Shown here: positions 1-64,000 of the stretch, piece after piece
Position numbering within the stretch: position 1 is the stretch's first letter
How the letters are laid out: each line of letters starts with the position of its first letter
Assembly: GCA_018434355.1 (NCBI GenBank)
Contig: JAHDPL010000020.1
Coordinates: forward strand, 182,255-246,254
Origin: Sporomusaceae bacterium
GTDB lineage: Bacteria; Bacillota; Negativicutes; UBA1444
Length of the DNA stretch: 64,000 bases
Direction: 5' to 3'
Notes under the pieces: generated by a model
What the model saw: only the letters and a program-made list of their open reading frames with translations
Database searches by the model: none
Told to the model about the DNA's origin: nothing
Position numbers and translations under genes: made by a program

Positions 1-1362
1 CGTCTCAAGGTATTCGCCAGGCCGAACCGCTCCCTCGGTTAGAAACAGCAGCGCCGCATCCGACTGGCACAGGGCGTATTCCAGTTCATACGCCTTATAG
101 TTGGTGTTCAGCATCACCAGCGGCACGCCGACAAGGGCCGCGCCAAACTCCACCGGCAGGTATTCCGGCACATTCGGCGCCCAGATCGCCGCATGTTCAC
201 CGCGACCAACCCCCAGCGCCAGGATGGCCGCCGCCACTTGCCCGGCCTGTGCATTCAGTTCGGCGAAAGTGACCGTCAGATTGCGCAGCGGATACAATAG
301 CGCTGGTTTGTCCGGGAACAGCAAGGCCCGCCGCTGCAAAAACCCTCCCAATGTCCGGTCCGTCACCGAATGACGGTCTTGCCGCACCATATCCATGATT
401 TTTCGGGCCCGCCGCGTGAGCAGACAGATGCTGTCAAAATCCGGTTCCGCCAGTGTCTTTTGCATCAGCAACCCGTCCTCGTCAAACCAGCGCGGCAATG
501 CGCCGCCGAAGAAATAGCCCCGCGCGCGCAGCAAATCGACCGCAGCGCCGACCGCCGGCTCGCTGAGTCGCAAAAACAGCTGTTGCACGACGACGCCTGC
601 TGCCGAAGCTTCGCTTTCCAGCGCCGCCAGCCGAGCTTCAAAGTCAGCGCCGATTCGCTGCACGGTAATCCGACTGACAGCCGCGCCTGCAAAAATCGCG
701 ATTTCGGCCTGGGTTTCGCAGTCGTCGGGCAGTGGCGCCTTCGCCGGTTCAAAGCGGTGTCCGGCATTGATCGCCTCGTAAATGGTTCGCATTTGTTCCG
801 CGTATACCGGCGGCAGGTAAATAGTTTGCGTTTTGGCTTGGAACGAACGGAACACCAGCAGTGTAGAAACCCGCTTTGTCGAAGCCGCTTCCGGTCCAAA
901 CGCCTGTGTGTAGGACTCCGCCGGCATCAGGTCGACTTCCAGCCCGGTTTCGACATAACCGGTTTCCCGGGTCATCATCTGGGTAAACACATGGTTGCAG
1001 ACCGCCTCGCCCCAGATTTGCTCCAAACCATGCCGCTGCGGAATTTCCGCCAGCGCATAGTTCATCAGCGAAACTGCGATGTCCGTCTGCCGGTAATCAT
1101 GACGCACCATCAACTGTCCGTGTTCATACAGTTTGGGATTGGGCGGCGATGACCGATAAAAAGCCACATGGCCGACCACCTCGCCGCAGTCGGTCCGGGC
1201 CACCGCCCGCCAGCAATCGCCCTGCTGCTCCTGGCGGATGATCTCCTGCGGTTCGTAAACCGCTTTCACTGGATAATTGTCACCGTAAATCTCCCGGTAC
1301 AAATCGACGATCCCCGGCGCGTCAGCGGGCCGAAACTGGTCGAGTTTCCAACTCGGTTCCAT
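1..1362 (-). CDS. Partial CDS (5' part; continues past the window edge): N-terminal ~330-aa GNAT-like domain fused to an AMP-dependent synthetase/ligase domain
   Basis: Hand translation of the minus strand from ATG at 1362 stays open to position 1, so it is absent from the complete-ORF track. It gives ...FLQRRALLFPDKPALLY...TFAELNAQAGQVAAAILALGVGRGEHAAIWAPNVPEY..., typical of the N-terminal AMP-binding motif region, preceded by an acetyltransferase-like segment (VVGHVAFY...RHDYRQTDIAVSLMNYAL). Lies 8 nt upstream of the MATE gene. Confidence 0.45.
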   Translation of the reverse strand, partial: MEPSWKLDQFRPADAPGIVDLYREIYGDNYPVKAVYEPQEIIRQEQQGDCWRAVARTDCGEVVGHVAFYRSSPPNPKLYEHGQLMVRHDYRQTDIAVSLMNYALAEIPQRHGLEQIWGEAVCNHVFTQMMTRETGYVETGLEVDLMPAESYTQAFGPEAASTKRVSTLLVFRSFQAKTQTIYLPPVYAEQMRTIYEAINAGHRFEPAKAPLPDDCETQAEIAIFAGAAVSRITVQRIGADFEARLAALESEASAAGVVVQQLFLRLSEPAVGAAVDLLRARGYFFGGALPRWFDEDGLLMQKTLAEPDFDSICLLTRRARKIMDMVRQDRHSVTDRTLGGFLQRRALLFPDKPALLYPLRNLTVTFAELNAQAGQVAAAILALGVGRGEHAAIWAPNVPEYLPVEFGAALVGVPLVMLNTNYKAYELEYALCQSDAALLFLTEGAVRPGEYLET

Positions 1363-1370
1363 AACGATGT

Positions 1371-2750
1371 TCACGCTCCTTTTAGCTCCGACTTGGCCGG
1401 CGCAAGATTGCCTGTCGCCACCTGTTTACAGCAATCCCGCAGCAATCGGCGCAGTAAAACCAGCGCCAAAACAGCGGTTAAAGCGCTGGCAACCGGGTGA
1501 CTCCAGTAAACGCCTTGCTGGCCCCAGCGGTCGGCAAACCAGTCCGCCAGCGGCACTCGCAAACAGACCAGGTATACAAACATTTGCCCCATCATATAGA
1601 CCGGCCGTTTCATCCCCTGCGACATGCCGGCCACCGCCGACAGCAGCGGCATGAACAGGATCGACACCGCCGATGCCTGCATCGCGATGCCGCCGAGCAG
1701 TTTCAGTTCCGGAGTGGGCCGAAACAGGCCGATCGTCTGTTGCGGCAGGAAAAGGAACAGCAAGGACGCCGGAATAATCACGGCCCAGGAGACTTTCAGA
1801 AAAAACACCAACCCCTGCCGCACCCGTTCATAATCAAGCCGGCCCAGATTGAAACCGGTAAACGTCGCCAACGCATTGCCGAGACCCATGATCGGCAACA
1901 TCACCATCATTTCGCTGCGTGACATCAGATTCCAAGCGCCGACCGCCACCGCGCCGAAGCGGACCAAAATTCCGTTCAACAACATCAGCGCGATGGGACT
2001 GATAAGGTACGCCGCCGTAACAAACAACCCCTGTTTGAGGATTTGCCACCAGACCAGCAGATTGCCTGACGTCGGCAGCCATTGCAAACGCAAGCCAAAC
2101 ATCGCCTTGAGCCGATAACCGATATAAACCGCTGAAATGGATTGACCGACCAAGGTGGCCGCCGCTGCGCCGGCCACTCCCCAGTCAAGAACAAAAATGA
2201 ACAGCGGATCAAGTCCGATATTGAGGATATTCCCCAGCAGCATCGCCTTCATCGGCGTCACTGTGTCGCCGCGTGCCGTAAACAAGGCTTCCACCGCCAT
2301 CACATAGCCCATCGGAAAAAAACTTGCCGCCAGCCAGAAGATGAACCCCGTGCCATGAACCGCCGTGCCCGGGTCAGCGCCCAGCACCAGGTAGAAAGCC
2401 TGCCCGAGCGGCGCCAGCATCAACGGCGAAAACAAAGCCATACACAGCAGCATCAGCGGCAAAACAGCCGACGCAGTCTGTTGGGCGCCGTCCTCATCAC
2501 CGGACCCGCGGGAAAAACTCATCAATATCACACTGCCCATCGCCACGCCCTTGGCTAAAGACAGCGCCAGATAGGTCAATGGCAATGCCAGCGAAATCGC
2601 CGCCAACGGCGATTCTCCCAGCCAGGATACGAATACCGTATCAGCATAGGCGTACAAGTTTTGGAAAAACAGCGACACCATCAGCGGCAGCGCCAACCGG
2701 CCCAAAACGTGCGATACTTTGCCTTGCCCCATGTCAACCGCTTGCGGCAA
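1371..2750 (-). CDS. MATE family multidrug/oligosaccharidyl-lipid efflux transporter
   Basis: 459-aa polytopic membrane protein with the MATE-like N-terminus (LGRLALPLMVSLFFQNLYAYADTVFVSWLGESPLAAISLALPL) and a 12-TM hydrophobicity pattern. Confidence 0.8.
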   Translation of the reverse strand: MPQAVDMGQGKVSHVLGRLALPLMVSLFFQNLYAYADTVFVSWLGESPLAAISLALPLTYLALSLAKGVAMGSVILMSFSRGSGDEDGAQQTASAVLPLMLLCMALFSPLMLAPLGQAFYLVLGADPGTAVHGTGFIFWLAASFFPMGYVMAVEALFTARGDTVTPMKAMLLGNILNIGLDPLFIFVLDWGVAGAAAATLVGQSISAVYIGYRLKAMFGLRLQWLPTSGNLLVWWQILKQGLFVTAAYLISPIALMLLNGILVRFGAVAVGAWNLMSRSEMMVMLPIMGLGNALATFTGFNLGRLDYERVRQGLVFFLKVSWAVIIPASLLFLFLPQQTIGLFRPTPELKLLGGIAMQASAVSILFMPLLSAVAGMSQGMKRPVYMMGQMFVYLVCLRVPLADWFADRWGQQGVYWSHPVASALTAVLALVLLRRLLRDCCKQVATGNLAPAKSELKGA

Positions 2751-2888
2751 AACCCATCACTTCCTTACTCAGGTAAGTTTCGCCAGGCTCGCCGATTTAC
2801 CTGCAATCAAATGAAGTTTCGGCAGGATTTCCATAGTGGCTATCGTATTCTTAAATATGAAATGTGATTGTTGTGGAGATGAATTACA

Positions 2889-3989
2889 ATGCGCCGTCCA
2901 TTTCGCTTCGGTGTAATTAAGCGTTTCCTTATCACTATCGTTTGGATCGCTATTTATGCTTTGCTCCCTGCAAACGCAAGTGCCAGTCAGGTTTATGGCC
3001 ACCTGTATTTTGCTGAAATGATGCTGAGAACCGAACCTGGCAGTTATATTAACCGGCATGACAGCAGCCGCGCCGCTTTTCTGCTTGGCTCGCTTTCACC
3101 GGATTCTGCCTGGATTGCTCATATGCTAACCCAGCCTGAAGTTCGCTCTCGCTTGATGCAGCGCTATGAAGTCAAATTTCCGCGCAATCTGCCGGAACAC
3201 ACTTCTCATATCGAAGACATCCACCAGAAACTGCCCCGCCACTTCGCACTGCAACTTATCCGTGCTGCAGTCAGCGATAAAGAACAGGCATTCGCCATCG
3301 GCTGGTTATCGCATTATGCGGCTGACTCATACATGCATGACCTGATTAACCGGCATGGCGGCTTTGTTGAGGATTCAGACCATTTCGATTCGGCAGCGAT
3401 GAAGATGCACGATTATCTGGAAGCGCTGGAAATGCGGCATGTTTTTCAGCTTGATGGGGAGTTGCTGCGGAACGCTGCTGATGCAGCAAGTCACTCAAAA
3501 ATGCCGCTTAAGTTGTTGCAAGATGTTTTTGCCAATATCTATCCTAACAATCCCTATTTCACCGAACACAGTCAAGATTTCAACCGGTACATGACACTCT
3601 CGTCGAAGCTGATGCTCGACTCAACCCGTTGGTATGGTTATCAGTCCCAACACTCACCTATAGAAATTGAGCGGATCAAGCGACTGATCCGCCGGTTTCG
3701 CCCAAACCAGGGTAAATTGCTGGATATTTTGCCAAATCTGCCGACCATGCAACAATATGAAACAGAAAAGGCAAGTGGGCCATTTTTGCGGGCATGGCGA
3801 CAGCGATCACTTCAGCTTAATGAACGTTTTCATGCACTGCTTGTCAATGCAACTGCTTATTATTGGTGGCGGAGCCGCAGAAGTCCCCTGTCCCGGCAGA
3901 TTGCCGACCTCGCTATCGACCGTATTGACGCTGAACTGCAAGGGATGAATCCAGCCGATAACTTAATGCAACCGCGACAGGCGTATTAA
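2889..3989 (+). CDS. Secreted/membrane-anchored zinc-dependent phospholipase C-like protein
   Basis: N-terminal signal/TM segment (FLITIVWIAIYALLPANASA). GHLYFAEMML and SHYAADSYMHD resemble the H14 and HYxxD...MH zinc-ligand motifs of the Bacillus PLC/S1-P1 nuclease fold. Confidence 0.55.
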   Translation: MRRPFRFGVIKRFLITIVWIAIYALLPANASASQVYGHLYFAEMMLRTEPGSYINRHDSSRAAFLLGSLSPDSAWIAHMLTQPEVRSRLMQRYEVKFPRNLPEHTSHIEDIHQKLPRHFALQLIRAAVSDKEQAFAIGWLSHYAADSYMHDLINRHGGFVEDSDHFDSAAMKMHDYLEALEMRHVFQLDGELLRNAADAASHSKMPLKLLQDVFANIYPNNPYFTEHSQDFNRYMTLSSKLMLDSTRWYGYQSQHSPIEIERIKRLIRRFRPNQGKLLDILPNLPTMQQYETEKASGPFLRAWRQRSLQLNERFHALLVNATAYYWWRSRRSPLSRQIADLAIDRIDAELQGMNPADNLMQPRQAY

Positions 3990-4020
3990 TTCTGACGCCA
4001 AAATAGTCAGCGCAATAGAT

Positions 4021-4054
4021 AAAGGACGGAGCCGACAAAACGGCTCCGTCCTTT
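4021..4054. terminator. Bidirectional intrinsic-terminator hairpin between convergent genes
   Basis: Perfect inverted repeat aaaggacggagccg-acaaaa-cggctccgtccttt (14-bp stem, 6-nt loop), flanked by A/T runs on both sides. Confidence 0.6.
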
Positions 4055-4076
4055 ATCTGCAATGTTTTCCGTGCGT

Positions 4077-4832
4077 CTATTTGTCGAACAGCTTGCTCAG
4101 TGCAAACTTGTTCACCTGACGATTGAGTTTGGCGATGGAGGTGGTCAGCGGAATGCTCTTCGGACAGACTTCCACGCAGTTCTGCGCATTGCCGCAGCCG
4201 GCGATGCCGCCTGGGCCCATCAGGCCTTCCAGTCGGCCTTCCTTTTGCATCGCTCCGGTCGGATGCATATTCATCAGGTGCACCTGCGCCACCGGCGCAG
4301 GTCCGATGAACTCGGATTTGTCATTAAAATTAGGGCAGGCTTCCATGCAGCAACCACAGGTCATGCAGCGTGACAATGGATAGACCTCCTCTTGCTGCAC
4401 CCGCGACATACGCGGTCCCGGCCCCAGGTCGGCCGTCGTGTCGACCGCCACCCAGGCCTGGACTTTTTTCAGGTTGTCAAACATCTTCTGACGGTCGACA
4501 ATCAAGTCCCTGACTACCGGAAACTTGCTGAGCGGCGCCAGCGTAATCGGCTGCTCGATCTTATCGACCAGGCAGGAACAGGATTGACGGGGCTTGCCGT
4601 TGATCACCATCGCGCAGGCGCCGCAGACTTCTTCCAGACAGTTGCAGTCCCAGACCACCGGTTTGGTTTTTTTGCCTTCCTTGGTCACCGGGTTCTTCTG
4701 CACTTCCATCAAGGCGGATACCACATTCATCCCCAGCGACCAGGGAACGATGAATTCTTCGGTATACGGGGCGGAGTCCGGCGAATCCTGCCTTTGCACT
4801 ATCAGATGAACGGTTTTTTGTTGTTCGCTCAT
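4077..4832 (-). CDS. sdhB: Succinate dehydrogenase/fumarate reductase iron-sulfur subunit
   Basis: 251 aa with 2Fe-2S, 4Fe-4S and 3Fe-4S cysteine clusters (CNCLEEVCGAC, CMTCGCCMEACP, CGNAQNCVEVCP). Confidence 0.9.
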   Translation of the reverse strand: MSEQQKTVHLIVQRQDSPDSAPYTEEFIVPWSLGMNVVSALMEVQKNPVTKEGKKTKPVVWDCNCLEEVCGACAMVINGKPRQSCSCLVDKIEQPITLAPLSKFPVVRDLIVDRQKMFDNLKKVQAWVAVDTTADLGPGPRMSRVQQEEVYPLSRCMTCGCCMEACPNFNDKSEFIGPAPVAQVHLMNMHPTGAMQKEGRLEGLMGPGGIAGCGNAQNCVEVCPKSIPLTTSIAKLNRQVNKFALSKLFDK

Positions 4833-4833
4833 C

Positions 4834-6609
4834 TTATTTCGCCTCCTTTGCGGCCTGATCAGCGGCAGGTTTCTTGGTGTTGTCCACGTCGTAGCGACGG
4901 GCCCGCGGCTGAATCAGCGATGTGTCGACCGGATCATAACTGAACGACGGTCCGTCCGGAGTCCAGGCAGCCTTGGTCGTTTTCAGCCAGTTCTCGTCAT
5001 CCCGCTCAGGGAAGTCCGGCTTGAAGTGGCCGCCGCGACTCTCATTGCGGCGCAGGGCGCCCTGGGTGATCACGCGGGCCAGTTCCAGCATGTTCCACAG
5101 CTGGCGGGTGAACATCACTTCCTGGTTGGCGTGTTTCGACGAATCGCTGATGCCGATATGCTTCCAGCGCTCCTGCAGTTCCTGCAGTTTGTCGTCGGTT
5201 TCCTGCAACTTGTTGTTGTAGCGCTGAATCGTGACATTTTCGGTCATCCAGTCGCCCAGTTCACGATGAATCTTGAACGGATTCTCTTTGCCATCCATGC
5301 GGAGCAAGCTTTCGTATACGACTTCTTCCCGCTGTTTGGCCGACTGCACCGCACTGGATTCGATCGCCTTGCGTGCACCGCGTTCCTTGGCGAAATTGAC
5401 GGCCGAAGGACCGACCACCATGCCGCTGTAGGTCGCCGAAAGCAGCGAGTTACCACCGAGTCGGTTGGCGCCGTGGTACATGTAATCGCACTCGCCGGCG
5501 GCAAACAGGCCGGGGATGTTGGTCATGTGGCCATAGTCCGTCCACAGGCCGCCCATCGAATAGTGCATCGAGGGGAAGATCTTCATCGGCACTTTACGTG
5601 GATCTTCGCCGACGAAGTTTTCGTAGATTTCGATGATCGCACCCAGTTTGCGGTCGATTTCTTTTGGATCGAGATGCGTCAGGTCCAGGTTGACAAGGTT
5701 TTCCCCGTTCAAGCCGAGACCCATTTCGGTACAGACCTTGAAAATCGCCCGGGCGGCAATGTCGCGCGGCACCAAGTTGCCGTAGGCAGGGTACCATTCT
5801 TCAAGAAAATACCAGGGTTTGCCGTCTTTATAAGTCCAGATGCGGCCGCCTTCGCCGCGAGCCGATTCCGACATCAGGCGGCGTTTGTCTTCGCCTGGCA
5901 ATGCAGTCGGGTGAATCTGGATGAACTCGCCGTTACCAAATATCGATCCTTGCTGATAAGCGATCGAAGCGGCCGAGCCGGTCGAAATGGTGCCGTTGGT
6001 GCTGCGACCGAACACCATGCCCAGACCGCCGGTCGCCAAAATCACCGCGTCGGCGGTAAAGGCTTCCATTCGCATGTCGTACATGTTTTGGGCCACGATG
6101 CCGCGGCACTCGCCGTTATCGTCAAGAATCAGGCGGACAAATTCCCACTGCTCGAACTTTTTGACCTGTTTCTGCTCTTCATAGCGCCGCACTTGCTCAT
6201 CCAGTACATAGAGCAGCTGCTGGCCGGTACTGGCGCCGGAGAACGCGGTCCGGGTATGTTTGGTGCCGCCGAAGGGTCGCAGGTCAAGCAGTCCTTCCGG
6301 CGTACGGGTGAACATCATGCCCATGCGGTCCAGCAGATGAATCAGGCCGGGCGCCGCATCGCACATCGCCTTAACCGGCGGCTGGTTGGCCAGGAAGTCG
6401 CCGCCAAGCACCGTATCTTCAAAATGCTGGCGGGTCGAGTCGTTTTGCCCTTTGGTGTTGAGAGCGCCGTTGATGCCGCCCTGGGCGCAGGCCGTATGCG
6501 AACGCTTGACCGGCACCATCGAGAACAGTTCCACATTTTGTTTCAGTTCCGCGATGCGCACCGCCGCCATCAGGCCGGCTGCACCGCCGCCAACTATGAT
6601 AAATTTCAT
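4834..6609 (-). CDS. sdhA: Succinate dehydrogenase/fumarate reductase flavoprotein subunit
   Basis: 591 aa with the FAD-binding N-terminus MKFIIVGGGAAGLMAA and a covalent-FAD histidine context (RSHTACAQGGINGA). Its start lies 2 nt after the sdhB stop. Confidence 0.9.
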   Translation of the reverse strand: MKFIIVGGGAAGLMAAVRIAELKQNVELFSMVPVKRSHTACAQGGINGALNTKGQNDSTRQHFEDTVLGGDFLANQPPVKAMCDAAPGLIHLLDRMGMMFTRTPEGLLDLRPFGGTKHTRTAFSGASTGQQLLYVLDEQVRRYEEQKQVKKFEQWEFVRLILDDNGECRGIVAQNMYDMRMEAFTADAVILATGGLGMVFGRSTNGTISTGSAASIAYQQGSIFGNGEFIQIHPTALPGEDKRRLMSESARGEGGRIWTYKDGKPWYFLEEWYPAYGNLVPRDIAARAIFKVCTEMGLGLNGENLVNLDLTHLDPKEIDRKLGAIIEIYENFVGEDPRKVPMKIFPSMHYSMGGLWTDYGHMTNIPGLFAAGECDYMYHGANRLGGNSLLSATYSGMVVGPSAVNFAKERGARKAIESSAVQSAKQREEVVYESLLRMDGKENPFKIHRELGDWMTENVTIQRYNNKLQETDDKLQELQERWKHIGISDSSKHANQEVMFTRQLWNMLELARVITQGALRRNESRGGHFKPDFPERDDENWLKTTKAAWTPDGPSFSYDPVDTSLIQPRARRYDVDNTKKPAADQAAKEAK

Positions 6610-6624
6610 CTTCGCACCGTCCTC

Positions 6625-7236
6625 CTATACCCGGAAATAGGTGAGCGCCACGAGTCCGCTGACACTAAGCAGCGCACACAGGCCCCACGCAGCATACTGA
6701 CTGAACCTCTGGGCCCTCGGCCCGACGGTGATTCCCCAGGTGATCAGGAACGTCCACAGTCCGTTGGTCAGGTGGAATATCGCACAGACCAGACCCAGCG
6801 CGTGCAGGCCGAGAACAACCGGGTCGGCGAAGATCTTGGCCACCTTGTCAAAGGTCGTTACCTGTCCCAGCCCGGCGCCGCCGAAACGGAACAGCCAGAC
6901 ATGCCAGGAAACGAAAGCGATCGTGATGTAGGCCGTGATCCGTTGCAGGTAAAAATTCCAGTTACGAGCATAAGAATAGGCCAATACATTGTTTTTCGAC
7001 TCAAACGCAATCACAATTCCATACAAGCCATGAAACAACAGCGGCACGGCGATGAACAGGATTTCCAGCGCATACAACAGCGGCAAGCTTTGCAAAAAAG
7101 CCGTGGCCGCATCGAACGCTTTCGGGCCGACGATGGCCCGGCTGATTGTAAAAACATGCTCCAACAGGAAAAAGGTCAGTGGCACGACTCCCAGCAGGGA
7201 GTGTATCCGTTTCAGATAGAACTCATTGGTATTCAA
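6625..7236 (-). CDS. sdhC: Succinate dehydrogenase/fumarate reductase cytochrome b membrane anchor (Bacillus-type 5-TM SdhC)
   Basis: 203-aa, five-TM protein with conserved His residues, located immediately upstream of sdhA. Confidence 0.75.
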   Translation of the reverse strand: MNTNEFYLKRIHSLLGVVPLTFFLLEHVFTISRAIVGPKAFDAATAFLQSLPLLYALEILFIAVPLLFHGLYGIVIAFESKNNVLAYSYARNWNFYLQRITAYITIAFVSWHVWLFRFGGAGLGQVTTFDKVAKIFADPVVLGLHALGLVCAIFHLTNGLWTFLITWGITVGPRAQRFSQYAAWGLCALLSVSGLVALTYFRV

Positions 7237-7266
7237 CGCTGCATCCCCTCCTTGTTTTTGGGCCGA

Positions 7267-7827
7267 CTATTCCTGAACGTACGGGGCCTGGCCGACCTGA
7301 TAGAAATCCTTGCCGTCCGAGTCCATGACCACGATCGCCGGAAAATCTTCCACCGTCATGCTGGCGACCGCTTCCGGTCCCAGCTCGCCGTAGGCAAGGA
7401 CTTTGTATTCCTTGATCCGTTTGGCGATCAGGGCACCGGCGCCGCCGACCGCGGCAAAGTAAACTACGCCATGCTTTTTCATTGCGTCGATAACGGCCTG
7501 GCTGCGATTGCCTTTGCCAATCATGCCGCGCAGCCCCTGTTCAATCAGTCGCGGCGTGTAACTATCCATCCGACCGGAAGTGGTCGGTCCGGCGGAGCCG
7601 ATCGGCTCGCCCGGTTTGGCCGGCGACGGGCCGACATAATAAACGACCTGGTTTTTCAAGTCGACAGGCAGCGGCTGTCCCGCGTCCAGTGCTTCCACCA
7701 TCAGTTTGTGCGCAGCGTCGCGGGCAGCGATAATCGTGCCCGAAATCAACACGCTATCGCCGGCTTTCAGCGAGCGGGCGACGGATTCATCAAACGGCGC
7801 AGTGATACGAATCGGATGTTTTGCCAT
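7267..7827 (-). CDS. fumB: Class I (Fe-S) fumarate hydratase, beta subunit
   Basis: The track ORF is extended at the N-terminus. The true start is MAKHPIRITAPFDESVARSLKAGD, preceded by an aggagga RBS. Belongs to the Fe-S hydro-lyase tartrate/fumarate beta family. Confidence 0.85.
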   Translation of the reverse strand: MAKHPIRITAPFDESVARSLKAGDSVLISGTIIAARDAAHKLMVEALDAGQPLPVDLKNQVVYYVGPSPAKPGEPIGSAGPTTSGRMDSYTPRLIEQGLRGMIGKGNRSQAVIDAMKKHGVVYFAAVGGAGALIAKRIKEYKVLAYGELGPEAVASMTVEDFPAIVVMDSDGKDFYQVGQAPYVQE

Positions 7828-7841
7828 CTCTCCCACTCCTC

Positions 7842-8687
7842 CTACAACTCTACTTCGGCGTGCCGGGCCGCGTGACAGTTGATGTTGACCGCGACAGGCA
7901 AGCTGGCGATATGTGTGGGGTACCATTCAATATTCACTTTGAGAGCGGTAGTCCGGCCGCCCAAGCCTTGCGGACCGATGCCGGTCTTATTGATCAACTC
8001 GAGCAGTTCTTCTTCCAGCGCCGCATAACGCGGGTCGGCATTGCGACTTTCGATGTCGCGGGCTGCGGCGCGTTTGGCGCAAATCGCCGCCATTTCCATC
8101 GTGCCGCCAAGACCGACGCCGATGACCATCGGCGGGCAAGAGTTCGAACCGGCCGCCTTGACTACATCGACCACAAATTTTTTCACGCCGGCCACGCCAT
8201 CAGCCGGCACCATCATCTTCAGCGCACTCTTGTTTTCCGAGCCAGCCCCTTTGGGAGCCAGTTTGATTTTCACTTTGTCGCCGGGCACGATCCGGGTATG
8301 AATCACCGCCGGTGTGTTGTTCTTGGTGTTTGTGCGGTCAAACAGCGGCTCCGCCACGGCCGATTTACGCAAATAGTATTCGACATAACCCTTGGCGACT
8401 CCTGCATGGATGGCCTCGTCCAGCGCACCGCCGGTCAGGTGCACCTCCTGCCCGACATCGACAAACACGATGGCCAGACCGGTATCCTGGCAGATCGGCA
8501 TGTCCTCGTTTCGGGCAATGTCGGCATTCTCCAACAGTTGGCCCAAAATCTCCTGCCCGCTGGGGGAAGGTTCATTGGCGCGAGCTTTCTGAAACGCCTC
8601 ATAAACATCCTGCGGCAGATAACAGTTGGCCTGTTTGGCCAGTTGGGCAACGGCCTCCGTGATTGTCGACACCTGCAGCTCTCGCAT
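7842..8687 (-). CDS. fumA: Class I (Fe-S) fumarate hydratase, alpha subunit
   Basis: 281 aa containing ICQDTGLAIVFVDVGQEV and a C-terminal Cys ligand region (CHAARHAE), typical of the Fe-S hydro-lyase alpha subunit. Confidence 0.85.
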   Translation of the reverse strand: MRELQVSTITEAVAQLAKQANCYLPQDVYEAFQKARANEPSPSGQEILGQLLENADIARNEDMPICQDTGLAIVFVDVGQEVHLTGGALDEAIHAGVAKGYVEYYLRKSAVAEPLFDRTNTKNNTPAVIHTRIVPGDKVKIKLAPKGAGSENKSALKMMVPADGVAGVKKFVVDVVKAAGSNSCPPMVIGVGLGGTMEMAAICAKRAAARDIESRNADPRYAALEEELLELINKTGIGPQGLGGRTTALKVNIEWYPTHIASLPVAVNINCHAARHAEVEL

Positions 8688-8723
8688 ACGCTTCCCTTCT
8701 TTCCTGCTTATTTAATAATAAAT

Positions 8724-8783
8724 GACTATGCCTTTGACCGGAGGTTACTCACAACAAAAACTTTACCAGCCAAAGGCATAGTC
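8724..8783 (-). terminator. 13-bp perfect inverted repeat (gactatgcctttg ... caaaggcatagtc). Probable terminator of the DASS-transporter transcript and/or an operator in front of fumA.
   Basis: Seen directly in the sequence. In the minus sense it is followed by AUUUAUUAUUAAAU. It lies 36 nt upstream of the fumA start codon. Confidence 0.4.
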
Positions 8784-8792
8784 TATATTATT

Positions 8793-10196
8793 TTACCAGA
8801 GACCGACGATCTTCCACCAGAATGCGCCGAAGCCGATGAACACAACCAGGTTGACCAGCGAAATGATGAAACCGAGTTTCCACCAGGTCCCTTGCGGAAT
8901 ATAGCCCGAGCCGAAATAAATCGGCGCCGGTCCAGTCGCGTAGTGAGTGATGCCGCCGAACAGGGCGGAAATAACGCCCAGGCTCATCGCAGCCAAAAAC
9001 GGCGGCGCGCCGGCGCCCACCGCTACCGCCAGGAACGCGGCGTACATCGCGGTGACATGAGCCGACAGGCTGGCAAACGCATAATGCGAATACATATAGG
9101 CGATCAACAAAATCACCAGAGCGGTCATCCAGGGGATGCCGACGAGTGAACCGGCAATCAGCTTGGCGAACCAAGCGATGACGCCATACTTGGTCAGCGC
9201 ACTGGCTAGGCTGATCAGGCCGCCCATCCAGATTAGGGTATCCCAGGCGCCTTTTTCGGCCAGGATGTCTTTCCAGTCGATCGCCTTGCCGATCAGCATG
9301 ATGCCGACACCCAGCATGGCGACGATGGTTGCGTCGATTTTGGTGATGCTGCCGGTGGCCCAAAGGACCAGCGCCAACACGAACACGCCACTGACGATCT
9401 TTTCGCCGCTTGACATCGGTCCCATCTTTTCCAGTTCCTTGCGGGCGATTTCTTTCGCTTCCGGCGTCTTGTCGATTTCCGGCGGATAGATCTTATAAAG
9501 CAGATACGGCACAATTGCCAGCGAAATCAGGCCTGGCAGCACGGCAGCCAGCGCCCAGGTGCCCCAGCTGATCTGGACTTTGGCGGTTTGCAACGCCAGG
9601 ACCGCAACCAGCGTATTCGGCGCCACCGAAGTTAGAAACATCGCCGAAGTGATGGTGTTGCCCTGAAAAGCAGTCTTCATCAGATAAGCGCCGATTTTGC
9701 GCGACGAATCGCCCGGTTCGGAGCCGAAAGCCGAGCAGAGGCTGCGCACGATCGGATACATGATGCCGCCGGCACGGGCCGTGTTCGACGGGGTAGCCGG
9801 TGCGATGACCAGGTCGCTAAGTACCAGAGCGTAACCGAGTTTCAACGAGCTGTCGCCGATCGCGCCCATGATCTTGTAAGCGATCCGTTTACCGAGACCG
9901 GTTTTGATAAAGCCGAGCGCAAACAAAAACGCCGACACGATCAACCACATGATGCTCTGACCAAAGCCATTCAATGCTTCAGCCGGCGTCAGCGTCTTCG
10001 TCAAGCCGGCGATGCTGAGGGATATAAACGCAATCGCGCCAATGGGCAAAGGTTGAAGGATGAAACCGATGATGGTGGCGACAAAAATCGCCAGCAGATG
10101 CCAAGCCTGGGGCTTTAGCCCGGCCGGCGCAGGCAACAACCATAGGATAAGTCCGATAACAACCGCAATAAGTCCGTTTCTCAGGTCTTTGTTCAT
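8793..10196 (-). CDS. DASS-family (divalent anion:Na+ symporter / 2-oxoglutarate-malate translocator-like) dicarboxylate transporter
   Basis: 467-aa polytopic protein with two DASS-type SNT/ASN-like hairpin signatures (APATPSNTARAGG ... GPAPIYFGSGY). Confidence 0.8.
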   Translation of the reverse strand: MNKDLRNGLIAVVIGLILWLLPAPAGLKPQAWHLLAIFVATIIGFILQPLPIGAIAFISLSIAGLTKTLTPAEALNGFGQSIMWLIVSAFLFALGFIKTGLGKRIAYKIMGAIGDSSLKLGYALVLSDLVIAPATPSNTARAGGIMYPIVRSLCSAFGSEPGDSSRKIGAYLMKTAFQGNTITSAMFLTSVAPNTLVAVLALQTAKVQISWGTWALAAVLPGLISLAIVPYLLYKIYPPEIDKTPEAKEIARKELEKMGPMSSGEKIVSGVFVLALVLWATGSITKIDATIVAMLGVGIMLIGKAIDWKDILAEKGAWDTLIWMGGLISLASALTKYGVIAWFAKLIAGSLVGIPWMTALVILLIAYMYSHYAFASLSAHVTAMYAAFLAVAVGAGAPPFLAAMSLGVISALFGGITHYATGPAPIYFGSGYIPQGTWWKLGFIISLVNLVVFIGFGAFWWKIVGLW

Positions 10197-10371
10197 GAAT
10201 TCTCCCCCTTATATTTTTTCTTGTCCGTTTTGTTTCTTCGTTTGCCATGATATTTTTTTATCATGACAGGAAAAAACTGCAGAAAAAACTGGAATGAACC
10301 CCGAGGTAAAGACACCTGTCTACTGTTACTATAACATTCTGTCAGTTCAAATATCCAATAGATGACGAGAA

Positions 10372-10380
10372 TGATATAAT
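10372..10380 (+). promoter_or_regulatory. Extended -10 promoter element (TGaTATAAT) for the LysR gene, inside an AT-rich divergent intergenic region that is shared with the DASS transporter gene
   Basis: atgatataat lies 43 nt upstream of the ATG at 10423, and an RBS (agggaggga) follows it. Confidence 0.45.
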
Positions 10381-10422
10381 AAATAATTGTAATGATCCCA
10401 TGCTAACTTCAGGGAGGGACGT

Positions 10423-11325
10423 ATGGAAATCCGGCAATTGGAATACTTTGTTTCTGTGGTGGAAACCAATAGCTTTACCAAGGCGGCGGAAAAACAATAT
10501 GTCAGTCAGCCCTGCATCACTCACTCCATCCGCAAGCTGGAAGAAGAACTTGGCTTCGAACTGTTTGACCGCAGCCAGAAAAAGTCACCGTTGACGGATG
10601 AAGGCCGGCGATTCTATCTGCGCGCCTGCAATCTGCTGAATGAACTGCGCGACACGATGACGGAAATGAATGAACTGCGCAATCTGGCCCGTGGCACGAT
10701 CAACCTGGCCATCCCGCCGATGATCGGCAGTTGCCTGTTTCCGTATCTGTTCACCAGCTTTCAGACCCGCTACCCGCATCTGACGCTAAATGTCTGCGAA
10801 GAAGGGTCCTATTCGGCGCACCGGATGATCGAGCAGGAGGAGCTTGATCTCGGCATCATCATCTTGCCGCAGCACAATCCCGGCACGTTGGAAACCTTTT
10901 TCCTCACCCGGCAGGAAATCCTGCTGGCCGTCGCCAAAAACCATCGTCTGGCAAGTGCTTCTGCCGTGCCGTTTGCCGATTTGCGCCAGGAAAAATTCAT
11001 CCTGTTCAAGAGCAACTTTTTTCAACGGCACGCGATTTTGCAGCGCTGCCAGGACGAAGGAATCGAACCGGAAATCGTATTTAACTCCAGTCAGATCGAA
11101 ACGGTAAAATCGCTGGTTTCCCACGGCGTCGGCATCTCTTTCCTTATGCAGATGGCGTTGGAAGGACAGCCCGGCATCGCCGGCGTCTCGCTATATCCGC
11201 CGATCCATGTAAACATCGGCCTGGCCTGGAAAAAAGGCCGCCAGCTTTCTCCCTCGGCCAAGGCCTTTATCAATCTGGTATCGGCGCAGACAGAGGAAGC
11301 CCTGACCTTAAAAAAATGCCGCTGA
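10423..11325 (+). CDS. LysR-family transcriptional regulator
   Basis: The N-terminal HTH MEIRQLEYFVSVVETNSFTKAAEKQYVSQPCITHSIRKLEEELG is canonical for LysR. The gene is divergent from the transporter gene. Confidence 0.9.
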   Translation: MEIRQLEYFVSVVETNSFTKAAEKQYVSQPCITHSIRKLEEELGFELFDRSQKKSPLTDEGRRFYLRACNLLNELRDTMTEMNELRNLARGTINLAIPPMIGSCLFPYLFTSFQTRYPHLTLNVCEEGSYSAHRMIEQEELDLGIIILPQHNPGTLETFFLTRQEILLAVAKNHRLASASAVPFADLRQEKFILFKSNFFQRHAILQRCQDEGIEPEIVFNSSQIETVKSLVSHGVGISFLMQMALEGQPGIAGVSLYPPIHVNIGLAWKKGRQLSPSAKAFINLVSAQTEEALTLKKCR

Positions 11326-11326
11326 C

Positions 11327-11839
11327 TCAGCCCTGGCCGTACTGCTGTTTAATCAACGGCTTGATGCCGCCACTGGCCAGGATATTCATCACATACTCGG
11401 ATAGCGGCTGCGCCTGCATGGTTTCGCCGCTACTCAGGTTCGTGACCGTCCCTGTCGTCATGTCCAGGCTCAGGCTATCGCCCCGTTTGACTTTTTGACC
11501 GATACCGGGGCAGACAAGCAGCGGCACGCCTAGATTGATCGCATTGCGGTAAAAAATCCGTCCATAGGAATCGGCCAGGATCGCGCCGACGCCGGCGGCC
11601 TTCAGCGTCACCGCGGCGTGTTCACGGCTGGAGCCGCAGCCAAAGTTGGTGGAGGCAACGATCAAATCGCCTGGCTGAACTTCTTTGACAAAGTTTGGGT
11701 CAGCGCCTTCCATCGCATGTTTACCGACTTGGTCCGGGTCAGTGAGGTCGAGAAACCGGCCGGGATAAATTTGATCGGTATCGATGTTCGCTCCGTAAAC
11801 AAAGGCTTTGCCTTTCAATATCTGTTGCACGCTTTTCAC
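11327..11839 (-). CDS. Aconitase-family dehydratase small subunit (LeuD-like), paralog 1
   Basis: 170 aa containing DTDQIYPGRFL and [12 protein letters not shown]. Its start overlaps the large-subunit stop by 4 nt (ATGA). Confidence 0.85.
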   Translation of the reverse strand: MKSVQQILKGKAFVYGANIDTDQIYPGRFLDLTDPDQVGKHAMEGADPNFVKEVQPGDLIVASTNFGCGSSREHAAVTLKAAGVGAILADSYGRIFYRNAINLGVPLLVCPGIGQKVKRGDSLSLDMTTGTVTNLSSGETMQAQPLSEYVMNILASGGIKPLIKQQYGQG

Positions 11840-13095
11840 CCCTGCTTCAAGTATTCTGTCGGGTCAACGATTTTACCGGTCAGCGCAGCGGCAGCGACCG
11901 CCGCCGGCGAACCCAGGTAGATTTCGGCTTTGGGCGAACCCATGCGGCCGGGGAAATTGCGGCTTGATGCGGTGATACAGGTCTCGCCTGCCGCCAGCAT
12001 CCCTTCGTGCGTCCCCAGACAGGCGGCGCAGCCTGGCGTGACAAAGGTCGCCCCCGCTTCCACCAGCGTCTTCATCGTGCCGTTCGCCATTGCTTCCAGC
12101 AGCACTGCTTTGGACGCCGGCACCACGATGAACCGGGTGCGCGGGTTTATTTTTTTTCCCTGCAGGATTTTGGCCGCAATCGCCAGATCTTCGGCGCGGC
12201 CGCCGGTGCAGGTGCCAAGGAAGGCCTGGTTGACGGGAATCCCTGCGTATCTGGCCACCGGCGCTACGTTGTCGACGCTGTGCGGCGCGGCGATTTGCGG
12301 CGTCATGCCGGTTACGTCAAACGTGTGCTCCGCCGCATATTGATAGCCTGGGTCCGTCGTGAAAATTTCATATTCATGCTGCACTTTTCCCTGCAAAAAC
12401 TGCAGCGTGATCTCGTCTGGCTGGATATAGGCGGTTTTGGCGCCCAGTTCGGTGGTCATGTTGCAGAGGGCCATCCGCTCGGAAACGCTGAGTTGTTTCA
12501 GCACCGGCCCGGTAAATTCGACCCCGCGATACACGCCGTAGTCCGCGCCCAACGCGCCGATGACCTTAAGGATGATGTCTTTGGCGTAAACGCCCTGCGG
12601 CAACGTTCCTTCGAGATGAATCCGGATAATCTCGGGAATCCGGAACCATAGCTGTCCTGTCACCATGATGATCGCCAGGTCGGTGGCGCCGACGCCGGTG
12701 CCGAACGCACCGAACGCACCGTGAATCGTGGTGTGCGAATCGGTGATGACCAGTACCTGGCCGGGATAGACCAACCCTTTGTCGACCATGACCTGGTGGC
12801 AGACGCCCTGATCGACGTCCATCAGCAAGTCGATTCCCTGCTCCCAGCAAAATTCGCGGAACTGCTTCTGGTTGTCGGCCTGCATGATCGTGGACGCCGG
12901 CGCGTAGTGGTCGAGAAAAACCACGATCTTGTTCGGGTCATGGACTTTCTTGCCGCCCATCTCAAAAAACGAGCGCAGCGTCTGCAGATACAAATCGTTG
13001 ATTCCGGCCATATCGACCTTGCAATTGACAATCTCACCGGTTGTCACCGCCGCTTTGCCGGCGGCTTTGGCTAAGATTTTCTCTATCGCGTGCAT
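11836..13095 (-). CDS. Aconitase-family dehydratase large subunit (LeuC-like, short ~420-aa type), paralog 1
   Basis: The true start is MHAIEKILAKAAG, preceded by an AGGAGGG RBS; the track's N-terminal extension is rejected. Contains the DSHT, CNM and GCAACLG Fe-S motifs. Confidence 0.85.
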   Translation of the reverse strand: MHAIEKILAKAAGKAAVTTGEIVNCKVDMAGINDLYLQTLRSFFEMGGKKVHDPNKIVVFLDHYAPASTIMQADNQKQFREFCWEQGIDLLMDVDQGVCHQVMVDKGLVYPGQVLVITDSHTTIHGAFGAFGTGVGATDLAIIMVTGQLWFRIPEIIRIHLEGTLPQGVYAKDIILKVIGALGADYGVYRGVEFTGPVLKQLSVSERMALCNMTTELGAKTAYIQPDEITLQFLQGKVQHEYEIFTTDPGYQYAAEHTFDVTGMTPQIAAPHSVDNVAPVARYAGIPVNQAFLGTCTGGRAEDLAIAAKILQGKKINPRTRFIVVPASKAVLLEAMANGTMKTLVEAGATFVTPGCAACLGTHEGMLAAGETCITASSRNFPGRMGSPKAEIYLGSPAAVAAAALTGKIVDPTEYLKQG

Positions 13096-13195
13096 AACAA
13101 GCATCCCTCCTGACTTTTTTCCTGATTGGGGCGGGCAGTTCCGTTTCCTTTCCTGTCTACTCACACCTCCCCGCTTAATGTTCAACCACTATCTA

Positions 13196-13211
13196 TGCAA
13201 AAACAATGCCA
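13196..13211 (-). promoter_or_regulatory. Sigma-54 (-24/-12) promoter for the LeuCD-like operon
   Basis: Minus strand reads TGGCAT-tgttt-TTGCA, against the consensus TGGCAC-N5-TTGCA. It lies about 100 nt upstream of the start codon at 13095, and a sigma-54 activator gene is divergent from it. Confidence 0.7.
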
Positions 13212-13242
13212 ATCGTCAAAATCGGCTATTTTCGCAATACTC

Positions 13243-13278
13243 CGCAAAATTTTTGTTGCATTGAAACAATTTTTGCGG
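13243..13278. promoter_or_regulatory. Inverted repeat ccgcaaaa-N20-ttttgcgg; candidate enhancer (UAS) for the adjacent sigma-54 activator
   Basis: 8-bp arms seen directly, about 30-70 bp upstream of the -24 element. Confidence 0.35.
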
Positions 13279-13322
13279 TATTTTTGTTTTATAATGTTTT
13301 ATTTTGTTTCAGGAGGTAGCCG

Positions 13323-15203
13323 ATGATTAGCTTTCTTGCCCCTGACGGAAAAATATTCGCCACTGCCAAAACTACCCTTGCCGCCTCGCACCCTGACATT
13401 CGGATCGAACAGGGACTGCTCAGCGCCGGGGTCGAAAAAGCTGGAGAGCTGATTGACGCCGGAACAGAAATCATCATCAGTCGCGGCGGCACCGCCAAGG
13501 CGATCAAAGACGCCTTTCCGGCGATTATCGTGGTCGAACTGCCGATTACCGGCTTTGACATTCTGCGCACCGTCGACCAGGCTCGCAGGCTTGGCGGACG
13601 GATTGGCGTTGTCGCCTTTGCTTCGATGGTTGCCGGCATCGACTGCCTGCCGTCAATTCTCGGCGTTGAGCTATGTCAGTATCCGATTGAAAACGAATTC
13701 GAAGCCGAAGCCAAAGTACTGCAGGCCCGCCGCGATGGCGCCGAAGTCATTATCGGCGGTGTCATCACCGGCCAAACCGCCCGCAAACACAATCTGCCGC
13801 ACGTATTGATCGAGAGCGGCGGCGAAGGAATCCTGCAGGCAGCGCTGGAATCGAAGCGGATTTATGCAGCCCGCCTGGCCGAGAAAGTAAAAAGCAGCCT
13901 GTTCCGCACCGTGCTCGACTATTCCTACGAAGGCGTCATATCGATCAATCAGGACCGCCAGGTCGTCATCTGCAATCCGGCGGCAAGCAACCTCAGCGGT
14001 CGCAAGCAGGCGGAAACGCTCGGTCAGCCGATTGACAAGGTGTTGCCGCGGTTAAAATTGGAGCGAGTTCTGGCAACCGGCCAGCAAGAGTTGGGCCAGA
14101 TCATCGAGCTCGGCGGCAGCCAAATCCTCTGCAACAAAATTCCGATTCTGGTCGGCGGTCGCATCGCCGGCGCGGTGGCCACCTTTCAAGAAACTGGTAA
14201 GATCCAGCAATGGGAGGCCGCCATCCGCAAAAAAATCTATGCCGGTGGTCACATCGCTTCGTTTCAGTTCAGCGACATCATCGGCGCCAGCCCGGCAATC
14301 CAGGAAGCGATCAGCATGGCCCGCGAATTTGCCATCACCGACGCATCGGTGCTGATTACCGGTGAAACCGGCGTTGGCAAGGAAGTTTTCGCGCAAAGCA
14401 TCCACAACGCTAGTCCGCGCGCGCCAAAACCGTTTGTGGCAATCAACTGTGCAGCCTTGCCTGCTCAGATCCTTGAAAGCGAGTTGTTTGGTTACATGGG
14501 CGGCGCCTTCACCGGCGCCAACCCTAAAGGGAAATCCGGTTTGCTTGAAATCGCCCATGGCGGCAGTTTGTTTCTAGACGAAATCGCTGAAATGGATTAT
14601 GGCATCCAAAGCAAACTGCTGCGGGTGATCCAGGAAAAACGGGTGATGCGGCTTGGCAGCGACCGGGTCCTGCCGGTAGATGTCCGAATTATCGCCGCCA
14701 CCAACAAGAATCTCAAAACCCTAATTCTCGAGCAGAAATTTCGCGCCGACCTGTATTATCGGCTAAACGTACTTCGGCTCAACCTGCCGCCGCTACGGGA
14801 ACGCCGGCAGGATATCCCGCTGTTCGCCCGCCACCTGCTGAGTCGCAATGAAAAAGCAGCTCACCGCAAACTGCACTGGGGACCGGACGCCCTGGAACGA
14901 CTTGTCCGGAACGAATGGCCAGGCAATGTACGGGAGCTGCAAAATATCGTGGAACGGATCGTGGCGGTCTGCAAGCAGGATTACATCTCTGCCGAATTGA
15001 TCAGTCGCGTGATGCGGGATGACGACGATAAACCGGAAACCTCTGCCGCTGCCTGGTCGCCTTTCGACGAACACGAAACGATCCGGCAGGCGCTGGACCA
15101 AACCCATGGCCGATTGGCGGCCGCAGCCGAGTTGCTTGGCGTCAGTCGTTCGACGTTGTGGCGAAAAATGAAAACCCTGGGACTCAGTCCGCGCCGCCGC
15201 TGA
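13323..15203 (+). CDS. Sigma-54-dependent transcriptional activator with a PrpR-type N-terminal sensor domain, a PAS domain, an AAA+ domain and a C-terminal HTH
   Basis: 626 aa. The N-terminal 200 aa resemble the propionate-regulator sensor domain. AAA+ sigma-54 interaction motifs are present (GETGVGKE, GAFTGA, ESELFGY), and the C-terminus carries an HTH (LLGVSRSTLWRKMK). Confidence 0.85.
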   Translation: MISFLAPDGKIFATAKTTLAASHPDIRIEQGLLSAGVEKAGELIDAGTEIIISRGGTAKAIKDAFPAIIVVELPITGFDILRTVDQARRLGGRIGVVAFASMVAGIDCLPSILGVELCQYPIENEFEAEAKVLQARRDGAEVIIGGVITGQTARKHNLPHVLIESGGEGILQAALESKRIYAARLAEKVKSSLFRTVLDYSYEGVISINQDRQVVICNPAASNLSGRKQAETLGQPIDKVLPRLKLERVLATGQQELGQIIELGGSQILCNKIPILVGGRIAGAVATFQETGKIQQWEAAIRKKIYAGGHIASFQFSDIIGASPAIQEAISMAREFAITDASVLITGETGVGKEVFAQSIHNASPRAPKPFVAINCAALPAQILESELFGYMGGAFTGANPKGKSGLLEIAHGGSLFLDEIAEMDYGIQSKLLRVIQEKRVMRLGSDRVLPVDVRIIAATNKNLKTLILEQKFRADLYYRLNVLRLNLPPLRERRQDIPLFARHLLSRNEKAAHRKLHWGPDALERLVRNEWPGNVRELQNIVERIVAVCKQDYISAELISRVMRDDDDKPETSAAAWSPFDEHETIRQALDQTHGRLAAAAELLGVSRSTLWRKMKTLGLSPRRR

Positions 15204-16458
15204 CCAGCCGCGGCACAGTGAGGCTACCCATCGGCATCAGTGTGATCGACGGCGCCGGTCCGAGTTTGGCATACGCCAGCGCCAGCGCTTCCTGCATGTC
15301 TTTGGCCGGCGTAAACAGCAACATCCTGGCAAAATCGGGGTCCATACCGGAGACCAGAATGAATTCAGCCTTTTTCATCAAGCGGGTCACCGCATACGCC
15401 TTGTGAGCGCCGATCTGGAAGTCTTGCCGCACCGTAGCTTCCACTGCTTCCGGCGTGCCGCACTGCAGCATCATTTTTTCATACTGCGCCGAACCGGATC
15501 CTTCCTCACATTCGCCGAGGATGATCACTACGCCGCCTTCTCGGACAGCGCACCAAGCGTTGTCCATTGTTTTTTGCAGCTGATAGATGTTGATGTCTTT
15601 CGGATAGCCGCCGCAGGAAGCGATGACCAAGTCGGTTTCCTGCCGGATCGGCGCGCCGTAAACCTCATCGACGAAGGCGCAGGCTTCGCGGTGGGCGTTG
15701 ATGTAATGTCCGGCAAACACCTTCAGGAACTGTTTTTCTTCATTCAATACGACATTCAGCAAGAACGAAGGGCGACACATCTCGGCCCCCTCGATCTGGT
15801 CGTGATAGATCGGGTTGCCGTCAAGTTTGCCGATCACCGCGTTCGGATCAAACATCATGCTGTGATTCTTGCGGATGGTTTCGTAAGCCGCCACGCCGGG
15901 AAACAACGCCTTGCGTCCGCCGCCAAAGCCGGAAAAGAAATGGTGCACTACGCTGCCGGTCAGGATGATGTGGTCGGCTTCCGCCACTTTCTTATGGAAA
16001 TAGACCGGCGTCCCGCGCGAGGTCTCGCCAAAATACTGGAACTGCGACGGATCTTTGCAGTCGCTGTTGAACATTTTGATTTTCGCCGCGACATCGGCGC
16101 CGACTTCTTCGATCATCTCGGCTTCCGTCATCAAGCGGTGGCTGCCGAGCGCAAACACGATGCACATATCATCGTACGGCACGCCGACCGCATGGATTTC
16201 GTCAATCAAGACAGGCAGAAAGACATGGGTGTTTGCCACCCGGGTCGGGTCATTGACAATAAACGCGACGGTTTGCCCTGGACTCACGATCTCCCATAGC
16301 GGCGCCGCGCCGATCGGTTCGCGGATCGCCGCCTCCACCGCCGCGACCGGGTCCGCCAGCACCGGATAATCCTTGATTGCCAGTTCCGCCTTGACGAGTG
16401 CCGGGTCGAGCGAAAACTCCATCTGCCCATGACCATACTTGTAATGATACTGTTTCAT
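15184..16458 (-). CDS. LarA-family (nickel-pincer-nucleotide-dependent) 2-hydroxyacid racemase/epimerase homolog
   Basis: About 424 aa with a LarA-like N-terminal domain (DUF2088-type). The start was moved to MKQYHY. Its 3' end overlaps the convergent activator gene by 20 bp. Confidence 0.7.
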   Translation of the reverse strand: MKQYHYKYGHGQMEFSLDPALVKAELAIKDYPVLADPVAAVEAAIREPIGAAPLWEIVSPGQTVAFIVNDPTRVANTHVFLPVLIDEIHAVGVPYDDMCIVFALGSHRLMTEAEMIEEVGADVAAKIKMFNSDCKDPSQFQYFGETSRGTPVYFHKKVAEADHIILTGSVVHHFFSGFGGGRKALFPGVAAYETIRKNHSMMFDPNAVIGKLDGNPIYHDQIEGAEMCRPSFLLNVVLNEEKQFLKVFAGHYINAHREACAFVDEVYGAPIRQETDLVIASCGGYPKDINIYQLQKTMDNAWCAVREGGVVIILGECEEGSGSAQYEKMMLQCGTPEAVEATVRQDFQIGAHKAYAVTRLMKKAEFILVSGMDPDFARMLLFTPAKDMQEALALAYAKLGPAPSITLMPMGSLTVPRLVSGGAD

Positions 16459-16535
16459 GCGCACCGCCCCTTTTCGTTTTCATCAAGGGGTTACAATTAG
16501 TAACCCACCTAAACGCTTCTTCTGATTCCTGGTTA

Positions 16536-17273
16536 TTACGCCTCGTTCCGCCAGCCAATCAAGTCCTTGATCACTTCACCAGCCAAAATCAAGCCCGCCA
16601 CCGACGGCACAAATGAAATGCTGCCAGGAATCTGCCTACGTGAACTGCCGGCAGGAAATTGCTCCGTCGTTGCCAGCGGTTCCAGCGGCTTTTCCCGCGA
16701 ATATACCACTTTCAACGACTGTACGCCGCGGGCTCGCAGCTCATAACGCATCACTTTCGCCAGCGGACACATGCTGGTTTTATAAATATCCGCCACCTCG
16801 AACCGAGTCGGGTCCAGCTTATTGCCGGCGCCCATACAGCTAATTACAGGAATGCCTTTTGCCTGGCTTCGCACGATCAGGTCGATCTTGGCGCTGACCG
16901 TGTCAATCGCGTCCACGATGTAGTCATATTTTTCGCCGAAGAATTCCGCGGAATTCTCCGGCAAGTAGAACTTTTGAATGGTGGTGACCGCAGCCCGCGG
17001 ATTGATTTCCAGCACCCGCTCCCGCATCACCTCGACCTTCACTCGCCCCACCGTGCGCGTCGTAGCATGCAGTTGCCGGTTGAGATTGGTCAGGCAGATG
17101 CAGTCGTCATCAACCAGGGTCAATCCGCCTACGCCGGCGCGGGCCAGCGCTTCCACCGTAAAACTGCCGACGCCGCCGATGCCGAACACCGCCACCCGGC
17201 TGCCGACGAGTTTTTCCATCGCCGCCGCGCCAAGCAATAATTCGGTCCGTGAAAAAGCGTGCAATTCAGCCAT
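16536..17273 (-). CDS. tcdA: tRNA threonylcarbamoyladenosine dehydratase (ThiF/MoeB E1-like fold)
   Basis: Contains VAVFGIGGVGSFTVEALARAGVGGLTLVDDDCICLTNLNRQ. Confidence 0.75.
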   Translation of the reverse strand: MAELHAFSRTELLLGAAAMEKLVGSRVAVFGIGGVGSFTVEALARAGVGGLTLVDDDCICLTNLNRQLHATTRTVGRVKVEVMRERVLEINPRAAVTTIQKFYLPENSAEFFGEKYDYIVDAIDTVSAKIDLIVRSQAKGIPVISCMGAGNKLDPTRFEVADIYKTSMCPLAKVMRYELRARGVQSLKVVYSREKPLEPLATTEQFPAGSSRRQIPGSISFVPSVAGLILAGEVIKDLIGWRNEA

Positions 17274-17720
17274 TTACTCTTGCGCCCCGTTTGCCTTCTT
17301 ACGGGCATCGCCGGTAACATAAAACGTCGTTTTTCCTGCCGCGACCAGCGCCCCTTCACGGTTGCGGACTTCAACCGATCCGTTCGCAATCCGCTTCCCC
17401 TGAAAAACCACTCGCGCCGTGGCTGTCAGTTCGGTATCCAGCGCCACCTTGTCAAAATAATTCGTCGAAGTCTCGATTGTCACCAAATAAATCTGCAGCG
17501 TCCTCAGCGCCACCCCGGTCGCCATATCGACCAGCGCCGCCACCACGCCGCCATGGCCGATGCCATAGGTGTTGGCGTATTCCGGTCGCATCCTCAGCTT
17601 GACTTCGGCTTCGCCCCGCGCCAGCCGGACCACCCGCGCACCGAGAAACTGAAAAAACGGCACAGCGGCGTAATGCGCTTGCAAATCAGCCAAAAATTCC
17701 TTGTCATCCATTTGTTGCAC
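17274..17720 (-). CDS. PaaI/hotdog-fold acyl-CoA thioesterase
   Basis: 148 aa containing the YGIGHGGVVAALVDMATG motif. Directly abuts tcdA. Confidence 0.75.
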   Translation of the reverse strand: MQQMDDKEFLADLQAHYAAVPFFQFLGARVVRLARGEAEVKLRMRPEYANTYGIGHGGVVAALVDMATGVALRTLQIYLVTIETSTNYFDKVALDTELTATARVVFQGKRIANGSVEVRNREGALVAAGKTTFYVTGDARKKANGAQE

Positions 17721-17721
17721 C

Positions 17722-18624
17722 TTATTTCCCTCCTGTTGCAGCCGCGCGTGTTGTCAGCAGTACGCCCGACATAACGCATAGCATCCCTACGCCGTGAACC
17801 AGCGTCACCGGTTCGCCGTAAAACAAAACCGCAATCAGCACCGCACTGACCGGCATCAGGTTGATGTAGGCGCTGGCCTTGCTGGCGCCGATTTCACGAA
17901 CGCCGATATTGAAAATCAAGAAAGCGATGAATGTTGCCCCGACTGCCAGATACATCAGTTCCAGCATCACTTGCAGCGACACTCCCGGCAAGCGGTTCCA
18001 GCCCTGCTCCGGCAACGATGCCGCCGCCAGCAGCAAAGCGCCGAGCAGCATCGAAACCGCTGTAGATAAAAGCGGCGATACCTTGCGCATCACTAGCTTG
18101 CTCAGAATCGCATAGGTCGTCCAGAGCAATACCGCGCCAAGCAACAGCAAATCGCCGCGGTTTAGCGACAACCCCCGAAGCACGTCCATGTCGCCGCGAG
18201 TAATCACGACCAGCACGCCGCTCATTGACAGCGCCGCACCGATGCCCTGCCGCCAACTCCAACGTTCGCCAAAAAACAGCACCGCGACAAGCGAGGTCGT
18301 CACCGGGTTGATTACGATCACCAGTGCGCCATTGATTGCCGAAGTGTATTGCATACCGATGTTGAACAACGCATTATAGCCGAAGATGCCAAAGACGGCC
18401 AGCATCAGCAAAGCAAACCATGACTCGCGAATCGTCCGCCACTGCCACTCGCCGCGCCAGCAGGCCCAACCGCTCATCAGCAACCCGGCCAATAAAAAAC
18501 GCACCGCCGCCACAGTCAGCGGCGGCAACTCGGTCAACACATGCTTGGTCGAACCAAATGCGCCGCCCCAAAATAGCGGCGCCAATAACATCAACAGATA
18601 AATCCCCGCACGATTTTTCGCCAA
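17722..18624 (-). CDS. EamA/DMT-family transporter
   Basis: 300 aa with a ten-TM pattern and two EamA repeats. Confidence 0.8.
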   Translation of the reverse strand: MAKNRAGIYLLMLLAPLFWGGAFGSTKHVLTELPPLTVAAVRFLLAGLLMSGWACWRGEWQWRTIRESWFALLMLAVFGIFGYNALFNIGMQYTSAINGALVIVINPVTTSLVAVLFFGERWSWRQGIGAALSMSGVLVVITRGDMDVLRGLSLNRGDLLLLGAVLLWTTYAILSKLVMRKVSPLLSTAVSMLLGALLLAAASLPEQGWNRLPGVSLQVMLELMYLAVGATFIAFLIFNIGVREIGASKASAYINLMPVSAVLIAVLFYGEPVTLVHGVGMLCVMSGVLLTTRAAATGGK

Positions 18625-18658
18625 CCAAAACCTCTCTTTCCGCCGACTCCTCAGACAA

Positions 18659-19501
18659 TCACCGATTCCAGTCCAGCATCAAATATGACCCAAGATTCTT
18701 AAACCAAAGACTGCGCTGCTCGACAGCCTGCAGGACCGCTTGAATCCTCGCCTCGCCTAAGCCGCCTTCCATGTCCAAAAAGAACAGATAGGCGCCAAGT
18801 CCGGTTCGGGCCGGTCGAGACTCGATCTTGGTCAGGTTGACTTCCCGTTCGGCAAATTCGGCCAATATGTGGTAAAGGCTGCCGGGGCGAGAGCCGTCAA
18901 TCTGACAGACAATCGATGTTTTCCAGCGACCGGGCAGCCGGGAGTCCAGCGGCTGGATTTGCAGCGTGACAAACCGCGTACAGTTGCTACTGGTGTCCTG
19001 AATATCGGCGGCAACCATTTCCAGGCTATAGAGTGCAGCCGCACTGCGACTGCCGATCGCCGCCATGCCCGCTTCGCCCTCGGCGACCCGTCGGGCAGCT
19101 TCTGCGGTACTATCGACCGGCCTCAGTTCGGCGGCTGGATACAGCCGCGACAAAGTGCGCCGGCACTGCGCCAACGCTTGCGGATGCGACAACACCAACC
19201 GAATGTCCCTGCCAACCTCCCGGGCCAGCAAATTGTGCCGAATCGGCATAACTATTTCCCGTGAAATAAACAGTTCCACTTCATGCGCCAAGGTATCCAG
19301 CGTAACATTGACCGACCCTTCGACCGAGTTTTCGATCGGCACGACGCATTGCGAGATTTCTCCGCCGGCCACCGCCCGAATGGCCAGATCGATCGAACCA
19401 AACGGCGTCAAGCATGCTGATTCGCCAAACAGATTCTTTGCCACTTCTTCGCTATAGGTGCCCGGTGGCCCCAAAAAGCCGACTCGTTTCCCGTTAGCGG
19501 C
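18659..19501 (-). CDS. pheA: Prephenate dehydratase
   Basis: PDT domain (VGFLGPPGTYSEEVA ... TRF, ESRP) followed by a C-terminal ACT domain. Start taken at MAANGKRVGFLG. Confidence 0.8.
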   Translation of the reverse strand, partial: AANGKRVGFLGPPGTYSEEVAKNLFGESACLTPFGSIDLAIRAVAGGEISQCVVPIENSVEGSVNVTLDTLAHEVELFISREIVMPIRHNLLAREVGRDIRLVLSHPQALAQCRRTLSRLYPAAELRPVDSTAEAARRVAEGEAGMAAIGSRSAAALYSLEMVAADIQDTSSNCTRFVTLQIQPLDSRLPGRWKTSIVCQIDGSRPGSLYHILAEFAEREVNLTKIESRPARTGLGAYLFFLDMEGGLGEARIQAVLQAVEQRSLWFKNLGSYLMLDWNR

Positions 19502-19556
19502 CATTTCACTATTGTTCAAAGGCCCGTCGCCCCTTTCGTTTGCGGTATACAGGCCT

Positions 19557-20894
19557 CTATTTCGCCTCTTGCAGCCAAACGCCGCTCTCCCGTCCCATCA
19601 ACCGGGCATTGTTGATCAATGCCACCAGCGGCGTCAACTCCTTTGTGCTACTGCCATAAATGCCGACGTTCAGCACCTTGCCGTCCGCCACCCGGTATAC
19701 GGTCTGGTTCAGTGAGATATACCAGGTATTCTCATCGCGAACCCTGGTTGCCTGAATTTCCGGCACTACCAGCAGTTCGCAGCCGGCAGCGACTGCTTTG
19801 GCGATATCCGATTGCACCGACCCATCGCCCGGATCGCGGACAATCCCGGGAAACAGACTTTCATACTCATCCCAGAGCGCCTCTTGCATAAACGGCAACT
19901 CCGTTCGAAGCACCGGCGGCAAATTATTTTTGATCGACGCTACATAGAGCCGCGATTTTCCGGCTATTGGTTGCACCGGCGCAAGAAACCCCTCATTGAT
20001 TGCCTGGCGTCGCTTCGCATAGTAATTGCGCAGTGCCAAATCCAAATAAACCGGCACATTATGGGTAAAATAGTTCTTTAGCACGTCCGGCAATGGCCAG
20101 CGTTGTTCAACGCCAAGATGCCGATAGCCGCCAAACACTTTGCGCAAGGCATTTGGCACCGGATCATCCGGAGCCACGATCCGGGTTACCCGGATTTTTC
20201 CGTCGTACAGTTTTTCAAAGGTTTCGTTGCCTACAGCCGGTGCACCAAATGTGATCACTTCGATCTGCGCAGGATTGACTCCCATATCCAGCAACCGAGC
20301 GGCTACCAGCGTCACCACGGCCCCTCCCAGGCTATGACCGACCAGATACAGCTTATCCTGCTTGTCCTCTTGCAGGATGCTGCTGAGGAAGCGGGCGCCC
20401 ACCGGGTGATGGTCGTTGGACTGGGCCGTTTGCGCAGTTAGCAGAACCATCGACGCCTGGTTGAACCCCTCATGCACGCGAGGCACATCGGCCGGCAGAT
20501 CCTTTCGTGCGGCGTTCGCAGCGAATTGTTCCAGTGTGTTGCCGGCAAAATAGACTTTATTGGCACGCAGGTCAACTTTGATATCACGCACATTCTCTGT
20601 CCCCGCAACCGCCATGATATAGACATCCTGATCGATAATCGAATTGGCGTCCCAGGCCAGCAGATAGCGTGAATCGGCATTTTCGCCGGAAACCCGGAAT
20701 GGTTCTACCCGCCAGCCTTCCTGCTCAAACGCAGCAATAGCCAAACTGCCGGCCCGGTTGCTGTAGGCCGCCATGCAAGCGCCGGCTGCCATATATAATT
20801 TGCGGGCTGTCAGATATTCCTGCATCACCGCAGACGCCGAAGCCTGCCCGGTCAGCAGGCAAAGCAGGACAACCAGCTGAATCAACAGTTTCAT
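19557..20894 (-). CDS. Secreted class-3 (Rhizomucor-type) lipase-family protein
   Basis: Signal peptide MKLLIQLVVLLCLLTGQASA, the nucleophile elbow GHSLGGA, and a C-terminal extension. Confidence 0.75.
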   Translation of the reverse strand: MKLLIQLVVLLCLLTGQASASAVMQEYLTARKLYMAAGACMAAYSNRAGSLAIAAFEQEGWRVEPFRVSGENADSRYLLAWDANSIIDQDVYIMAVAGTENVRDIKVDLRANKVYFAGNTLEQFAANAARKDLPADVPRVHEGFNQASMVLLTAQTAQSNDHHPVGARFLSSILQEDKQDKLYLVGHSLGGAVVTLVAARLLDMGVNPAQIEVITFGAPAVGNETFEKLYDGKIRVTRIVAPDDPVPNALRKVFGGYRHLGVEQRWPLPDVLKNYFTHNVPVYLDLALRNYYAKRRQAINEGFLAPVQPIAGKSRLYVASIKNNLPPVLRTELPFMQEALWDEYESLFPGIVRDPGDGSVQSDIAKAVAAGCELLVVPEIQATRVRDENTWYISLNQTVYRVADGKVLNVGIYGSSTKELTPLVALINNARLMGRESGVWLQEAK

Positions 20895-20919
20895 GTTCTC
20901 ACGGTCCTTTATGATGGTC

Positions 20920-22443
20920 TCAGATTTCGCCCTCTGTCAACAATCCCTGCTGCTGCAGCACCTCACAGAAAATTTCCAGCAAATCGGGGTCAAATTGAAT
21001 CCCGCCAAACTTACGCAGTTCTTGCACCGCCTGAGCGGTTGGCATTGCTTTGCGATAAGGCCGGTCACTGGTCATTGCATCGAACGCATCGACAATCGAC
21101 AATATCCGGCATTCGACCGGAATCGCCTCGCCGACCAGGCCGATCGGATAGCCGCTACCGTCCCACCATTCATGATGCCGCAATATCCATTCGGCTATGT
21201 AAACCAAGTCAGAAGAAGCCAGGGCAATCCGGTAGCCAATTTCACTGTGGCGGCGCATCTCCGTCCGTTCTTCTTCGTTTAAAGGACCGGGTTTGAACAG
21301 GATCGCATCGCTGATGCCGACTTTGCCGATATCATGAAACTTGGCGAACAAACGCATCGCATCCAGCTGATTCGATGGAAAATCAAGGCGCTCGGCCAGA
21401 CTGCCGACCAGCATTTCCAGTCTCTCGGCATGACCTTCGGTGATGAAATCACGTGCTTCCAAGAGCGTCATCATCGTATTGACCAAGCCGCTGCGGGTGC
21501 TCTGCGAACGGAGCAGCTTCTCCCGCCGCACCATATTATCGGCGTCGCGCATCAGCCCACTCAGTTCGACCGGCTGTTTATCGGCTATCGCATAACCGAC
21601 TGACAAACTGAGAAACAGGTCGCGGTTTTCTTGATTAAACTGCTCGACACTGGTGCGCAGTTCACGGCACAATCGCTCGGCCTGCGCCTGATCGGCGCCG
21701 GGTCGGACCAACACAAACTCATCGCCACCGACCCGCGCCAAGATGTCGCCGCTCTTCACCCGTTCACTCAGCAACACGCCGGTCATGATCAATCGTTGGT
21801 CGCCGGCAGTATGTCCCAGCGTTTCATTGGTCATTTGCAAGCCATCAATATCGCAGGCGATCAATACGCAGGGCAGCGGCATCGAGTCGCGCCGTCGCTG
21901 GAACTCGTACTCCAGATACGTCCGGTTGTAAAGCCCTGTCAAGGAATCATGCGTGCTGGCGTGCTGCAACATCGCATTTGTCCTTTTCCGCTCCGAAATA
22001 TCACGCAAAATCGCGACAGCAAATATCTTTTCGCCTAACGCCGCAATATCAATTGCCACGTCAAGCGGCACCCGCGAGCCATCCACGCGGCGAAACTCGG
22101 TTGAAAAATCCTGCCGCCGTCCAGCTGCCTCGGCAGTCCGCCCCAGTTGCTGTAGTGCAGCTTCGACCGGTGGAAACAATTGCGGCAAATTCGCCGAAAA
22201 CAGCAATTCGCGTGACAGCCCCAGCATTCGGCAGGCCGCTTCATTCGCATCGACAATCCGCGAATTCGGCAGCTGAATCATCAGGATGCCGTCGGTGACT
22301 TTGTCCAGCAAATTGCGGAATGTTTCCAGCTCGCCGATCCTTTTTTGCAATTCGGGGTAGTAATTTTTGCGAATCGAATTTTCGCCCAGGCCAATCAGTT
22401 TGTCCCGGACAAATCCCGCTCCTCGCTCAGATGATTGCTGCAT
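20920..22443 (-). CDS. PAS-GGDEF-HD-GYP c-di-GMP signalling protein
   Basis: Contains RVGGDEF (a GGDEF domain with an intact GGDEF motif) together with HHEWWDGSGYP and HDIGK (HD-GYP). Confidence 0.8.
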   Translation of the reverse strand: MQQSSERGAGFVRDKLIGLGENSIRKNYYPELQKRIGELETFRNLLDKVTDGILMIQLPNSRIVDANEAACRMLGLSRELLFSANLPQLFPPVEAALQQLGRTAEAAGRRQDFSTEFRRVDGSRVPLDVAIDIAALGEKIFAVAILRDISERKRTNAMLQHASTHDSLTGLYNRTYLEYEFQRRRDSMPLPCVLIACDIDGLQMTNETLGHTAGDQRLIMTGVLLSERVKSGDILARVGGDEFVLVRPGADQAQAERLCRELRTSVEQFNQENRDLFLSLSVGYAIADKQPVELSGLMRDADNMVRREKLLRSQSTRSGLVNTMMTLLEARDFITEGHAERLEMLVGSLAERLDFPSNQLDAMRLFAKFHDIGKVGISDAILFKPGPLNEEERTEMRRHSEIGYRIALASSDLVYIAEWILRHHEWWDGSGYPIGLVGEAIPVECRILSIVDAFDAMTSDRPYRKAMPTAQAVQELRKFGGIQFDPDLLEIFCEVLQQQGLLTEGEI

Positions 22444-23587
22444 AAATCGCCTCAACATCACTGCGCTGCATCAATTTCGGATTCGTTGCCATACACGCGT
22501 CTTGCAGGGCAAATCCCGCCAAGCGGGCAACATCGGATTTTTCCACGCCGAACCGGCGCACATTGTCGCCAATTCCCACACTACTGCGCAGAGTAGCAAT
22601 CCTTCCCACAAGTTTTGCGGTCCGTTCTGCTGCAGGAACCTGTTCGACTGCGATTCCCATCGCCGCGGCCACCTGGTCGAAGCGCTGCGGGCAGGCGGAA
22701 TAATTGAACTCGACTACCCCCGGCAACAATATTGCGTTGCATTCGCCGTGCGGCAAATCAAAATAACCGCCCAGGCTATGCGCCATTGCGTGCACCGCGC
22801 CAAGAATCGCATTGGAAAACGCCAGACCCGCTTCGAGGCTGGCCAGCATCATCGGCCCTTGATGATCAATGGACTGCGGATTGGCCACCGCCCCCGGCAA
22901 ATGTGCGGCAATAAGGCGAATTGCCTCCAGCGCGTGCAAATCGGTAATCGGTGAATTGGCTGTCGACACATACGCCTCAATCGCATGCGTCAGTGCATCC
23001 ATGCCGGTGCAGGCAACCTGATGCGGCGAAAGCGTGGTCAGGGTTTGCGGATCGATCAGCGCCGCGTCCGGCACCACCGCTTTACTGACAATCGCCATTT
23101 TTGTCTTGCGCTCGGTATCGGCAATAATCGCGAACTGCGACACGTCGGCCGAACTGCCTGCGGTAGTAGGAACACACACCAGCGGCGGTATCGGATATTC
23201 GACCAGATCAACCCCTTCGAACTCCTCTATGCCGCGTTGATGGCTCACTTCAATTCCGATGCCTTTAGCGCAGTCCATCGGACTGCCGCCGCCTACTGCG
23301 ATAATCATATTACACCCGGCTGTCGCATAAAGCCTAGCTCCGGCCCGCACTTCCTGCATCTTGGGATTTTCGGTGACTCCGGTGAAAATCACATAGGGAA
23401 TCGACAGCCGGTTCAGACTGTCTGTCACTTGCCGCACCCAGCCGGCGGCTTCCACCCCGGGATCCGTCACCAGCAATACCTTTTGCGCACCCAAGTTTTT
23501 CGCATATTGCCCGCTCATATCGATGGCGCCGACCCCGAACAGAAATTCCGGCGCAACGAATTTTCGCAGTTCCCAGCGGTTCTGCAT
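22427..23587 (-). CDS. Iron-containing (group III) alcohol dehydrogenase
   Basis: The true start is MQNRWELRKFVAPEFLFGVGA after a gaggagggg RBS. Contains the GGGSPMDCAKGI motif and His metal ligands. Confidence 0.85.
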   Translation of the reverse strand: MQNRWELRKFVAPEFLFGVGAIDMSGQYAKNLGAQKVLLVTDPGVEAAGWVRQVTDSLNRLSIPYVIFTGVTENPKMQEVRAGARLYATAGCNMIIAVGGGSPMDCAKGIGIEVSHQRGIEEFEGVDLVEYPIPPLVCVPTTAGSSADVSQFAIIADTERKTKMAIVSKAVVPDAALIDPQTLTTLSPHQVACTGMDALTHAIEAYVSTANSPITDLHALEAIRLIAAHLPGAVANPQSIDHQGPMMLASLEAGLAFSNAILGAVHAMAHSLGGYFDLPHGECNAILLPGVVEFNYSACPQRFDQVAAAMGIAVEQVPAAERTAKLVGRIATLRSSVGIGDNVRRFGVEKSDVARLAGFALQDACMATNPKLMQRSDVEAIYAAII

Positions 23588-23732
23588 GAAAGCCCCTCCT
23601 CTTGCCTGAAATGAAGCATTTCTCTGCCGCGGACTACCGGTATTAACAAAATCACGCAAATTCAATGTAACTTATTGCTTGATTCGACAATAGCCTGACC
23701 AGCTCCTGCCGACTTTGCCATTGATGCCGGCC

Positions 23733-23765
23733 AAAAAAGAAAAGCCGGCTAAAATTTTAGCCGGC
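23733..23765 (-). terminator. Intrinsic terminator downstream of the MCP gene
   Basis: Perfect 11-bp stem gccggctaaaa/ttttagccggc, followed in the minus sense by UUUUCUUUUUU. Confidence 0.65.
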
Positions 23766-23777
23766 AAATGAGTTTTG

Positions 23778-24659
23778 CTATACTTTTTCTTCCGAAGCCT
23801 TCAACATTTCTTCGGAAACAACCGACAATGTGCTGGCCATCTCGGCAAGTTCCTGGCTGGCTTCAGCAATTTCCTGAATCGATTTGGCCTGATTCTCCAC
23901 ATTCACGTCAATCGACTGAATCTTGGTTGAAACCAGCGCCACTGATTCCTGTATTTTTTGCAGCAACTTGGTAATCCGGTTCACCGAATCGGCACTGGCA
24001 ACCGCCAACTTTCTAACTTCATCCGCCACCACGCCGAAGCCTCGGCCCATTTCACCGACCCGCGCCGCCTCGATCGCCGCATTCAGTCCGAGCAAGTTGG
24101 TCTGGTTGGCGACGTTGCGGATAAACGAAACGATTTCATCGGTTTGCTTGGTCGTCTGGTCAAGCTCCTTGCTCAGCCGGTCAATATCCCGACTGCTGCT
24201 GGCAAGCGTCGATGCGCTGGAACTCAATTCCTCCATGCCGGCCGTCATTTCCTCCGAAGAAGCAGCCAAACTGTGGGCAATCTTGTTCACCTTTTCCTGA
24301 TTTGAAATCATCTGGGTCGTCAGTATGCAACCGATGACCTGGCCGTTTTCCTTAACCGGAACACCGCAGACCAAATATGGAATGCCACCGAGCGCCATAT
24401 CACTGCCTACCGGTCGAATGATCCTCACCCCGTCGGCAATGCAGGTCTGGGCAGTTTTTCCGGTCACCGGGTCGCCGACTTTGAGCGGCAAGCTGTAGTG
24501 TTCGGGCTGCTCGCAGGCAACATAGCGATCCCCTTTAATCACCGAAATGCTCATGTCCTGTGGAACAACTGAGTTCAGGTAAGGCGCCACTTCACAAAAC
24601 AAGTCCAGGATTTCTTCTGCCGAGTGTTTTTTTGCCAACTTTTCCACCTGCCTGTTCAT
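23778..24659 (-). CDS. Soluble methyl-accepting chemotaxis protein. It has a roughly 130-aa N-terminal sensory domain and an MCP signalling domain, with no TM segments
   Basis: Highly conserved MCP hairpin region ([32 protein letters not shown]). The N-terminal domain is cysteine-rich and of unknown ligand. Confidence 0.8.
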
Positions 24660-24671
24660 TATTTCGTATCA

Positions 24672-24740
24672 GCAAAAATACCCGGCGACAAAACCAGCCC
24701 TGCTTTTCGCAGTGGCCTTGGCTTCGTTGCCGGGGTATTC
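24672..24740 (-). terminator. Imperfect compound hairpin plus U-tract after the nic operon; putative terminator/attenuator
   Basis: Arms aatacccggcgac and gttgccggggtatt contain a bulge, with an inner CTGC/GCAG stem. The minus sense ends in UUUUUG. Only about 20 bp separate it from the MCP start. Confidence 0.4.
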
Positions 24741-24753
24741 TCAATACCAGAAT

Positions 24754-25629
24754 CTAATTCCCTTTTACATAAATGTTCTCAATTTCCCGGATTTTTGTCA
24801 AGCCGATCAGGTCATTGAATTGTTCGAACGTGATCATTTCCGGAATCAGGCTTGCCGTCGTACCGGTTTCCTTCAGCACGGTCATCAAGCGGGTCAGCGC
24901 CTTGGTCACCAGGTACGTCGACGCTGTCGGGAAAATCACCAAATCGTAACCGAGGTCTTGGAGTTCTTTCACCGGCAGGAACGGCGTCCGGCCACCCTCC
25001 ACCATGTTGGCCAAAACCGGAACCTTGAACGAAGTGGTGATCTGTTTCATTTCTTCAACAGATTCCGGCGATTCAATGAACAGGATATCCGCGCCGGCTT
25101 CCTCATAAGCTTTGGCCCGTTCCAGCGCCTCACCGATTCCATGTACGGTCCGCGCGTCAGTCCGGGCAATGATCATTAGGTCGGGGTCTGTACGCACATC
25201 GGCTGCGGCCTTGATTTTGCCGACCATTTCTTCTTTGGAGACGACCTGGCGACCGGTCATGTGACCGCACTTCTTCGGCGCTACCTGGTCTTCCAGCTGT
25301 ATCGCCGCCACACCGGCCTTTTCATATTCGCGCAGCGTCCGCATCACATTGACGGCGTTGCCGAACCCGGTGTCCGCGTCGGCAATTACCGGCACATTCA
25401 CGGCTTCAACGATATTCGACGCCCGGGCCACCATCTCCGTCAGCGTCAGCAGACCAACGTCCGGTTTCCCCAGATGGCTGGCCGCCTGGCCGTAACCGGT
25501 CATATATACCGCCGAAAAGCCAACCTGCTCGATAATTTTCGCTGTCAGGGCGTCGTGCGCGCCTGGCGCGACGACGATCCGGTTTCCTGTCATCATTTGT
25601 CTCAGCATTGTAGTTTTTCTCATAGTCAT
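24754..25629 (-). CDS. dml: Isocitrate-lyase/PEP-mutase-superfamily C-C lyase; candidate (2R,3S)-2,3-dimethylmalate lyase
   Basis: 291 aa with the catalytic loop KKCGH, the lyase type with Cys (not the mutase type). It is the last gene of the nicotinate-fermentation operon. Confidence 0.7.
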   Translation of the reverse strand: MTMRKTTMLRQMMTGNRIVVAPGAHDALTAKIIEQVGFSAVYMTGYGQAASHLGKPDVGLLTLTEMVARASNIVEAVNVPVIADADTGFGNAVNVMRTLREYEKAGVAAIQLEDQVAPKKCGHMTGRQVVSKEEMVGKIKAAADVRTDPDLMIIARTDARTVHGIGEALERAKAYEEAGADILFIESPESVEEMKQITTSFKVPVLANMVEGGRTPFLPVKELQDLGYDLVIFPTASTYLVTKALTRLMTVLKETGTTASLIPEMITFEQFNDLIGLTKIREIENIYVKGN

Positions 25630-27071
25630 TTTTCGCCCCCAGCTAATAATCCAAATTGTTGTTTGGCAAACCGTAGCGCTGCATCGGGATATTGTTGCGA
25701 CAACGCCCCCACGGCAAACATCAGGTAATCTTTGTCCATGATAAACCGTGGCTCTTGCGGCAGCAGAGAAATTCCCGGATTTTTGAACGCCTGTTCCAGA
25801 ATAAACTGCCGATCCGCCGCCGAGCTATGAGTAAATATGCCGCCGACTGCAATCACATGGGTAACTCGACGCAAATCGCGACCAATCGGGGTTCCCGGCA
25901 CAATCCCCATCACAGGGTTGAATTCCTGCGAAATATAACCTGCGTGGCGTTTCAGCGCCACTTCGATCGCGCTGGCTGCCAGCGCCAGGTCGAACGACTT
26001 GTCCCGGTCACTGGTGCTAATATGTTCCGGATTCTTTTCCAGCCAGGCAACGTATTCGGTCAGTTCCGTCGCTTCCTCTTCGCTTTTTCGGCCAAGTTTG
26101 GCCAGCACTCCCGCCGGTCCTACTGTTTCAACAATGCCGGTGGCGCTGATTCGCAGTCCCAGATTGCCTTCCACCGTGCGATAGGAAGGTTGTTTTTCGT
26201 TGGTCACAACCAGTCCTTTTTCCTCGATTGTCAGGTTTTCCAGTTCCGGCAACACCGAATGAATGTCGGTAGTCGCGCCGCCGATATCGACGACCAGGAC
26301 ATCGCCCACTCCATCTTGAACATAAGTGCCTTTGGCAAGCAATTCCGCCCCCATCAGCACAGCGCCCGGCGTCGGCGTCACTTTTCGGTTGGAAACGATG
26401 TCAATCAGCTTGTGCAACCCTTTAGCCCGCGTGATTTGCCGGATGAACTGCTCATGAATCGCTTCACGGGCCGGCTTGACTTTCAGTTCGTGAATCGTCG
26501 GCATCACATTGGGGACCCGGATATGACCGATTCCTGCCTCAGCAAGGATTTCGGCCGCTTCAGCCTGGGCCTCCTTGTTGCCGGCCAGGATCACTACCGC
26601 TTTGCCCCGCGCCTGCACGATAATCCGGGCATTGCTGATGACCGAGTCCCGGTCGCCGCCATCGGTGCCGCCAGCCAGCAAGATAATGTCAGGCTGAATT
26701 TCCATCAACACCTGCAACCGGTACTCCGGCAGATCTTCGGAGCTGATGATTTCCAGCACCCTGGCGCCGGCGCTCATCGCCACTTCTTTGGCAGCTTTGG
26801 CCGTCACGCGCGGCATGTAGCCGAGCGCTACCATCCGCAGGCCGCCGGCGGCGCTGCTGGTGGAAAATATTTGCGGTTCGTCTGCGATTGCCACGCCGGT
26901 TGTGGCCAAATTTTGCTTCGCCGCGGCAATGCCGCGCTCGATATCGTCGACGGTCGTAGATGCTTGCGCCCTGCCGGCCAGGCAAAGTTGGTTCCCTGCC
27001 ATGTGAAAACCGGCTACTTTCGTGTAGGTGCTGCCGACATCGAATACAAGCAGATTTGTCTCCATCGTCAT
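25626..27071 (-). CDS. GlmL/MutL-family protein (B12-mutase-associated ASKHA-fold reactivase/chaperone); candidate MgmL
   Basis: ASKHA N-terminus LLVFDVGSTYTKV and a second phosphate motif VVDIGGATTDI, about 480 aa in length. Lies directly downstream of the B12 mutase and isomerase genes. Confidence 0.65.
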   Translation of the reverse strand: MTMETNLLVFDVGSTYTKVAGFHMAGNQLCLAGRAQASTTVDDIERGIAAAKQNLATTGVAIADEPQIFSTSSAAGGLRMVALGYMPRVTAKAAKEVAMSAGARVLEIISSEDLPEYRLQVLMEIQPDIILLAGGTDGGDRDSVISNARIIVQARGKAVVILAGNKEAQAEAAEILAEAGIGHIRVPNVMPTIHELKVKPAREAIHEQFIRQITRAKGLHKLIDIVSNRKVTPTPGAVLMGAELLAKGTYVQDGVGDVLVVDIGGATTDIHSVLPELENLTIEEKGLVVTNEKQPSYRTVEGNLGLRISATGIVETVGPAGVLAKLGRKSEEEATELTEYVAWLEKNPEHISTSDRDKSFDLALAASAIEVALKRHAGYISQEFNPVMGIVPGTPIGRDLRRVTHVIAVGGIFTHSSAADRQFILEQAFKNPGISLLPQEPRFIMDKDYLMFAVGALSQQYPDAALRFAKQQFGLLAGGEK

Positions 27072-27081
27072 TGCCCTCCGG

Positions 27082-28215
27082 TTAGCTGTTGCGAACGAAC
27101 GCATATCCTTCCATCAATCTGCGGGCAGTCCGTGAAAACGCCACCCTGGTCAGCTGGCCATCGGCAAACTTCGCTTCGACGTCGATTACGCCGGCTGGAT
27201 GGCCGATCCGAATCAAATCGATCGAGTCAATGTGCGGGATCGCCTCATGCACAATCGTGCCGGGAATCTTGGCGGCTGCGCCGGTGCAGGCGGTGCCGGT
27301 CCCCGGATATGTCTTGTGCAGCACCTGCATGAACATCATCCGCGACAGAAAATCAACCTGGTCCTGTTCGATGGTCTTGCCGGAAGTAAAGTCGGTATAG
27401 CTGGCGCGCGGCGCAACAAAAGCAATCATCGGAAACGCCGGATTCTTTTGTGAAGCTTCCGCAGGATCTTTGGCCATGCCAAACAGCACCCCCGCTTTGG
27501 CCCGAATCTCCTCCAGCAGTTTCAGCAACGCAGCGTTGGCATTGACTTCCTGCGGCGTTTCGCGTCCAGTCATGCCGACGTCTTTGGCCCGGATGAACAC
27601 GCAAGGATTGGACACGTCGACCAAGGAAGCCTGAATCGGGCCGGCGCTGGTTTCAATCGTATCAATCGGGTTGCCTGTCGGCAGCAGTTTGCCGCTGACC
27701 GCGCCGACCGTGCCGGAAAAATCCATCATGATCTTGGCGCCGGTTCCCGGTACGCCATCGATGCTGCAATCGCCGCAGACTTTCGCCATTCCGTCTTCAG
27801 TCGGAACGTCGGCAATCAGCAGTTTTCCGGTGTTGACATTGTGAATACGCACCCGGGTCATCGCGCCGGTTGCAGTCACCAGTCCCTCGTCGATCGCATA
27901 GGGTCCGACCGCAGAAGAAATGTTGCCGCAGTTGCCGGAGTAATCAATGTAAGGCTGATTGATGCTTACTTGACCGAAAGTATAGTCGACGTCGGCGTCC
28001 GGATGGGTCGAGCGGGCGATGATTGCCAGTTTGCTTGTCAGCGGGTCGGCGCCGCCGAGTCCGTCGATTTGCCGCACGTCCGGGCTACCGAAAATTTCCA
28101 AAATCATTTTGTCGCGCTCTGCAATATCCTGCGGCAAGTGGTTCGGTTTCAAAAAAACCGCTTTGCTGGTGCCGCCCCGCATCAGAGTGCAAGGAATCCG
28201 TCTTGAATCTCTCAT
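27082..28215 (-). CDS. mii: PrpF/AcnD-accessory-family isomerase; candidate 3-methylitaconate delta-isomerase
   Basis: 377 aa containing [17 protein letters not shown] and the second Cys motif [15 protein letters not shown] of the PrpF/Mii fold. Confidence 0.7.
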
Positions 28216-30062
28216 TGAAGTCCTCTCCTTTCCAGTTCGGCTTCCGCCCAGTTCACGCAGGCTTTGGGATCGCTGCCGGGGCCGAAGAAAGCATCGACGC
28301 CCAAGAAATCGGTCCCTTCCTGCTTCATCTTGGTTTCATAGAACGCATGCTCTTCTTCTTTTTCCGCCACGCGACCGCCAGCCATCAAAATCACGTCGTC
28401 GCGCAGGCCAAGTTCTTTAAGTCGTTGATCCACCCGCGGGAATAACACCATACCCATGCCGAGCAAGTTGCTGATCCCGATCATGTCGGCTTTTGCTTCA
28501 GCGGCGACTTCAGCCACCGTTTCCGGCAAATTCATCCCGCGCAGGTAAATGACTTCAAAGCCGGACTTTTCAAATGCTTCTTTAATGATATTGACTCCCA
28601 TCACATGAGCGTCTGCGCCGACTGTTGCCAAGACCAGCTTGTTTTTCTTGGTCGGTTTCTCGACTTTCGGCACTTCGACAGCCTCTTGGGTAACGGCGAC
28701 TTTGGTTTCATCGACGCCGAGCGGCGTGAATCCCGGCACATAGCGCTTGATTCCGTCCTTGTCGCGATGTGTCAGCACATGCCGCTTCAGGTCCCAACCG
28801 CCGGCCCGCGGGCAGTCGAGCACTCCCGCCTTGCCTGCCGTCACAACCTTATTCACCAAATCGTCCACACCATATTGCCGCCAGAACTTCTCGTTTATTT
28901 CATCCGGGGCCAGACTGCGCTCGAACTGCAACGTGCTTTTCAACACCGCCATCGCTTCGTCGAGGATTTCGTTTTTGCGCACTTCGATATATGGGTCTTG
29001 GATGTCGATCTGTACCGTGTTTTCAAACACATTGTGCGTCGCCCAGATTGCTTTGGCCATCGAGCCGCCGGTCGGGATCCCCACCGATTCGGCCGCTTTC
29101 GGTCGATAGAAATTGGCTTTGCCGAGTTTGGCGCTAATCGCCATCCTGGCAAAATGACCGGCTTCGGCAATCAGGTCAGGCGGCGGATTCTGGAAGGTTT
29201 CCGGCACGACAATCAGGCTCTTGCTCCACATCGTTTCGCGGAATGCTTTCATCACCGCCAGGTCGGCCAGTAAATTGTAGCCGGCCACATTCATCTGCAG
29301 CGCACTCAATTCCTTTGGCAGTCCGGACAGCACGCCCAGTCCTTCAGCCAATAAGCACATCGCCAGACCCATGCCGTCGGTGCCGCCGATATTATTCAAG
29401 TGCTTGTGCGATTCGATCTGGACAAACATTTTGTTTTCGGCGCAGATTTCCAACGCCTTGAATCCATTGACCACTTTGGTCTTGTAATCATGGATGCCGC
29501 GACCACCAAAGTGCACATGGATGACCGGACCGATATCCGTACCATCAAAACCGGCGATCAAAGCGTTAATAATCGACAGGTGCGGCGTGTCGCCGGTTGC
29601 GTTGATCCGCATCGGATGTACTGAACCGCCGCCTAGTTCAACTAATTTGCGCTCGCCCATCGGAGTGATGCCGCCCTTGCCTCGCGACTGCTCAATCAGC
29701 TCCCGGCCGGCCAGCGGGTCGATATGGCGGGTTGCTTCGGAGTGGACAAAATGAAAGATCTTGGTGCCGAGTTTTTCGGCCATCTCATACATTTCGCAAG
29801 ACTCTTTGTAGGTTTCTTCGGCAGTCAACCGACCAAGAATCGGGTTCTGGATCGGTATGCCCGTCTCTACCGCCTGCTGGCCCAGTTCGTAAATCCGGTA
29901 GCCGCTGCGGGTAACGCCGCAAACTTCGCGCGGATACGGCGCCGGCAATCCGTCAATCGAACCGTCTTTGCCCACTTTCGGCATCGGTGCGCTGAACGCT
30001 TCTTCATAGGCCGCTACCCGGTCATAATCCTCAACAATAATCTGCTTTGTTCTTTCTTGCAT
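28212..30062 (-). CDS. mgm: Coenzyme-B12-dependent 2-methyleneglutarate mutase (GlmE-like TIM-barrel domain fused to a C-terminal B12-binding domain)
   Basis: 616 aa. The N-terminal ~480 aa are like the glutamate-mutase E subunit. The C-terminal ~130 aa form a Rossmann-like B12-binding domain with DxHxxG ([10 protein letters not shown]). Confidence 0.75.
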
Positions 30063-30568
30063 TATGATTTCCTCCCGCTGCTAATGTTCAGTTCCTGACG
30101 AACCCGATTAATCAGACCGCCCGCTCGAATCGTCGCCAGAACGTTTTCCGACAACGGCTGTCCGTTTAACACACCGGTCGCAGTATGAATCTCGCCTGTT
30201 TCCAGGTCTACGCTCACGACTTCGCCATTCTGCAGTTTTGCGCCGACATCCGCCAACATCACCGGCAAACCGATATTGATCGAATTGCGCCGGAAAATCC
30301 GCGCGAACGAGTTGGCGATAATCATGCCGACCCCGGCGCTTTTCAGCGCAACCGGCGCTTGCTCGCGACTAGATCCGCAACCGAAGTTCTTGCCGGCCAC
30401 GATGATGTCCCCCGCTTGAACCTGTTTGGCAAAATCGGCAACCTTGCTGCCGGCCATGGCAAATGCAGCCAGTTTGGAAGCATCTTCGGCCATGGCATAT
30501 CCCGGCAGGATCTGATCGGTATCGACATTGTCGTCAAAAATCCATACCCTTCCCTGTAGCTTGTCCAT
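30062..30568 (-). CDS. dmdB: Aconitase-family dehydratase small subunit (LeuD-like), paralog 2; candidate dimethylmalate dehydratase small subunit
   Basis: The true start is [23 protein letters not shown] (the track's N-terminal extension is arginine-rich junk). Contains [12 protein letters not shown]. Confidence 0.8.
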
Positions 30569-30569
30569 T

Positions 30570-31772
30570 TCAGCCCACCTCCCGCTGCAAAGTGCCCGGC
30601 GTCGTAATTTTGCCGACCACAGCCGATTCCGCCGCCGTCGCAGGCGAGGCAAGATAAAGTTTCGCTGCGCGATGACCCATGCGACCAGGGAAGTTGCGGT
30701 TCGTCGTGGTAACTATCGTGTCGCGTTCTGTGCCCAGTCCCTGATGCGCGCCAAAACAGGGGCCGCAACCGGGATTGGCGACTACGGCGCCGGCGTCGCG
30801 CAAAATCTTGGTCCAGCCGCGTTCTTCCATCGCATCCAGCACCTGCTTTGACGCCGGGATGATCAGGCAGTTAACGTCCGGGTGAACTTTGTGACTACGC
30901 AGGACATTGACGACCTTTTCCATGTCGTTCAAACGACCATTGGTGCAACTGCCCACCACGACCTGGGTAACGGCAATGTCGCCAAGTTCGGCCACCGGTC
31001 GGACATTGGCCGGCGAAAATGGACAGGCAGCCATCGGTTCAATTTGAGTCAGATCGAGCGGGATTGAAGCTGCCACTCCTTCTTCCTTGGCTTCGCCGCC
31101 GAAGCAGGCAATCATCGCGCCCATTTCAATTCCCATGTTACAGACCGTCATCCGTTCTTCCACCGGCAACTGGGCAATACCAGGTCCGGTGAACAGCACC
31201 GCCTTGTCGGTCAGGCCATCGACGCCGAACTGCCGCATCAACGACAGCACGATATCCTTACCGCTGACATAAGGCCGCAATTCGCCAGTCATAAAGACTT
31301 CAATCGTCTCCGGAACTTCCAGGTCGATCGTACCGGTGGCCATCGCCGCCGCCAGTTCGGTTGATCCGACCGGAATCGCAATCACGCCATAGCCTCCAGC
31401 CGTACAGGTGTGCGAGTCGGCTCCGACCAAAATCTGTCCCGGTTGCAGCCGATGCCGCTCCGAAATCAGCTGATGACAGACGCCTTCACTTTTACTGTAC
31501 AGCGTGACGCCGTACTTGGCAGCAAAATCCTTCATGATCCAGTGCGAAGTCCGGGCCTGCACCGTCGCCGCCGGGAAAATATGGTCAATCACCAGCACCA
31601 CCTTGGCCGGGTCAAATACCCGATCGACGCCGATTTGTTCAAATTGTTGGATGGCAATCGGCGCCGTGACGTCGTGGCTTAATGCCAAGTCGACTCGGCA
31701 GCGCACATCCTGCCCTACGGTTACGGTTAGCAGTCCGGCTGCCTCAGCCAAAGACCGTTCAACAAAATTCAT
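30570..31772 (-). CDS. dmdA: Aconitase-family dehydratase large subunit (LeuC-like, 400 aa), paralog 2; candidate dimethylmalate dehydratase large subunit
   Basis: Contains GADSHTCTAGGYG, CNMGIEMGA and GCGPCFGAHQG Fe-S ligand motifs. Its stop lies 1 nt before the small-subunit start. Confidence 0.8.
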   Translation of the reverse strand: MNFVERSLAEAAGLLTVTVGQDVRCRVDLALSHDVTAPIAIQQFEQIGVDRVFDPAKVVLVIDHIFPAATVQARTSHWIMKDFAAKYGVTLYSKSEGVCHQLISERHRLQPGQILVGADSHTCTAGGYGVIAIPVGSTELAAAMATGTIDLEVPETIEVFMTGELRPYVSGKDIVLSLMRQFGVDGLTDKAVLFTGPGIAQLPVEERMTVCNMGIEMGAMIACFGGEAKEEGVAASIPLDLTQIEPMAACPFSPANVRPVAELGDIAVTQVVVGSCTNGRLNDMEKVVNVLRSHKVHPDVNCLIIPASKQVLDAMEERGWTKILRDAGAVVANPGCGPCFGAHQGLGTERDTIVTTTNRNFPGRMGHRAAKLYLASPATAAESAVVGKITTPGTLQREVG

Positions 31773-31790
31773 CTTCCCACCCCTGCCCGA

Positions 31791-33221
31791 CTAATCTACG
31801 ACTTCGATCTGCAACCGTTTGGCAACTGCCAGTGCTTCTTCCCGGCTGGGAATCGCGCTCTTCAGTGCCAACCTGCCGCCGCCGCGATTGTGCGCCGCCA
31901 CCTGGACCACACCGCCGGCGGCTTCAATCGTCACCCGTTGCATCTGCGGCTCATCCACCTGCAGGATTTCGACTTCAATTCCGGCCGCTTCGGCCATCTG
32001 CATCACATCGCGGTAAAGTTTGCTGTTATCCGTGCCGGCGCCGTACAAAGCCGCCATCAGGATTCCCGGCACGTTGATGCCCCGACGGGCGAACAGTTCC
32101 GGGTATAGCTCAATTTTCACCTTTTTGATTTCGCCCTGCGTCAGGAAGTGGGCGATACGGCCGGTATTGGTAGGCGAACCGACCGCCTGGCTGCTACCGC
32201 CGACTACCGCTTCGCCAAACGGTTTGATAATCGAATTGGCACGACGAGCCAGGTCCTTTGCCTCGCCGATCGCCTGCGACACGATTGTCTCGATCCGGGC
32301 CTTTTCTTCATGTTTGATTGCATCGCCGATATAGGATTCGACCGCCTGGTTCGTTTTAAAGAAAGGCTCCATGTATTGTATGACTGTCGGCACGATCGCT
32401 TTGGCAGAAACCGGATGCACCGCCGCCGCCATCGCCACCATTACATCGACCGGCACCGTCACCGGGATTGAAGTATGCATTGCCAGCTGAGCCGCTAGTT
32501 TGCCGATCATCACGCCGCCACCGATATGTGTGGCGCAAAGTCCAGCCACCATCACCCGCGGTGTACAGGGGTTGCCGATTGTCGGCGACAGGGCCAGCAC
32601 AATTGCTTTGCGCATCGCCTCCGGCGTACCGCCGGCCAGTTCGGTAAATGCCGCCGCCGAGGCCGCCGCTCCAGCTCCAAAACCTTCCATGTTGCAGCCG
32701 GTGGTCGTCTTGCCCACCCGGAATATCGTGCCAATCTTCAACATGACCGCCGCCACGCGGGCCACCAGTTCTCGGTCATCGCCAAACTCGTCCTGCATCG
32801 CCCGGACAAATCCGGTATAGGTGCAGGAATCGCCAGTGCCTGCGCATGGCTCCAGACCGACCGAATGGTTGCCGACCTGCGCGCTCAGCGTATAAGCCAA
32901 TACCTTGTTTAGAAAGGAATCTTCAACAATCCTGGCAGATTGATCGCCTACCAATTCTTTGCCGGCAGTTCCCATCAGAAAACTGGAGCCGCTGGTATGG
33001 CCGATTTCCACCGCACACAGGTTATGGGCAAAAGACGCCAGAACAGCGGACATGACCTCTTCGCGAGTCATCTGGTTCACTGCCATCGCTTCCGCCACGA
33101 CAATATCGCTGACTTTCAAGTCCGCCGCCTGCGCCAATCCGATACAGTCGCCGATTGTCAGCTGACCAGGCTTCAGGCCCTGTTTTTCCATGAGTTCCAG
33201 GACGTCTTTCAAATTCTCCAC
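31791..33221 (-). CDS. hmd: Fe-S L-serine-dehydratase-family protein (fused beta+alpha); candidate 2-(hydroxymethyl)glutarate dehydratase
   Basis: 476 aa. The C-terminal half has Cys-containing Gly-rich loops (TTGCNMEGFGAGAAA, AGLCATHIGGG) like the serine-dehydratase alpha domain. Sits between hgd and dmdA in the nicotinate-fermentation operon. Confidence 0.6.
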   Translation of the reverse strand: MENLKDVLELMEKQGLKPGQLTIGDCIGLAQAADLKVSDIVVAEAMAVNQMTREEVMSAVLASFAHNLCAVEIGHTSGSSFLMGTAGKELVGDQSARIVEDSFLNKVLAYTLSAQVGNHSVGLEPCAGTGDSCTYTGFVRAMQDEFGDDRELVARVAAVMLKIGTIFRVGKTTTGCNMEGFGAGAAASAAAFTELAGGTPEAMRKAIVLALSPTIGNPCTPRVMVAGLCATHIGGGVMIGKLAAQLAMHTSIPVTVPVDVMVAMAAAVHPVSAKAIVPTVIQYMEPFFKTNQAVESYIGDAIKHEEKARIETIVSQAIGEAKDLARRANSIIKPFGEAVVGGSSQAVGSPTNTGRIAHFLTQGEIKKVKIELYPELFARRGINVPGILMAALYGAGTDNSKLYRDVMQMAEAAGIEVEILQVDEPQMQRVTIEAAGGVVQVAAHNRGGGRLALKSAIPSREEALAVAKRLQIEVVD

Positions 33222-33222
33222 C

Positions 33223-34122
33223 TCATTTATTCTCTTCGGCCCGCACTTCCACGCCGGCCATTTCTTCCCACAGTTTGATCACGGCCGAAATATCTTCTCT
33301 ACCATACCCTTTGGCCCGGGCCATTTCAAAAATCTGCTGGGCCAAGGTCGCCATCGGTAATGGAATTGACAGGCTCTTCGCCGTCTCTGTCGCCAGTTCG
33401 AGGTCTTTATACTGTAAGTCAATCGCAAAACCAGCCGCGAACTGATTCTTCAGAATAAAATTGGCCGTTTTGGCTTCCAGCGCATAACTGTTGCCGGAAC
33501 TGCCCTTGATGATTTCCAGCATCATTTGCGGGTCGAGTCCCGATTTTACTCCCAGCACCAGTGCTTCCGCCACTGCCGCCATATTCGCGCCAAGCAGCAG
33601 ATTGTTGACCGCCTTCATTGCGTCGCCGGCGCCGACTCCGCCGACATGGTGGATTTTTTTGCCCATACATTGCAGTATCGGTTCAACCCGTTTAACATTT
33701 TCCAGTTCGCCGCCAACCATGATCGTCAAGGTTCCTGCCGCTGCGCCAACCACGCCGCCGCTGACCGGCGCATCAACATAGCCGATGCCTTTGGCCGCAG
33801 CCAGTTTAGCCATTTGCCGGGTACTGCCGGCTGCAACGCTGCTCATATCGATGATAACCTGTCCGGCGTTCCCGCCCGCCAGCAGTCCTGTCTCGCCGGT
33901 CAGCGTCGCTTCTACGATTTTGGAGTTGGGCAGCATGGTGATGATGGCTTCCGCCGCTTGCGCCAATTCTTTCGGCGACTGACATGCTTTCGCCCCTTGC
34001 GCCACCATATCGGCTACCGCTGCGGCGACAACGTCAAACACATATAAATCATGTCCGGCTTTTAACAGGTTGAGCGCCATCGGTTTTCCCATCGCGCCGA
34101 TTCCGATAAATCCTATTCGCAC
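33223..34122 (-). CDS. hgd: 3-hydroxyisobutyrate-dehydrogenase-family NAD(P) oxidoreductase; candidate 2-(hydroxymethyl)glutarate dehydrogenase
   Basis: GTG start after a ggggaggga RBS. The Rossmann N-terminus is IGFIGIGAMGKPMALNL, with beta-hydroxyacid dehydrogenase catalytic Lys context. Confidence 0.75.
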   Translation of the reverse strand: MRIGFIGIGAMGKPMALNLLKAGHDLYVFDVVAAAVADMVAQGAKACQSPKELAQAAEAIITMLPNSKIVEATLTGETGLLAGGNAGQVIIDMSSVAAGSTRQMAKLAAAKGIGYVDAPVSGGVVGAAAGTLTIMVGGELENVKRVEPILQCMGKKIHHVGGVGAGDAMKAVNNLLLGANMAAVAEALVLGVKSGLDPQMMLEIIKGSSGNSYALEAKTANFILKNQFAAGFAIDLQYKDLELATETAKSLSIPLPMATLAQQIFEMARAKGYGREDISAVIKLWEEMAGVEVRAEENK

Positions 34123-34261
34123 CCGATTCCCTCCCCAAAATTGATGTGAACAAGGAGGCGCCTATCGCGGTCGCCTCCGAGCGGACTGCCATAGTCCGAC
34201 TTGTTCTCCATCATTATTCTTATTACAAACTGTTGATGAATCGTCTACTCAGAAAACTGGG

Positions 34262-34840
34262 TCAGCGTTGTCCGTCTTCGCCTTTGATTTCGTGTTTTTG
34301 CAAACCGCCAATTCGGGGATGCGGGCGTCCGCCGGAAGTCACGACCACCGAAACCACAATCTCGTCGGCTTTCGGGGCATCATGCATCCGCACTTCCATC
34401 GCATCATAGTGCGAACGGACAAATGCAGCGTCTTTAAAATGAACCGGTACATCAAGCGGAGTTCCTGGTCCGCCAAGCTTCTTCGCCGAAGGAATGATCG
34501 CCTTGCCGCCATTCACTGCATCGCGCATCGGTTTGCCAAGTTTGGGATGCAGAATGGCTGCGCCGTGTTCCAGCTCGCCGTCAACACCAATAATTGCTCC
34601 CTTGCCGTAGCTTTCCGCTTCCGCCGGAGCGATTCCCATTGCTTCCACCGCTTTCTGCGCCAGGAAGCCGCCCAGATACTCTCCGACATCGGTTAGTTCG
34701 CTCAAGTCTTCCACATAGCGCCCGGCAAACGGGTTCTTTATCACGGCGGATGCCGAGCATTTCTTGATTGGTTTTTCCAGAGATTTCTGTCCGTCGGCCC
34801 GAACCTCTTCGACAACAACCACTACTTTTCTGATTTCCAT
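34262..34840 (-). CDS. Conserved hypothetical protein (about 190 aa; resembles the DUF1185 'amino-acid synthesis' family) embedded in the nicotinate-fermentation operon
   Basis: Good aagggggaag RBS, non-repetitive globular composition, and co-directional with hgd (downstream) and the ApbE-like gene (upstream). Confidence 0.5.
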   Translation of the reverse strand: MEIRKVVVVVEEVRADGQKSLEKPIKKCSASAVIKNPFAGRYVEDLSELTDVGEYLGGFLAQKAVEAMGIAPAEAESYGKGAIIGVDGELEHGAAILHPKLGKPMRDAVNGGKAIIPSAKKLGGPGTPLDVPVHFKDAAFVRSHYDAMEVRMHDAPKADEIVVSVVVTSGGRPHPRIGGLQKHEIKGEDGQR

Positions 34841-34883
34841 TTTACTTCCCCCTTATTTGTTGACATTGCACTTGCACATCCAT

Positions 34884-35723
34884 TTAACTAAACAACGTTT
34901 CCGGATACGACCGGTTCGCCCCTTGCAGATGCAGTGTTGCGCCCTTGATGATCCGCTTGTCCACGTTGTCGCGCAATCTGGTCATCACCTGCTGCATGCT
35001 TTGCTGCACTTCCTGCGGCGTCAGTCTGCCGACTGACTCGGTCACCATCAGCTCGGGGATGTCCGTTTCCGGATCAATCAAACGGGCTAAACCACGAACA
35101 ACCGCCGAACTATCGATATAACTGGCGTTTGCCAGTGAAGTGGCGAACGCGTCGGCAATAGCGCATGATTTTGCCAACACCGTCACCGATTCCATGACGC
35201 CGCAGGTAAAACTGCGACCGCCCAAGCCGCTGGTGGCGATTCCGCCGATTCCGTCACCGGACGAAAGCTGAACCAGTTTGCTGAATCCTTCACCGCCAAT
35301 TTCCGGCATTACCCCGACTTTTGTCGTTTCTTCCGCCAGCAGGCGGATGGCGACATCGCCGCCATTATTCACCAGCACTTTGGTTGCCCCTTGTTGTTGC
35401 AACCAATCGGCGACCTTGTCGGCAAACGCGCCGGCCACTGCCGCCATCGGCGTCAATTCCTTGTCTGTGGTGGCTTGCACCGCCTGCCACATCGTAACGG
35501 CGACCCCGGATAGTTCTCCCGGTTCGCATTGGGTCCAGCTCCGTTTCAGAAACTTCAGCTGCGGCCCCAGTTCAGTCAGGCAATCAACCGCTATCTGACT
35601 CGCATCGCGACACAACTCAGTCAGCGGCTCACCATCCCGTGATGCGGCAATCACCATCGATATCGGTCCGTAGTCCAAAAACAGCTTGCCTGGACCCACT
35701 TCGGTCAACCACTGCGAATCCAC
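34884..35723 (-). CDS. ApbE-superfamily (UPF0280-like) protein; candidate flavin transferase/maturase
   Basis: The track ORF overlaps hnr by 123 nt and was trimmed to the GTG 8 nt after the hnr stop, preceded by a GGGAGA RBS. An alternative ATG lies at 35657. Contains GIATSGLGG and AIADAFATSLAN, which resemble the ApbE ATSG and ADAxATA signatures. Confidence 0.5.
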   Translation of the reverse strand: MDSQWLTEVGPGKLFLDYGPISMVIAASRDGEPLTELCRDASQIAVDCLTELGPQLKFLKRSWTQCEPGELSGVAVTMWQAVQATTDKELTPMAAVAGAFADKVADWLQQQGATKVLVNNGGDVAIRLLAEETTKVGVMPEIGGEGFSKLVQLSSGDGIGGIATSGLGGRSFTCGVMESVTVLAKSCAIADAFATSLANASYIDSSAVVRGLARLIDPETDIPELMVTESVGRLTPQEVQQSMQQVMTRLRDNVDKRIIKGATLHLQGANRSYPETLFS

Positions 35724-35728
35724 CGGGA

Positions 35729-37222
35729 TTATGCTTTCTCCCTTATTTGATCCACGGTTCTGATCTGACTCATATGGCCACCGATTGCCTCGTAATCGGA
35801 TTTTCGCAGCGTGTATTCCACCGGCGCCACCGTTGCCGGGGTCGGCACCCAAGTAAACGCTTTGGAAACGACTTTTTCCGCATCAACCATGAAATTGATG
35901 CCGCCGCCTGGCAGCACATAGGTCGGTGCGCCGCCAATCGTCAGGTTTACTATGCCGGCGTGAACCGCCCGCGTCAACGCCAACGGCTGGGTCGTAACCC
36001 CTGCCCGTGCGCTACCGCCGGTCCCGCCGGTGTAAATCACCGAAACCCTTGACTCTTCACAGTTGTCGGCAATCCGGTTCACCAGACGTTTTACCGGATC
36101 GCTCATTTCCAGCGAAGCCACAGTTCCGTCCGGCTGCACTTCAAACAATGCCGCTTTTTGTCCGGTAGTTTCCGTGACCAGTATTTTCATCCCCGCTTTG
36201 GCAATTGTCATATCGACCGATTTAATTGCTTCGATCGGGTGCTCGATATGAGTGCCGCCCCAGCCATGACCGTGTTCGCCAAAGTAGCGACTGCGGGTGC
36301 TCTTGCGGGCGTTTGGCACAACCCCGCTCCAGCTCATGCCGACTTCCGCGCCGGCCAAATGCTCCGAAAACAATCCGACAACATGGTGATCCAGTATAAT
36401 CGCTTCATCCACCACACCGACGAAATCCTTGGCAAACAGGCCGATTGTCGCACTGCCGCAGCCGACCCGCATCTTGGTGTCGGCAACGCCATTGATCACC
36501 GGCCGTTCTCCAGCCTGCAGTTCCAGTGTCGCGCCGTCCACCACCGTCAACTTGACTTTTTCGCCGTTGGCAAAGTCGACGATGGTACGGGCCACGATAA
36601 ATCCATCAGCGCCGGTCAACAAATTGGCTCCGCCGATGGAAAGCATCTTCGAGCCATATTCCTCGGTATCGACCATGCCGACAACCTTGCCGTCTCGCTT
36701 GATTTTTGCCCCTTCGGCGCCGATATGGTAATTGGTGTCGATTTTGACCTTAACGCCGCTATAGCTGAGCGGCGCTTCAGTCACAACAGTCACGACCTCA
36801 ACCCCGTCGACGACGCCGGAGACAATGTGCGGCGCCGGTTTGCAGCAAGGATAGGCTGTTCCGGCCCCTGCCGCCGTAATCAAAGGTTGGGCAATCGTGC
36901 CGTCAGATTTTTGACCAACGTAGTCGATCACCAACGCGCGATTACGAACAAGTTTTCCCTGACGGTTTTCATAACGGCGGCATGCGCCGGTAAATCCGTC
37001 CTGGATTTCACACTGCACCGGACAGGAACTGCATTTGATCGTGCCGGTTGCCTGTTCGGAGCGGGAAATCGCCTGAAATTTACAAACGCGGATGCAGATA
37101 TTACATTGGACGCAACGATCGCTGGCGACAGCCTTGCGCTCAATGAGGCTCAGCGCGCCGACCGGGCACTCCCGGACGCACATGCCGCAACCGACGCAGG
37201 TCGCGAGATTTATTTTCACCAT
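35729..37222 (-). CDS. hnr: Ferredoxin-domain oxidoreductase; candidate 6-hydroxynicotinate reductase
   Basis: 497 aa. The N-terminus has 2x[4Fe-4S] ferredoxin motifs (CVGCGMCVRECP, CVQCNICIRVC) plus a third Cys cluster (CSSCPVQCE). Sits between enamidase and the ndh genes, as in E. barkeri. Confidence 0.6.
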   Translation of the reverse strand: MVKINLATCVGCGMCVRECPVGALSLIERKAVASDRCVQCNICIRVCKFQAISRSEQATGTIKCSSCPVQCEIQDGFTGACRRYENRQGKLVRNRALVIDYVGQKSDGTIAQPLITAAGAGTAYPCCKPAPHIVSGVVDGVEVVTVVTEAPLSYSGVKVKIDTNYHIGAEGAKIKRDGKVVGMVDTEEYGSKMLSIGGANLLTGADGFIVARTIVDFANGEKVKLTVVDGATLELQAGERPVINGVADTKMRVGCGSATIGLFAKDFVGVVDEAIILDHHVVGLFSEHLAGAEVGMSWSGVVPNARKSTRSRYFGEHGHGWGGTHIEHPIEAIKSVDMTIAKAGMKILVTETTGQKAALFEVQPDGTVASLEMSDPVKRLVNRIADNCEESRVSVIYTGGTGGSARAGVTTQPLALTRAVHAGIVNLTIGGAPTYVLPGGGINFMVDAEKVVSKAFTWVPTPATVAPVEYTLRKSDYEAIGGHMSQIRTVDQIREKA

Positions 37223-37249
37223 AACGGTTCACCTCATTCTTCCGCTCGC

Positions 37250-38407
37250 TTACATTTTGGGGTTGCGCACGGCCGGCGGCGTATTGCGGCTGACCTTCAC
37301 CTTGATTTCTCCGTCGATAATGACCATCGCGACGCCAGGAACATCGCCGGCTTCGATCGCAGTCAACGCATCAGTGCCAATCGAACCCATCGGCGCATCC
37401 ATAATAACAAAATCCGCCTCTTTGCCGACTTCAATCATCGCGGTATTTAGTCCATAAGCTTTTGCTGTATTGCCGGTAGCCATCGCAATGCATTCGGCGG
37501 CGGCAATGCCGGAAACGCTGGAAATTTGGCAGATGTTGCGCAAGATGCCCAGCGGAATAATGCCGGTACCAGAAGGTGAGTCATTGCCAAAAACCAGACG
37601 ACCCAACTGATTCTTCACTTTCAATTGCCGCGCCACATAATCAGCCACTTTAGGATTGCCGCACTGGACAATCTCCAGCATGAAGTCGGTCTCATTAATC
37701 AGTCGGTCCACTTCGGACGGAGCAATCGCCGTAGGTCCGCCATTGATATGCGAAACGACCGTCGGTTTGGTTTTCATTACATCGTCGGCGGTAACGGTAG
37801 AGCTGCCGGGAATCGAGGTCCCGCCGCAGTGCATCTGGACCTTGAAGCCATGCTTTTTGGCCCATTCGACCATCGGCGCAGCATCAGCCGGTTTCTTCAC
37901 GCCGCCCAGACCCACTTCGCCAACCAGCCAAACGCCATTGGCCGCCATTTCAGCAAAATCGGCTTCGGTCAGCCCCGGTTCCAAAATTACTGCTCCAGCA
38001 TGCATCTTGACACCGGACGGGCGCGCATTATAGTACGATTTACTGGCTACAACCGCCAACGCCTTGACGCCTGCGGGATCTTTCGGACGACCGGGAAAAT
38101 GGGCTTCCCCTGCGGAAATCATCGTCGTGACGCCGCCATGTAGAGAACTGTCAATATAATCAAGCGTCTTTTGCCGGGGTGTAAAATCGCCAATCACCGG
38201 ATGCACATGCGAATCAATCAAGCCGGGCGTAACTGTGGCGCCATTGGCGTCAATCACTTTCAGCTCGGGATTTTGCGCAACCAGTTCCGCACCGCCGATA
38301 GCGGCGATTTTTTTGTCAACAACAACGATTGTGTTGCCTGCCAGCACCGGACACTCTATTTTTCCACTTACAATTGTCCCAATATTGGTGATAACCATCG
38401 AGCTCAT
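37250..38407 (-). CDS. ena: Amidohydrolase-superfamily enamidase (1,4,5,6-tetrahydro-6-oxonicotinate hydrolase)
   Basis: The true start is MSSMVITNIGTIVSG after an aagggggaag RBS. Contains TPGLIDSHVHP, MHCGG and VSHINGG metal-ligand motifs of the bimetal amidohydrolase fold. Confidence 0.75.
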   Translation of the reverse strand: MSSMVITNIGTIVSGKIECPVLAGNTIVVVDKKIAAIGGAELVAQNPELKVIDANGATVTPGLIDSHVHPVIGDFTPRQKTLDYIDSSLHGGVTTMISAGEAHFPGRPKDPAGVKALAVVASKSYYNARPSGVKMHAGAVILEPGLTEADFAEMAANGVWLVGEVGLGGVKKPADAAPMVEWAKKHGFKVQMHCGGTSIPGSSTVTADDVMKTKPTVVSHINGGPTAIAPSEVDRLINETDFMLEIVQCGNPKVADYVARQLKVKNQLGRLVFGNDSPSGTGIIPLGILRNICQISSVSGIAAAECIAMATGNTAKAYGLNTAMIEVGKEADFVIMDAPMGSIGTDALTAIEAGDVPGVAMVIIDGEIKVKVSRNTPPAVRNPKM

Positions 38408-38475
38408 CATTTCTTCCCCCTTCGAAGTGTGGGCGGGTCTGTCCCCACAGACCCGCACCATCGCATTGAATTTAA

Positions 38476-39510
38476 TTAGTTGTCTAGTTTCATGTCACCG
38501 TATTTGATCATGCCTTTTTTCCGCATGAATTCAGAAATCAACAGAGTCAGGATTGCCGGTAAAACAAAGTGCAACATGACAACCTTAAATATCACGTCTC
38601 CACCCATACCCATGGCTTCAAAAGTGCCGAACTGACCTACAAGACCGCTGGTCCCCATACCGGCGCCTGCCGGCACGTTTTTCATCGGCCAGATCGTTGT
38701 GGCAATCGGGCCCAGTATCGCCCCAGCCAAAGTGGGAGGCACCAGAATCATCGGACTACGCACTATATTGGGCACCTGCAGCATCGAAGTTCCCAGTCCT
38801 TGAGAAATCAGTCCGCCCCAGCCATTCTCACGATAACTGGCCACAGCAAAACCAACCATTTGCGCCGCACAACCGACGGTCGCAGCACCGGCCGCCAGCC
38901 CGCCCAATTTCAGCATCATCGCCAACGCGGCGCTGGAGATCGGCGCGGTGAGGATCAGGCCCATCATAACCGAGACAAGGATTCCCATCGGAATCGGATG
39001 CAGTTCGGTCGCTTTCATGATCAACGCACCCAAGGCAACCATCAAGGTGTTAATGGTCGGACCGATGAATACGCCGGTTGCGACGCCGGTGATAATCGTG
39101 ACCATTGGGGTAACGATGATGTCAACTTTGGTTTCTTTGGATACCAGCTTGCCGAACTCAGCGCCGATAACAGCGGCTACGAAACAACCAGCAGGTCCGC
39201 CGAGCTTGGCGCCGGCCATACCGGTGATGGTCGAGGCAAACAGGACCAGCGGAGGCGCTTTTAGGCCAAACGCAACCGACACGCCGATAGCGGGTCCCAT
39301 CATCGCCATGGCTTGCAGACCGTAATCCGTCAGAAGTTTGATGCCAGTCTTATCGCCAATGACTTTGAGAATAAGGCCGACGATAAGGGACGAAAAGAGT
39401 CCGAGCGCCATTGCGCCAAGTGCTTCGATACCATACCGATGCAAAGAGAACACGATGTTCTTCCGCTGAAGGAAACTTTGCTTTTCAGCTGCCGCAGGTG
39501 TAGTTGACAT
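38476..39510 (-). CDS. Polytopic membrane protein, PTS-EIIC-like/PfoR-type permease; candidate nicotinate (or intermediate) transporter
   Basis: 344 aa with about 10 TM segments rich in Gly/Ala. Lies inside the nicotinate-fermentation operon between ena and ndhM. Confidence 0.45.
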   Translation of the reverse strand: MSTTPAAAEKQSFLQRKNIVFSLHRYGIEALGAMALGLFSSLIVGLILKVIGDKTGIKLLTDYGLQAMAMMGPAIGVSVAFGLKAPPLVLFASTITGMAGAKLGGPAGCFVAAVIGAEFGKLVSKETKVDIIVTPMVTIITGVATGVFIGPTINTLMVALGALIMKATELHPIPMGILVSVMMGLILTAPISSAALAMMLKLGGLAAGAATVGCAAQMVGFAVASYRENGWGGLISQGLGTSMLQVPNIVRSPMILVPPTLAGAILGPIATTIWPMKNVPAGAGMGTSGLVGQFGTFEAMGMGGDVIFKVVMLHFVLPAILTLLISEFMRKKGMIKYGDMKLDN

Positions 39511-39549
39511 GGATTCATCCTCCTCTTTTTGTGTGGCTGTTGGCTCTGG

Positions 39550-40605
39550 TTATCCCTGGAGTTGTAGTTTAGCCAATACTTTGTCCGCGGTAATGGGGAG
39601 GTCGGTAATTCTGACACCGACTGCATTGTAAACGGCATTGGCAATAGCAGCAGCCGTTGGAATCAGAGCCGGTTCACCGACGCCCTTTGCTCCGAAAGGC
39701 CCGGTCACGGCAGGGTCTTCCACAATGATCGACTGAATCGGCGGCACGTCGAGCGATGTGGGCAGAACATACGTGGTAAAGTTTGCTGTCGCCACGTTCC
39801 CCTGCTTGACCTGGACTTCTTCCATCAATGCATAACCTAATCCGATTGCACACCCCCCTTCAATTTGGCCTTCCACGTTTTGCGGGTGAATGGCCTTGCC
39901 CACATCGTGGGCCGCAACGATTTGTATCACATCAACAACTCCGGTCTCCGTATCGACTTCCACTTCCACCACCTGTGTAGCATAAGCATAGGTCGCATAC
40001 GGCCTGCCTTGACCTGTTTCCATGTCAAGACCGGTAGTGTCGGGGTTGAACCAGCCATGCCCGAGCGATAGTTTTCCTTTGGCCCGGCATTTGGCGATGC
40101 AATCTACAATACTGATCGATTTGGCGTCGGTCCCCGGCGTCAGACCCAGCGCGATTTGGCACTCGGCCTGGCAATCGACCAGATCTTTGGATTTGTCGGA
40201 CTGGGTTCGCACGGTCAACATCCGATCCGCTGCAACAATATCGGCTACACCAACGCCGAGCGCCTCGGCTGCAGCTTCCACTATGACGGATTTGGCCTGT
40301 TGCGCTGCCATCCGCACCGCATTGCCGGAGATATAGGTCTGGCGGCTGGCCGACGATGCCCCCGCATCCGGCGTTACACCCGTATCGGCAGAAACGACCC
40401 GGACATCGCCGATTTTGACGCCTAGCTCTTCGGCGGCAATCTGGGCCAGCGCGGTAGTCGAACCTTGTCCGATATCGGCGCACCCTGTCAGCACCAGCAC
40501 AGTGCCGTCATCCAGTAAATCCACATAAGCGCCTGCCGGATTTGGCAAGCCGGTGTTTCCGATTCCATACCACATGGAGGCCATGCCGATTCCTCGTTTT
40601 TTCAT
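39550..40605 (-). CDS. ndhM: Molybdenum-hydroxylase Mo-binding subunit, C-terminal half (split large subunit); candidate nicotinate dehydrogenase medium subunit
   Basis: 351 aa of the XDH/CODH family C-terminal region (GQGSTTALAQIAAEELG ... GEPALIPTAAAIANAV). Confidence 0.8.
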   Translation of the reverse strand: MKKRGIGMASMWYGIGNTGLPNPAGAYVDLLDDGTVLVLTGCADIGQGSTTALAQIAAEELGVKIGDVRVVSADTGVTPDAGASSASRQTYISGNAVRMAAQQAKSVIVEAAAEALGVGVADIVAADRMLTVRTQSDKSKDLVDCQAECQIALGLTPGTDAKSISIVDCIAKCRAKGKLSLGHGWFNPDTTGLDMETGQGRPYATYAYATQVVEVEVDTETGVVDVIQIVAAHDVGKAIHPQNVEGQIEGGCAIGLGYALMEEVQVKQGNVATANFTTYVLPTSLDVPPIQSIIVEDPAVTGPFGAKGVGEPALIPTAAAIANAVYNAVGVRITDLPITADKVLAKLQLQG

Positions 40606-40615
40606 GTTCTCCCTC

Positions 40616-41887
40616 CTACCAGTTCAGTTCCATAGTCTTCTTCGCACCTGCGGTTGCGGCTTCCAGGGTTTCTACGATGCCCACACTGTCTTTCAGCTCA
40701 GTTCCCGTTCCAGTGAACGAGCCTGGGCGCAGGGCATTGATCAAACGAATTTTCAGCGGCGAAACGCCGAGTTTTTCAGCCAGGATATCCATCTGGCTTT
40801 CATGGGCGAATGCGACCTGCGGCACGCCAAAGCCGCGCATCGCGCCAGCCTGGGGATTGTTGGTATAGACGGTATAGGCGTCGACTTTCACGTTGGGGAC
40901 TTCATACGGCCCCATCACGTGAACTGCCGAGCGGGTCAAAGTACCTGGACCGTAGGAGGCGTAAGCGCCGGTGTCGCCGATGATGCTTGCTTCGAACGCC
41001 AGCAGTTTTCCATTGGCATCGCTGCCGCTCTTCAGTTTCATAATGAAGGGATGACGCTTTACACTGTTGGCAATCGACTCGTGCCGACTGTAAATCATTT
41101 TGACCGGACGCCGCGTCGCCACCGCCAACAAGCCTAGATGCACCTGAACCGAAACATCCAATTTGCCGCCGAAGCCGCCGCCGGTCGTCGCTTGGATCAC
41201 CCGGACCCGGTTAAGGCCGATGTTGAGATTGCGGGCGATTTCTTTCGCGTCATAATGGGGGTTTTGCGTACAGACCCAAACTGTGACAATATCGCCATCC
41301 AGCTTTGCCACGCCCGCTTCCGGCTCGATATAGGCATGTTCGGCCATTTGTGTCTGGTAGTCTTGTTCGACGATGACCGCACACTCGGCAAAGGCTTTTT
41401 CCACGTCGCCGCGGCGAATTTTTCGGACGGCCAGCACATTGCCTTTTTCATAGATTTTCGGCGCATCATCCTTCATCGCTGCGACCGGATCAAACACCGC
41501 CGGCAATTCATCCACCTTGACTTCGATCAAACGCAGAGCTTGTTCAGCAATTTCTTCGGTTTCCGCAGCGACCAGTGCAATCGGGTCACCGATTTTACGG
41601 ATTTTCTGACCATTTTTCACCAAGACCGGCTCATCTTTAATGATGATGCCGCTGCTGTTCGAACCGGGGATATCGTCGCCCGTCAATACGGAGACAACTC
41701 CAGGCAGCGCTTTTGCCTTGCCCGTGTCGACCGACAGCAGAACGCCGTGGGCAACCTTGCTGCGCAGTGTCTTGCCGTAAATCATGCCGGGGAACTGAAT
41801 GTCGGCAGCGTATTTTGCCACGCCGAGAACTTTTTCGACGGCATCCAGTTTTTGGACGGAATGGCCGATGACTTTGTAATCACTCAC
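40616..41887 (-). CDS. ndhL: Molybdenum-hydroxylase Mo-binding subunit, N-terminal half; candidate nicotinate dehydrogenase large subunit
   Basis: The start was re-placed at a GTG that overlaps the ndhS stop (GTGAGTGA), after a GGAGG RBS. The protein begins VSDYKVIGHSVQKLDAVEKVLG. Confidence 0.8.
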   Translation of the reverse strand: MSDYKVIGHSVQKLDAVEKVLGVAKYAADIQFPGMIYGKTLRSKVAHGVLLSVDTGKAKALPGVVSVLTGDDIPGSNSSGIIIKDEPVLVKNGQKIRKIGDPIALVAAETEEIAEQALRLIEVKVDELPAVFDPVAAMKDDAPKIYEKGNVLAVRKIRRGDVEKAFAECAVIVEQDYQTQMAEHAYIEPEAGVAKLDGDIVTVWVCTQNPHYDAKEIARNLNIGLNRVRVIQATTGGGFGGKLDVSVQVHLGLLAVATRRPVKMIYSRHESIANSVKRHPFIMKLKSGSDANGKLLAFEASIIGDTGAYASYGPGTLTRSAVHVMGPYEVPNVKVDAYTVYTNNPQAGAMRGFGVPQVAFAHESQMDILAEKLGVSPLKIRLINALRPGSFTGTGTELKDSVGIVETLEAATAGAKKTMELNW

Positions 41888-42353
41888 GGTCTTCACCTCC
41901 ACCTTGGCAGGCCACTTTTTCAATGGCGTTGACGATTTTGGTATAACCGGTGCAACGGCAGAGATTGCCGGAAATATGCCGGGAAATTTCTTCGCGTTTT
42001 GGATGCGGATTGACATCCAGCAACGATTTGGCGCTGAGCAACATTCCTGGCGTACAAAAGCCGCACTGTACCGCTCCCTCGGCGATAAACGCCTCTTGCA
42101 GCGGATGCAGTTTGTCATAGTCGCCAAGTCCTTCAACGGTTACGATATCATGCCCGTCGGCTTTTACCGCCAACATCAGGCAGGAATTCACATTTTTCCC
42201 GTCGACCAAAACGGTGCAGGCGCCACAGTCTCCTTCGCCGCAACCGACTTTGGTTCCTGTCAGTCCCAGCCGTTCCCGCAGCAAATCGACAAATAGCAAC
42301 TCCGGCTCGACTTCCAGTTCAATCGGTTTACCATTCAAAACAAATTTAATCAT
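41880..42353 (-). CDS. ndhS: [2Fe-2S] small subunit of the molybdenum hydroxylase
   Basis: The true start is MIKFVLNGKPIELEV. Contains CGEGDCGACTV and CGFCTPG ... CRCTGY motifs. Confidence 0.85.
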   Translation of the reverse strand: MIKFVLNGKPIELEVEPELLFVDLLRERLGLTGTKVGCGEGDCGACTVLVDGKNVNSCLMLAVKADGHDIVTVEGLGDYDKLHPLQEAFIAEGAVQCGFCTPGMLLSAKSLLDVNPHPKREEISRHISGNLCRCTGYTKIVNAIEKVACQGGGEDRE

Positions 42354-42357
42354 TCGT

Positions 42358-43230
42358 TTACTCACAAACGCACACCTCCATAGCCTGCTTCGTCGCCGCT
42401 TCCAAACACCGCTGCACAGTAACTCGCGCCAATTTTCCCCGGTGCGTTGCAGTACAACGGACGTCATCAATCGGTCGGACGCTTTGTTCGGCTTGCAACC
42501 CGGCTTCGGCAAACACTGCCGGTTCCGGTTTGCGACCGACCAACCACTTTTCTGTCTCGTACAGACGAACCGGCGTCGGACCGACCGATCCCAAAGCAAT
42601 GCGCGCTGCAGTAATTACGCCGCCCTGCACGCGTACCCAGGCCGCTCCATTGACAATCGAGCAGGCCAGCGCCTTGCGTTTGCCAAATTTGGCGAATGCC
42701 GCGCCTTCCCCTGCAGCAACCGGCGAAACATGGATTCCGGCGATATATTGGCCCGATTTTAGGCAAGTCCTGCCAGGTCCGACAAAAACTTTATCCAAAG
42801 GCAGATTTTCTGAGCCATTCGCGCTATTTAGCTGTACTTTTGCGTCAAGCGCCAACAATGCCGGTACAGTATCGGCCGCCGGCGAAGCATTGCCGATATT
42901 GCCGCCTACGGTTCCTGCATTGCGGATTTGCGGCGATCCCACTTCCGAAGCCGCCAGGCAGAGCGCGGCTGTTTTTTTGTTCATCACAGGCGAATCCATC
43001 AATTCCCTGTGCGTGACCAGCGGCCCGATCCAAAGAGAGCCGGCTGTTTCGCGAATCCCCTTGAGACTTTCAATCCCGCTGACGTCGACCAAATTGCGCG
43101 GAGAAATCAACTTCTCCTTCATCTTGACCATGACGTCGGTCCCGCCCGCCAAAAGGCAGTAGTCTTCCATCCCGTTCAAAAGAGCCGCCAATTCAGTTTC
43201 GCTTTTGGGACTGTGGTAATTGAACTGCAT
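42358..43230 (-). CDS. ndhF: FAD-binding subunit (CoxM/XdhB-like) of the molybdenum hydroxylase
   Basis: The true start is MQFNYHSPKS. Contains the FAD motif LLAGGTDVMV and AGTVGGNIGNASP. Confidence 0.85.
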   Translation of the reverse strand: MQFNYHSPKSETELAALLNGMEDYCLLAGGTDVMVKMKEKLISPRNLVDVSGIESLKGIRETAGSLWIGPLVTHRELMDSPVMNKKTAALCLAASEVGSPQIRNAGTVGGNIGNASPAADTVPALLALDAKVQLNSANGSENLPLDKVFVGPGRTCLKSGQYIAGIHVSPVAAGEGAAFAKFGKRKALACSIVNGAAWVRVQGGVITAARIALGSVGPTPVRLYETEKWLVGRKPEPAVFAEAGLQAEQSVRPIDDVRCTATHRGKLARVTVQRCLEAATKQAMEVCVCE

Positions 43231-43297
43231 TTTGTCACCCCACAACTACTTTTTTTGTTTTTACTGTTTTGTCCATTTTGACTCGTTCTGTTAATAT

Positions 43298-43313
43298 TGC
43301 AAATAGCGTGCCA
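43298..43313 (-). promoter_or_regulatory. Sigma-54 promoter (perfect -24/-12 consensus) for the nicotinate-fermentation operon
   Basis: Minus strand reads TGGCAC-gctat-TTGCA, about 70 nt upstream of the ndhF start. Confidence 0.8.
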
Positions 43314-43330
43314 ATCGGGTCATCACATCA

Positions 43331-43359
43331 ATGTCCGAAAAAAAATAACGCCCGGACAT
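43331..43359. promoter_or_regulatory. Inverted repeat atgtccg-N15-cggacat about 20-60 bp upstream of the -24 element; candidate activator or IHF-region site
   Basis: Seen directly. The spacer is A-rich. Confidence 0.3.
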
Positions 43360-43555
43360 GTTTCAAACATAGCCCAGACGCCTTTGTCTTTAAGCGTTTC
43401 TTCAATTTCCGCCCCGATGTAATTTTGTGGTTGTTGTCATTATAAAACAGTTTTTCGCAAAGCTCAAGAGGGACGGCTTTAAAAGCAACAAGGCCATTCC
43501 ATTTCATTTTTGCAATGTTTTACCACTACATCGACTGGCATGCAGTAAAATCAAG

Positions 43556-43613
43556 TCCGACCGAACATTTCAATTTTGCAACAGCAATTTCAAAATTGAA
43601 ATGCTCGGTCGGA
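43556..43613 (-). terminator. Long 22-bp-arm inverted repeat (one mismatch) immediately downstream of the sigma-54 activator gene. Either a terminator hairpin or a large palindromic operator
   Basis: Sequence tccgaccgaacatttcaatttt-N14-aaaattgaaatgctcggtcgga. The minus sense continues CUUGAUUUUACUG. Each arm contains TTGCAA-like cores. Confidence 0.45.
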
Positions 43614-43633
43614 TGCGGAAAAATATTTTTGTT

Positions 43634-45214
43634 CTAGGACGATTCCAGGCCCATTTCCACCATTTTTCGCCACAAAGTCGTTGTACTGATTCCCAACAGG
43701 CGAGCTGTTTCCTGCCGCGATCCGCCGCTAGCTTTGAGCGCCCGCAAAACACAGTCGCGCTCAGTTGCCCGCACCGCCTCAGCCAGTGACAAAATCGTTT
43801 GTTTCGCTCCGGCCCCGCCATGACCGGCTTGCAAGTACTGCGGCAAATGCTCGATTTCGATGCAATTTTCATTGATACTGATCACATTCATCGCATACTC
43901 AATGCAGTTTTGCAGTTCCCGCACATTGCCTGGCCAGTTATGCAACTGAAAGCGTTTTCGGCACTCGCCCGAGACGCCCATGACAAACTTGCCCAGCAGC
44001 TTATTGTAACGATTGACAAACACGCGGATAAAATCCGGGATATCATCGAGTCGGTCGCGCAGCGGCGGCACTTTGATCTGCACAACATTGAGCCGGTAGT
44101 AAAGGTCTTCACGAAACTTGCCATTGCGGACCATATCCAGCAAATCACGATTGGTCGAGGCAATCACCCGGACATCGACCTGAATCGGCTTCGACCCACC
44201 GATACGGGTCACTTCGCGTTCCTGCAACACCCGCAGCAATTTGCTTTGCAATGTGAAATCCGTTTCTCCTAGTTCATCGAGAAAGATCGTTCCGCCATCG
44301 GCTTGTTCAAACGCGCCGGGATTGCCGCTTTTTTTCGCGCCGGTGAACGCGCCCTCATCATAACCGAATAGATAGCTCTCGATAATAGTTGCGGGAATCG
44401 CACCGCAATTAATCGCAACAAACGGCTTGCTGGCCCGGTCACTGGCGTTGTGGATGCTTTGGGCGAAAAGCTCCTTGCCGGTTCCAGTCTCGCCGGTGAT
44501 CAGTACGGACGAAACGCCCTTGGAAACATAGGAAGCCATATTGCTGACTTTTTTTATCGCCTCGCTGCTACCGACAATATCAGAAAAGCTGTAACGGGCG
44601 TACTGGAACTTTTTGAACTCCTCAATCAGTTTCTGCTGGCGCTGGACGCCGTGAAGGTTGTTGAAGCCAAAACCAAAGCGCTTGGTGATTGGAATCCTAA
44701 CCGCCACTGCGCCGATATCGGACATTGACTGGCCGATAACCGGTCGTTGCGTTTGCATCGCTTCCCTCGCCGCCACGCTGACTTTGCCAATGAATTTGTT
44801 TTCTTCGCCGGTCGGGTCATAGCTAGCTAAACGCTGGCCTTCCGCATCAAAAATGACCGCTTCGCCGCCGGCCACCCTGGCAATGAACGGCAATGCCTGT
44901 TTCAAAGATTCCTGTAGCTGATCGTCCCGCAACACCCGTTCCAAATTGCTGGCCGACAATACATAGTCGCCAATCGGTAAACTCCACGCTTCGGCGCTTT
45001 CAACAATTTGCGAAGGACCCGCCGTCAAAGTCCCGCTCTCAGAAGCCTGCCGGGCCAAGTCAAATACCAGCCCCTTCAATTCGGCGATCTCTTCCCCTTC
45101 GGAATCAACTGTTTTGATCCTTACACCGCAGCGGTCGGTTAGCGTCGCGTAGCCGCCGGTGATGCGGGCAATAATTGGCAATGCCTCCAGCAGCATCCGG
45201 GTCGAATTGTCCAT
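43634..45214 (-). CDS. Sigma-54-dependent transcriptional activator with a novel ~200-aa N-terminal sensor domain; candidate nic-cluster regulator
   Basis: 526 aa with AAA+ motifs [14 protein letters not shown] and ESYLFGY, and a C-terminal [16 protein letters not shown]. Immediately upstream of the sigma-54 promoter of ndhF. Confidence 0.85.
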
Positions 45215-45295
45215 CCGGCGCTCCCCCTTTGCGTATCCTACCTCCTCATTTTGCCCGGGTTTGCCGGTGTTGTCAACACACTGTCGCCGTGACTG

Positions 45296-45829
45296 TTATT
45301 TGCGACTCTCCACCAAAGATAACACACCAACATGCTTGCGCAACTTGCCGACGACGGGCAGCACAACTGCCGACGCCACGCCGATCTGAACCAGATTGCC
45401 GGGAATCGACGTCAGCGGAGCCAGCCAGTTGCCGTAAATAAGCCCTTCGGCAGCATAATAGCCGACCACTTTGATCAGGCACGCTACTGTTAAAGCCACG
45501 GCATACGCCGTCAGGCTGCGGCGGTTCTCACAAATCGTGCCGACGCTATAGCCCATCAGGCCGACGATGACCAGCGTAAACGGCGCCCACAACAGCCAGC
45601 CGCCTACCACGTCAAACAAAGCCATGCCCAGGCCGCCAGCCAGAGCACCCAGCCGGCGCCCGTAAAGAATCGCGATAATAAACAGCGGCACATTGCCCAG
45701 ATGAATCAATCCGCCATTAGCGGCAATCGGCAGCCGCACATTGACAAAGGACGTAAAGGCAAAGACGAGCGCAATCCCCAAGGCTGCAGTAACAATTTGC
45801 CGGGTTGGACTAAAATTGTGCTGATCCAT
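45296..45829 (-). CDS. ECF-transporter substrate-specific (S) component; likely pyridoxine/vitamin-type
   Basis: About 177 aa with five or six TM segments. Start taken at MDQHNFSPTRQIV, 5 nt after the pdxK stop. The track's N-terminal extension is rejected. Confidence 0.55.
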   Translation of the reverse strand: MDQHNFSPTRQIVTAALGIALVFAFTSFVNVRLPIAANGGLIHLGNVPLFIIAILYGRRLGALAGGLGMALFDVVGGWLLWAPFTLVIVGLMGYSVGTICENRRSLTAYAVALTVACLIKVVGYYAAEGLIYGNWLAPLTSIPGNLVQIGVASAVVLPVVGKLRKHVGVLSLVESRK

Positions 45830-45834
45830 CGCCG

Positions 45835-46644
45835 TCACGCTTTCGCCAAGCGGTGGGCAGCATGGTATGTCGGACCCACGTAGGAATTGATTGGGAATCC
45901 ATGCTGAATGGCTTGAGTTACAAACTTTTTCGCTTTGGCGACAGCATCCGGCACGCCGAGGCCCTGGGCCAATCCGGCCGAAATCGCCGCGGCATAGGTG
46001 CAACCGGCGCCATGCGTATACTCGGTATTGATTTTCGGTGATTCAAACATAGTAAATTCCTTTCCGTCATACAGCAGGTCAACCGCACTCTCCGTCCCCA
46101 GTTTGGCGCCGCCCTTGATCAGCACATACTTGGGTCCGAGCGCGAAAATCTTGATCGCCGCCTGCTTCATCGTCTCGACCGACTGAATACGAATCCCGCT
46201 CAATTGGCTGGCCTCAAACACATTCGGCGTAATCACGGTCGCCAACGGAGCAAGCTGCTCACTGATCGCCACCGCCGATTCCGGATGCAGCACTTCATCG
46301 GTGCCTTTGCAGATCATAACCGGGTCAATCACGATGTTTTTTACTTGATACTGTTTCAGTTTTCTGGCAACCAGCGCAATGATCTCCACCGTACCGAGCA
46401 TGCCGGTCTTCATCGCATCTACACCAATACCGCCCAGCACGGTATCAATCTGTGCTTCCAGCGCATTCAGCGGCAACGGATAAACATCATGGGCCCAGTT
46501 GTTGGTTGGATTCTGCGCAACCAGCACAGTAATGGCCGTCATGCCGTATACGCCATATTCCTGAAAGGTTTTGATATCCGCCTGCAAGCCGGCGCCGCCG
46601 CTGGTGTCCGACCCCGCTATCGTGAGAGCCTTTGGTACATTCAT
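45835..46644 (-). CDS. pdxK: Pyridoxal/pyridoxine/pyridoxamine kinase of the ThiD/HMPP-kinase family (Bacillus PdxK type)
   Basis: Start at MNVPKALTIAGSDTSGGAGLQADIKTF. Contains YTHGAGCT and a ribokinase-fold anion hole. Confidence 0.8.
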   Translation of the reverse strand: MNVPKALTIAGSDTSGGAGLQADIKTFQEYGVYGMTAITVLVAQNPTNNWAHDVYPLPLNALEAQIDTVLGGIGVDAMKTGMLGTVEIIALVARKLKQYQVKNIVIDPVMICKGTDEVLHPESAVAISEQLAPLATVITPNVFEASQLSGIRIQSVETMKQAAIKIFALGPKYVLIKGGAKLGTESAVDLLYDGKEFTMFESPKINTEYTHGAGCTYAAAISAGLAQGLGVPDAVAKAKKFVTQAIQHGFPINSYVGPTYHAAHRLAKA

Positions 46645-46792
46645 TTCTAAAAATCCTCCTGTCAACCGAATAATATTTTTTGCATCGCTACTCGGCGAAA
46701 CATGGTTGTATTATAAAATAAATCTGGTACTATTGAAATGTACAGAATTTAATTTTTAAACAATGACAGTTGTAAAAGGTGGACAGATTTAC

Positions 46793-48193
46793 ATGAGCAT
46801 GCCGAACCTGATTCTGCTTGATCCGGCCAGCAAGCAGCCGCTATATTTGCAGCTGTACCAGCACTTTCGTCGCGAAATAGAACAAAACCAGCTGAAGGAA
46901 GGGCAAAAACTGCCCTCGATCCGCTGGCTTGCCCGCAGCTTATCCATCAGTAAGATCACCGTCGAAAAAGCCTACCAGCAACTCTTGTGCGAAGGCTATT
47001 TGAATAATGGAAACCGAACGCGGTACGAGGTCAACCGCTTCAGCGAAAACGCCTGGCCCGCTCCTGCTTCGCCTGCCACAACATTGCCGCAGCCTAGTCC
47101 GCTGCCGCCGATCCGCTATGACCTGGCCAGCGGCGAAATGGACATGGACGGTTTCGATTTTCCCCTGTGGAAACGATACATCAACAAGGCGTTTAGCGAT
47201 CAAGACCGCCTGATGCGCTATGGCGACTTGCAAGGCGAACTGGAATTGCGCCGACAGATCGCCGGTTATGTCCGCTCGCGCGGCGTCAATTGCCGTCACG
47301 AACAGGTCATCGTCGGACCCGGCGTGCAAAGCTTGCTCAACGTGCTGGTCAGCATGTTGAAACCATCCCATAACGGCATCGCCTTCGAAGAGCCGGGATT
47401 TAAAATCGGCAGGCGCATCTGGGAAGATCGCGATTACAGGATCATTCCCGTTCGGCTTCGACAGGGCGGCATCGATACCGACGAGCTGGCCGCCAGTGGC
47501 GCGCGGCTGGTTTATGTCACCCCGTCCCATCAGTTTCCCACCGGTTACATCATGCCGATCGGCGAGAGGATCCGGCTGCTGAAATGGGCCCGCGAAACCG
47601 GCGCCACAATCATCGAAGACGATTATGACAGCGAGTTCCGCTACTTCGGCCGACCGCTTCCCGCATTAAAAGCGCTGGATAGCGAGGGAACCGTCATTTA
47701 TATGGGCTCCTTTTCCAAAGTGATTCCGCCCTCGATTCGGATCAGTTATATGGTATTGCCGGACCGGTTGCTGGAAACTTACCAGCAACGAGTGCGACTA
47801 TATAATCAGGCAGCATCGACCATCGAACAACTGGCGCTGGCCCGCTACATGGCCGACGGTCATCTGGAGCGGCAAATCCGCCGACTGAGAAAACTATACA
47901 ATGAGAAGCACGCGTTATTTTTGGACAGCATTCGCAGCATCCTCGGCCAACAGGTGGAAATCAACGAAACAGAGTCGGGCCTGCACATGGTGCTGACCGT
48001 GAAATCAGACCTGACACCTAAGGAACTGTACGATAGGGCGCTGGCCAAAGGCTGCCGGATTGCGCTTTTGCAGGACTATTACCTGGGTGAAGCGCCGGCG
48101 GCGCCGTCTCAAATCATCCTGTATTTTTCCCGGATTCCTACTGCAGAGATGATCCCTGCGATTCAGTTGCTGAAAGAAGCCTGGTTTTCATGA
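46793..48193 (+). CDS. MocR/GabR-family regulator (GntR-type HTH plus a fold-I aminotransferase-like domain); PdxR-like
   Basis: Start at MSMPNLILLD after an AAGGTGGA RBS. Has a winged HTH (LPSIRWLARSLSISKITVEKAYQQL) and a PLP-lysine region (GSFSKVIPPSIRISY). Divergent from pdxK. Confidence 0.85.
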   Translation: MSMPNLILLDPASKQPLYLQLYQHFRREIEQNQLKEGQKLPSIRWLARSLSISKITVEKAYQQLLCEGYLNNGNRTRYEVNRFSENAWPAPASPATTLPQPSPLPPIRYDLASGEMDMDGFDFPLWKRYINKAFSDQDRLMRYGDLQGELELRRQIAGYVRSRGVNCRHEQVIVGPGVQSLLNVLVSMLKPSHNGIAFEEPGFKIGRRIWEDRDYRIIPVRLRQGGIDTDELAASGARLVYVTPSHQFPTGYIMPIGERIRLLKWARETGATIIEDDYDSEFRYFGRPLPALKALDSEGTVIYMGSFSKVIPPSIRISYMVLPDRLLETYQQRVRLYNQAASTIEQLALARYMADGHLERQIRRLRKLYNEKHALFLDSIRSILGQQVEINETESGLHMVLTVKSDLTPKELYDRALAKGCRIALLQDYYLGEAPAAPSQIILYFSRIPTAEMIPAIQLLKEAWFS

Positions 48194-48238
48194 AAAAACC
48201 GGTCAGTCCGATCGATACAATCGGCTGGCCGGTTTTGC
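48194..48238. terminator. Bidirectional intrinsic terminator between convergent genes
   Basis: Stem aaccggtcag/ctggccggtt, flanked by A6 on the left and T4 on the right. Confidence 0.6.
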
Positions 48239-48249
48239 ACTTCTTGAAG

Positions 48250-49017
48250 TTACAGTCCGTATAGCTTCTTTAGATCAGCGACCACAGCGGGAATGCGGGT
48301 AGACAGCTGAGGAATCGCATAGCCAACAAAAATTGGCGATGTGACGAACCGCGGCATAACCTTGGCGGTAATTTGACCGTTTATATTGTAGAAGAAGATA
48401 TTGTAACTGTTGCAATATCGATTGAAGTGGTTGAGCAAATAGTGGGAGCAAATCTGCAAATAATCAGCCATGTAGTCGATTTGCGAAAGATCGTTTAGCC
48501 TGACGTTGAGTTCCACGAAGCCGATCAGCGGTTTGTCGGCAATGGAGAGCGTGACGCCACCATTAGAACTGATCACGCTGCCGGCCAGACTGTCCGGCGG
48601 TATGTTGGCGGTGTAGTCGATATGTCGCAGACCGACGATCTGCATGTGCGGGTGACATATGGTGCCGCCCGAATTGGGGCCGTGATTTTTGAAGAACAAC
48701 ACCGAGGTGAATTCCCCGCCGGCGATCATATCCAGCCAATTCCTGATACCAAAGCGAACCAGGCGATACAAGTGGTCCTTCGGATACAACGACAGCTCGC
48801 CGGCACAGTCCTCGGTTTCGATAAGGACCGTCTGATATGTTTCCTGCAACACCGGATATTTGTTGGCAATGAGCAAGAGCGGTCCGTCTGCGGCGATAAT
48901 GCCGGTCAGTTCGTCGCGATTGCAAAAGGGGCATTTATGTCCAACATCTACAACCGTCACCGGTTTGGTCCCGCCGATTTTACTGTCAAAAACGAGGTGG
49001 GTATGCCTTGCGGTCAT
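48250..49017 (-). CDS. HIT/GalT-like nucleotidyltransferase-fold protein (DUF4931-like)
   Basis: 255 aa with a CPFC zinc-knuckle and a histidine triad-like motif (HPHMQ). RBS aaggagac. Confidence 0.5.
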   Translation of the reverse strand: MTARHTHLVFDSKIGGTKPVTVVDVGHKCPFCNRDELTGIIAADGPLLLIANKYPVLQETYQTVLIETEDCAGELSLYPKDHLYRLVRFGIRNWLDMIAGGEFTSVLFFKNHGPNSGGTICHPHMQIVGLRHIDYTANIPPDSLAGSVISSNGGVTLSIADKPLIGFVELNVRLNDLSQIDYMADYLQICSHYLLNHFNRYCNSYNIFFYNINGQITAKVMPRFVTSPIFVGYAIPQLSTRIPAVVADLKKLYGL

Positions 49018-49102
49018 GTAACAGTCTCCTTGCGGTCTAAGAGTATCTTGCTATCATTATAATATAGCGTGATCTATCAATCTACTGATTTTAATCAACC
49101 AT

Positions 49103-52100
49103 CTACTCCCCGAACAGCCCTCGTATCTCAGCTTCCGTCATCTTGCCGATGAAGCTTTCGCCCGGCTGAATCAGCGAGTCAACCAGTTCGCGCTTGCGTT
49201 CCTGCAGCGCCAAGATTTTTTCTTCGATCGTGCCTTTGGCTACCAGTTTAAACACCTGCACCACATTTTTCTGGCCGATGCGATACGCCCGATCCGTCGC
49301 CTGATCCTCGACCGCCGGATTCCACCACGGGTCGCAGTGGATCACCATATCGGCACCGGTCAGATTCAGCCCTGCCCCGCCCGCCTTCAACGAAATCAGA
49401 AAGGCGTCCCGCTCGCCGCGGTTAAATGCGTTGACCCGCTGAATCCGGTCCTGGGCCGAGGTCCCGCCGTCCAGATAATGCCAGGATACCTCCAGTTCAT
49501 CCAGCACCGGTTTGATCAAATCAAGCATGCCGGTGAACTGCGAAAAGATCAGCAGACGGTGCCCCGCCGCCACCGCATCGCGGACCACATCGGCGATCAG
49601 TTCCATTTTGCCGCTGCCACCGCTGTAGTTTTCGACAAACAGCGCCGGGTGACAGCAGAGTTGCCGCAGGCGGGTCAAGATCGCCAAAATCTCGATTCGG
49701 CTCTGGTCAAATCCTTTGGTTTCGATTTCCTGTTCAAATTCCTGCCGCGCACTCATCAACCACGCCGTATAGAGCCGGGTCTGTTCTGCCGTCATCGGCG
49801 CGCTCAGCTGGCTCTCGATTTTTTCCGGCAGCTCCTGCAGCACGGTATGCTTCATCCGGCGCAGCAGGAACGGATGGATATGCCGCGACAGTTCGCGCAG
49901 CACCGGCGAGTTGGGGTCTTTGGCGACCGGCGCTTCAAACCGCTTGACAAACGAGGCGTGATGCCGCAGATAACCGGGCATGACATAATCAAAGATCGAC
50001 CACAGCTCGGTCAGCGAGTTTTCAATCGGCGTGCCGGTCAGCGCAAAGCAGCAACCGGCCCGAATCCGTTTCACGGCTTGGGCGTTCAGCGTCTGCGGAT
50101 TTTTTATATTTTGCGCTTCGTCGAGGAAGCAGGTTTTCCACTCCAGTTGTTCATACAGTTCGATATCGCGTTTCAGCAGCCCATAAGAAGTAATGACCAG
50201 ATCGACTGCCTCCAGGTCTGCAAGCGCGGCCTGCCGTTCCCCTTGTTGCCCGGTAACTACCAACGTGCGTAGCTCCGGTGTAAATTTGGCGGCTTCCTCC
50301 TGCCAGTTGTAGACGAGCGAAGTCGGCGCCACCACCAGCGACGGTCTCCCTTCTTGCCGCACCGACATCAGGTAGGCCAGCACCTGCAGCGTTTTTCCCA
50401 GGCCCATATCATCAGCCAAGATCCCGCCCATTCCATGACGGGCCAAGGCTTTCAACCATTTAAAGCCGGTCTTTTGATAGTCGCGCAGCGTGGCCTGAAT
50501 GCCGGCCGGTAGTTCATCTTCGCTATCCTGCGGTTCGCGCAGCTCCTGCAGCATGCGCCGGACGGCGCCGCTGCGCTCCACCACCAACGTTTCATTCATC
50601 CGGGCCAGGTTGTCCAGCGTCAGCGCCCGGTATTTGGGCAGACGGATCACCGCCTGTTTCATATCGGCCGCCGCCAGTCCCAGCTGTTCGACCAGTTGGG
50701 CCGCAGCCGCGAACTCCGGTTGGTCCAGTCCCAAAAATCTGCCGTCACCCAGGCGATGATAGCGTTTTTTCAGCCGATAGGCTGCCAGCAGTTCCTGTAG
50801 TTCCTCCGGCTGCAGGCCGCCGCAGTCCAGTGTCAGTTCCAGCCAGTCAAAGTCATCACTCAACCGAACCGCCGCCCTCACCCGCAGTTTGCGGTTCGAG
50901 TGCAACGCGGCGAATTCATCCGACAGGTACACTTCAAACTGGTCGAGCAGCTCCGGTAATCCTTCCTGAATAAAATCATAGGTAGCCTCTTCGTCCGGTT
51001 GCAGCAACGTTTCCCCCTGCGGCATAAACCGATGGTCAAGAAAAATTTGCAACAGACGCACCTCGGCCTGCGAGTCGCGCACCAGATAGCGGCCCGATTC
51101 ATCTACGGTCTTACTGCTGGTCGACAGGGCCGGGTTGATCACGATGTCGCCATAGCGAAACTCTACCCGTGCACTGACGCCCATTTCGTAGCGATCCAAA
51201 AATACCACAGCCGCCAGCGGTTCGCGATACAGTTTGTCGCGCACCGTTTCCGCCAACACGACTTCGCCGACAGTCTCCAGCGCCGGTAGCACGTCCGAAG
51301 CAAAATCGGACACCGAGGCTGGCGGCAGCAAAATCTCGCCTTGCCTGCCGTCACGGAAAGCCTGGCTCATCGGCGCAACTGCCTGGGAAAATTCCGCATC
51401 GACCTGATAAATCACGCCTTGATGATAAACATGACGCCAGTCCGCCTCAAGGCCGCACAGCTGCTCCGCCGGATCGGCGTAACGCAGCCGAAACCCGCCG
51501 GGATCACCATCAATCGCAAACCGTACCGACGGACGCCCCAATCGAACTGGTGTCGGTTCGGTCGGTCGGTACTGAATCGACGCCAGAACGGACTGATTCT
51601 GATACAACTGCAGAAACTCCGCCAATGAAGCCCGAGTCAGCCGAAACCGTCGTCCTGTCTCAAACACCGAAGCGCCGACGCCGGAGTAGGACCAACCGGC
51701 CCGTTCCTGTTCCTCGTCATAGGCCAGTTGCAACATGTGGAGCAGGTGCAGCGAAACCGTGTCAAGCTCCGACTGCGAACGCCGCAACGAACACTGTTTG
51801 CCCAGCACGATTTCCGCATCGGCCTGCCAGTCGCGCAAAAACTCGGGGATATTTTTCACCACATACAGTCGGTCGTTGCCCAGCGAAAACTCTAGCCAGT
51901 TCGCCCCTGCACCACGATGGCTGTCGTGCACATGGAACAGGGTCGGTTCCAGCCGCACCGCTTGTTTTTCCTTTTGCCGCAGACTTGGCGCCGGACGCAC
52001 CCGAAAATGCGCCAGCAATTGCTGCACCGAGGCGTTGGATCGATCTTCCGCGGGAACCCGTGGCGCTGGTGGCAAATATCTGGGCATTGCGCTGTCGCGG

Positions 52101-52402
52101 CTTACTTGCGGCGGGTAATAATTCCACCAGTCTCGTTGAATCGTTTTTAGCACAGCCACGATATGTTTGCAGGCCCCGTCAAATTTGGCAAAAGCCGGAC
52201 AATCGCAAAAATTGTGCAACACCTGTCCCGCTGTATCGAGTTTCAATTCTACGTAATACAGTTCGCCGCCGCGCACTTCCGCTTCAAAGGTGCCGGAGTC
52301 GCGCTGATGCAGTGTTTTTACGTTGCCGGCAAGATAATAGCTGCAACCTTTGCTGTATGCCGGTCCCGCCGCCAATTGCCGAATCGTGTTTTCCGTCAAC
52401 AT
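49103..52402 (-). CDS. SWIM-zinc-finger SNF2-family DNA-dependent ATPase/helicase (YwqA/RapA-like)
   Basis: Start taken at MLTENTIRQLAAG. The N-terminus has a SWIM motif (CDCPAFAKFDGACKHIVAV). The C-terminal SNF2 core carries a DEAQ box (FLDEAQNIKN), and helicase-C motifs. Confidence 0.85.
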   Translation of the reverse strand: MLTENTIRQLAAGPAYSKGCSYYLAGNVKTLHQRDSGTFEAEVRGGELYYVELKLDTAGQVLHNFCDCPAFAKFDGACKHIVAVLKTIQRDWWNYYPPQVSRDSAMPRYLPPAPRVPAEDRSNASVQQLLAHFRVRPAPSLRQKEKQAVRLEPTLFHVHDSHRGAGANWLEFSLGNDRLYVVKNIPEFLRDWQADAEIVLGKQCSLRRSQSELDTVSLHLLHMLQLAYDEEQERAGWSYSGVGASVFETGRRFRLTRASLAEFLQLYQNQSVLASIQYRPTEPTPVRLGRPSVRFAIDGDPGGFRLRYADPAEQLCGLEADWRHVYHQGVIYQVDAEFSQAVAPMSQAFRDGRQGEILLPPASVSDFASDVLPALETVGEVVLAETVRDKLYREPLAAVVFLDRYEMGVSARVEFRYGDIVINPALSTSSKTVDESGRYLVRDSQAEVRLLQIFLDHRFMPQGETLLQPDEEATYDFIQEGLPELLDQFEVYLSDEFAALHSNRKLRVRAAVRLSDDFDWLELTLDCGGLQPEELQELLAAYRLKKRYHRLGDGRFLGLDQPEFAAAAQLVEQLGLAAADMKQAVIRLPKYRALTLDNLARMNETLVVERSGAVRRMLQELREPQDSEDELPAGIQATLRDYQKTGFKWLKALARHGMGGILADDMGLGKTLQVLAYLMSVRQEGRPSLVVAPTSLVYNWQEEAAKFTPELRTLVVTGQQGERQAALADLEAVDLVITSYGLLKRDIELYEQLEWKTCFLDEAQNIKNPQTLNAQAVKRIRAGCCFALTGTPIENSLTELWSIFDYVMPGYLRHHASFVKRFEAPVAKDPNSPVLRELSRHIHPFLLRRMKHTVLQELPEKIESQLSAPMTAEQTRLYTAWLMSARQEFEQEIETKGFDQSRIEILAILTRLRQLCCHPALFVENYSGGSGKMELIADVVRDAVAAGHRLLIFSQFTGMLDLIKPVLDELEVSWHYLDGGTSAQDRIQRVNAFNRGERDAFLISLKAGGAGLNLTGADMVIHCDPWWNPAVEDQATDRAYRIGQKNVVQVFKLVAKGTIEEKILALQERKRELVDSLIQPGESFIGKMTEAEIRGLFGE

Positions 52403-52449
52403 TGAATAGTATCCCTCGTATTTCCATCTCAAAATAAAGCTTTCCCAAG

Positions 52450-52492
52450 TTATGCCCATGTTATGCGCAAGTTATCCACAGATTAATCCACA
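52450..52492 (+). promoter_or_regulatory. Array of four head-to-tail DnaA-box-like 9-mers at an 11-bp period
   Basis: The four boxes are ttatgccca, ttatgcgca, TTATCCACA (perfect consensus) and taatccaca. The array lies 50-90 bp upstream of the SNF2 helicase start. Confidence 0.5.
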
Positions 52493-52645
52493 GACCAGGA
52501 CTTCAACCCAATCGTTTCCACCAGTTCGCCAAAGTCCTCCAAACGTCGCTATTTCGACGTTAAATCGACTACGCTTCACCACGAACGTTCATCGGTCGCG
52601 GACCATCACCTTATTATTTCAGTGGATGCCTGTGCATAACTTTAT

Positions 52646-52693
52646 AAAAGGGGTTGCGGGCAAACTTATGAAAAGTTTTCCCCAACCCCTTCT
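52646..52693 (-). terminator. Putative terminator of the amino-acid-catabolic operon
   Basis: Stem aaggggttg/caacccctt with a long loop; the minus sense is followed by UUUUAU. Confidence 0.45.
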
Positions 52694-52740
52694 ATTATAC
52701 AGATATTATGACTGTCTACCTAGTTCGACTTTGGCAACAG

Positions 52741-54099
52741 CTATTCCCCTCGCTGTGCCAGGATTTTATGGTTGTACGGCGCCACTTTCGCGTACTCTGC
52801 TTCCCAGAACGCCTGGTCCTGCATGCTGTCCAGATAGGCCTGCGTGTAACCGAACTTCAGCCAGTCCGATTCTTTTTGGCGGAACAACCGCTGTTTTGCG
52901 GCGGGACGACGCACATCGTAGATGTGCTGTTCATCGGCCTGGATGAAAATATCCTGGGTCCAGCGGCTCAGCACATTCTCGGTCAGTTCCAGATACCGCG
53001 CGTTTAATTCTTCCAGCACCGAGTCGTAGCGGTCAAATCCGTCGGTGGCAATCGTCACCACATTGTCGCCAGGACCGAACCGCATGTGTTTGGCCAGTTT
53101 GATCGCGCCAATAATGTTGCAGATGCCCGAAGGTCCGACAGCATAAGTCAGGATTTTGGCCAGTGCGGGATCGATACCCATTTTCAGCAGCAAATCGGTC
53201 CCGTCATGAAACACTTTGACGCCCTGGACGGTTTCTTCGTCTTTGATCAGGATAATGAAATCGGTGGTCAGCACGTTGTGGATCAGCGTGCACATCTTGT
53301 CGCCGATCCCCTCGATCCGGTGCTGTCCCAGTCCGCCATTGGCGAGGGTAGAACACTCATACGGCTCCAGTGCGGCCACTTTTGCTTCAGGGAAAGCAAC
53401 TTTGATTTGGTCGCCAGCCGCCAAGGTCCCCGCCGAACCGGGAGCGGAGGTAAATCCGGCGATGCGGCCGTTGCCAACACCTTTTACCGCTTCGATGGCA
53501 CTGCCGCCGGTGACATGGCGATGGAAACGATAGTTGGCCATCAGTTCAAACTGGGCCAACGCTTTATTTTTCGGGTTCTTCATCATTTCATGGGTCCGTT
53601 CCAGCGTCAGGATGACATCAGACTCGGAACCCGGCGTCAACTCCAATTCGCCGCCGTATCTGCGAATCCGCTCGTAACGTTCCTTGCTCATGTTGTCCGG
53701 CATGATCACGACCGCCTTCAGGCCGAGCAGCTTGGAGATATAGGCAGTGCCAATACCGAAGTTGCCTGTCGAGGGGCCGAGAATCGTATGCTCCGCTGAG
53801 ATCTCGCCATCGACCAGGCCTTCGATCAACGTGCTGTATGCCGGCCCCACCTTGTGCGAGCCGGACGGGAATCCACACCCCAGCATAACCACGATATTGG
53901 CATCCACGCCGGTCAGCTCCGGTGGCAGCACAATCTTGCGCACTTTATTGTCGGCATCTTTCCAGTTGATATTGAAAAGATTGATTGGATCCATTTCATT
54001 GTCATGCAGTTGTTTCAGCGCCGTCGCACGCACATCCGGCGAGATTGTTTCAGGATGCAGCATTTCATCGTAAGTCGGTCCGAACGGAACCTTATTCAT
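52741..54099 (-). CDS. Fold-type-II PLP-dependent enzyme (cysteine-synthase/diaminopropionate-ammonia-lyase-like) with a ~100-aa C-terminal extension
   Basis: Start at MNKVPFGPTYDEM. Contains a PALP Lys motif region (GSHKVGPAYS) and a Gly-rich loop (GPSTGNFGIG). Confidence 0.7.
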   Translation of the reverse strand: MNKVPFGPTYDEMLHPETISPDVRATALKQLHDNEMDPINLFNINWKDADNKVRKIVLPPELTGVDANIVVMLGCGFPSGSHKVGPAYSTLIEGLVDGEISAEHTILGPSTGNFGIGTAYISKLLGLKAVVIMPDNMSKERYERIRRYGGELELTPGSESDVILTLERTHEMMKNPKNKALAQFELMANYRFHRHVTGGSAIEAVKGVGNGRIAGFTSAPGSAGTLAAGDQIKVAFPEAKVAALEPYECSTLANGGLGQHRIEGIGDKMCTLIHNVLTTDFIILIKDEETVQGVKVFHDGTDLLLKMGIDPALAKILTYAVGPSGICNIIGAIKLAKHMRFGPGDNVVTIATDGFDRYDSVLEELNARYLELTENVLSRWTQDIFIQADEQHIYDVRRPAAKQRLFRQKESDWLKFGYTQAYLDSMQDQAFWEAEYAKVAPYNHKILAQRGE

Positions 54100-54117
54100 C
54101 AAATTTCCCTCCAAGGT

Positions 54118-55326
54118 TTATTTGGTCAAAAACTGGGCGGCAATTGCCTGATAGCCGAGCGCAGCCTGCGTGACCTGGCTGATTTCGATGCTCTCATTCA
54201 CGACATGCGCTCCATCTTCGGCGCCCGGGCCGAAACCGATCGTCGGAATGCCAGCAATACCAGCGGAATAGCTGCCGTTGGTGCAAAAACTGTATTTTGT
54301 CACTTCCGGCGCCAGTCCGGCCCGCCGCGTGGCGGCCAGAGCTCCGGCGACAAGTGGATGGGACTCTGCCAGCACCCAGGCCGGAAAGAACCGTTTGCCG
54401 GCCATGACAGCCCCGGTATGACAAACCTGGCTTGCTTCCGCAATTTCAATCTCCGCTTCAAACTGCGGATCACGGCGTTTTAAGTCCTGAACGCACTGTT
54501 TCAATGGGGCCAGAACTGATTCCTCGGTCTCGCCGACCAACAATCGGCGGTCAAACGTCACCCGGCACTTGTGCGGCACGACTGACGCACCTGGATACGG
54601 CGCGGAAACAATGTCGGTCAGTTCCAGAATCCCCTCGCCCAAGAACGCTTCCTGCAAAACTGGCAGGGCGCGAATTGCGCTCACCAGTTCCAGCATCATG
54701 TACACGGCATTTTTGCCGACTGCGGGATTGGAAGAATGCGCCGCCTTGCCGCTGGTGGTCACCACGATTTCGGCCCGACCGCGTTGGCCGCGTTTCAAAT
54801 TCAGCGCCGAAGCTTCGCCAATCACGACAAAATCGGGCTTGATCGCATCCACGACCTTGGACAGGCCCAGCCCTTCGAACGTTTCTTCGCATACGGTACC
54901 GGACACAAACACCGAACCGGCCAGTTGGTCACGACAGGCTGCAAGTGAGGCAACGCCGCAAATCATCGCCGCCAGGGCGCATTTCATGTCACTGGCGCCG
55001 CGTCCATAAATCCGGCCATCTTTGATTATCCCCGCAAACGGCGGCACTGTCCAGTCCTCGGCATCACTGACATCCACCGTGTCCATGTGTCCGTCGAATA
55101 AAATCGCCGGCCCAACCGACACGCCCCTGATTTCGCCGATCACGTTGCCAAAGTCGTCGATCCAGGCCCGATCATAACCGAGCGCCAGCATTGTCTTTTG
55201 CAGTTCTTGAGCCAGGTCGCCTTCCGCCCCCGTATAGCTCTGCAACTGGATCATCCGCTGACACAGCGCGAGTAACCCCGCTTCATCCGGCGTCGCCAGC
55301 GCTATTTTTGCCTCTGATTGTCCCAT
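54118..55326 (-). CDS. M20-family metallohydrolase of the YgeY type
   Basis: 402 aa. Contains FDGHMDTV, GRGASDMK and the EETxEG motif (CEETFEGLG) typical of M20/DapE/YgeY. Confidence 0.8.
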   Translation of the reverse strand: MGQSEAKIALATPDEAGLLALCQRMIQLQSYTGAEGDLAQELQKTMLALGYDRAWIDDFGNVIGEIRGVSVGPAILFDGHMDTVDVSDAEDWTVPPFAGIIKDGRIYGRGASDMKCALAAMICGVASLAACRDQLAGSVFVSGTVCEETFEGLGLSKVVDAIKPDFVVIGEASALNLKRGQRGRAEIVVTTSGKAAHSSNPAVGKNAVYMMLELVSAIRALPVLQEAFLGEGILELTDIVSAPYPGASVVPHKCRVTFDRRLLVGETEESVLAPLKQCVQDLKRRDPQFEAEIEIAEASQVCHTGAVMAGKRFFPAWVLAESHPLVAGALAATRRAGLAPEVTKYSFCTNGSYSAGIAGIPTIGFGPGAEDGAHVVNESIEISQVTQAALGYQAIAAQFLTK

Positions 55327-55358
55327 ACTATCCCTCCCCCGGTAATCATCGCTTGCTG

Positions 55359-56951
55359 TTATCTTTTACGCAACACCCGTCCGGCTAGTGCGCCGGTTTC
55401 CCGGCCCTGGCTAACTGCCGCCACGCCATTCACAAACACGTACTCAATGCCTGAAGGATGCCTACACGGATCAATAAACGAATTGCCTTCCTGAATATTG
55501 GCGGCGTCAAACAATACCAAATCCGCTTTCGCACCGAGCGCAATCCGGCCGCGATCCCTCAGACCAAGCCTACGGACTGGACGACCGGTCATCCGTTCAA
55601 CAGCTTGCTCTAGTGTCAGCAATTTTTCTTCACGCACATAGCGAGACAAAATCCGCGCCGTCGAGGCATAGGCCCGTGGGTGCGGTTTGCCAATCAGGAG
55701 TCCATCGGTGCCGAGCATGCCGCGTGAATGCTTGATGATTTCGGCAACATCCGCCTCAGACATGCTGAAGTTCACCATCGAAACCTGCAGATTCTCTTGC
55801 AGCAGTAAATCGAACACGACTTCCTGCGGCGAAATTTTCCACTCATCAGCGATTGCGGTCAGTGACTTGCCTTCGCAGGCCTTGTTCGGGCCGCCGGGGA
55901 TGCCGGTTACGATCACGCCGTCCCAGCCGGCGGCGGTCGCGATATTTTCCCAGCCAGGCAGACCCTGCCTCATTTCTGCCGCCAGACGCTCGCGCATCGC
56001 CGGGTCGCGCAGGCGCTCCAGCAATTTTTCCGATCCACCGGCATGTGCATGTGGCGGCACCAGAATACTCAACATCGTACTGCCGGCAGGATAAGGATAT
56101 TGGTCGAAGGAAGCGTCCAGCCCCTCGTCAATTGCCATATCAAACAACTTCAACATCCGGCCCGCCGTACCCCAGTTTTCCTTGCCAATTACTTTCAGGT
56201 GGGAAATATGCGGGATCACGCCGGTTTTTCGCGCCAGATCAAAAATTTCACCGATCGATTCGACGACCAGACCGCGTTCGTTGCGCACATGCACGACAAA
56301 AAGTCCTTGGTTGCGGGCGCTGACCGAGGTCAACGCGACCAGTTCGTCAGACGCGGCAAAAATACAGGGAGGGTAAATCAATCCTGTAGAAAGGCCGAAC
56401 GCCCCCTGATCGTAACTCTGCTGCAATAAATCGCACATCCGGGCCAACTCCGCTGATGTCAGAGCACGTTCTTCCATTCCAGCTACGGCAATCCGCAGCG
56501 GTCCATGGCTGACCAACGCCGCCAGATTCGTCGCCGTACCGTCGCGCTGCAAACGGTCCAGATACTCACTAAAACTGCGCCAGGTCCAAGCCAGGTCGGG
56601 ATCGCCCAACAGACCCGACACATGCCGTCGGTAAGAGTCGATATGCCCATCGGTCAGCGGCGCTAACCCCAGACCGTCCTGTCCCAGCAATTCGGTCGTG
56701 ATACCTTGGCAAATCTTTGCGGCGGCCTGCGGTTTGACCATCTGCAACAAATCGGAATGACTGTGCATATCGATAAAACCCGGCGTCAACGTCAAACCCC
56801 GGGCATCGATCACCCGGGAAAAACTGCCGGTTTCCGCTGGAATCCGGCCAATTTCGCTGATCAGACAATCATTAACCGCCACATCGGCAACAAACGCTTT
56901 TTTACCTGTTCCATCAACAATCGAAGCCCCCTGGATCAGTAGACCGCTCAT
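55359..56951 (-). CDS. N-acyl-D-amino-acid deacylase (D-aminoacylase) family amidohydrolase
   Basis: 530 aa. Contains the HxH motif region PGFIDMHSHSD and has the Amidohydro_3 architecture. Confidence 0.8.
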   Translation of the reverse strand: MSGLLIQGASIVDGTGKKAFVADVAVNDCLISEIGRIPAETGSFSRVIDARGLTLTPGFIDMHSHSDLLQMVKPQAAAKICQGITTELLGQDGLGLAPLTDGHIDSYRRHVSGLLGDPDLAWTWRSFSEYLDRLQRDGTATNLAALVSHGPLRIAVAGMEERALTSAELARMCDLLQQSYDQGAFGLSTGLIYPPCIFAASDELVALTSVSARNQGLFVVHVRNERGLVVESIGEIFDLARKTGVIPHISHLKVIGKENWGTAGRMLKLFDMAIDEGLDASFDQYPYPAGSTMLSILVPPHAHAGGSEKLLERLRDPAMRERLAAEMRQGLPGWENIATAAGWDGVIVTGIPGGPNKACEGKSLTAIADEWKISPQEVVFDLLLQENLQVSMVNFSMSEADVAEIIKHSRGMLGTDGLLIGKPHPRAYASTARILSRYVREEKLLTLEQAVERMTGRPVRRLGLRDRGRIALGAKADLVLFDAANIQEGNSFIDPCRHPSGIEYVFVNGVAAVSQGRETGALAGRVLRKR

Positions 56952-58201
56952 CGCAAACCTCCCAGCGCCGCTTTCACCGCAGCTAGGGTCGGTTCGACAA
57001 AGTTGGGCGAGCCGGCGGCCTTCACCGCGGACTGAATATCTTTCAGGCCATTTCCGGTAACTAGTAGCGCCACTGTTTCATTGCCGCCAAGTATCCCCTG
57101 TGCCACCGCTTTGCGGATGCCAGCCACACCGGCCACACCGGCCGGTTCGCCAAATACGGCCGCTTTGCGGGCCAGCGTCGTGATTGAAACAAGAATTTCC
57201 GCATCCGGCACGCTGATAAACGCCCCGCCGGACTCGACAATTGCCTTCATGCCTTTTTGGAAATTTCGCGGATGACCGACGGCAATCGAATCGGCGATCG
57301 TGTTATCCTCGGTCGGCTCTAGCGGCGCACCGGTTTTCCAGGCAGTCAAAAAAGGCTGGCATCCCTCGGCCTGCACGCCGAGAATTTTCGGCAACCGCGG
57401 CAGGAAGCCGAGCTTGTGCATCTCGACCAACCCTTTCCAGACGCCGCCCACTGTGCAACCGTCGCCGACCGACACCACGACCCAGTCGGGACAGACTCCG
57501 CCGTATTGGCCGCGCAGTTGGTCAACCAACTCCAGCGAGACCGTTTTCTTCCCTTCGATCAAATAGGGATTGATTGCACAATTCCGGTTGTACCAGCCAA
57601 ATTCCGCTGCCGCTTCCATACACAGCTCCCATGCCTGATCATAAGTCCCCTTCACGGCAAAAACCCGGGCGCCAAATACCAGTAGTTGGGCTACCTTGGC
57701 CTGCGGGGCTCGTTCCGGCACAAAAATCGTCGCCGGCAATCCAGCCGCGGCCGAAAATCCAGCCAAAGACGAAGCTGCGTTACCGGTAGACGCGCAGGTG
57801 ATGCTGTTGGCGCCTTTTTCCAGCGCTTTGATTACTCCGAGCGAACTGGCCCGATCTTTAAATGAAGCCGTCGGGTTACGGCCTTCATCTTTGACAAACA
57901 AGCGAGCCACACCTAATTCGTCCGCAAGTCGCGCCGCATCGTACAGCGGCGTCCAGCCGACCTGCAGATGCTGTATTTTTGTTGTATCCTCGATCGGCAA
58001 TAACGGGAGATAGCGCCACATCGAAAAGGTGCGGCTGCCGGACAGCGCAGCCGGGTTGAACACTGTGGCCAAGGCTGCATAGTCGTATTCGACATCCAAA
58101 ATCCCGTCTTCGTAGCCGCAGGCAGGACAATAATAATCCACTTCCGTCACCGCATACTGCCGGTCGCAATGAATGCAGCGCAAGCCTGTCACATAACTCA
58201 A
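56948..58201 (-). CDS. Threonine-synthase-like fold-II PLP enzyme with an N-terminal zinc ribbon
   Basis: Zinc ribbon CIHC-x17-CPAC, followed by a ThrC-like core with the PLP-Lys motif (ASFKDRASS). Overlaps the downstream gene by 4 nt. Confidence 0.7.
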   Translation of the reverse strand: MSYVTGLRCIHCDRQYAVTEVDYYCPACGYEDGILDVEYDYAALATVFNPAALSGSRTFSMWRYLPLLPIEDTTKIQHLQVGWTPLYDAARLADELGVARLFVKDEGRNPTASFKDRASSLGVIKALEKGANSITCASTGNAASSLAGFSAAAGLPATIFVPERAPQAKVAQLLVFGARVFAVKGTYDQAWELCMEAAAEFGWYNRNCAINPYLIEGKKTVSLELVDQLRGQYGGVCPDWVVVSVGDGCTVGGVWKGLVEMHKLGFLPRLPKILGVQAEGCQPFLTAWKTGAPLEPTEDNTIADSIAVGHPRNFQKGMKAIVESGGAFISVPDAEILVSITTLARKAAVFGEPAGVAGVAGIRKAVAQGILGGNETVALLVTGNGLKDIQSAVKAAGSPNFVEPTLAAVKAALGGLR

Positions 58202-58217
58202 CCTGCCACCCCTTTTC

Positions 58218-58949
58218 TTAGTGCCGAATTCGTTTCAGAAATTGTTGGGTCCGTTCCTGCGACGGAGTTTCAAAAATATCCGCCGGGGTACCCTCTTCCA
58301 CAATTACGCCGCCATCCATGAAAATGACGCGGTCGGCCACATCTTTGGCAAACGCCATTTCATGGGTTACGACGACCATCGTCATGCCTTCGGTCGCCAA
58401 ATCTTTCATCACGACCAGTACTTCCCCCACCAACTCCGGGTCCAGAGCCGAGGTTGGTTCGTCAAACAGCAAAATCTTCGGATTCATCGCTAGCGCCCGG
58501 GCGATTGCCACCCGTTGCTGTTGCCCACCGGACAGTTCGCGCGGATAACTGTCTCTTTTATCCGCCAGCCCGACCCGGGTCAATAATTCTTCTCCTATTG
58601 TTTCGGCATCCGCCCTTGACATTCCTTTTACCACCAGCGGCGCTTCGACAATGTTTTCCAACGCCGTTTTGTGGGGAAACAGATTGAACCGCTGAAACAC
58701 CATGCCGATATGAGTTCGCAAGTCGCATAGATCGGTCTGTTCATCGACTTTCTTGCCTTCAAAAAAAATCTCGCCGGACTGGATCGGCTCCAGTTTGTTG
58801 ATACAACGCAGCACAGTGCTTTTACCCGAGCCACTTGGGCCGATGATGACGACTTTCTCACCTTCCAGCAACTGTATGTTGAAATCTTTCAGCACTTCCA
58901 CCGGACCGAATGATTTATAGACGTTCTTCATTTCTACAATATAGTTCAT
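58218..58949 (-). CDS. Polar-amino-acid ABC transporter ATP-binding protein
   Basis: Walker [10 protein letters not shown], the signature [15 protein letters not shown], and Walker [13 protein letters not shown]. Confidence 0.9.
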
Positions 58950-59599
58950 TGTCGCGCCATCTTCCTTTCCAGTCTGTCTGCGATGACCATAAACACCGAG
59001 TTCATGATCAGGTACAGCACCGCTACTGCCGTGTAGACTTCAAAACTGCGGAATGTCGTATAGATGATCTGCTCACCGGTACGGAACAATTCGGTAATCG
59101 TCACCAGCGAAGCGATCGAAGAATTTTTCAACGTCATGATAAATTGATTTACCAGCGGCGGAATACAGATTTTTGTCGCCTGCGGACCGATAATCCGCAC
59201 CATTGCCTGTCGAAAACTCATTCCCACCGACAACGCCGCTTCCATCTGTCCTTTGTCAACTGCCTGGATTCCGGCCCGGATGATTTCGGTAACATAAGCG
59301 CCGGTATTGATTGCCAAGCCCAGTACGCCGGCCACCATGCTCGGCAATTTGATGCCCAGCTGCGGCAGGCCAAAGTAGAGAATAAATAGTTGCACCATCA
59401 CCGGTGTTCCCCGGATGACCCACACATACATAAAAGCGATTGAATTCAGCGCCCGGTTGGAAGAAATTCGGCACAGCGCACCCGCTATGCCGAAGATCAT
59501 TCCCAACAACAGGGCGAAGAAGGAGATTTGAAGGGTGACCACGCACCCTTCAAGCAATATCGGAATCTTCGTCAATACAACTGAAAAGTCGAGATTCAT
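58946..59599 (-). CDS. Polar-amino-acid ABC transporter permease (HisM/GlnP type)
   Basis: 217 aa, five TM segments and an EAA-like loop. Overlaps the ATPase gene by 4 nt. Confidence 0.85.
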
Positions 59600-59623
59600 C
59601 AGCGTTCCCTCTTCCCCAAAACC

Positions 59624-60454
59624 TTATTTCGTTCCGATCAACCATTTCTTATACATTTTCTCCGCTTCGCCGGATTGTTTCAATTCTTTCAGCACAGCAT
59701 TCGTCAGGTCGAGCAGTTCCTTGTCGCCTTTTTTCACGGCGATTCCCAGTTGGGCTTTAGTGAACGGTTCGCCGACAATTTTCACATTCGGGTTGGCTTT
59801 GTTGTATTCCAACTGATTGAGCAAGTCATTGATCGCGGCGTCCAGACGACCATTTTGCAAGTCGAGCAAATAATCAACGGTTTCTTTATAGCTCTTGATT
59901 TCGATCTTGGCGCCTTTTTCTTTCATTTCCTGGGCTACTTTTTCGCTGGTGGCGCCGGTTTTTACACCGACCACTTTTCCGTCGAGGTCCTTGGTGCTTT
60001 TGATCGTGGTGTTATCTTTGCGGACCGCCAACACCATACCGGTATCCATATAGGGGTCGGCAAAGTCTACAACCTCTTTACGAGCCGGGGTGATATACAT
60101 CGCAGCGATCACCAGGTCGGCTTGGCCGTTTTGCAGCGTCGGAATCAGCCCAGTGAACTGCATTTCCTTAATTTCCAGCGGCACGCCGATTTTTTTTGCG
60201 ATGGCTTCGGCGACATCAATATCATAGCCGATGATTTTGTTGGTTTTTTCGTCGTGATATTCAAACGGGCGATAGTTGCCGGTCGCAAGAATTAGTTTGC
60301 CATTTTTCTTGATCTGGTCGATTCGGCTAACCGCCGCCGGTTTGGTCTCGGGTTTTGCTTCCGGTTTGGCCGGAGCGCTGCCGCAACCGGCGGCAACTAG
60401 GGCGAGCATTAACAGGGCGAGCAGCAGAGTCAGGTTTTTTTTCAGCATTTTCAT
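59624..60454 (-). CDS. Amino-acid ABC transporter substrate-binding lipoprotein
   Basis: Start at MKMLKKNLTLLLALLMLALVAAGCGS (lipobox). SBP_bac_3-like. RBS aaagaggga. Confidence 0.8.
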   Translation of the reverse strand: MKMLKKNLTLLLALLMLALVAAGCGSAPAKPEAKPETKPAAVSRIDQIKKNGKLILATGNYRPFEYHDEKTNKIIGYDIDVAEAIAKKIGVPLEIKEMQFTGLIPTLQNGQADLVIAAMYITPARKEVVDFADPYMDTGMVLAVRKDNTTIKSTKDLDGKVVGVKTGATSEKVAQEMKEKGAKIEIKSYKETVDYLLDLQNGRLDAAINDLLNQLEYNKANPNVKIVGEPFTKAQLGIAVKKGDKELLDLTNAVLKELKQSGEAEKMYKKWLIGTK

Positions 60455-60480
60455 TACAATCCCTCTTTCATTTATTTTTA

Positions 60481-60522
60481 TATAACAAAAAAGAGCCCAC
60501 GCATCGTGTGATGCATAGGCTC
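60481..60522 (-). terminator. Intrinsic terminator after the CdsB-like gene
   Basis: Two-tier GC stem gagcc-GCATC-gtgt-GATGC-ggctc, followed in the minus sense by UUUUUUGUU. Confidence 0.65.
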
Positions 60523-60650
60523 CATTGCCATCCGAAGACTGTTCGGGCAAAATCGCTGATATTATATTGCTGTTCTAGACCAAATTGTCTTGTATGGATG
60601 AAAATTTACCACATTCAACAGCAAAAAGCAAGCCGCTTTCCAAAAACTGT

Positions 60651-61952
60651 TCATGATACGGCTGGCGTTTTACTCTTTTCCAACATGATTTCCAGAATCA
60701 CTTTGTCGGTTTCAAGCATGCCCGGGCTGCTTACCATTCCCAAATTACGGATTGAATCATCCGTTGACTGAAAGATAATCCCGTTGCTGTCCGGTACCAG
60801 GACATTTTTCAGCGTCAACAGGGCCGTTTCAACCGCCACGCCGGCCGCTGTAGACAATTTCAGCGCACAGCCAACTTTGCCGCCATCGCAGATCATGCCG
60901 GTCAGATTGGCAATCATGTTTTTAATCGTTCCATCAATCTGTTCGCGACTGCCGCCCAGCATCCAGACAATGGCCGCACTCGCCCCGGTTGCCGCCGCCA
61001 CTGCGCAACCGCATAAGGCGGACAGGCTGCCGGTATAAGTTTTGATGTAAAGCGTCGTCAACGCGCTGATTGCCAGCGCCCGGTGCAACTTTTCCTGCGG
61101 CACGTTCAGTCGTTCCGCCACCGCCACTACCGGCAATATCGCAGTCAGACCATGGTTGCCGCTGCCGGCTACGCTCATCACCGGAACATTTTCGCCTGAC
61201 ATTCTCGCATCCGCCGCTGCTGCGGTGAGGATTTTCGCATACAACACCAGGTCGTCGGTGAGGATCTTTTCATTGATCATATCCTGAAAGTTTGCGCCGA
61301 TCGCCATGCCCAGACGCCCGTTCAACCCCGCCTGCGCTGCCGCCCGATTCATCCGGATGCTCTCGGCAAAAAAGGAAAACTCCTCGTCTGGCATTTCTTC
61401 CACCGCCGCAATTATTCCCGCTAGCGTAACTTCGGCGTTATTCATGATTGCCACGCTTTTTGCCGCGGCAGCAGCCGCTTTGCAGGAAAGGGTCTTTCCA
61501 TCACGCTCCAGCAGGATCAGATTGGTATGGCTACCATCAATTACTGCGCGGGCCGAGCTTGTGACACCGCTGACCTTGACCTCGATATGCAGTCCCTGAT
61601 GATCGTTCAATCGAATGTCGACCTTATCCCCGGCCAGCATCGTATCGGCCATCGTCAGCAATTCCGGCGTAATCCTGCTGAGCACCGACAATTCCAGCGC
61701 CGGTTCCTTGATCAGTGATCCCAAAGCAGCCGCAATCGCCAACCCGACCTTGCCGGTACCGGGAATGCCCACGGCAACTCCATTTTTATAAACGTTAGAA
61801 TCCACAGAGACTTCGACTTTTGTCGGAATCTCAGTCCCTAACGCCTGTCCGGCATAAGCAGCCGCCAGCGCTACAGCTCCTGGTTCAGTGCAACCAAGCG
61901 CCGGCTTGACCCCGGCCTGAATCAACGTAATCACTTCATCACGAAATTTCAT
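60651..61952 (-). CDS. YhaM/CdsB-family (UPF0597) Fe-S L-cysteine-desulfidase-like protein
   Basis: Start at MKFRDEVITLIQAGVKPALGCTEPGAVAL after an AGGAGG RBS. Contains the conserved SVAGSGNHGLTAILP motif. Confidence 0.8.
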   Translation of the reverse strand: MKFRDEVITLIQAGVKPALGCTEPGAVALAAAYAGQALGTEIPTKVEVSVDSNVYKNGVAVGIPGTGKVGLAIAAALGSLIKEPALELSVLSRITPELLTMADTMLAGDKVDIRLNDHQGLHIEVKVSGVTSSARAVIDGSHTNLILLERDGKTLSCKAAAAAAKSVAIMNNAEVTLAGIIAAVEEMPDEEFSFFAESIRMNRAAAQAGLNGRLGMAIGANFQDMINEKILTDDLVLYAKILTAAAADARMSGENVPVMSVAGSGNHGLTAILPVVAVAERLNVPQEKLHRALAISALTTLYIKTYTGSLSALCGCAVAAATGASAAIVWMLGGSREQIDGTIKNMIANLTGMICDGGKVGCALKLSTAAGVAVETALLTLKNVLVPDSNGIIFQSTDDSIRNLGMVSSPGMLETDKVILEIMLEKSKTPAVS

Positions 61953-61991
61953 GTTTTTTCCTCCTGACATGCATACTACATTCTATGCTTT

Positions 61992-62007
61992 TGCAAGATG
62001 CATGCCA
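61992..62007 (-). promoter_or_regulatory. Sigma-54 promoter for the CdsB-like gene
   Basis: Minus strand reads TGGCAT-gcatc-TTGCA, about 40 nt upstream of the start codon. Confidence 0.7.
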
Positions 62008-62056
62008 AAAAAAAGCGGTTGATTCGCTACAAATCAATCGCTTTTTCGTCACAATT

Positions 62057-62130
62057 TCTCATTTTGATTCAGTTGCTTTCTTGTAGTATCGCCAACAGGC
62101 CTAAAAATTAACTATTCTCATTTTGATTCA
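62057..62130. repeat. Two identical 15-mers tctcattttgattca 59 bp apart, plus a third partial copy at 62134-62144. Candidate enhancer sites
   Basis: Direct repeats about 60 and 120 bp upstream of the sigma-54 promoter. The distal copies overlap the last codons of the activator gene. Confidence 0.45.
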
Positions 62131-63950
62131 TCATTCTCATTTTGAGACGAATCAATTGAAATTTTATACTGCTTCAATTTCCGGTACAAAGTTGCCTTGC
62201 TGATTCCCAGCGCCTTAGTCAGTTGGGCTTTGCCGCGCATGCTCAGGCCAAATGTTTCGATTGCGTTCAAGATTGCGTTCTTTTCCAGTTCGGCGATCGT
62301 GAGCAGGCGATTCGGTTGCGCCTCAACCGCCGAACCCGGTCGCGCGGGTTTGCCGGCTATCATTATCCGCGGCGGGATGTGCCGCTGCTCAATAATTTTA
62401 CTGTCCGCAATACTGACCAGATATTCAATTGTATTCTCCAATTCGCGAATATTGCCGGGCCAGTCGTACTCCAGCAGACAAGCGTAAGCTCCGGAATCGA
62501 TGCTCTCGACGTTCTTCGCCATTTTTTCGCGATAACGTGCCAAAAAACGGTCGATCAACAAAGGCAGATCCTGCCGACGATCACGCAGGGCAGGAATCTG
62601 CAATGGAAAAACATTGATCCGATAGTACAGGTCCTGGCGAAACTCACCCTGGCGAACCATCGCCTCGATATCCTTGTGCGTAGCCGCGATAATCCGCACA
62701 TCAATTTCCGTGGTTTGCGTACTACCAACTCTTTCGATCCGTCTTTCCTGCAACACGCGCAAAAGTTTAGCCTGCAATGTCAGCGACATGTCGCCAATTT
62801 CATCAAGAAAGACCGTTCCGCCATCAGCCAGTTCAAATTTTCCGGGTTTGCCGCCGCGTCTGGCGCCGGTAAACGCCCCTTCTTCATAGCCAAACAATTC
62901 GCTTTCCAGCAAGGCTTCGGGAATCGCCGCGCAATTGATTGCAATGATCGGTTTTTCCCGCCTGGCGCTGGCATTGTGAATCGCACGGGCGAACAGCTCC
63001 TTGCCTGTTCCGCTTTCACCCAGTATCAGCACTGTCACGCTGCCGGTCGCCGCCTGCGTAGCTTCCTGTTTCGCCCTGGCCAAAGCAGGGCTTTCGCCAA
63101 GAATCATCTCAAAACTGAAGCAGTGTTCCTGGGTAGACAGATTGGAAACTATTTTTTTTACTTCGGCCATTTCCCGCAAAGTTACGACAGCACCCAAAAC
63201 TTCCGTCCCGCCCAACCAGGTTTTAACGGTTGCTACATAATAAACGCGCTGCCCCCGGATCAAGCGGAACGCTTCCCGATTAAAAACATCATGGCCGGTT
63301 GACAGACTGTCCGCCAACGGCAAGCCGGAAAGCAGAGCAGCCAATTCCTTGCCCATCACCGACTTCTGCGCAACTTGCAACATTTTCGCTGCCGCTGCGT
63401 TGATATTGACGATTCGTCCGTTACGATCTACTGCGACAATTCCTTCCTGCACCGTATCAAACAAGGTCGTCAGTTGCTGCTGGATGGCATGCAGTTGTTC
63501 CAGCCGTTCTCGCCCGGCGATCTTGCCGGCCAACAAATCCGCCATTCGCTGCAAAAAATCAAATAATCCCTCAGGGTTCGCCAAGAGAATCCGATATTGC
63601 GTCTCATCGCAGGCAATCAGAGCAATCACGCCGATCACCTGGCCGTCCAGCATGATCGGGCAACAGACCTCGGCCCGCTCCTCACAGCTTTGTTTGCCTT
63701 CGCAGGTATTGCAGACCTGATGTTCGCGCGGATTCGCAATGATAAATCCGCGGCCTTCCCGCAACACTGCAGCAAAAGCCGAGTCCTTCACCAGGCGGTC
63801 ACCAATTTTTCCCGCATAACGCCCGGTTCCGGCAATGCGATGCAAGCGTTCATCGGCAATCGTCACTTCCACCGTCAGAACACTGGCAATCGCTTCTGCC
63901 ACTTGCTGCACATCGAGTTGGTTCTTGTTCAGAAAGGTATCCTGCAACAT
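62118..63950 (-). CDS. Sigma-54-dependent activator with N-terminal GAF and PAS sensor domains (Fis-family HTH)
   Basis: 610 aa. The sensor has a Cys cluster ([19 protein letters not shown]). AAA+ motifs [14 protein letters not shown] and ESELFGY are present, and the C-terminus carries an HTH ([13 protein letters not shown]). Confidence 0.85.
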
Positions 63951-64000
63951 GGTTTCCCTTATGCTCCCTTGTTAAAAAATCACGAGTCAGGCTTTTTCCA

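Follow-up and report, generated by a model that had tools for sequence, protein, structure and literature searches.

In aerobic Pseudomonas putida, the regulators linked to nicotinate catabolism are a MarR-type protein, NicR, and a TetR-type protein, NicS. For the anaerobic fermentation of nicotinate (vitamin B3), the searchable literature contains no account of how the genes are regulated. For sigma-54 activators (bEBPs), Nie et al. 2019 (PMC6615313) distinguished 39 groups, with the one-component activators PrdR, AcoR, OrdR, LeuR and others in Firmicutes, and nicotinate fermentation is not among the target pathways of these 39 groups. In Francke et al. 2011 (PMC3162934) nicotinate occurs solely in the legend of a figure, where it labels a metabolite, and in a 2025 survey of sigma-54 regulons (PMC12316311) the sole related mention is that of nicotinamidase.

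We have analysed a 64-kb stretch of DNA (hereafter the window) in which, judging from sequence comparisons, the nicotinate genes are very probably switched on via a sigma-54 promoter and a neighbouring activator. A preliminary description of this DNA had called such a mode of control undescribed for nicotinate fermentation, an assessment with which we agree, as no description of it was found in the searchable literature and an Eubacterium barkeri-like cluster carries a LysR gene. What emerges is a testable regulon made up of a regulator, a DNA motif, a promoter and a target operon.

Operon, promoter and spacer

The target operon, the gene that follows it and the promoter that precedes it are located as follows.

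24754-43230, minus strand: target operon, from open reading frames and Pfam, with tight or overlapping gene junctions
23778-24659, minus strand: gene for a soluble chemotaxis receptor, 94 nt past dml, with MCPsignal at 164-291
43298-43313, minus strand: sigma-54 promoter (-24/-12) TGGCAC-GCTAT-TTGCA, TGGCACGCTATTTGCA, an exact consensus match

The gene order in the operon is ndhF, ndhS, ndhL, ndhM, a PTS_EIIC_2-type permease gene, the enamidase gene, a 6-hydroxynicotinate reductase-like gene, an ApbE-like gene, AA_synth, hgd, hmd, dmdA, dmdB, mgm, mii, mgmL and dml. The molybdopterin subunit of nicotinate dehydrogenase is split into two parts, NdhL and NdhM, Pfam recognizing one gene product with MoCoBD_1 (424 aa) and another with MoCoBD_2 (351 aa), and the FAD and 2Fe-2S subunits are present, as in an E. 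barkeri-type enzyme. NdhM has 3HRD_B as its best PDB match (E 2.9e-92), the enamidase matches 2VUN_A over residues 19-402 (E 1.5e-172), and NdhF matches 3HRD_C with an E of 4.7e-36, ranking third behind two CO dehydrogenase flavoproteins. Hnr carries an N-terminal Fer4 domain (Pfam). The genes from hgd to dml in the window were named by translation and length, and the assignments are putative: for Hnr, Hgd, Hmd, Mgm, Mii, MgmL, DmdAB and Dml there are open reading frames whose size and order are as expected. The genes collinear with hgd-dml in three other loci (L050, L052 and L053) bear the expected Pfam families, namely NAD_binding_2, SDH_alpha, Aconitase, Aconitase_C, B12-binding, PrpF, MutL and PEP_mutase/ICL.

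The chemotaxis receptor gene is possibly the last gene of the nicotinate unit, and the N-terminus of its product has no match in Pfam. MCP genes also adjoin the activator gene in loci L005, L013 and L038. A sensor common to the chemoreceptor and the activator was considered and rejected, since BLASTP gave an E of 2.5 between the two proteins and a relation is therefore undetectable.

The promoter had been described as a perfect TGGCAC-N5-TTGCA about 70 nt upstream of ndhF, and it is indeed an exact match, with 67 nt between its 3′ end and the ndhF start codon (ATG at 43230, minus strand) and with GG and GC 10 nt apart within TGGCAC-N5-TTGCW, upstream of ndhF on the same strand. It is the sole exact TGGCAC-N5-TTGCW in the 64-kb window, where 0.11 are expected, and at least one exact match arose in 9 of 100 shuffles of the window. 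The match alone is thus modestly unlikely, and the promoter is convincing because of its position and its conservation in related loci. Going by the usual -12 spacing, ndhF transcription would start at about 43285-43288. Two further activator/promoter pairs are found in the window and indicate indirectly that the organism uses sigma-54; rpoN was not among the large open reading frames of the window that were scanned.

Between the activator stop codon and the -24 element lie 320 nt, in which the following elements were recognized.

43587-43602, no strand: putative enhancer UAS1, ATTTCAAAATTGAAAT, 0 mismatches, kept at the same position in related loci
43567-43582, no strand: putative enhancer UAS2, ATTTCAATTTTGCAAC, 1 mismatch, centre 20 bp from that of UAS1
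43501-43516, no strand: putative enhancer UAS3, ATTTCATTTTTGCAAT, 0 mismatches, centre 66 bp from that of UAS2
43556-43613, no strand: inverted repeat with 26-nt arms around UAS1 and UAS2, from a repeat search
43439-43467, minus strand: sigma-70-like TTGAGC-17-TATAAT between UAS3 and the terminator, 10/12, also in L001
43338-43382, minus strand: intrinsic terminator, stem of ~16 bp followed by AU8, from a fold of 43314-43420 (hairpin of -19.4 kcal/mol)

The preliminary description had noted short inverted repeats and TTTTGCAA cores in a spacer of 240 bp. The repeats are there, but the spacer is longer than stated and the cores turn out to be half-sites of a 16-bp palindrome, ATTKCA-N4-TGMAAT; TTTTGCAA occurs twice on the plus strand, within CATTTCATTTTTGCAA (43500-43515) and within CATTTCAATTTTGCAA (43566-43581). 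Measured from the -24 element, the three palindromes are located 197 (UAS3), 263 and 283 bp upstream, all inside 102 bp, and are the sole matches to ATTKCA-N4-TGMAAT with at most one mismatch in the 64 kb, the 18.5-kb operon containing neither a further enhancer site at this threshold nor an exact sigma-54 site. The terminator ends ~25-35 nt before the -24 element and separates the enhancer sites from the promoter, and a comparable hairpin with a T-run is present in 23 of 36 related spacers.

The 26-nt inverted repeat was rejected as a key element, its extended arms being absent from L001, the nearest relative (96-98% identical), and from other loci. One could also take this 58-bp repeat for the terminator of the activator gene rather than an enhancer, since it starts 21 nt past the stop codon and a 26-bp hairpin is possible. 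There is little likelihood of this, because no T-run follows the repeat, the arms are missing in the loci just mentioned although the 16-bp palindromes that they enclose persist there, and a hairpin of canonical form followed by U8 is already present at 43338-43382. In other loci, moreover, the tip of the terminator hairpin is formed by UAS3, and not by UAS1 or UAS2.

A transcript from the TTGAGC-17-TATAAT sequence would run into the terminator. It could nevertheless be argued that the -24/-12 element and the repeats are functionless, and that the operon owes its transcripts to a sigma-70 promoter (e.g. 43467-43439) or to polymerase reading through from the activator gene, the activator acting elsewhere. 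The 10/12 match in the spacer is consistent with this, as is the chance occurrence of an exact sigma-54 consensus in ~9% of shuffled windows. We regard it as most improbable, given that promoter, motif and spacing are kept across classes and gene orders, that a strong terminator stands between the sigma-70-like site and the -24 element, and that the window has no other enhancer site. A sigma-54 promoter served by the three palindromes is the reading retained below.

The activator and its recurrence in other genomes

The gene immediately upstream of the spacer has the following features.

43634-45214, minus strand: gene for a sigma-54 activator (bEBP), open reading frame of 526 aa, from domains and motifs
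43808-44578, minus strand: AAA+ sigma-54 interaction domain and lid, residues 213-469
43661-43774, minus strand: Fis-type HTH (HTH_8, PF02954), residues 481-518, E 3e-11
45248-45276, minus strand: sigma-70-like promoter candidate of the activator gene, TTGACA-17-CAAAAT, consensus match only, 10/12

The last of these sits in the 81-nt gap upstream of the activator ATG at 45214. The AAA+ part of the protein consists of Sigma54_activat (PF00158, residues 213-381, E 8e-70) and AAA_lid_14 (PF25601, residues 386-469, E 1.5e-20). It contains Walker A (GETGTGKE, 241-248), Walker B (GGTIFLDE, 307-314) and the sigma-54-contacting loop GAFTGA (288-293), which together with the Fis-type HTH and the upstream sites are the hallmarks of a bEBP, and the AAA+ motor is, to judge from these motifs, intact. 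GAFTGA or GSFTGA is found in 47 of 49 homologues and is missing from two Planctomycetaceae proteins. For the AAA+/HTH part the best-scoring NCBIfam model is NF041552 (PrdR), with 374.8 bits against a cut-off of 795; the activator is not a PrdR equivalog at this cut-off, and only residues 194-519 align, the N-terminus remaining outside.

A genome scan found the sensor encoded at 49 genomic loci in ~40 species. Nicotinate-fermentation genes adjoin the activator in 32 of these, in several gene orders, the first gene after the activator being ndhF, hgd, ena or dmdA. A -24/-12 element (at most one mismatch) lies within 1.5 kb downstream of the activator on the same strand in 40 of the 49, the chance expectation from the window background rate being ~0.04 per locus. 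The enhancer motif reaches 9.0 per kb in the spacers against 0.36 per kb elsewhere (25-fold), and the 20/64-66 bp spacing of the sites is repeated among related loci. Some loci have second operons with their own sites and promoter, located before hgd in L016, before ena in L031 and before ndhS in L005. One additional family member with the same layout, including the -24/-12 element, came from an independent sampling of enamidase contexts (L056). Regulator, sites, promoter and pathway genes thus appear, from these genomic contexts, to travel together across many lineages, the unit being common to Sporomusa, other Negativicutes, Peptococcaceae, Sedimentibacter, Tepidanaerobacter and others. Its cultivable carriers include Sporomusa aerivorans, S. 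acidovorans, S. ovata, Sedimentibacter acidaminivorans and Brassicibacter mesophilus. The core of the preliminary description, i.e. that the cluster is under a sigma-54 promoter and an adjacent activator, is supported by the nicotinate linkage, the -24/-12 elements and the shared spacer palindromes of these loci, and the 526-aa protein is probably a one-component sigma-54 activator whose specific task is nicotinate fermentation of the anaerobic E. barkeri type, working by the switch proposed below.

A sister clade, to which a Desulfofundulus protein belongs, has the same DNA motif beside a different operon (HpcH/CitE-type lyase, SucCD-like CoA-ligase, PrpD/MmgE, SDH-like). Since this operon is without nicotinate genes, the family is not intrinsically one of nicotinate sensors.

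The family becomes visible through the genome scan and an exhaustive profile search; a word-indexed homologue search with the sensor returned 12 proteins, mostly truncated. The profile took in ~85 positions of the start of the AAA+ domain, so that the long tail of its 44,140 matches at E<=0.001 is not sensor homology and the top ~50 alone cover the sensor. Among 1.8 billion proteins, the sensor family amounts to ~45-50 clusters at 50% identity.

The sensor region and its candidate ligands

Residues 1-~205 match no model in Pfam or NCBIfam, and neither a PAS nor a GAF profile of Pfam matches them at E<=0.01. Weak matches at E<=10 (RNase_II_C_S1, CHASE8 and Phage_cement_2, all Pfam) were rejected as spurious. 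PrpR_N (PF06506, Pfam) is absent from the activator, and the same scan detects it in another activator of the window (13323-15203). By these searches the sensor belongs to no catalogued sequence family. It is built from two tandem copies of a module of ~95 aa, which align with each other as an internal repeat (35% identity, E 1e-10).

44930-45214, minus strand: sensor module 1, ~residues 1-95, with the residues that differ between clades
44600-44929, minus strand: sensor module 2, ~residues 96-205, conserved family-wide, with a long helix before the AAA+ domain

A structural model of the sensor has two modules (pLDDT 92.6), module 1 being predicted to fold as alpha-beta-beta-alpha-beta-beta-beta (pLDDT >90) and helix 187-204 leading to the AAA+ domain. 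Its best structural matches are ligand-binding PAS, GAF and IclR-effector domains and the tandem sensor of the activator DhaR, and the sensor is thus confidently predicted to consist of two PAS/GAF-like modules. The preliminary description had held that the N-terminal ~200 aa do not look like PrpR, GAF or PAS; no profile matches them, but given the tandem PAS/GAF-like fold of the model, 'not PAS or GAF' holds at the sequence level only.

Clade-specific residues concentrate in module 1. Seven of its positions (T26, R32, G48, A54, G66, A74 and V85) are 100% conserved in the 29 nicotinate-linked homologues and three more (Q69, E75 and S89) are 93-97% conserved, and all ten differ in the sister clade, for which reason the ligands of the two clades would be expected to differ. 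Module 2, which the sister clade shares, has residues invariant in both clades (L108, P109, I111, A112, V114-G117, A119, V120, F122, G126, R128, G161, S163, R173, P175, G181 and G183-N186). Activators with a single module, of the module 2 type, also exist.

The proposed switch would operate as follows. The activator gene would have a sigma-70-type promoter of its own, and the resulting transcript would end at the terminator 43338-43382, so that the operon would be silent unless activated. Activator dimers would sit on the three palindromes, which could provide three dimers for one hexamer, and a small molecule of the pathway would bind the tandem PAS/GAF-like sensor, most likely at module 1. 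Assuming de-repression as in other bEBPs, the ligand would free the AAA+ domains via helix 187-204 and allow an active ring to form, ATP hydrolysis would open the sigma-54 closed complex, and transcription would proceed from near 43287 through ndhF to dml, over ~18.5 kb.

The foremost candidate ligands would be nicotinate and 6-hydroxynicotinate, which the preliminary description had also named. Our tentative proposal, somewhat less likely than not, is that the tandem ~95-aa modules may form an undescribed family of small-molecule sensors in which module 1 sets the ligand specificity, by direct binding of nicotinate or 6-hydroxynicotinate in the nicotinate clade, and module 2 transmits the signal. 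If so, anaerobic niacin degradation would have gained its first known transcription activator, and three sites at fixed spacing, a terminator and a promoter would make up a compact, portable sigma-54 niacin switch, the specificity of which could be altered by putting in the module 1 of the sister clade.

With the same architecture, the effector might instead be a downstream intermediate, i.e. one of the branched dicarboxylates 2-(hydroxymethyl)glutarate, 2-methyleneglutarate, methylitaconate or dimethylmalate. In L017 and L029 the genes directly following the activator are those of the lower pathway alone (hgd-hmd-dmdAB-mgm-mii), although the upper-pathway genes of these two loci may fall beyond the 10-kb flanks, and in L027, L028 and L030 the activator is directly followed by dmdA onward. 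The sister-clade lyase/ligase/PrpD/SDH-like operon suggests organic-acid ligands for the sensor family, and the carboxylate sensors CitA and DctB are among the structural neighbours. However, ndhF, encoding the first enzyme, follows the activator in the window and in most loci, which fits induction by the substrate, and residues conserved in the nicotinate clade (e.g. R32, T26 and Q69) differ in the sister clade. A downstream effector is therefore possible, if doubtful.

It is hardly likely that the N-terminal region senses a partner protein or a general signal (redox, energy state) rather than a metabolite. DhaR, the closest tandem-sensor match, is governed by DhaK and DhaL and not by a free ligand, but no extra gene is conserved with the present activator across gene orders, the clade-specific conservation of module 1 follows the controlled pathway, and clostridial bEBPs have mostly been described as one-component ligand sensors (PMC6615313). 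We accordingly keep to a metabolite-sensing activator. Its sensor adds an uncatalogued sequence family to the bEBP repertoire, and the two clades form a natural pair in which specificity can be mapped. Anaerobes that degrade niacin could be better annotated with its help, and a promoter system under tight induction by a metabolite might be derived from it.

Comparison with known regulators

The regulatory unit is fairly conventional and leaves the general understanding of how the sigma-54 system works unchanged. As in the one-component activators of PMC6615313, a sensor is followed by an AAA+ domain and a Fis-type HTH, the gene is located beside its target operon, and there are multiple upstream sites 100-300 bp from a TGGCA-N6-TTGC promoter. 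The present activator differs in its sensor, which belongs to another, uncatalogued sequence family, and in its sites, which are of the ATTKCA-N4-TGMAAT type, whereas TGT-N10-12-ACA sites were described for 15 of those groups. Escherichia coli DhaR, a bEBP-family activator with a GAF-PAS N-terminus, is among the best Foldseek matches of the sensor (E ~1e-5), together with MmoS, FixL and DctB, but identity to these proteins is 10-17% and the TM-score ~0.26-0.36. Compared with a DhaR-type tandem of PAS and GAF domains, the modules here are shorter (~90 aa) and stem from a duplication within the protein, and neither PAS nor GAF profiles match them.

A parallel in genome organization is offered by Moorella (Neomoorella) humiferrea, in which a sigma-54 activator gene is located directly upstream of an exact TGGCAT-N5-TTGCA, with transporter, ndh, ena, hnr and further pathway genes downstream. 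Its activator (646 aa), however, has an unrelated sensor, PF06506 plus PAS, and there are no ATTKCA-N4-TGMAAT sites. Sigma-54 control appears to have been recruited independently in this case. For E. barkeri, the enamidase was rebuilt from the 2VUN alignment and a contig encoding a 97%-identical enamidase was compared; it carries a divergent LysR gene and has neither a sigma-54 promoter nor the enhancer motif. LysR is also found in L051, L054 and L055, and in most of the nicotinate clusters sampled. LysR, like NicR and NicS, belongs to a protein family other than that of the activator and goes with sigma-70-type control. Nicotinate fermentation would thus be under at least three types of regulator, namely LysR, the activator with PrpR_N and PAS, and the present sensor family.

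Promoter, spacer and target operon

The nicotinate cluster genes and the activator gene all lie on the minus strand, and are joined by a spacer with the following elements.

45276-45248, minus strand: sigma-70-like TTGACA-17-CAAAAT, 5′ of the activator gene
43634-45214, minus strand: activator gene, an ORF of 526 aa
43587-43602: enhancer palindrome UAS1 (≤1 mismatch), 283 bp upstream of the -24 GG
43567-43582: enhancer palindrome UAS2 (≤1 mismatch), 263 bp upstream of the -24 GG
43501-43516: enhancer palindrome UAS3 (≤1 mismatch), 197 bp upstream of the -24 GG
43467-43439, minus strand: sigma-70-like TTGAGC-17-TATAAT, between UAS3 and the terminator
43338-43382: intrinsic terminator (~16-bp hairpin, then AU8), between UAS3 and the promoter
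43298-43313, minus strand: sigma-54 promoter TGGCACGCTATTTGCA, an exact TGGCAC-N5-TTGCW

The sigma-54 consensus claimed upstream of ndhF in the preliminary description was confirmed: TGGCACGCTATTTGCA is the sole exact TGGCAC-N5-TTGCW in the 64-kb window, where 0.11 are expected, and 67 nt separate its end from the ndhF ATG (43230). The spacer, put there at 240 bp, measures 320 nt from the activator stop codon to the -24 element. The repeated TTTTGCAA cores are present, not as standalone motifs but as half-sites of a 16-bp palindrome, ATTKCA-N4-TGMAAT, that recurs across 36 orthologous spacers aligned by eye. At ≤1 mismatch this palindrome has three matches in all of the 64 kb, UAS1 to UAS3, with centre-to-centre distances of 20 bp (UAS1-UAS2) and 66 bp (UAS2-UAS3). 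UAS1 and UAS2 are part of an inverted repeat with 26-nt arms (43556-43613) whose additional complementary flanks we take as incidental, since they are missing even in L001, a MAG locus 96-98% identical to the window and with proteins 96-100% identical; the window would most likely stem from an organism closely related to that MAG. The terminator should block read-through from both the activator gene and the TTGAGC-17-TATAAT site; the latter is a good sigma-70-like match, kept in L001, and any transcript from it would be ~60-100 nt long, ending at the terminator.

Downstream of the promoter come genes for the FAD subunit and the 2Fe-2S subunit, a molybdopterin subunit split in two genes (MoCoBD_1 and MoCoBD_2), a PTS_EIIC_2-type permease, an amidohydrolase, a ferredoxin-domain protein (497 aa), ApbE-like and AA_synth proteins (Pfam), and then candidate hgd, hmd, dmdAB, mgm, mii, mgmL and dml, assigned from ORF size, translation and order. 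The closest solved relative of NdhM is the medium subunit of E. barkeri nicotinate dehydrogenase (3HRD_B, E 2.9e-92), the amidohydrolase is an enamidase (2VUN match, E 1.5e-172), and in three other nicotinate clusters the genes collinear with hgd-dml belong to the expected families. Because the junctions from ndhF to dml are tight or overlapping (widest gap 139 nt), and a whole-window scan found neither a second sigma-54 promoter nor a further enhancer site within the cluster, the simplest reading is that ndhF to dml would form a single transcription unit of ~18.5 kb.

The cluster is closed, 94 nt after dml, by a soluble chemoreceptor gene (23778-24659, minus strand), the product of which has an N-terminal ~140 aa without a Pfam match and no sequence similarity to the activator sensor (BLASTP E 2.5). 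MCP genes lie directly 3′ of the activator in three related loci (L005, L013 and L038), and a dCache MCP gene lies inside the Acetobacterium bakii cluster (L050). Such genes at nicotinate clusters hint that chemotaxis is tied to the pathway. Upstream of the activator gene are an ECF-type S-component gene (45296-45826, minus strand), a phosphomethylpyrimidine/pyridoxal-kinase family gene (45835-46665, minus strand) and a divergent GntR-aminotransferase (MocR/PdxR-type) regulator gene (46763-48193, plus strand), which resemble a unit for the salvage of vitamin B6 or HMP beside the B3 degradation cluster.

No rpoN gene turned up among those ORFs of the window that were scanned. The source organism nevertheless clearly uses sigma-54, because two further activator/promoter pairs are present.

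13323-15203, plus strand: PrpR_N-PAS activator, divergent from TGGCATTGTTTTTGCA
13196-13211, minus strand: TGGCATTGTTTTTGCA, preceding an aconitase-family gene (11836-13185, minus strand)
62118-63950, minus strand: GAF-PAS activator, followed by TGGCATGCATCTTGCA
61992-62007, minus strand: TGGCATGCATCTTGCA, preceding an SDH_alpha-family (serine dehydratase-like) gene (60651-61970, minus strand)

Conservation of the arrangement in related loci

Scanning one genome per species for the sensor yielded 49 loci, from Sporomusa species, other Negativicutes, "Veillonellaceae" MAGs, Peptococcaceae, Desulfosporosinus, Sedimentibacter, Proteiniborus, Brassicibacter, Tepidanaerobacter, Thermacetogenium/Syntrophaceticus and two Planctomycetaceae MAGs. 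Nicotinate-pathway genes adjoin the activator in 32 of them, and five other contigs stop just past the activator gene. A -24/-12 element with ≤1 mismatch lies within 1.5 kb downstream on the same strand in 40 of the 49, against a background expectation of ~0.04 per locus, and the palindrome (≤2 mismatches) occurs at 9.0/kb in the spacers versus 0.36/kb in the rest of the loci. Typically there are three sites, at offsets of ~20 and 64-66 bp. Since the gene directly 3′ of the activator differs among loci (ndhF, a transporter or MCP gene, hgd, ena or dmdA), the activator is linked to the pathway and not to one gene order; in clusters that are split, sites and a promoter are also found in front of the second operon, before hgd in L016, ena in L031 and ndhS in L005. 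This co-conservation supports the proposal that the nicotinate cluster is under a sigma-54 promoter and an adjacent activator; the finding is real and its earlier interpretation essentially right.

A terminator-like hairpin followed by a T-run is found in 23 of the 36 spacers, and in many the tip of the hairpin is formed by UAS3 itself. A longer UAS3-tipped hairpin with a T-run was seen in L003, L012, L014, L016, L017, L021, L029, L032, L035, L041 and L056, where one element appears, from its sequence, to be both activator-gene terminator and candidate binding site, unlike in the window, where terminator and UAS3 are separate.

Two side branches were also observed. In the Planctomycetaceae MAGs (L048 and L049; activator 10001-11566) the homologues are encoded between ena and AA_synth within a nicotinate cluster. 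Their GAFTGA loop has been lost, and neither a sigma-54 promoter nor the enhancer motif occurs in the vicinity; they may represent a derivative that works without sigma-54. Sporomusa acidovorans has at least four activator paralogues (L014 and L020, in one ~35-kb region; L031), three of which share one region beside a more distant Ndh-like molybdenum hydroxylase (34-47% identity), which suggests that the family has spread to related substrates.

The tandem sensor and its ligand

By Pfam, residues 213-381 of the activator form a Sigma-54 interaction domain (E 8e-70), residues 386-469 an AAA+ lid and residues 481-518 a Fis-type HTH; the motifs Walker A (241-248), GAFTGA (288-293) and Walker B (307-314) are intact. 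In a scan of the activator protein, NCBIfam activator models align to residues ~194-519 only, the top one being PrdR, where the score of 374.8 bits falls short of the cut-off, 795. The sensor, residues 1 to ~205, has no Pfam or NCBIfam family match even at E≤10, so that its description as unlike PrpR, GAF or PAS holds for the sequence; for GAF and PAS it does not hold for the predicted fold. The sensor is an internal duplication (residues 8-98 versus ~105-195, 35% identity, E 1e-10), and an AlphaFold model built on a 13-sequence alignment (pLDDT 92.6) has two alpha-beta-beta-alpha-beta-beta-beta modules linked by a long helix (91-115), with a second long helix (187-204) running into the AAA+ domain. 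The best Foldseek matches of the whole model are tandem sensors, first among them the N-terminal GAF-PAS region of DhaR, an activator from E. coli (E ~1e-5, TM-score ~0.26-0.36), and tandem PAS/GAF-like modules are thus predicted. Members of this family are scarce: 12 relatives came up among 5.8 billion proteins in a word-indexed search. When 1.84 billion representatives were searched exhaustively with a profile, ~45-50 clusters spanned the sensor, 38 at E≤1e-30, and a few ~440-aa activators carried module 2 alone.

A sister clade of eight loci (L037, L039, L040 and L043-L047; Desulfofundulus, Desulfovirgula and others), with sensors 38-42% identical to that of the window, has the same palindrome and sigma-54 promoter before an operon of HpcH/CitE-type lyase, SucCD-like ligase, PrpD/MmgE and SdhAB-like genes, sometimes with FrhB, which looks like a branched C5-dicarboxylate pathway. 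Sensing of nicotinate is thus not intrinsic to the sensor family. Module 2 is nearly invariant across the family, and in module 1 of the 29 nicotinate-linked proteins T26, R32, G48, A54, G66, A74 and V85 are conserved in all (100%) and Q69, E75 and S89 in 93-97%, residues that differ in the sister clade; this distribution argues for specificity in module 1 and signal transmission in module 2. In the nicotinate clade the ligand may be the substrate itself, either nicotinate or 6-hydroxynicotinate, which fits the usual placement of the activator before ndhF. A dicarboxylate intermediate is the other candidate, consistent with the loci in which the activator is followed by lower-pathway genes alone and with the organic-acid character of the operon in the sister clade.

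From the parts, positions and co-conservation established at the sequence level, we infer the following route. The activator would be expressed from its own promoter, its transcript terminating at the 43338-43382 hairpin, and activator dimers would occupy the three palindromes, sufficient to seed one hexamer. Ligand binding by the tandem sensor, signalled via helix 187-204, would free AAA+ ring assembly, presumably a release-of-repression control, and ATP hydrolysis would open the sigma-54 closed complex. Transcription would start near 43287, giving a leader of ~57 nt with a GGGGTG ribosome-binding site.

Regulators of other nicotinate clusters

Seven nicotinate clusters were sampled through their enamidase genes, irrespective of the activator.

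L050, Acetobacterium bakii: no regulator found within 10 kb
L051, Clostridium sp. DL-VIII: LysR nearby
L052, Moorella humiferrea: PrpR_N-PAS activator (646 aa), then exact TGGCATATTTTTTGCA, region 2780-4960
L053, E. barkeri-like contig (enamidase 97% identical to 2VUN): divergent LysR; sigma-54 promoter and enhancer motif both absent
L054, Clostridiales contig: divergent LysR
L055, 2.7-Mb genome: divergent LysR
L056, Peptococcaceae metagenome contig: member of the window's activator family (55% identity), with three palindromes and a -24/-12 element

Since enamidase homologues form thousands of 90% clusters, the window's activator family serves a minority of nicotinate clusters. In Moorella humiferrea the cluster also lies behind a sigma-54 activator and promoter, but the activator is a different one; judged from its sequence, the pathway has come under sigma-54 control independently here, and such control seems to have been acquired on at least two occasions.

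In the open-access literature we found no relevant link between sigma-54, enhancers or regulators and nicotinate or the enzymes of its fermentation, although such absence is not proof. Nicotinate is absent from the 39 activator groups of a systematic reconstruction of Clostridiales sigma-54 regulons (PMC6615313), appears merely as a pathway-map label in Francke et al. 2011 (PMC3162934), and in a 2025 sigma-54 survey nicotinamidase is the sole related mention (PMC12316311). The system is of a known type, a classical one-component sigma-54 activator; new are the assignment of its regulon to nicotinate fermentation by anaerobes, a tandem sensor from an uncatalogued sequence family, and a defined candidate enhancer motif with fixed spacing.

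Follow-up and report, generated by a model that had tools for sequence, protein, structure and literature searches.

Introduction

Non-origin DnaA sites couple the status of replication to gene expression and buffer the initiator, and they have been mapped in few model species. In Bacillus subtilis, DnaA represses dnaA, ywlC and yydA, and six non-origin DnaA-box clusters (DBC) restrain initiation, the positions of which differ between Bacillus species (PMC3245932). The genetic criteria for such a cluster are that initiation advances upon its deletion and that a copy placed ectopically complements the loss (PMC3245932), and the clusters are usually close to oriC. DnaA-ATP represses nrdAB in E. 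coli, presumably by exclusion of RNA polymerase (PMC8203912). Boxes that point in the same direction support head-to-tail oligomers of ATP-DnaA at oriC and datA, and the DARS elements are built upon a core of three boxes, of which box I is opposite to boxes II and III and makes a head-to-head contact (PMC5742627). In the basal unwinding system, three or more DnaA-trios are found no further than 16 bp from a box, and an AT-rich element comes after them (PMC8287927). B. subtilis YwqA and E. coli RapA are RNA-polymerase-binding ATPases that act at replication-transcription conflicts (PMC12448304).

The locus described here comes from an uncultured Negativicutes lineage and is compared below with each of the DnaA systems. 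The window, by which we mean the whole 64-kb stretch of DNA that was analysed, contains an array of four DnaA-box-like 9-mers immediately upstream of a gene encoding an SNF2 helicase. The array is genuine, though fairly ordinary as non-origin DnaA sites go, and it supplies a clean, comparatively validated example of such a site.

Results

The whole array spans 52450..52492 on the plus strand and is composed of four head-to-tail boxes in one orientation, which read TTATNCACA on the plus strand and TGTGNATAA on the strand of the helicase gene. A pattern search with TTATNCACA, in which at most one mismatch was allowed, returned four plus-strand matches at 52450, 52461, 52472 (perfect) and 52484, and the plus strand from 52450 to 52492 reads TTATGCCCA-tg-TTATGCGCA-ag-TTATCCACA-gat-TAATCCACA. 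The box distal to the helicase gene, box A (TAATCCACA, 52484..52492, plus strand), has one mismatch and is a member of the conserved core pair described below. Its neighbour, box B (TTATCCACA, 52472..52480, plus strand), matches TTATNCACA perfectly and is likely the high-affinity nucleation site. Two weak boxes on the same strand, each with one mismatch, follow toward the gene: TTATGCGCA (52461..52469), separated from box B by a 2-bp gap, and TTATGCCCA (52450..52458), which is nearest to the helicase gene. The sequence-only reading of this DNA had described four same-orientation 9-mers within 52440-52500, each with at most one deviation and one of them perfect, and the pattern search recovers exactly these. 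The spacing of exactly 11 bp that was also claimed needs correction, as the measured start-to-start steps are 11, 11 and 12 bp, the last being 1 bp longer.

Such 9-mers are not enriched in the window as a whole, with 23 observed against 32 expected over 64 kb. Six of these 23 TTATNCACA-like 9-mers lie within 254 bp, in the intergenic region of the array, and both perfect TTATNCACA matches of the 64 kb are located there as well. Chance was modelled with 5972 simulated windows generated by a first-order Markov process (Markov-1). Four same-strand boxes within 45 bp appeared in 0 of the 5972 simulations (the maximum was three, reached in 8 simulations), and a phased chain of at least three boxes at 9-12 bp steps likewise appeared in none. 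The analytic expectation is 4e-6 for any four boxes in 43 bp and 4e-9 for four at 11/12-bp steps. A chance origin of the box cluster is excluded.

In order to place the array in a comparative setting, we scanned the upstream regions of 80 orthologous loci of species-representative genomes and of 11 loci reached via protein matches (among the sources are CAZFSM01 for L001, CAXXIN01 for L004, GCA_032941855.1 for L081 and DATMYT01 for L003). The array is present in ten Negativicutes sequences, namely the window, L001, L049, L081/L082, L083, L084, L085, L004, L088 and L003, the helicases of which are 62-95% identical, and it was found in every locus of this 62-95% clade that still has the ancestral gene junction (see below). 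Its orientation is uniform across loci, with box steps of 9, 11 or 12 bp. The conserved core consists of two boxes 12 bp apart, the second of which is always a perfect TGTGGATAA: box B is identical (TGTGGATAA) in all ten related sequences, box A reads TGTGGATWA at all loci with the array but two, L049 (TGTGGATTG) and L088 (TGTGTATAA, which matches TTATNCACA perfectly), and the distance between them is 12 bp in every locus. Within the spacer of the core, bases 1 and 2 vary freely and base 3 is always C. Weaker boxes at 9, 11 or 12-bp steps flank the core on either side in a lineage-specific manner, and the clade-wide core covers only two of the window's four boxes. At least one exact TTATCCACA is found in every related locus, two being found in L083, L084, L004, L085 and L003, and L088 has three perfect TTATNCACA matches.

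Written on the gene strand, the array of the window is TGTGGATTA-atc-TGTGGATAA-ct-TGCGCATAA-ca-TGGGCATAA. Its closest relatives, L001 and L049 (helicase 95 and 92% identical to that of the window, respectively), have the window's core, followed by proximal boxes TGCGGGTAA and TGGGTATAA. The former is a degenerate counterpart (two mismatches) of the weak box at 52461 and the latter is the counterpart of the proximal box at 52450. In L081/L082 (84%) the core pair is followed by a terminator hairpin, which in L081 takes the place of the weak box at 52461, and this box is as such lineage-specific. The more distant members read TGTGGGTAA-TGTGGATAA-aac-TGTGGATAA on the gene strand in L083 (64%) and TGTGGAAAA-TGTGGATAA-gtc-TGTGGATAA-cta-TGTGAATAG in L004/L085 (62%), and five boxes are present in both L084 (65%) and L088 (64%).

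Among helicase orthologues of 52% identity or less (60+ loci, with Sporomusa, Pelosinus, Desulfosporosinus and Clostridium included) no array was found, and the density of upstream boxes equals background. A general association of DnaA boxes with this helicase family was rejected on that account. Where the array is present, pairwise blastn recovers it as an island of 47-57 bp at 89-93% identity, the flanks of which do not align (L003/L084, 47 bp at 89%; L003/L088, 52 bp at 90%; L004/L088, 57 bp at 93%). The helicase genes of these three pairs are 73-78% identical (70-78% over the loci compared), below the 89-93% of the array. Conservation in relatives, which had been proposed as a check on the first reading, is thus borne out by ten sequences at an identity above that of coding DNA. 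With strong support from sequence comparison, the array appears to be a functional non-origin DnaA site under purifying selection.

These comparisons also bear on whether the repeats might have arisen as a chance cluster or as a neutral short tandem duplication around a single DnaA-like 9-mer. The copies do share flanking bases (CAAGTTA...), as slippage would give. However, the simulations produced no such cluster, and in 858 kb of related loci phased chains of at least three boxes occur only as this array and at one unrelated site in L057. Furthermore, the conservation exceeds that of coding DNA, and it is the positions of the boxes that are conserved while the first two spacer bases vary. 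We consider the probability of a neutral origin to be negligible.

The helicase gene (49103..52402, minus strand) encodes 1099 amino acids with a SWIM zinc finger, an SNF2_assoc domain, an SNF2-related domain (SNF2-rel_dom) and Helicase_C. It begins at ATG 52402 on the minus strand, and an ATGTTG start is common to all relatives. An alternative start at an upstream in-frame ATG (52459), which would extend the protein across the array, was rejected, given that ATGTTG is conserved and that the upstream indels are not multiples of 3. The segment between the array and the ATG is non-coding, because it has 16-nt and 5-nt indels relative to L001/L049. With the start codon at 52402, the array is located 48-90 bp upstream of it. 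A Shine-Dalgarno sequence, GAGGGA (52412..52417, minus strand), is found 9 nt before the ATG and is GAGGGG in L001/L049. On the other side, the intergenic region is bounded by a PALP gene encoding a pyridoxal-phosphate-dependent enzyme (52741..54114, minus strand), which is outside the element and ends in an intrinsic terminator hairpin (52644..52695, minus strand; -30 kcal/mol, z = -6.5, then UUUUAU). An Rfam search of the intergenic region returned no family match, with sub-threshold hairpin matches at the terminator only. A plus-strand open reading frame at 52452-52946 was set aside as spurious, as it crosses the terminator, is antisense to the PALP gene and is without L001 homology beyond 52494.

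Orthologues of the helicase occur across Bacillota at 36-95% identity, the closest genome match being a 'Veillonellaceae' MAG (helicase 95% identical). A protein search with the N-terminal 450 amino acids gave one match only, and a metagenome scan with the N-terminus gave none. The best NCBIfam match, pilus_reg_Snf2, scores 591 bits, below the cut-off of 1100. A defence-system reading was rejected, as the PADLOC matches are on the generic SNF2 core only and are without partner genes. The protein had earlier been called RapA/YwqA-like, which stands as far as the SNF2 core (SNF2-rel_dom, Helicase_C) is concerned. The resemblance is at the domain level only, the N-terminus being SWIM plus SNF2_assoc, and a functional tie of the window's helicase to replication-transcription conflicts is speculative.

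Given the strong terminator upstream, the helicase gene needs a promoter of its own between 52403 and about 52644. A strict sigma-70 promoter scan of the intergenic region found none, and a relaxed scan of 52403-52660 found two -35/-10-like pairs only, both weak (8/12) and both overlapping boxes. The first predicted promoter, candidate a (52449..52478, minus strand; 8/12), pairs a -35 TGGATA (52478-52473) with a -10 CATAAC (52454-52449) across an 18-nt spacer. It is wholly within the array, and its counterpart in L001/L049 has a better -10, TATAAC. The second prediction, candidate b (52431..52458, minus strand; 8/12), has a -35 TGGGCA (52458-52453) that falls within the proximal box, a 16-nt spacer and a -10 TATTTT (52436-52431). 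Candidate b is less likely, because its -10 segment is deleted in L001/L049.

The relation between array and promoter is not the same in all lineages. Loci of the 62-65% clade have a hairpin and a -10 element, the conserved GTCGTATAAT (TATAAT), interposed between the array and the helicase gene, which places the boxes roughly 85-130 bp upstream of the likely start site. As judged from this layout, the array of these loci is too far from the likely start site for simple occlusion. In L081, a GC-rich terminator is found between the array and the ribosome-binding site. The hairpin/GTCGTATAAT module is absent from the window, L001 and L049, where the array directly adjoins the leader, and the only hexamers that resemble a promoter overlap it. 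In L003, L086 and L087 the helicase retains its promoter module (hairpin and GTCGTATAAT), with no boxes nearby. Because L003/L086/L087, L081 and the 62-65% clade differ in this manner, the constant of the clade is the array itself and not its adjacency to the helicase promoter. For the window, occlusion of the promoter is plausible; it cannot serve as the explanation for the whole clade, and these arrangements suggest that the local regulatory consequence may differ between lineages.

The history of the junction is informative in this regard. Ancestrally, the PTS operon (EIIABC, HPr, PtsI) was followed by the array and then by the helicase. L081, L083, L085, L004 and L003 have this operon upstream of their arrays, and in relatives the array begins 10-50 nt past the stop codon of a PTS gene (ptsI or EIIA). 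The window has lost the PTS operon and retains a decayed 3'-end remnant of ptsI (PTS enzyme I) at 52530..52645 on the minus strand, recognised by an exact 15-mer together with a 13/15 match. The exact 15-mer was obtained in 0 of 500 shuffles, and the remnant keeps to one reading frame (SYAQ...S-TDE). Nucleotide homology with L001/L049 sets in exactly where the array has its distal edge (52494), and the window's array has been kept at the level of the helicase gene while the neighbouring ptsI remnant decayed. As the array was kept while adjacent neutral DNA decayed, its function is independent of ptsI. In L084 the EIIA gene alone remains upstream, and five boxes are kept. In L003 the array (318-359) still follows ptsI, and a 3.6-kb insertion separates it from the helicase. 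Relative to L004, ptsI plus array of L003 are 95% identical and the helicase 71%, and this locus may have recombined recently or be a mosaic created in assembly, for which reason it says little about selection.

The second perfect box of the window, TTATGCACA (52631..52639, minus strand), has the opposite orientation and is 139 bp from the array. The box is part of a run of 15 nt that matches ptsI codons S-Y-A-Q of L001/L049 exactly, and outside those two loci it is not conserved. Its function is doubtful, because the site is not a box in L004, L081 or L083. A DARS-type site was considered and rejected, as all array boxes are co-oriented in every locus and this inverted box is 139 bp away.

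Two further explanations are best weighed against this history. DnaA bound to the array might form a roadblock to transcription, or assist its termination, where the PTS operon has its 3' end, limiting read-through into the helicase. The arrangement of the PTS-bearing relatives would suit such a role, as the array is there 10-50 nt past the ptsI/EIIA stop and upstream of a terminator hairpin, with its boxes co-directional. The window, however, has no PTS operon and a strong terminator 150 bp upstream, and it has kept the array while the ptsI remnant decays; L084 moreover has EIIA alone. Since PTS loss is combined with a strong upstream terminator, a roadblock role cannot explain retention of the array in the window, and overall we judge it improbable. 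The other explanation is an autonomous DnaA-box cluster that holds or inactivates DnaA (titration, in the manner of a B. subtilis DBC or of datA) and has no meaningful effect on the helicase, in which case the position at the PTS-helicase junction would be historical. Survival of the array through three rearrangements (PTS loss in the window and in L084, and the 3.6-kb insertion in L003) speaks for it, as does the variation between lineages in the distance and relation of the array to the helicase promoter. Counted against it are the possibly recent or artefactual nature of the L003 event, the fact that, L003 aside, the array directly precedes the helicase transcription unit at every locus, and a titration capacity that is small because the array has only 4-5 boxes. 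We regard titration without an effect on the gene as the main rival, conceivable though less likely than not.

A replication origin, or an origin-like unwinding module that is secondary or displaced from dnaA, is a reading that the architecture of the boxes might suggest, given that tandem same-direction boxes with gaps of at most 3 bp constitute the box part of the basal unwinding system (PMC8287927). The surroundings of the array argue otherwise. GC skew stays negative and monotonic throughout the 64 kb, with no inflection, and neither dnaA nor any other replication gene is present in the window. In the window and in all related loci the flanks have an A+T content of 43-63%. A conserved AT-rich element or DnaA-trio run is missing on either side (runs of three NAN triplets are sporadic and at chance level), and the flanks are unrelated between lineages. 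The array is furthermore placed between a stop codon and a ribosome-binding site. A tblastn comparison of the 64-kb window with B. subtilis DnaA gave no match, and Pfam scans of 49 window ORFs identified metabolic, transport and regulatory genes only. The array had been described as far from any dnaA/dnaN context, and this agrees with the 64 kb, in which tblastn and Pfam found neither gene and the array has no dnaA or oriC beside it. An ordinary origin, which would have refuted the sequence-only reading, is excluded as far as the data reach, none of the contigs with the array extending to dnaA, and we give the wider origin-like reading practically no credence. Plasmid or phage iterons were also rejected, there being no rep, integrase or phage genes in the window and the chromosomal context being conserved across relatives.

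A metagenome scan for the tandem pair TGTGGATAA-N3-TGTGGATAA matched more than 120 stretches, 80 loci of which were examined. Ten of the 80 carry dnaA, and in 6-7 of these the pair is 20-380 bp upstream of dnaA and oriented as in the window. Other co-oriented downstream genes encode a SPOUT methyltransferase (SPOUT_MTase, rlmH/yydA type; 3 loci), NrdB (nrdB, Ribonuc_red_sm), NrdR (nrdR), GyrB, the large subunit of exonuclease VII and a low-molecular-weight phosphatase. None of the 80 metagenomic tandem-pair loci adjoins an SNF2 helicase or ptsI. In the B. subtilis in-vitro DnaA binding study (IDAP-seq) and its available supplements, ywqA, ywqB and ptsI are not named.

This geometry is also relevant to the possibility that the repeats are operators for another DNA-binding protein with a DnaA-box-like motif. 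The invariant C at the third spacer base and the partly conserved flanks of the boxes could be accommodated by such a protein. On the other side, every locus has at least one exact copy of the 9-bp consensus TTATCCACA, the variable position is the N of TTATNCACA, and the dnaA, rlmH and nrd promoters show matching geometry. Being universal, DnaA would bind sites of this kind in any case, and no regulator gene is linked to the array. We therefore hold a dedicated regulator other than DnaA to be very improbable.

Discussion

Taken with the comparative data, we lean toward a selected, non-origin DnaA-binding array by which, in this genome, DnaA would repress the helicase gene through promoter occlusion, and we consider this reading somewhat probable. 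In the mechanism that we infer (DnaA occupancy and cooperativity, promoter position and direction of regulation all included), domain IV of DnaA would bind box B (52472-52480) and, 12 bp from it, box A (52484-52492), as expected from established box affinity. ATP-DnaA might then extend head-to-tail onto the weaker boxes at 52461 and 52450 across 2-bp gaps, in analogy to what low-affinity arrays do at oriC and datA of E. coli. A 2-bp gap in E. coli oriC arrays was reportedly described by Rozgaja et al. in 2011. The four boxes would in this manner cover all the -35/-10-like hexamers found from the upstream terminator to the start codon of the helicase, so that a filled array would occlude RNA polymerase; since no other promoter-like hexamers are at hand, DnaA probably represses the helicase gene. 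Abundant active DnaA would accordingly keep the SNF2 helicase gene repressed, and depletion or titration of DnaA would lift the repression. In addition, the array would sequester a few DnaA molecules, and may thereby add to the titration of DnaA.

The sequence-only reading had offered either DnaA-dependent regulation of the helicase or a secondary cluster of the Bacillus kind, and as a pair these proposals are supported, the comparative data being a fit to both. Of a broader claim we are less confident: that DnaA directly controls an SNF2-family DNA/RNA-polymerase translocase in this clade, or else that the array constitutes the first datA/DBC-like DnaA-homeostasis locus recognised in Negativicutes, is possible and tentatively advanced. 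If control by DnaA is true, the state of replication initiation or replication stress would determine the amount of an enzyme by which protein-DNA complexes are cleared or remodelled. In the homeostasis variant, the array may possibly be a mobile 45-bp module kept through repeated rearrangements. A real regulatory link would add a new class of target to the DnaA regulon, and if there is none the array would be one more titration site. In either case it provides a 45-bp testable substrate for the cooperative filling of DnaA outside an origin.

The array resembles the basal unwinding system in having a tandem pair with a gap of at most 3 bp, and differs from it in being without conserved trios, an AT-rich element or the context of an origin. 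The low-affinity arrays of E. coli oriC (R5M-tau2-I1-I2 and C3-C2-I3-C1) and datA are alike in their single direction and in having strong boxes that flank weaker ones, whereas the window's array has no unwinding element and is outside an origin. At datA, same-direction boxes are combined with an essential IHF-binding site at fixed spacing; the array shares the direction of the boxes, with no conserved flank for an IHF/HU site.

A closer parallel is provided by the promoters that DnaA represses (dnaA, yydA/rlmH, ywlC and nrdAB). There, as here, same-direction consensus boxes are found within ~100 bp of the start codon, and both read TGTGGATAA on the coding strand. The array departs from these promoters in its neighbour, a SWIM/SNF2_assoc helicase that is absent from the DnaA targets in the cited regulon literature, and in its distance to the promoter, which is not conserved within the clade. 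With the DBC of B. subtilis it has in common that an intergenic, non-origin cluster of boxes lies beside genes unrelated to initiation, at a species- or clade-specific location (PMC3245932). The array is distinguished from these clusters by its compactness, with 4-5 boxes in 43-53 bp, and by its occurrence in Negativicutes, and it may, as they do, both regulate its neighbour and titrate DnaA.

Results and Discussion

The perfect tandem pair, TGTGGATAA-N3-TGTGGATAA, was followed through 80 metagenome loci (L092-L171) out of more than 120 matching stretches. It is found upstream of an rlmH-type SPOUT methyltransferase gene on three occasions (L097, L146, L154), upstream of DUF6017 genes twice (L096, L106), and upstream of nrdB (L131), nrdR (L129), gyrB (L105), xseA (L100), pncB (L098) and a LMW phosphatase gene (L149). 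In approximately 70 of these 80 loci dnaA is not adjacent, and the collection hints that metagenomes reveal a DnaA regulon that is broad and in part conserved. A further four same-strand DnaA boxes, independent of the array upstream of the helicase, form a chain at 10463-10510 of L057, a Desulfotomaculum MAG (TTATTAACA, TTATCCACA, TTGTCCACA, TTATACCCA); this chain lies 3 kb downstream of that organism's SNF2 helicase and approximately 150 bp upstream of an ORF resembling a cold-shock protein (MLGKVKWFNAKKGYG...).

Within the window, the 3' end of ptsI survives at 52530-52645 as a decayed remnant. Relatives have a PTS operon (EIIABC-HPr-PtsI) with the PALP/M20/amidohydrolase genes on one side and the helicase on the other, and the remnant records the loss of this entire operon from the window. 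The inverted perfect DnaA box at 52631-52639 represents the sole 15-nt piece of the remnant still identical to the coding sequence of the relatives L001 and L049. One additional box with a single mismatch, TTATACAGA, occupies plus-strand positions 52695-52703, in the stretch that separates the PALP stop codon from the terminator, and shares one base with the latter (52695, the first of the hairpin stem); it displays no conservation and is probably a chance match.

In the related locus L003, identity to L004 is 95% over positions 1-367 (the ptsI 3' end and the array) and only about 70% over positions 4001-7994 (the helicase and downstream genes), with a 3.6-kb block setting array and helicase apart; this mosaic locus could have originated by recombination or as a chimera of MAG assembly. 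The start of the L083 helicase (1140 aa) is called at 2719, and homology with the other helicases begins at 2833; the call appears to lie some 38 codons too far upstream, which therefore places the array approximately 220-250 bp from the real start. In L081, the region immediately downstream of the 84%-identical helicase (7789-9608) holds a gene of PF28093 (STM3845) and one for a reverse transcriptase (RVT_1), followed by a ParA/CbiA-like ATPase; the group looks like a retron-like or defence insertion, which is absent from the window.

Elsewhere in the window, three sigma-54 enhancer-binding activators occur within 64 kb (13323-15203, plus strand; 43634-45214 and 62118-63950, minus strand), each adjoining a catabolic operon; one is of the PrpR_N type and one carries GAF/PAS domains. 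The gene cluster at 25626-43245 encodes, by Pfam, a PrpF protein (methylitaconate-isomerase type), a B12-binding mutase subunit, a MutL-family (PF13941) reactivase type, large and small aconitase-family subunits, molybdopterin dehydrogenase subunits (FAD_binding_5, Ald_Xan_dh_C, MoCoBD_1/2), amidohydrolases, AA_synth and a reductase of the 3-hydroxyisobutyrate-dehydrogenase type, and with it we count a PEP_mutase/ICL-family lyase (24754-25629). This cluster appears to resemble the nicotinate-fermentation pathway of Eubacterium barkeri.

Follow-up and report, generated by a model that had tools for sequence, protein, structure and literature searches.

An operon that joins a polar-amino-acid-type ABC importer to two hydrolases and two PLP enzymes raises the question of which compound is taken up and what it is converted to. 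The operon lies in a 64,000-nt stretch of DNA, here called the window, in which an initial annotation described nine genes as an undescribed, sigma-54-controlled module for the catabolism of a sulfur- or selenium-containing or D-/N-acyl amino acid. All nine genes are confirmed at the positions given below, where every feature is on the minus strand, and their family assignments are right, with domain and HMM support. We consider it rather probable that the operon encodes, as a self-contained module, the lower part of the anaerobic reductive pathway for uric acid (2,8-dioxopurines), served by its own ABC importer and with DpaL replaced by a pair of PLP enzymes.

Two transcription units

The nine genes are two units, not one. 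Unit 1 consists of a sigma-54-dependent activator (62118..63950) and a cyuA/yhaM-like gene (60651..61952). The activator has a GAF-like sensor with a cysteine cluster (C80, C83, C89, C96, C97 and C114), followed by PAS, AAA+ and HTH domains; Pfam identifies Sigma54_activat (246 bits) together with PAS, GAF_2 and HTH, and the top NCBIfam match is PrdR at 428 bits, below its cutoff of 795. It is 34% identical to E. coli YgeV and 39% identical to the activator within a Pelosinus uricolytic cluster. The cyuA-like gene encodes an Fe-S L-cysteine desulfidase homologue (PF03313, 195 bits) with 39% identity to E. coli CyuA over the full length (430 aa, E = 3e-80). As initially proposed, this gene has its own sigma-54 promoter, an exact -24/-12 match, TGGCATgcatcTTGCA, at 61992..62007, about 40 nt upstream of the start codon. 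Three exact copies of TCAAAATGAGAA lie 50-140 nt upstream of that promoter (62056..62145). These are the only three matches in the window, three or more were seen in 0 of 100 shuffles, and the repeats are candidate binding sites for the activator.

Unit 2 extends from 60454 to 52741 and encodes the substrate-binding protein (SBP), permease, ATPase, a ThrC-like enzyme, a UacY-type amidohydrolase, a YgeY-type M20 hydrolase and P451, the PALP enzyme. Successive intergenic distances from the SBP to the PALP gene are 24, -4, 25, -4, 32 and 18 nt, making the single 7.7-kb operon of the initial annotation credible, and strong hairpins stand at both ends. The leader (60482..60529) precedes the SBP ribosome-binding site by about 30 nt and combines a GGCAATGGAGCC motif with a GC-rich hairpin of 14 bp and a U-tract. 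The hairpin was found by a terminator scan (free energy -29.1 kcal/mol, z = -7.9) and 4 of its 14 conserved pairs show compensatory changes, while GGCAATGGAGCC occurs once in the window and recurs in the SBP leaders of 17 loci. To judge from its sequence, this leader is an intrinsic terminator or attenuator. At the other end, a terminator-like hairpin read from the sequence closes the operon (52646..52689; -29.7 kcal/mol, z = -6.3).

Upstream of the leader is a sigma-70-type promoter-like element (60603..60632) with a -35 of TTGCTT, a 17-nt spacer and an extended -10 of TGgTAAATT. It is kept in six relatives despite a different upstream gene and is also present in L088, L089, L092 and L093. 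For the ABC operon, our search for a sigma-54 promoter returned a GG-N10-GC match at 60627-60642 with one mismatch, and relatives do not conserve its -24 GG. The cyuA-like gene is set apart from the ABC operon by the strong terminator hairpin of the leader and the conserved sigma-70-type promoter, and sigma-54 control is supported for the cyuA-like gene only. The activator and the cyuA-like gene are a separate cysteine-desulfidase unit; the activator is part of that unit, and its membership in the ABC operon is not demonstrable. Of about 20 module-bearing loci, only those of the closest relatives (L001, L011 and L089) have the pair beside the operon. In L001, a rhodanese gene is found just past the window edge.

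Synteny with uricolytic genes and exchange with DpaL

In the published pathway, HyuA forms 2,3-diureidopropionate, UacY or YgeW takes the 2-ureido group and YgeY the 3-ureido group, and YgeX yields pyruvate (PMC12507026; reviewed in PMC12990295). The C. difficile-like form has UacY, a D-aminoacylase homologue, in place of the carbamoyltransferase (PMC12507026). We compared the window with 80 genome loci and 42 metagenome loci. The 80 are species-level loci picked by P451, and 58 of them have at least 6 kb on either side. Among these well-flanked loci, 54 combine ThrC-like/P451 with at least one uricolytic gene (SsnA, UacX/YgfK, XdhD, HyuA, YgeY, YgeW/YqeA or UacY), and 48 include a gene of the upper pathway. 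The ThrC-like gene is missing in only 4 loci once truncated contigs and one frameshifted copy are set aside.

DpaL/YgeX is found at none of the 80 P451 loci, a count that allows for a copy more than 10 kb away in the same genomes. When loci were instead picked by the orthologous SBP (66-82% identity), eight carried DpaL along with the M20, UacY, SBP, permease and ATPase, and the DpaL proteins score 629-669 bits on TIGR03528 (cutoff 532). No locus in either set has DpaL together with the ThrC-like/P451 pair: the two are mutually exclusive.

The order SBP, permease, ATPase, ThrC-like, UacY, M20, P451 is shared by the window, L005, L008-L011, L090 and L096. No gene of the upper pathway lies within 10 kb of the module in the window, Anaeroselena L005, L008-L011 or L096, and neither HyuA, SsnA, UacX nor a uricolytic Xdh is encoded in the 64,000 nt of the window. 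Orthologues of the window enzymes occur inside full uricolytic clusters in a Terracidiphilus-like locus (L003) and an acidobacterial locus (L006), and full clusters are also present in the Negativicutes Sporomusa carbonis and Pelosinus fermentans. The S. carbonis cluster reads SsnA, regulator, UacX, ThrC-like, P451, HyuA, XdhD, M20, UacY. In full clusters, the identities of SsnA, D-hydantoinase, Se-dependent XDH and YgeY are borne out by curated HMMs, and the clusters with the PLP pair have a Xan_ur_permease instead of the ABC importer. The initial annotation had set its proposal against a ygeW-ygeX-ygeY-hyuA purine island. Synteny places the operon essentially in such a system, in its C. difficile-like form, and the annotation's main reading is thereby not supported. 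The pathway is published; for the ABC-coupled form and the ThrC-like/CysK-like pair, we found no description in the literature searched.

A predicted route from ureido compounds to pyruvate

The importer consists of an SBP_bac_3 lipoprotein with the lipobox AAGC (59624..60454), a BPD_transp_1 permease (58946..59599) whose top match is the cystine permease model (206 bits, cutoff 300) and an ABC_tran ATPase (58218..58949) scoring 341 bits on the GlnQ model (cutoff 379). The SBP falls below every NCBIfam equivalog cutoff. It retains an Arg and an Asp mapped to what we take to be the amino-acid-backbone binders of GlnH/ArtJ-type proteins. The smallest conserved unit is the importer with M20 and UacY (L109, L111 and L112), a grouping that connects the imported compound with the two ureido hydrolases. 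We infer that the compound would be a ureido derivative of 2,3-diaminopropionate, most likely 2,3-diureidopropionate, the HyuA product; albizziin or 3-amino-2-ureidopropionate could be the cargo instead. The retained Asp, the normal partner of a free alpha-ammonium, favors albizziin or diaminopropionate over diureidopropionate. Culture supernatants of mutants in the pathway have yielded its intermediates, indicating that these are able to leave cells. The initial view of the operon as a unit for uptake and catabolism of an unusual amino acid stands, and its guess of a D-/N-acyl amino acid came close, the likely substrates being N-carbamoyl (ureido) derivatives of 2,3-diaminopropionate.

The amidohydrolase (55359..56951), of the N-acyl-D-amino-acid deacylase family, has its best PDB match in 3GIP/3GIQ (246 bits). 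Its HSHSD and GQDG signature recurs in each of the 33 UacY-class proteins, among them the ones from full uricolytic clusters, and the link to C. difficile UacY rests on this subfamily signature and synteny. The M20 hydrolase (54118..55326) belongs to the YgeY family by NF009555 (443 bits, cutoff 321) and falls short of TIGR03526 (279 bits, cutoff 321.5), the YgeY model by which the initial annotation proposed to check it. This M20 subtype is always paired with UacY. It is 53% identical to the M20 proteins of the L006 and Sporomusa clusters. Its identity to E. coli YgeY is just 32%, and we count this value and the TIGR03526 score against our main reading. By analogy with CdUacY and YgeY, the amidohydrolase is predicted to cleave the 2-ureido (N-alpha-carbamoyl) group and the M20 enzyme the 3-ureido group, which would release 2,3-diaminopropionate.

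Its conversion to pyruvate and ammonia would fall jointly to the ThrC-like enzyme and P451, in the role that YgeX/DpaL has in E. coli, C. sporogenes and C. difficile. The exchange of the pair for DpaL argues specifically for 2,3-diaminopropionate as the product of the hydrolases. The ThrC-like enzyme (56948..58192) has a fold-type-II PLP domain and an N-terminal CxxC...CxxC Zn ribbon, scores 288 bits on NF006050 (cutoff 303), and shares 69-73% identity with copies within uricolytic clusters. P451 (52741..54099; 452 aa) has a CysK/beta-substituted-alanine-synthase (BSAS) fold, extended by about 60 residues at the N terminus and 90 at the C terminus; its AF2 model (pTM 0.83) yields Foldseek matches to the BSAS fold. 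The PLP lysine, Asn loop, Gln, phosphate loop and Ser, the residues that catalysis needs, are kept. Its top model is cysKM (133 bits, cutoff 344), and it scores just 24 bits on the DpaL model. P451 has at least 549 genomic matches. The two proteins, uncharacterised PLP enzymes of many anaerobes, appear to stand in for DpaL. They may divide the task as a beta-replacement giving Ser or Cys and a subsequent elimination, as one enzyme per enantiomer, or as a racemase and a lyase.

Other readings of the operon

The same enzymes and pathway could also belong to a terminal sub-operon whose upper genes lie elsewhere in the genome; the importer might then bring in urate or another purine, or a general nitrogen source, rather than an intermediate. 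The full clusters of S. carbonis and P. fermentans are in keeping with this. So is L117, where the orthologous ABC genes are co-directional with DpaL, M20, UacY, a GuaD-like gene, SsnA, UacX and Xdh with no purine permease in view, as are L101, where XdhD adjoins the module, and L095, where SsnA does; these neighbors make a purine substrate conceivable. Against it, the tightest ABC linkage is to UacY and M20, the window and the other loci named above lack a nearby upper gene, the SBP keeps its amino-acid-backbone residues, and Xan_ur_permease takes the place of the importer in full clusters with the pair. We regard this arrangement as unlikely, though the strongest of the alternatives. A general salvage of N-carbamoyl or N-acyl D-amino acids (hydantoin-type), unconnected to urate, with the two hydrolases deacylating N-blocked amino acids after import and the PLP pair deaminating the Ser-, Thr- or Cys-like products, is more doubtful still. 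The amidohydrolase is closest to N-acyl-D-glutamate and D-aminoacylases, the M20 belongs with the ArgE/DapE-type deacylases, and the PLP pair extends beyond uricolytic contexts, occurring alone in Anaerospora (L021 and L026) and in a non-uricolytic context in Lucifera (L025). Yet both hydrolase subtypes and the pair recur with SsnA, UacX, XdhD and HyuA in several phyla, and the DpaL interchange indicates 2,3-diaminopropionate.

The initial proposal, in which one sigma-54 module serves sulfur or selenium amino-acid catabolism or supplies labile S/Se to the nicotinate hydroxylase, now seems highly improbable. It drew on the adjoining desulfidase with its sigma-54 promoter and Cys-rich activator, to which the rhodanese gene of L001 can be added, and the cysteine-synthase fold of P451 makes a sulfide-dependent beta-replacement followed by desulfidation imaginable. 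The rarity of the activator-cyuA pair and the terminator and separate conserved promoter between the units speak against it, and the operon enzymes track uricolytic, not sulfur, genes. The selenium connection of YgeY reflects co-occurrence with the Se-dependent xanthine dehydrogenases of the uricolytic pathway, not S/Se chemistry. The nic cluster is real and lies elsewhere in the window. A link between its hydroxylase and the module has no support: six unrelated genes stand between them, and relatives carry the module without any nic cluster. Finally, we give almost no credence to biosynthetic roles, with a threonine synthase and a cysteine synthase as chance neighbors of the hydrolases, even though the ThrC-like protein passes the thrC equivalog TIGR00260 (210 bits, cutoff 167) and P451 relatives are labelled 'cysteine synthase' in sources. 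We rejected threonine synthase because the ThrC phosphate-binding residues are gone in 71/71 orthologues (Thr to Ala, Arg to Leu/Met and GNAGN to GDGCT, each in all 71). P451 lies far below all CysK/CysM cutoffs and carries long extensions, and both PLP enzymes sit in catabolic clusters of at least four phyla.

Probable lower steps of urate degradation behind an ABC importer

An anaerobic reductive pathway for uric acid was published in 2025 (PMC12507026; bioRxiv 10.1101/2025.04.24.650524). Urate is reduced to 2,8-dioxopurine (yanthine), dearomatised and then ring-opened by SsnA. HyuA yields 2,3-diureidopropionate; YgeW, or in C. difficile UacY, a homologue of D-aminoacylases, takes off the 2-ureido group to give albizziin; YgeY takes off the 3-ureido group to give 2,3-diaminopropionate; and YgeX (DpaL, diaminopropionate ammonia-lyase) leads to pyruvate (PMC12507026). 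The E. coli cluster consists of ygeW-ygeX-ygeY-hyuA-yqeA and ygfK-ssnA-ygfM-xdhD, while the C. difficile variant uses UacX and UacY (PMC12507026). We read the operon studied here as a variant of this known system, corresponding to the lower half of a UacY-type reductive uricolytic cluster.

ORF listing and profile searches recovered every gene of the initial annotation, all on the minus strand; gene starts were adjusted by means of an identical public contig of 154 kb (L001). The operon begins with an SBP_bac_3 lipoprotein (the substrate-binding protein, SBP; 59624-60454), a permease (58946-59599) and an ATPase (58218-58949). These are followed by a threonine-synthase-like protein with a Zn ribbon at C9/C12/C25/C28 (ThrC-like; 56948-58192), a D-aminoacylase-type amidohydrolase (55359-56951), a YgeY-family M20 hydrolase (54118-55326) and a 452-aa CysK-like PALP protein that we call P451 (52741-54099). 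The intergenic gaps from SBP to P451 are 24, -4, 25, -4, 32 and 18 nt, and a strong hairpin at 52646-52689 (minus strand; -29.7 kcal/mol, z = -6.3) closes the operon. Between this module and the nicotinate fermentation (nic) side of the window lies a gene for a SWIM, SNF2_assoc and SNF2 helicase (49103-52402, minus strand), whose best NCBIfam match, 'pilus expression-regulating Snf2 family helicase', reaches 591 bits, below its cutoff of 1100. Since the flanking genes are different in the related locus L009, this helicase region has been rearranged among relatives.

The amidohydrolase finds its best PDB match in 3GIP/3GIQ, which also served as the modelling template for CdUacY. Its best solved relatives are N-acyl-D-amino-acid deacylases (Bordetella 3GIQ, Alcaligenes 1M7J), whose His-x-His, His, His and Asp metal and catalytic residues it keeps. 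Unlike in the deacylases, however, the Cys ligand (GNCG) is replaced by Asp (GQDG) in 33/33 UacY-class proteins, and the predicted substrate is N-carbamoyl instead of N-acyl. An HSHSD plus GQDG signature is common to all 33 proteins of this class that we collected (the window's and 32 others), a set that covers copies beside SsnA, UacX and XdhD, and by this signature the window protein is predicted to be a UacY-type amidohydrolase. The M20 protein is likewise assigned by profile to the YgeY family, with 443 bits on NF009555 (cutoff 321) and 279 on TIGR03526, below the 321.5 cutoff; the M20 of a full uricolytic cluster (L006) has the same score profile. Pairing with the 2-ureido hydrolase is strict among loci L007-L086: E. 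coli-type M20/YgeY occurs only with a YgeW-like carbamoyltransferase (35 loci), and the window type always with UacY (14 loci). Two loci, L009 and L010, have both ureido-cleaving sets around ABC genes.

With its UacY-type amidohydrolase and YgeY-family M20 the window resembles a uricolytic cluster, and all four of its enzymes have orthologues in such clusters of Acidobacteriota, Negativicutes, Moorellaceae, Clostridia and Erysipelotrichaceae. It differs in that an ABC importer is joined to the lower steps and in that a ThrC-like and CysK-like pair stands in the place of YgeX. The 64-kb window has no SsnA, HyuA, UacX/YgfK, uricolytic XdhD, reductase or urate permease gene; the only genes of Xdh type that it does contain encode subunits of the nicotinate hydroxylase and belong to the nic cluster. 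It is possible that the importer takes up a purine, or that the upper pathway is encoded elsewhere in the genome, and at three loci (L117, L101, L095) orthologous ABC genes do lie next to SsnA or Xdh. The SBP, however, keeps an Arg and an Asp of the kind that bind an amino-acid backbone, a sequence feature that favours an amino-acid-like ligand. A search for SsnA gave matches in Sporomusa and Pelosinus, with neither Anaeroselena nor the window's clade among the named matches. Neither SBP, permease nor ATPase rises above any equivalog cutoff (Gln, cystine, Arg, His, ectoine).

A PLP enzyme pair in the place of DpaL

A metagenome scan with an alignment of the SBP returned 42 loci. Eight of these have the order DpaL, M20, UacY, SBP, permease, ATPase, with an orthologous transporter (SBP 50-82% identical) and DpaL proteins that score 629-669 bits on TIGR03528 (cutoff 532). 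The window and seven further loci (L005, L008-L011, L090 and L096) have ThrC-like and P451 in place of DpaL, and no ABC, UacY and M20 module locus of the scan has DpaL together with the pair. This exchange without co-occurrence suggests that the pair is functionally equivalent in position to DpaL. Three more loci have ABC, M20 and UacY genes alone among unrelated flanks, and the linkage of these genes suggests a tie between the imported compound and the two ureido hydrolases.

All of the proteins that occupy this slot are fold-type-II PLP enzymes, but the pair is two proteins for one, its activity is a prediction, and neither member scores as DpaL. P451 reaches 24 bits on TIGR03528 (cutoff 532), and the ThrC-like protein does not reach that model and has only 62 bits on NF006058 (cutoff 276). 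Of the HMM models proposed initially, TIGR03526 (YgeY) and TIGR03528 (DpaL) both score below their cutoffs; the YgeY family assignment comes from NF009555.

P451 is 69-80% identical across Negativicutes, Acidobacteriota, Moorellaceae and Erysipelotrichaceae, and has at least 549 matches among genomes that represent species, some of them from Erysipelotrichaceae of the rumen and gut, Moorella, Negativicutes and Acidobacteriota of peat. A Terracidiphilus-like locus and L006 contain ThrC-like and P451 genes within full uricolytic clusters, and Anaeroselena agilis has a stand-alone ABC operon matching the window's. The ORFs of 80 species-level loci selected by P451 were classified against three kinds of reference: the window, those clusters, and the yge/ygf region of E. 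coli K-12. Curated HMMs back the reference genes (SsnA, 635 bits against a cutoff of 444; D-hydantoinase, 615 against 393; Se-dependent XDH, 1353 against 830; YgeY, 582 against 321.5). Among the 58 loci with at least 6 kb on each side, 54 have at least one uricolytic gene, 48 an upper-pathway gene and 53 a ThrC-like gene. With truncated contigs and one frameshifted copy left out, four loci genuinely have no ThrC-like gene. DpaL is found in 0/80 P451 loci. In Sporomusa carbonis the genes run SsnA, regulator, UacX, ThrC-like, P451, HyuA, XdhD, M20, UacY; Pelosinus fermentans has an E. coli-type cluster whose DpaL is 51% identical to YgeX. The ThrC-like and P451 genes are adjacent in 46/70 loci and elsewhere often apart, which does not indicate an obligate complex. 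In most of the well-flanked P451 loci the operon enzymes accompany uricolytic genes. The initial annotation had come close with an N-acyl or D-amino acid substrate, and its gene calls hold; the sulfur or selenium function that it proposed for the operon is not supported by this neighbourhood, and neither its tie to the nic hydroxylase nor sigma-54 control of the operon finds support.

Some contexts of the pair are not uricolytic. It is found alone in Anaerospora and in a Sporomusaceae MAG, and in Lucifera butyrica (L025; NZ_UPPP01000061.1, 1493-12853) it belongs to a non-uricolytic operon with a DAO / Pyr_redox_2 / Fer4 oxidase set, an aldehyde dehydrogenase, a sigma-54 activator and a Peripla_BP_6 (branched-chain-type) binding protein. 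The pair's substrate would thus not be exclusive to urate breakdown, and the Lucifera operon suggests another source for it. One full uricolytic cluster (L024, DATLJC010000078.1) is labelled Candidatus Saccharimonadales while being 76-93% identical to acidobacterial clusters; the contig is likely mis-binned. One SsnA match (P0207) also has a Saccharimonadales label.

The name 'threonine synthase', which the ThrC-like protein would probably receive, and the name 'cysteine synthase', which P451 relatives bear, are both probably wrong. The ThrC-like protein shares the fold, the SFKDR lysine motif and the STGN loop of threonine synthases (2ZSJ, 1UIM, 2D1F), with 232 bits to Aquifex ThrC 2ZSJ, but it differs from them in its N-terminal Zn ribbon and its catabolic genomic context. 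Curated models give a split outcome, with 210 bits on TIGR00260 (above its cutoff of 167) and 288 on NF006050 (below 303). In T. thermophilus ThrC, three elements bind the phosphate of O-phosphohomoserine: a Thr within STGNT, an Arg within NPxR, and the loop GNAGN. When aligned to Aquifex 2ZSJ, the Thr is replaced by Ala, the Arg by Leu or Met and GNAGN by GDGCT, each in 71/71 ThrC-like orthologues, in which the PLP lysine and STGN are invariant. The replacement of these phosphate-binding residues argues against a threonine synthase, the name that TIGR00260 would assign.

The designation of P451 relatives as 'cysteine synthase' or 'cysK' fares no better, as the best scores of P451 on CysK and CysM models are 133 bits (cutoff 344) and 131 (cutoff 351), and its length is 452 aa against a norm of about 300 aa. 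The catalytic set of β-substituted-alanine synthases is kept (PLP lysine, Asn loop, Gln, phosphate loop, Ser at the pyridine N), with K83, S110-T-G-N113, Q183, G221-S-A-G-T225 and S324 invariant in 29 sequences. An AF2 model of moderate confidence (pLDDT 74, pTM 0.83) has the generic CysK/β-substituted-alanine-synthase fold. Its nearest structures in Foldseek, at a TM of ~0.75 on the target and with PLP and carboxylate-binding motifs kept, are β-cyanoalanine synthase, CysK, S-methylcysteine synthase, the H2S-producing Fn1220 and O-ureidoserine synthase; DpaL is not among the best 50 structure matches listed. P451 nevertheless differs from CysK, β-cyanoalanine synthase and DcsD in its ~27% identity, in SHKVG for the SVKDR lysine motif, and in extensions of ~60 residues at the N terminus and ~90 at the C terminus. 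At 70-80% conservation across phyla, it forms a family of its own.

One tentative reading, to which we give somewhat less than even chances, is that the pair constitutes an unrecognised, widespread two-enzyme alternative to DpaL in anaerobic urate degradation, with an ABC-coupled form for scavenging. Several schemes could accommodate two enzymes. The β-amino group of 2,3-diaminopropionate might undergo β-replacement to yield Ser or Cys, followed by elimination; each enantiomer might have a PLP enzyme of its own, a scheme considered because the pathway intermediates have been proposed to be D-configured (PMC12990295); or a racemase might act with a lyase. The ABC-coupled form would give bacteria that lack the upper pathway access to diureidopropionate or albizziin lost from uricolytic neighbours. 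Next to the pair, 8/80 P451 loci, together with the window and those loci most closely related to it, have a gene for an Fe-S serine dehydratase or a cyuA-like gene. In 8/80 P451 loci the cluster includes an Fe-S L-serine dehydratase gene, which in L063 sits between the two PLP genes. Such embedded genes fit a serine intermediate and may hint at one, without demonstrating it. Single-chain Fe-S L-serine dehydratases were seen in or beside pair-using uricolytic clusters at L006, L019, L063, L068, L070, L077, L078, L080 and L086.

Our literature search found no mention of threonine-synthase-like or cysteine-synthase-like proteins alongside these genes, and neither the PLP pair nor the stand-alone module with its ABC genes appears to have been described so far. 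A published neighbourhood survey counted 'YgeX' as PF00291, the PALP domain (PMC12507026), so that DpaL was not distinguished from the ThrC-like/CysK-like pair. Should the pair indeed act in place of DpaL, the last step of many uricolytic clusters is uncharacterised chemistry, and surveys that use ygeX as a marker miss them. The anaerobic urate pathway, worked out in 2025, is being pursued for gout and hyperuricaemia, and the ABC-coupled lower module suggests that its intermediates are exchanged between species. Our finding is largely accounted for by the 2025 literature, and what it exposes is an apparently widespread replacement of the last enzyme and a possible cross-feeding module. Cultured strains with these genes include Anaeroselena agilis (ABC module) and Sporomusa carbonis (full cluster and pair).

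A probable separate cysteine-desulfidase unit and a conserved leader

Upstream of the operon lie a cyuA/yhaM-like gene (60651-61952, minus strand) and a sigma-54 activator (bEBP) with GAF/PAS, AAA+ and HTH domains (62118-63950, minus strand). The product of the former aligns with E. coli CyuA along 430 aa at 39% identity (E = 3e-80), scores 195 bits on PF03313, and is a predicted L-cysteine desulfidase of the CyuA/YhaM (UPF0597) family. An exact sigma-54 promoter, TGGCATgcatcTTGCA, at 61992-62007 is predicted to serve this gene and is the sole exact one in this region. Between 50 and 140 nt upstream of this promoter, TCAAAATGAGAA recurs in three exact copies; three matches were reached in 0/100 shuffles. 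The sigma-54 promoter predicted initially for the cyuA-like gene is thereby borne out at the sequence level, with an exact -24/-12 element and upstream repeats. In its full-length identity to CyuA, its exact promoter and the usual architecture of its bEBP, the unit resembles E. coli CyuA with a YgeV/PrdR-type activator. We did not use similarity to YgeV as evidence, as the 34% identity of the activator is within the range seen to other bEBP families; orthology to YgeV was rejected.

The same control is not supported for the ABC operon. A GG-N10-GC match at 60627-60642 deviates at one position, and L005 and L008-L010 lack its -24 GG, whereas a sigma-70-type promoter (-35 TTGCTT, 17-nt spacer, TGgTAAATT) followed by a hairpin is kept in six relatives whatever the upstream gene. 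A second sigma-54 promoter before the SBP gene was therefore rejected. Between the cyuA and SBP genes, a 14-bp GC-rich hairpin with a U-tract lies at 60492-60523 (-29.1 kcal/mol, z = -7.9), and this leader hairpin shows compensatory changes among relatives. The activator-cyuA pair accompanies the operon in the nearest relatives only (L001, L011, L089). Given the terminator-like hairpin, the separate conserved promoter and this limited co-occurrence, we treat activator and cyuA as a separate cysteine-desulfidase transcription unit; the single module initially proposed divides in two. The activator's GAF-like domain has a Cys cluster (C80, C83, C89, C96, C97, C114), and just past the window end rhodanese and cupin genes lie immediately upstream of the activator/cyuA unit (L001, 1-1321). 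Together, Cys cluster, TCAAAATGAGAA repeats, promoter, cyuA and rhodanese/cupin genes look like a self-contained cysteine/sulfide-responsive unit.

The conserved SBP leader (60482-60632, minus strand) comprises the sigma-70-type promoter, one or two tandem units, a -10-like AT box and an RBS. Each unit consists of GGCAAWGRNGCC, a hairpin whose outer stem is conserved and inner stem free, and a U-tract. GGCAAWGRNGCC occurs once in the 64-kb window and marks the SBP leader in 17 loci; the leader is shared by L005, L008-L011, L088-L093, L095, L096, L098, L100, L101, L105 and L116. Possible readings of this leader are an attenuator, a target for antitermination, or a terminator that precedes a second promoter. 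An Rfam scan of 52000-64000 at E <= 1 gave no match, hence no known riboswitch, and the leader is absent from Rfam. An ANTAR-type dual hairpin was considered and rejected: GGC-AAWGRN-GCC fits the hexaloop (A at 1, G at 4), yet no conserved first hairpin was seen. A leader peptide from ATGGCA was also rejected, as neither the ATG nor the reading frame is conserved. A palindrome, TAATAAGGC-N3-5-GCCTTATTA, lies over the -10-like box ~25-50 nt before the SBP start in L005, L094, L095, L096, L098, L101 and L102, and an HTH-cupin regulator gene is in or adjoins the operon in L005, L096 and L117. The window's group has neither this regulator nor the full TAATAAGGC/GCCTTATTA palindrome.

Sigma-54 sites and the nic cluster

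As initially annotated, an E. barkeri-type nicotinate fermentation cluster occupies 24.7-43.2 kb of the window. The suggested link of the operon to the nicotinate hydroxylase was rejected, since relatives carry the module without nic and gene order also speaks against a functional tie. A second exact sigma-54 promoter, TGGCACgctatTTGCA (43298-43313, minus strand), lies directly upstream of the nicotinate hydroxylase genes and is adjoined by another sigma-54 activator (43634-45214, minus strand); by sequence, the nic cluster appears to be sigma-54-controlled. A third exact match, TGGCATtgtttTTGCA (13196-13211, minus strand), is found just upstream of an ORF at 11836-13185 (minus strand).
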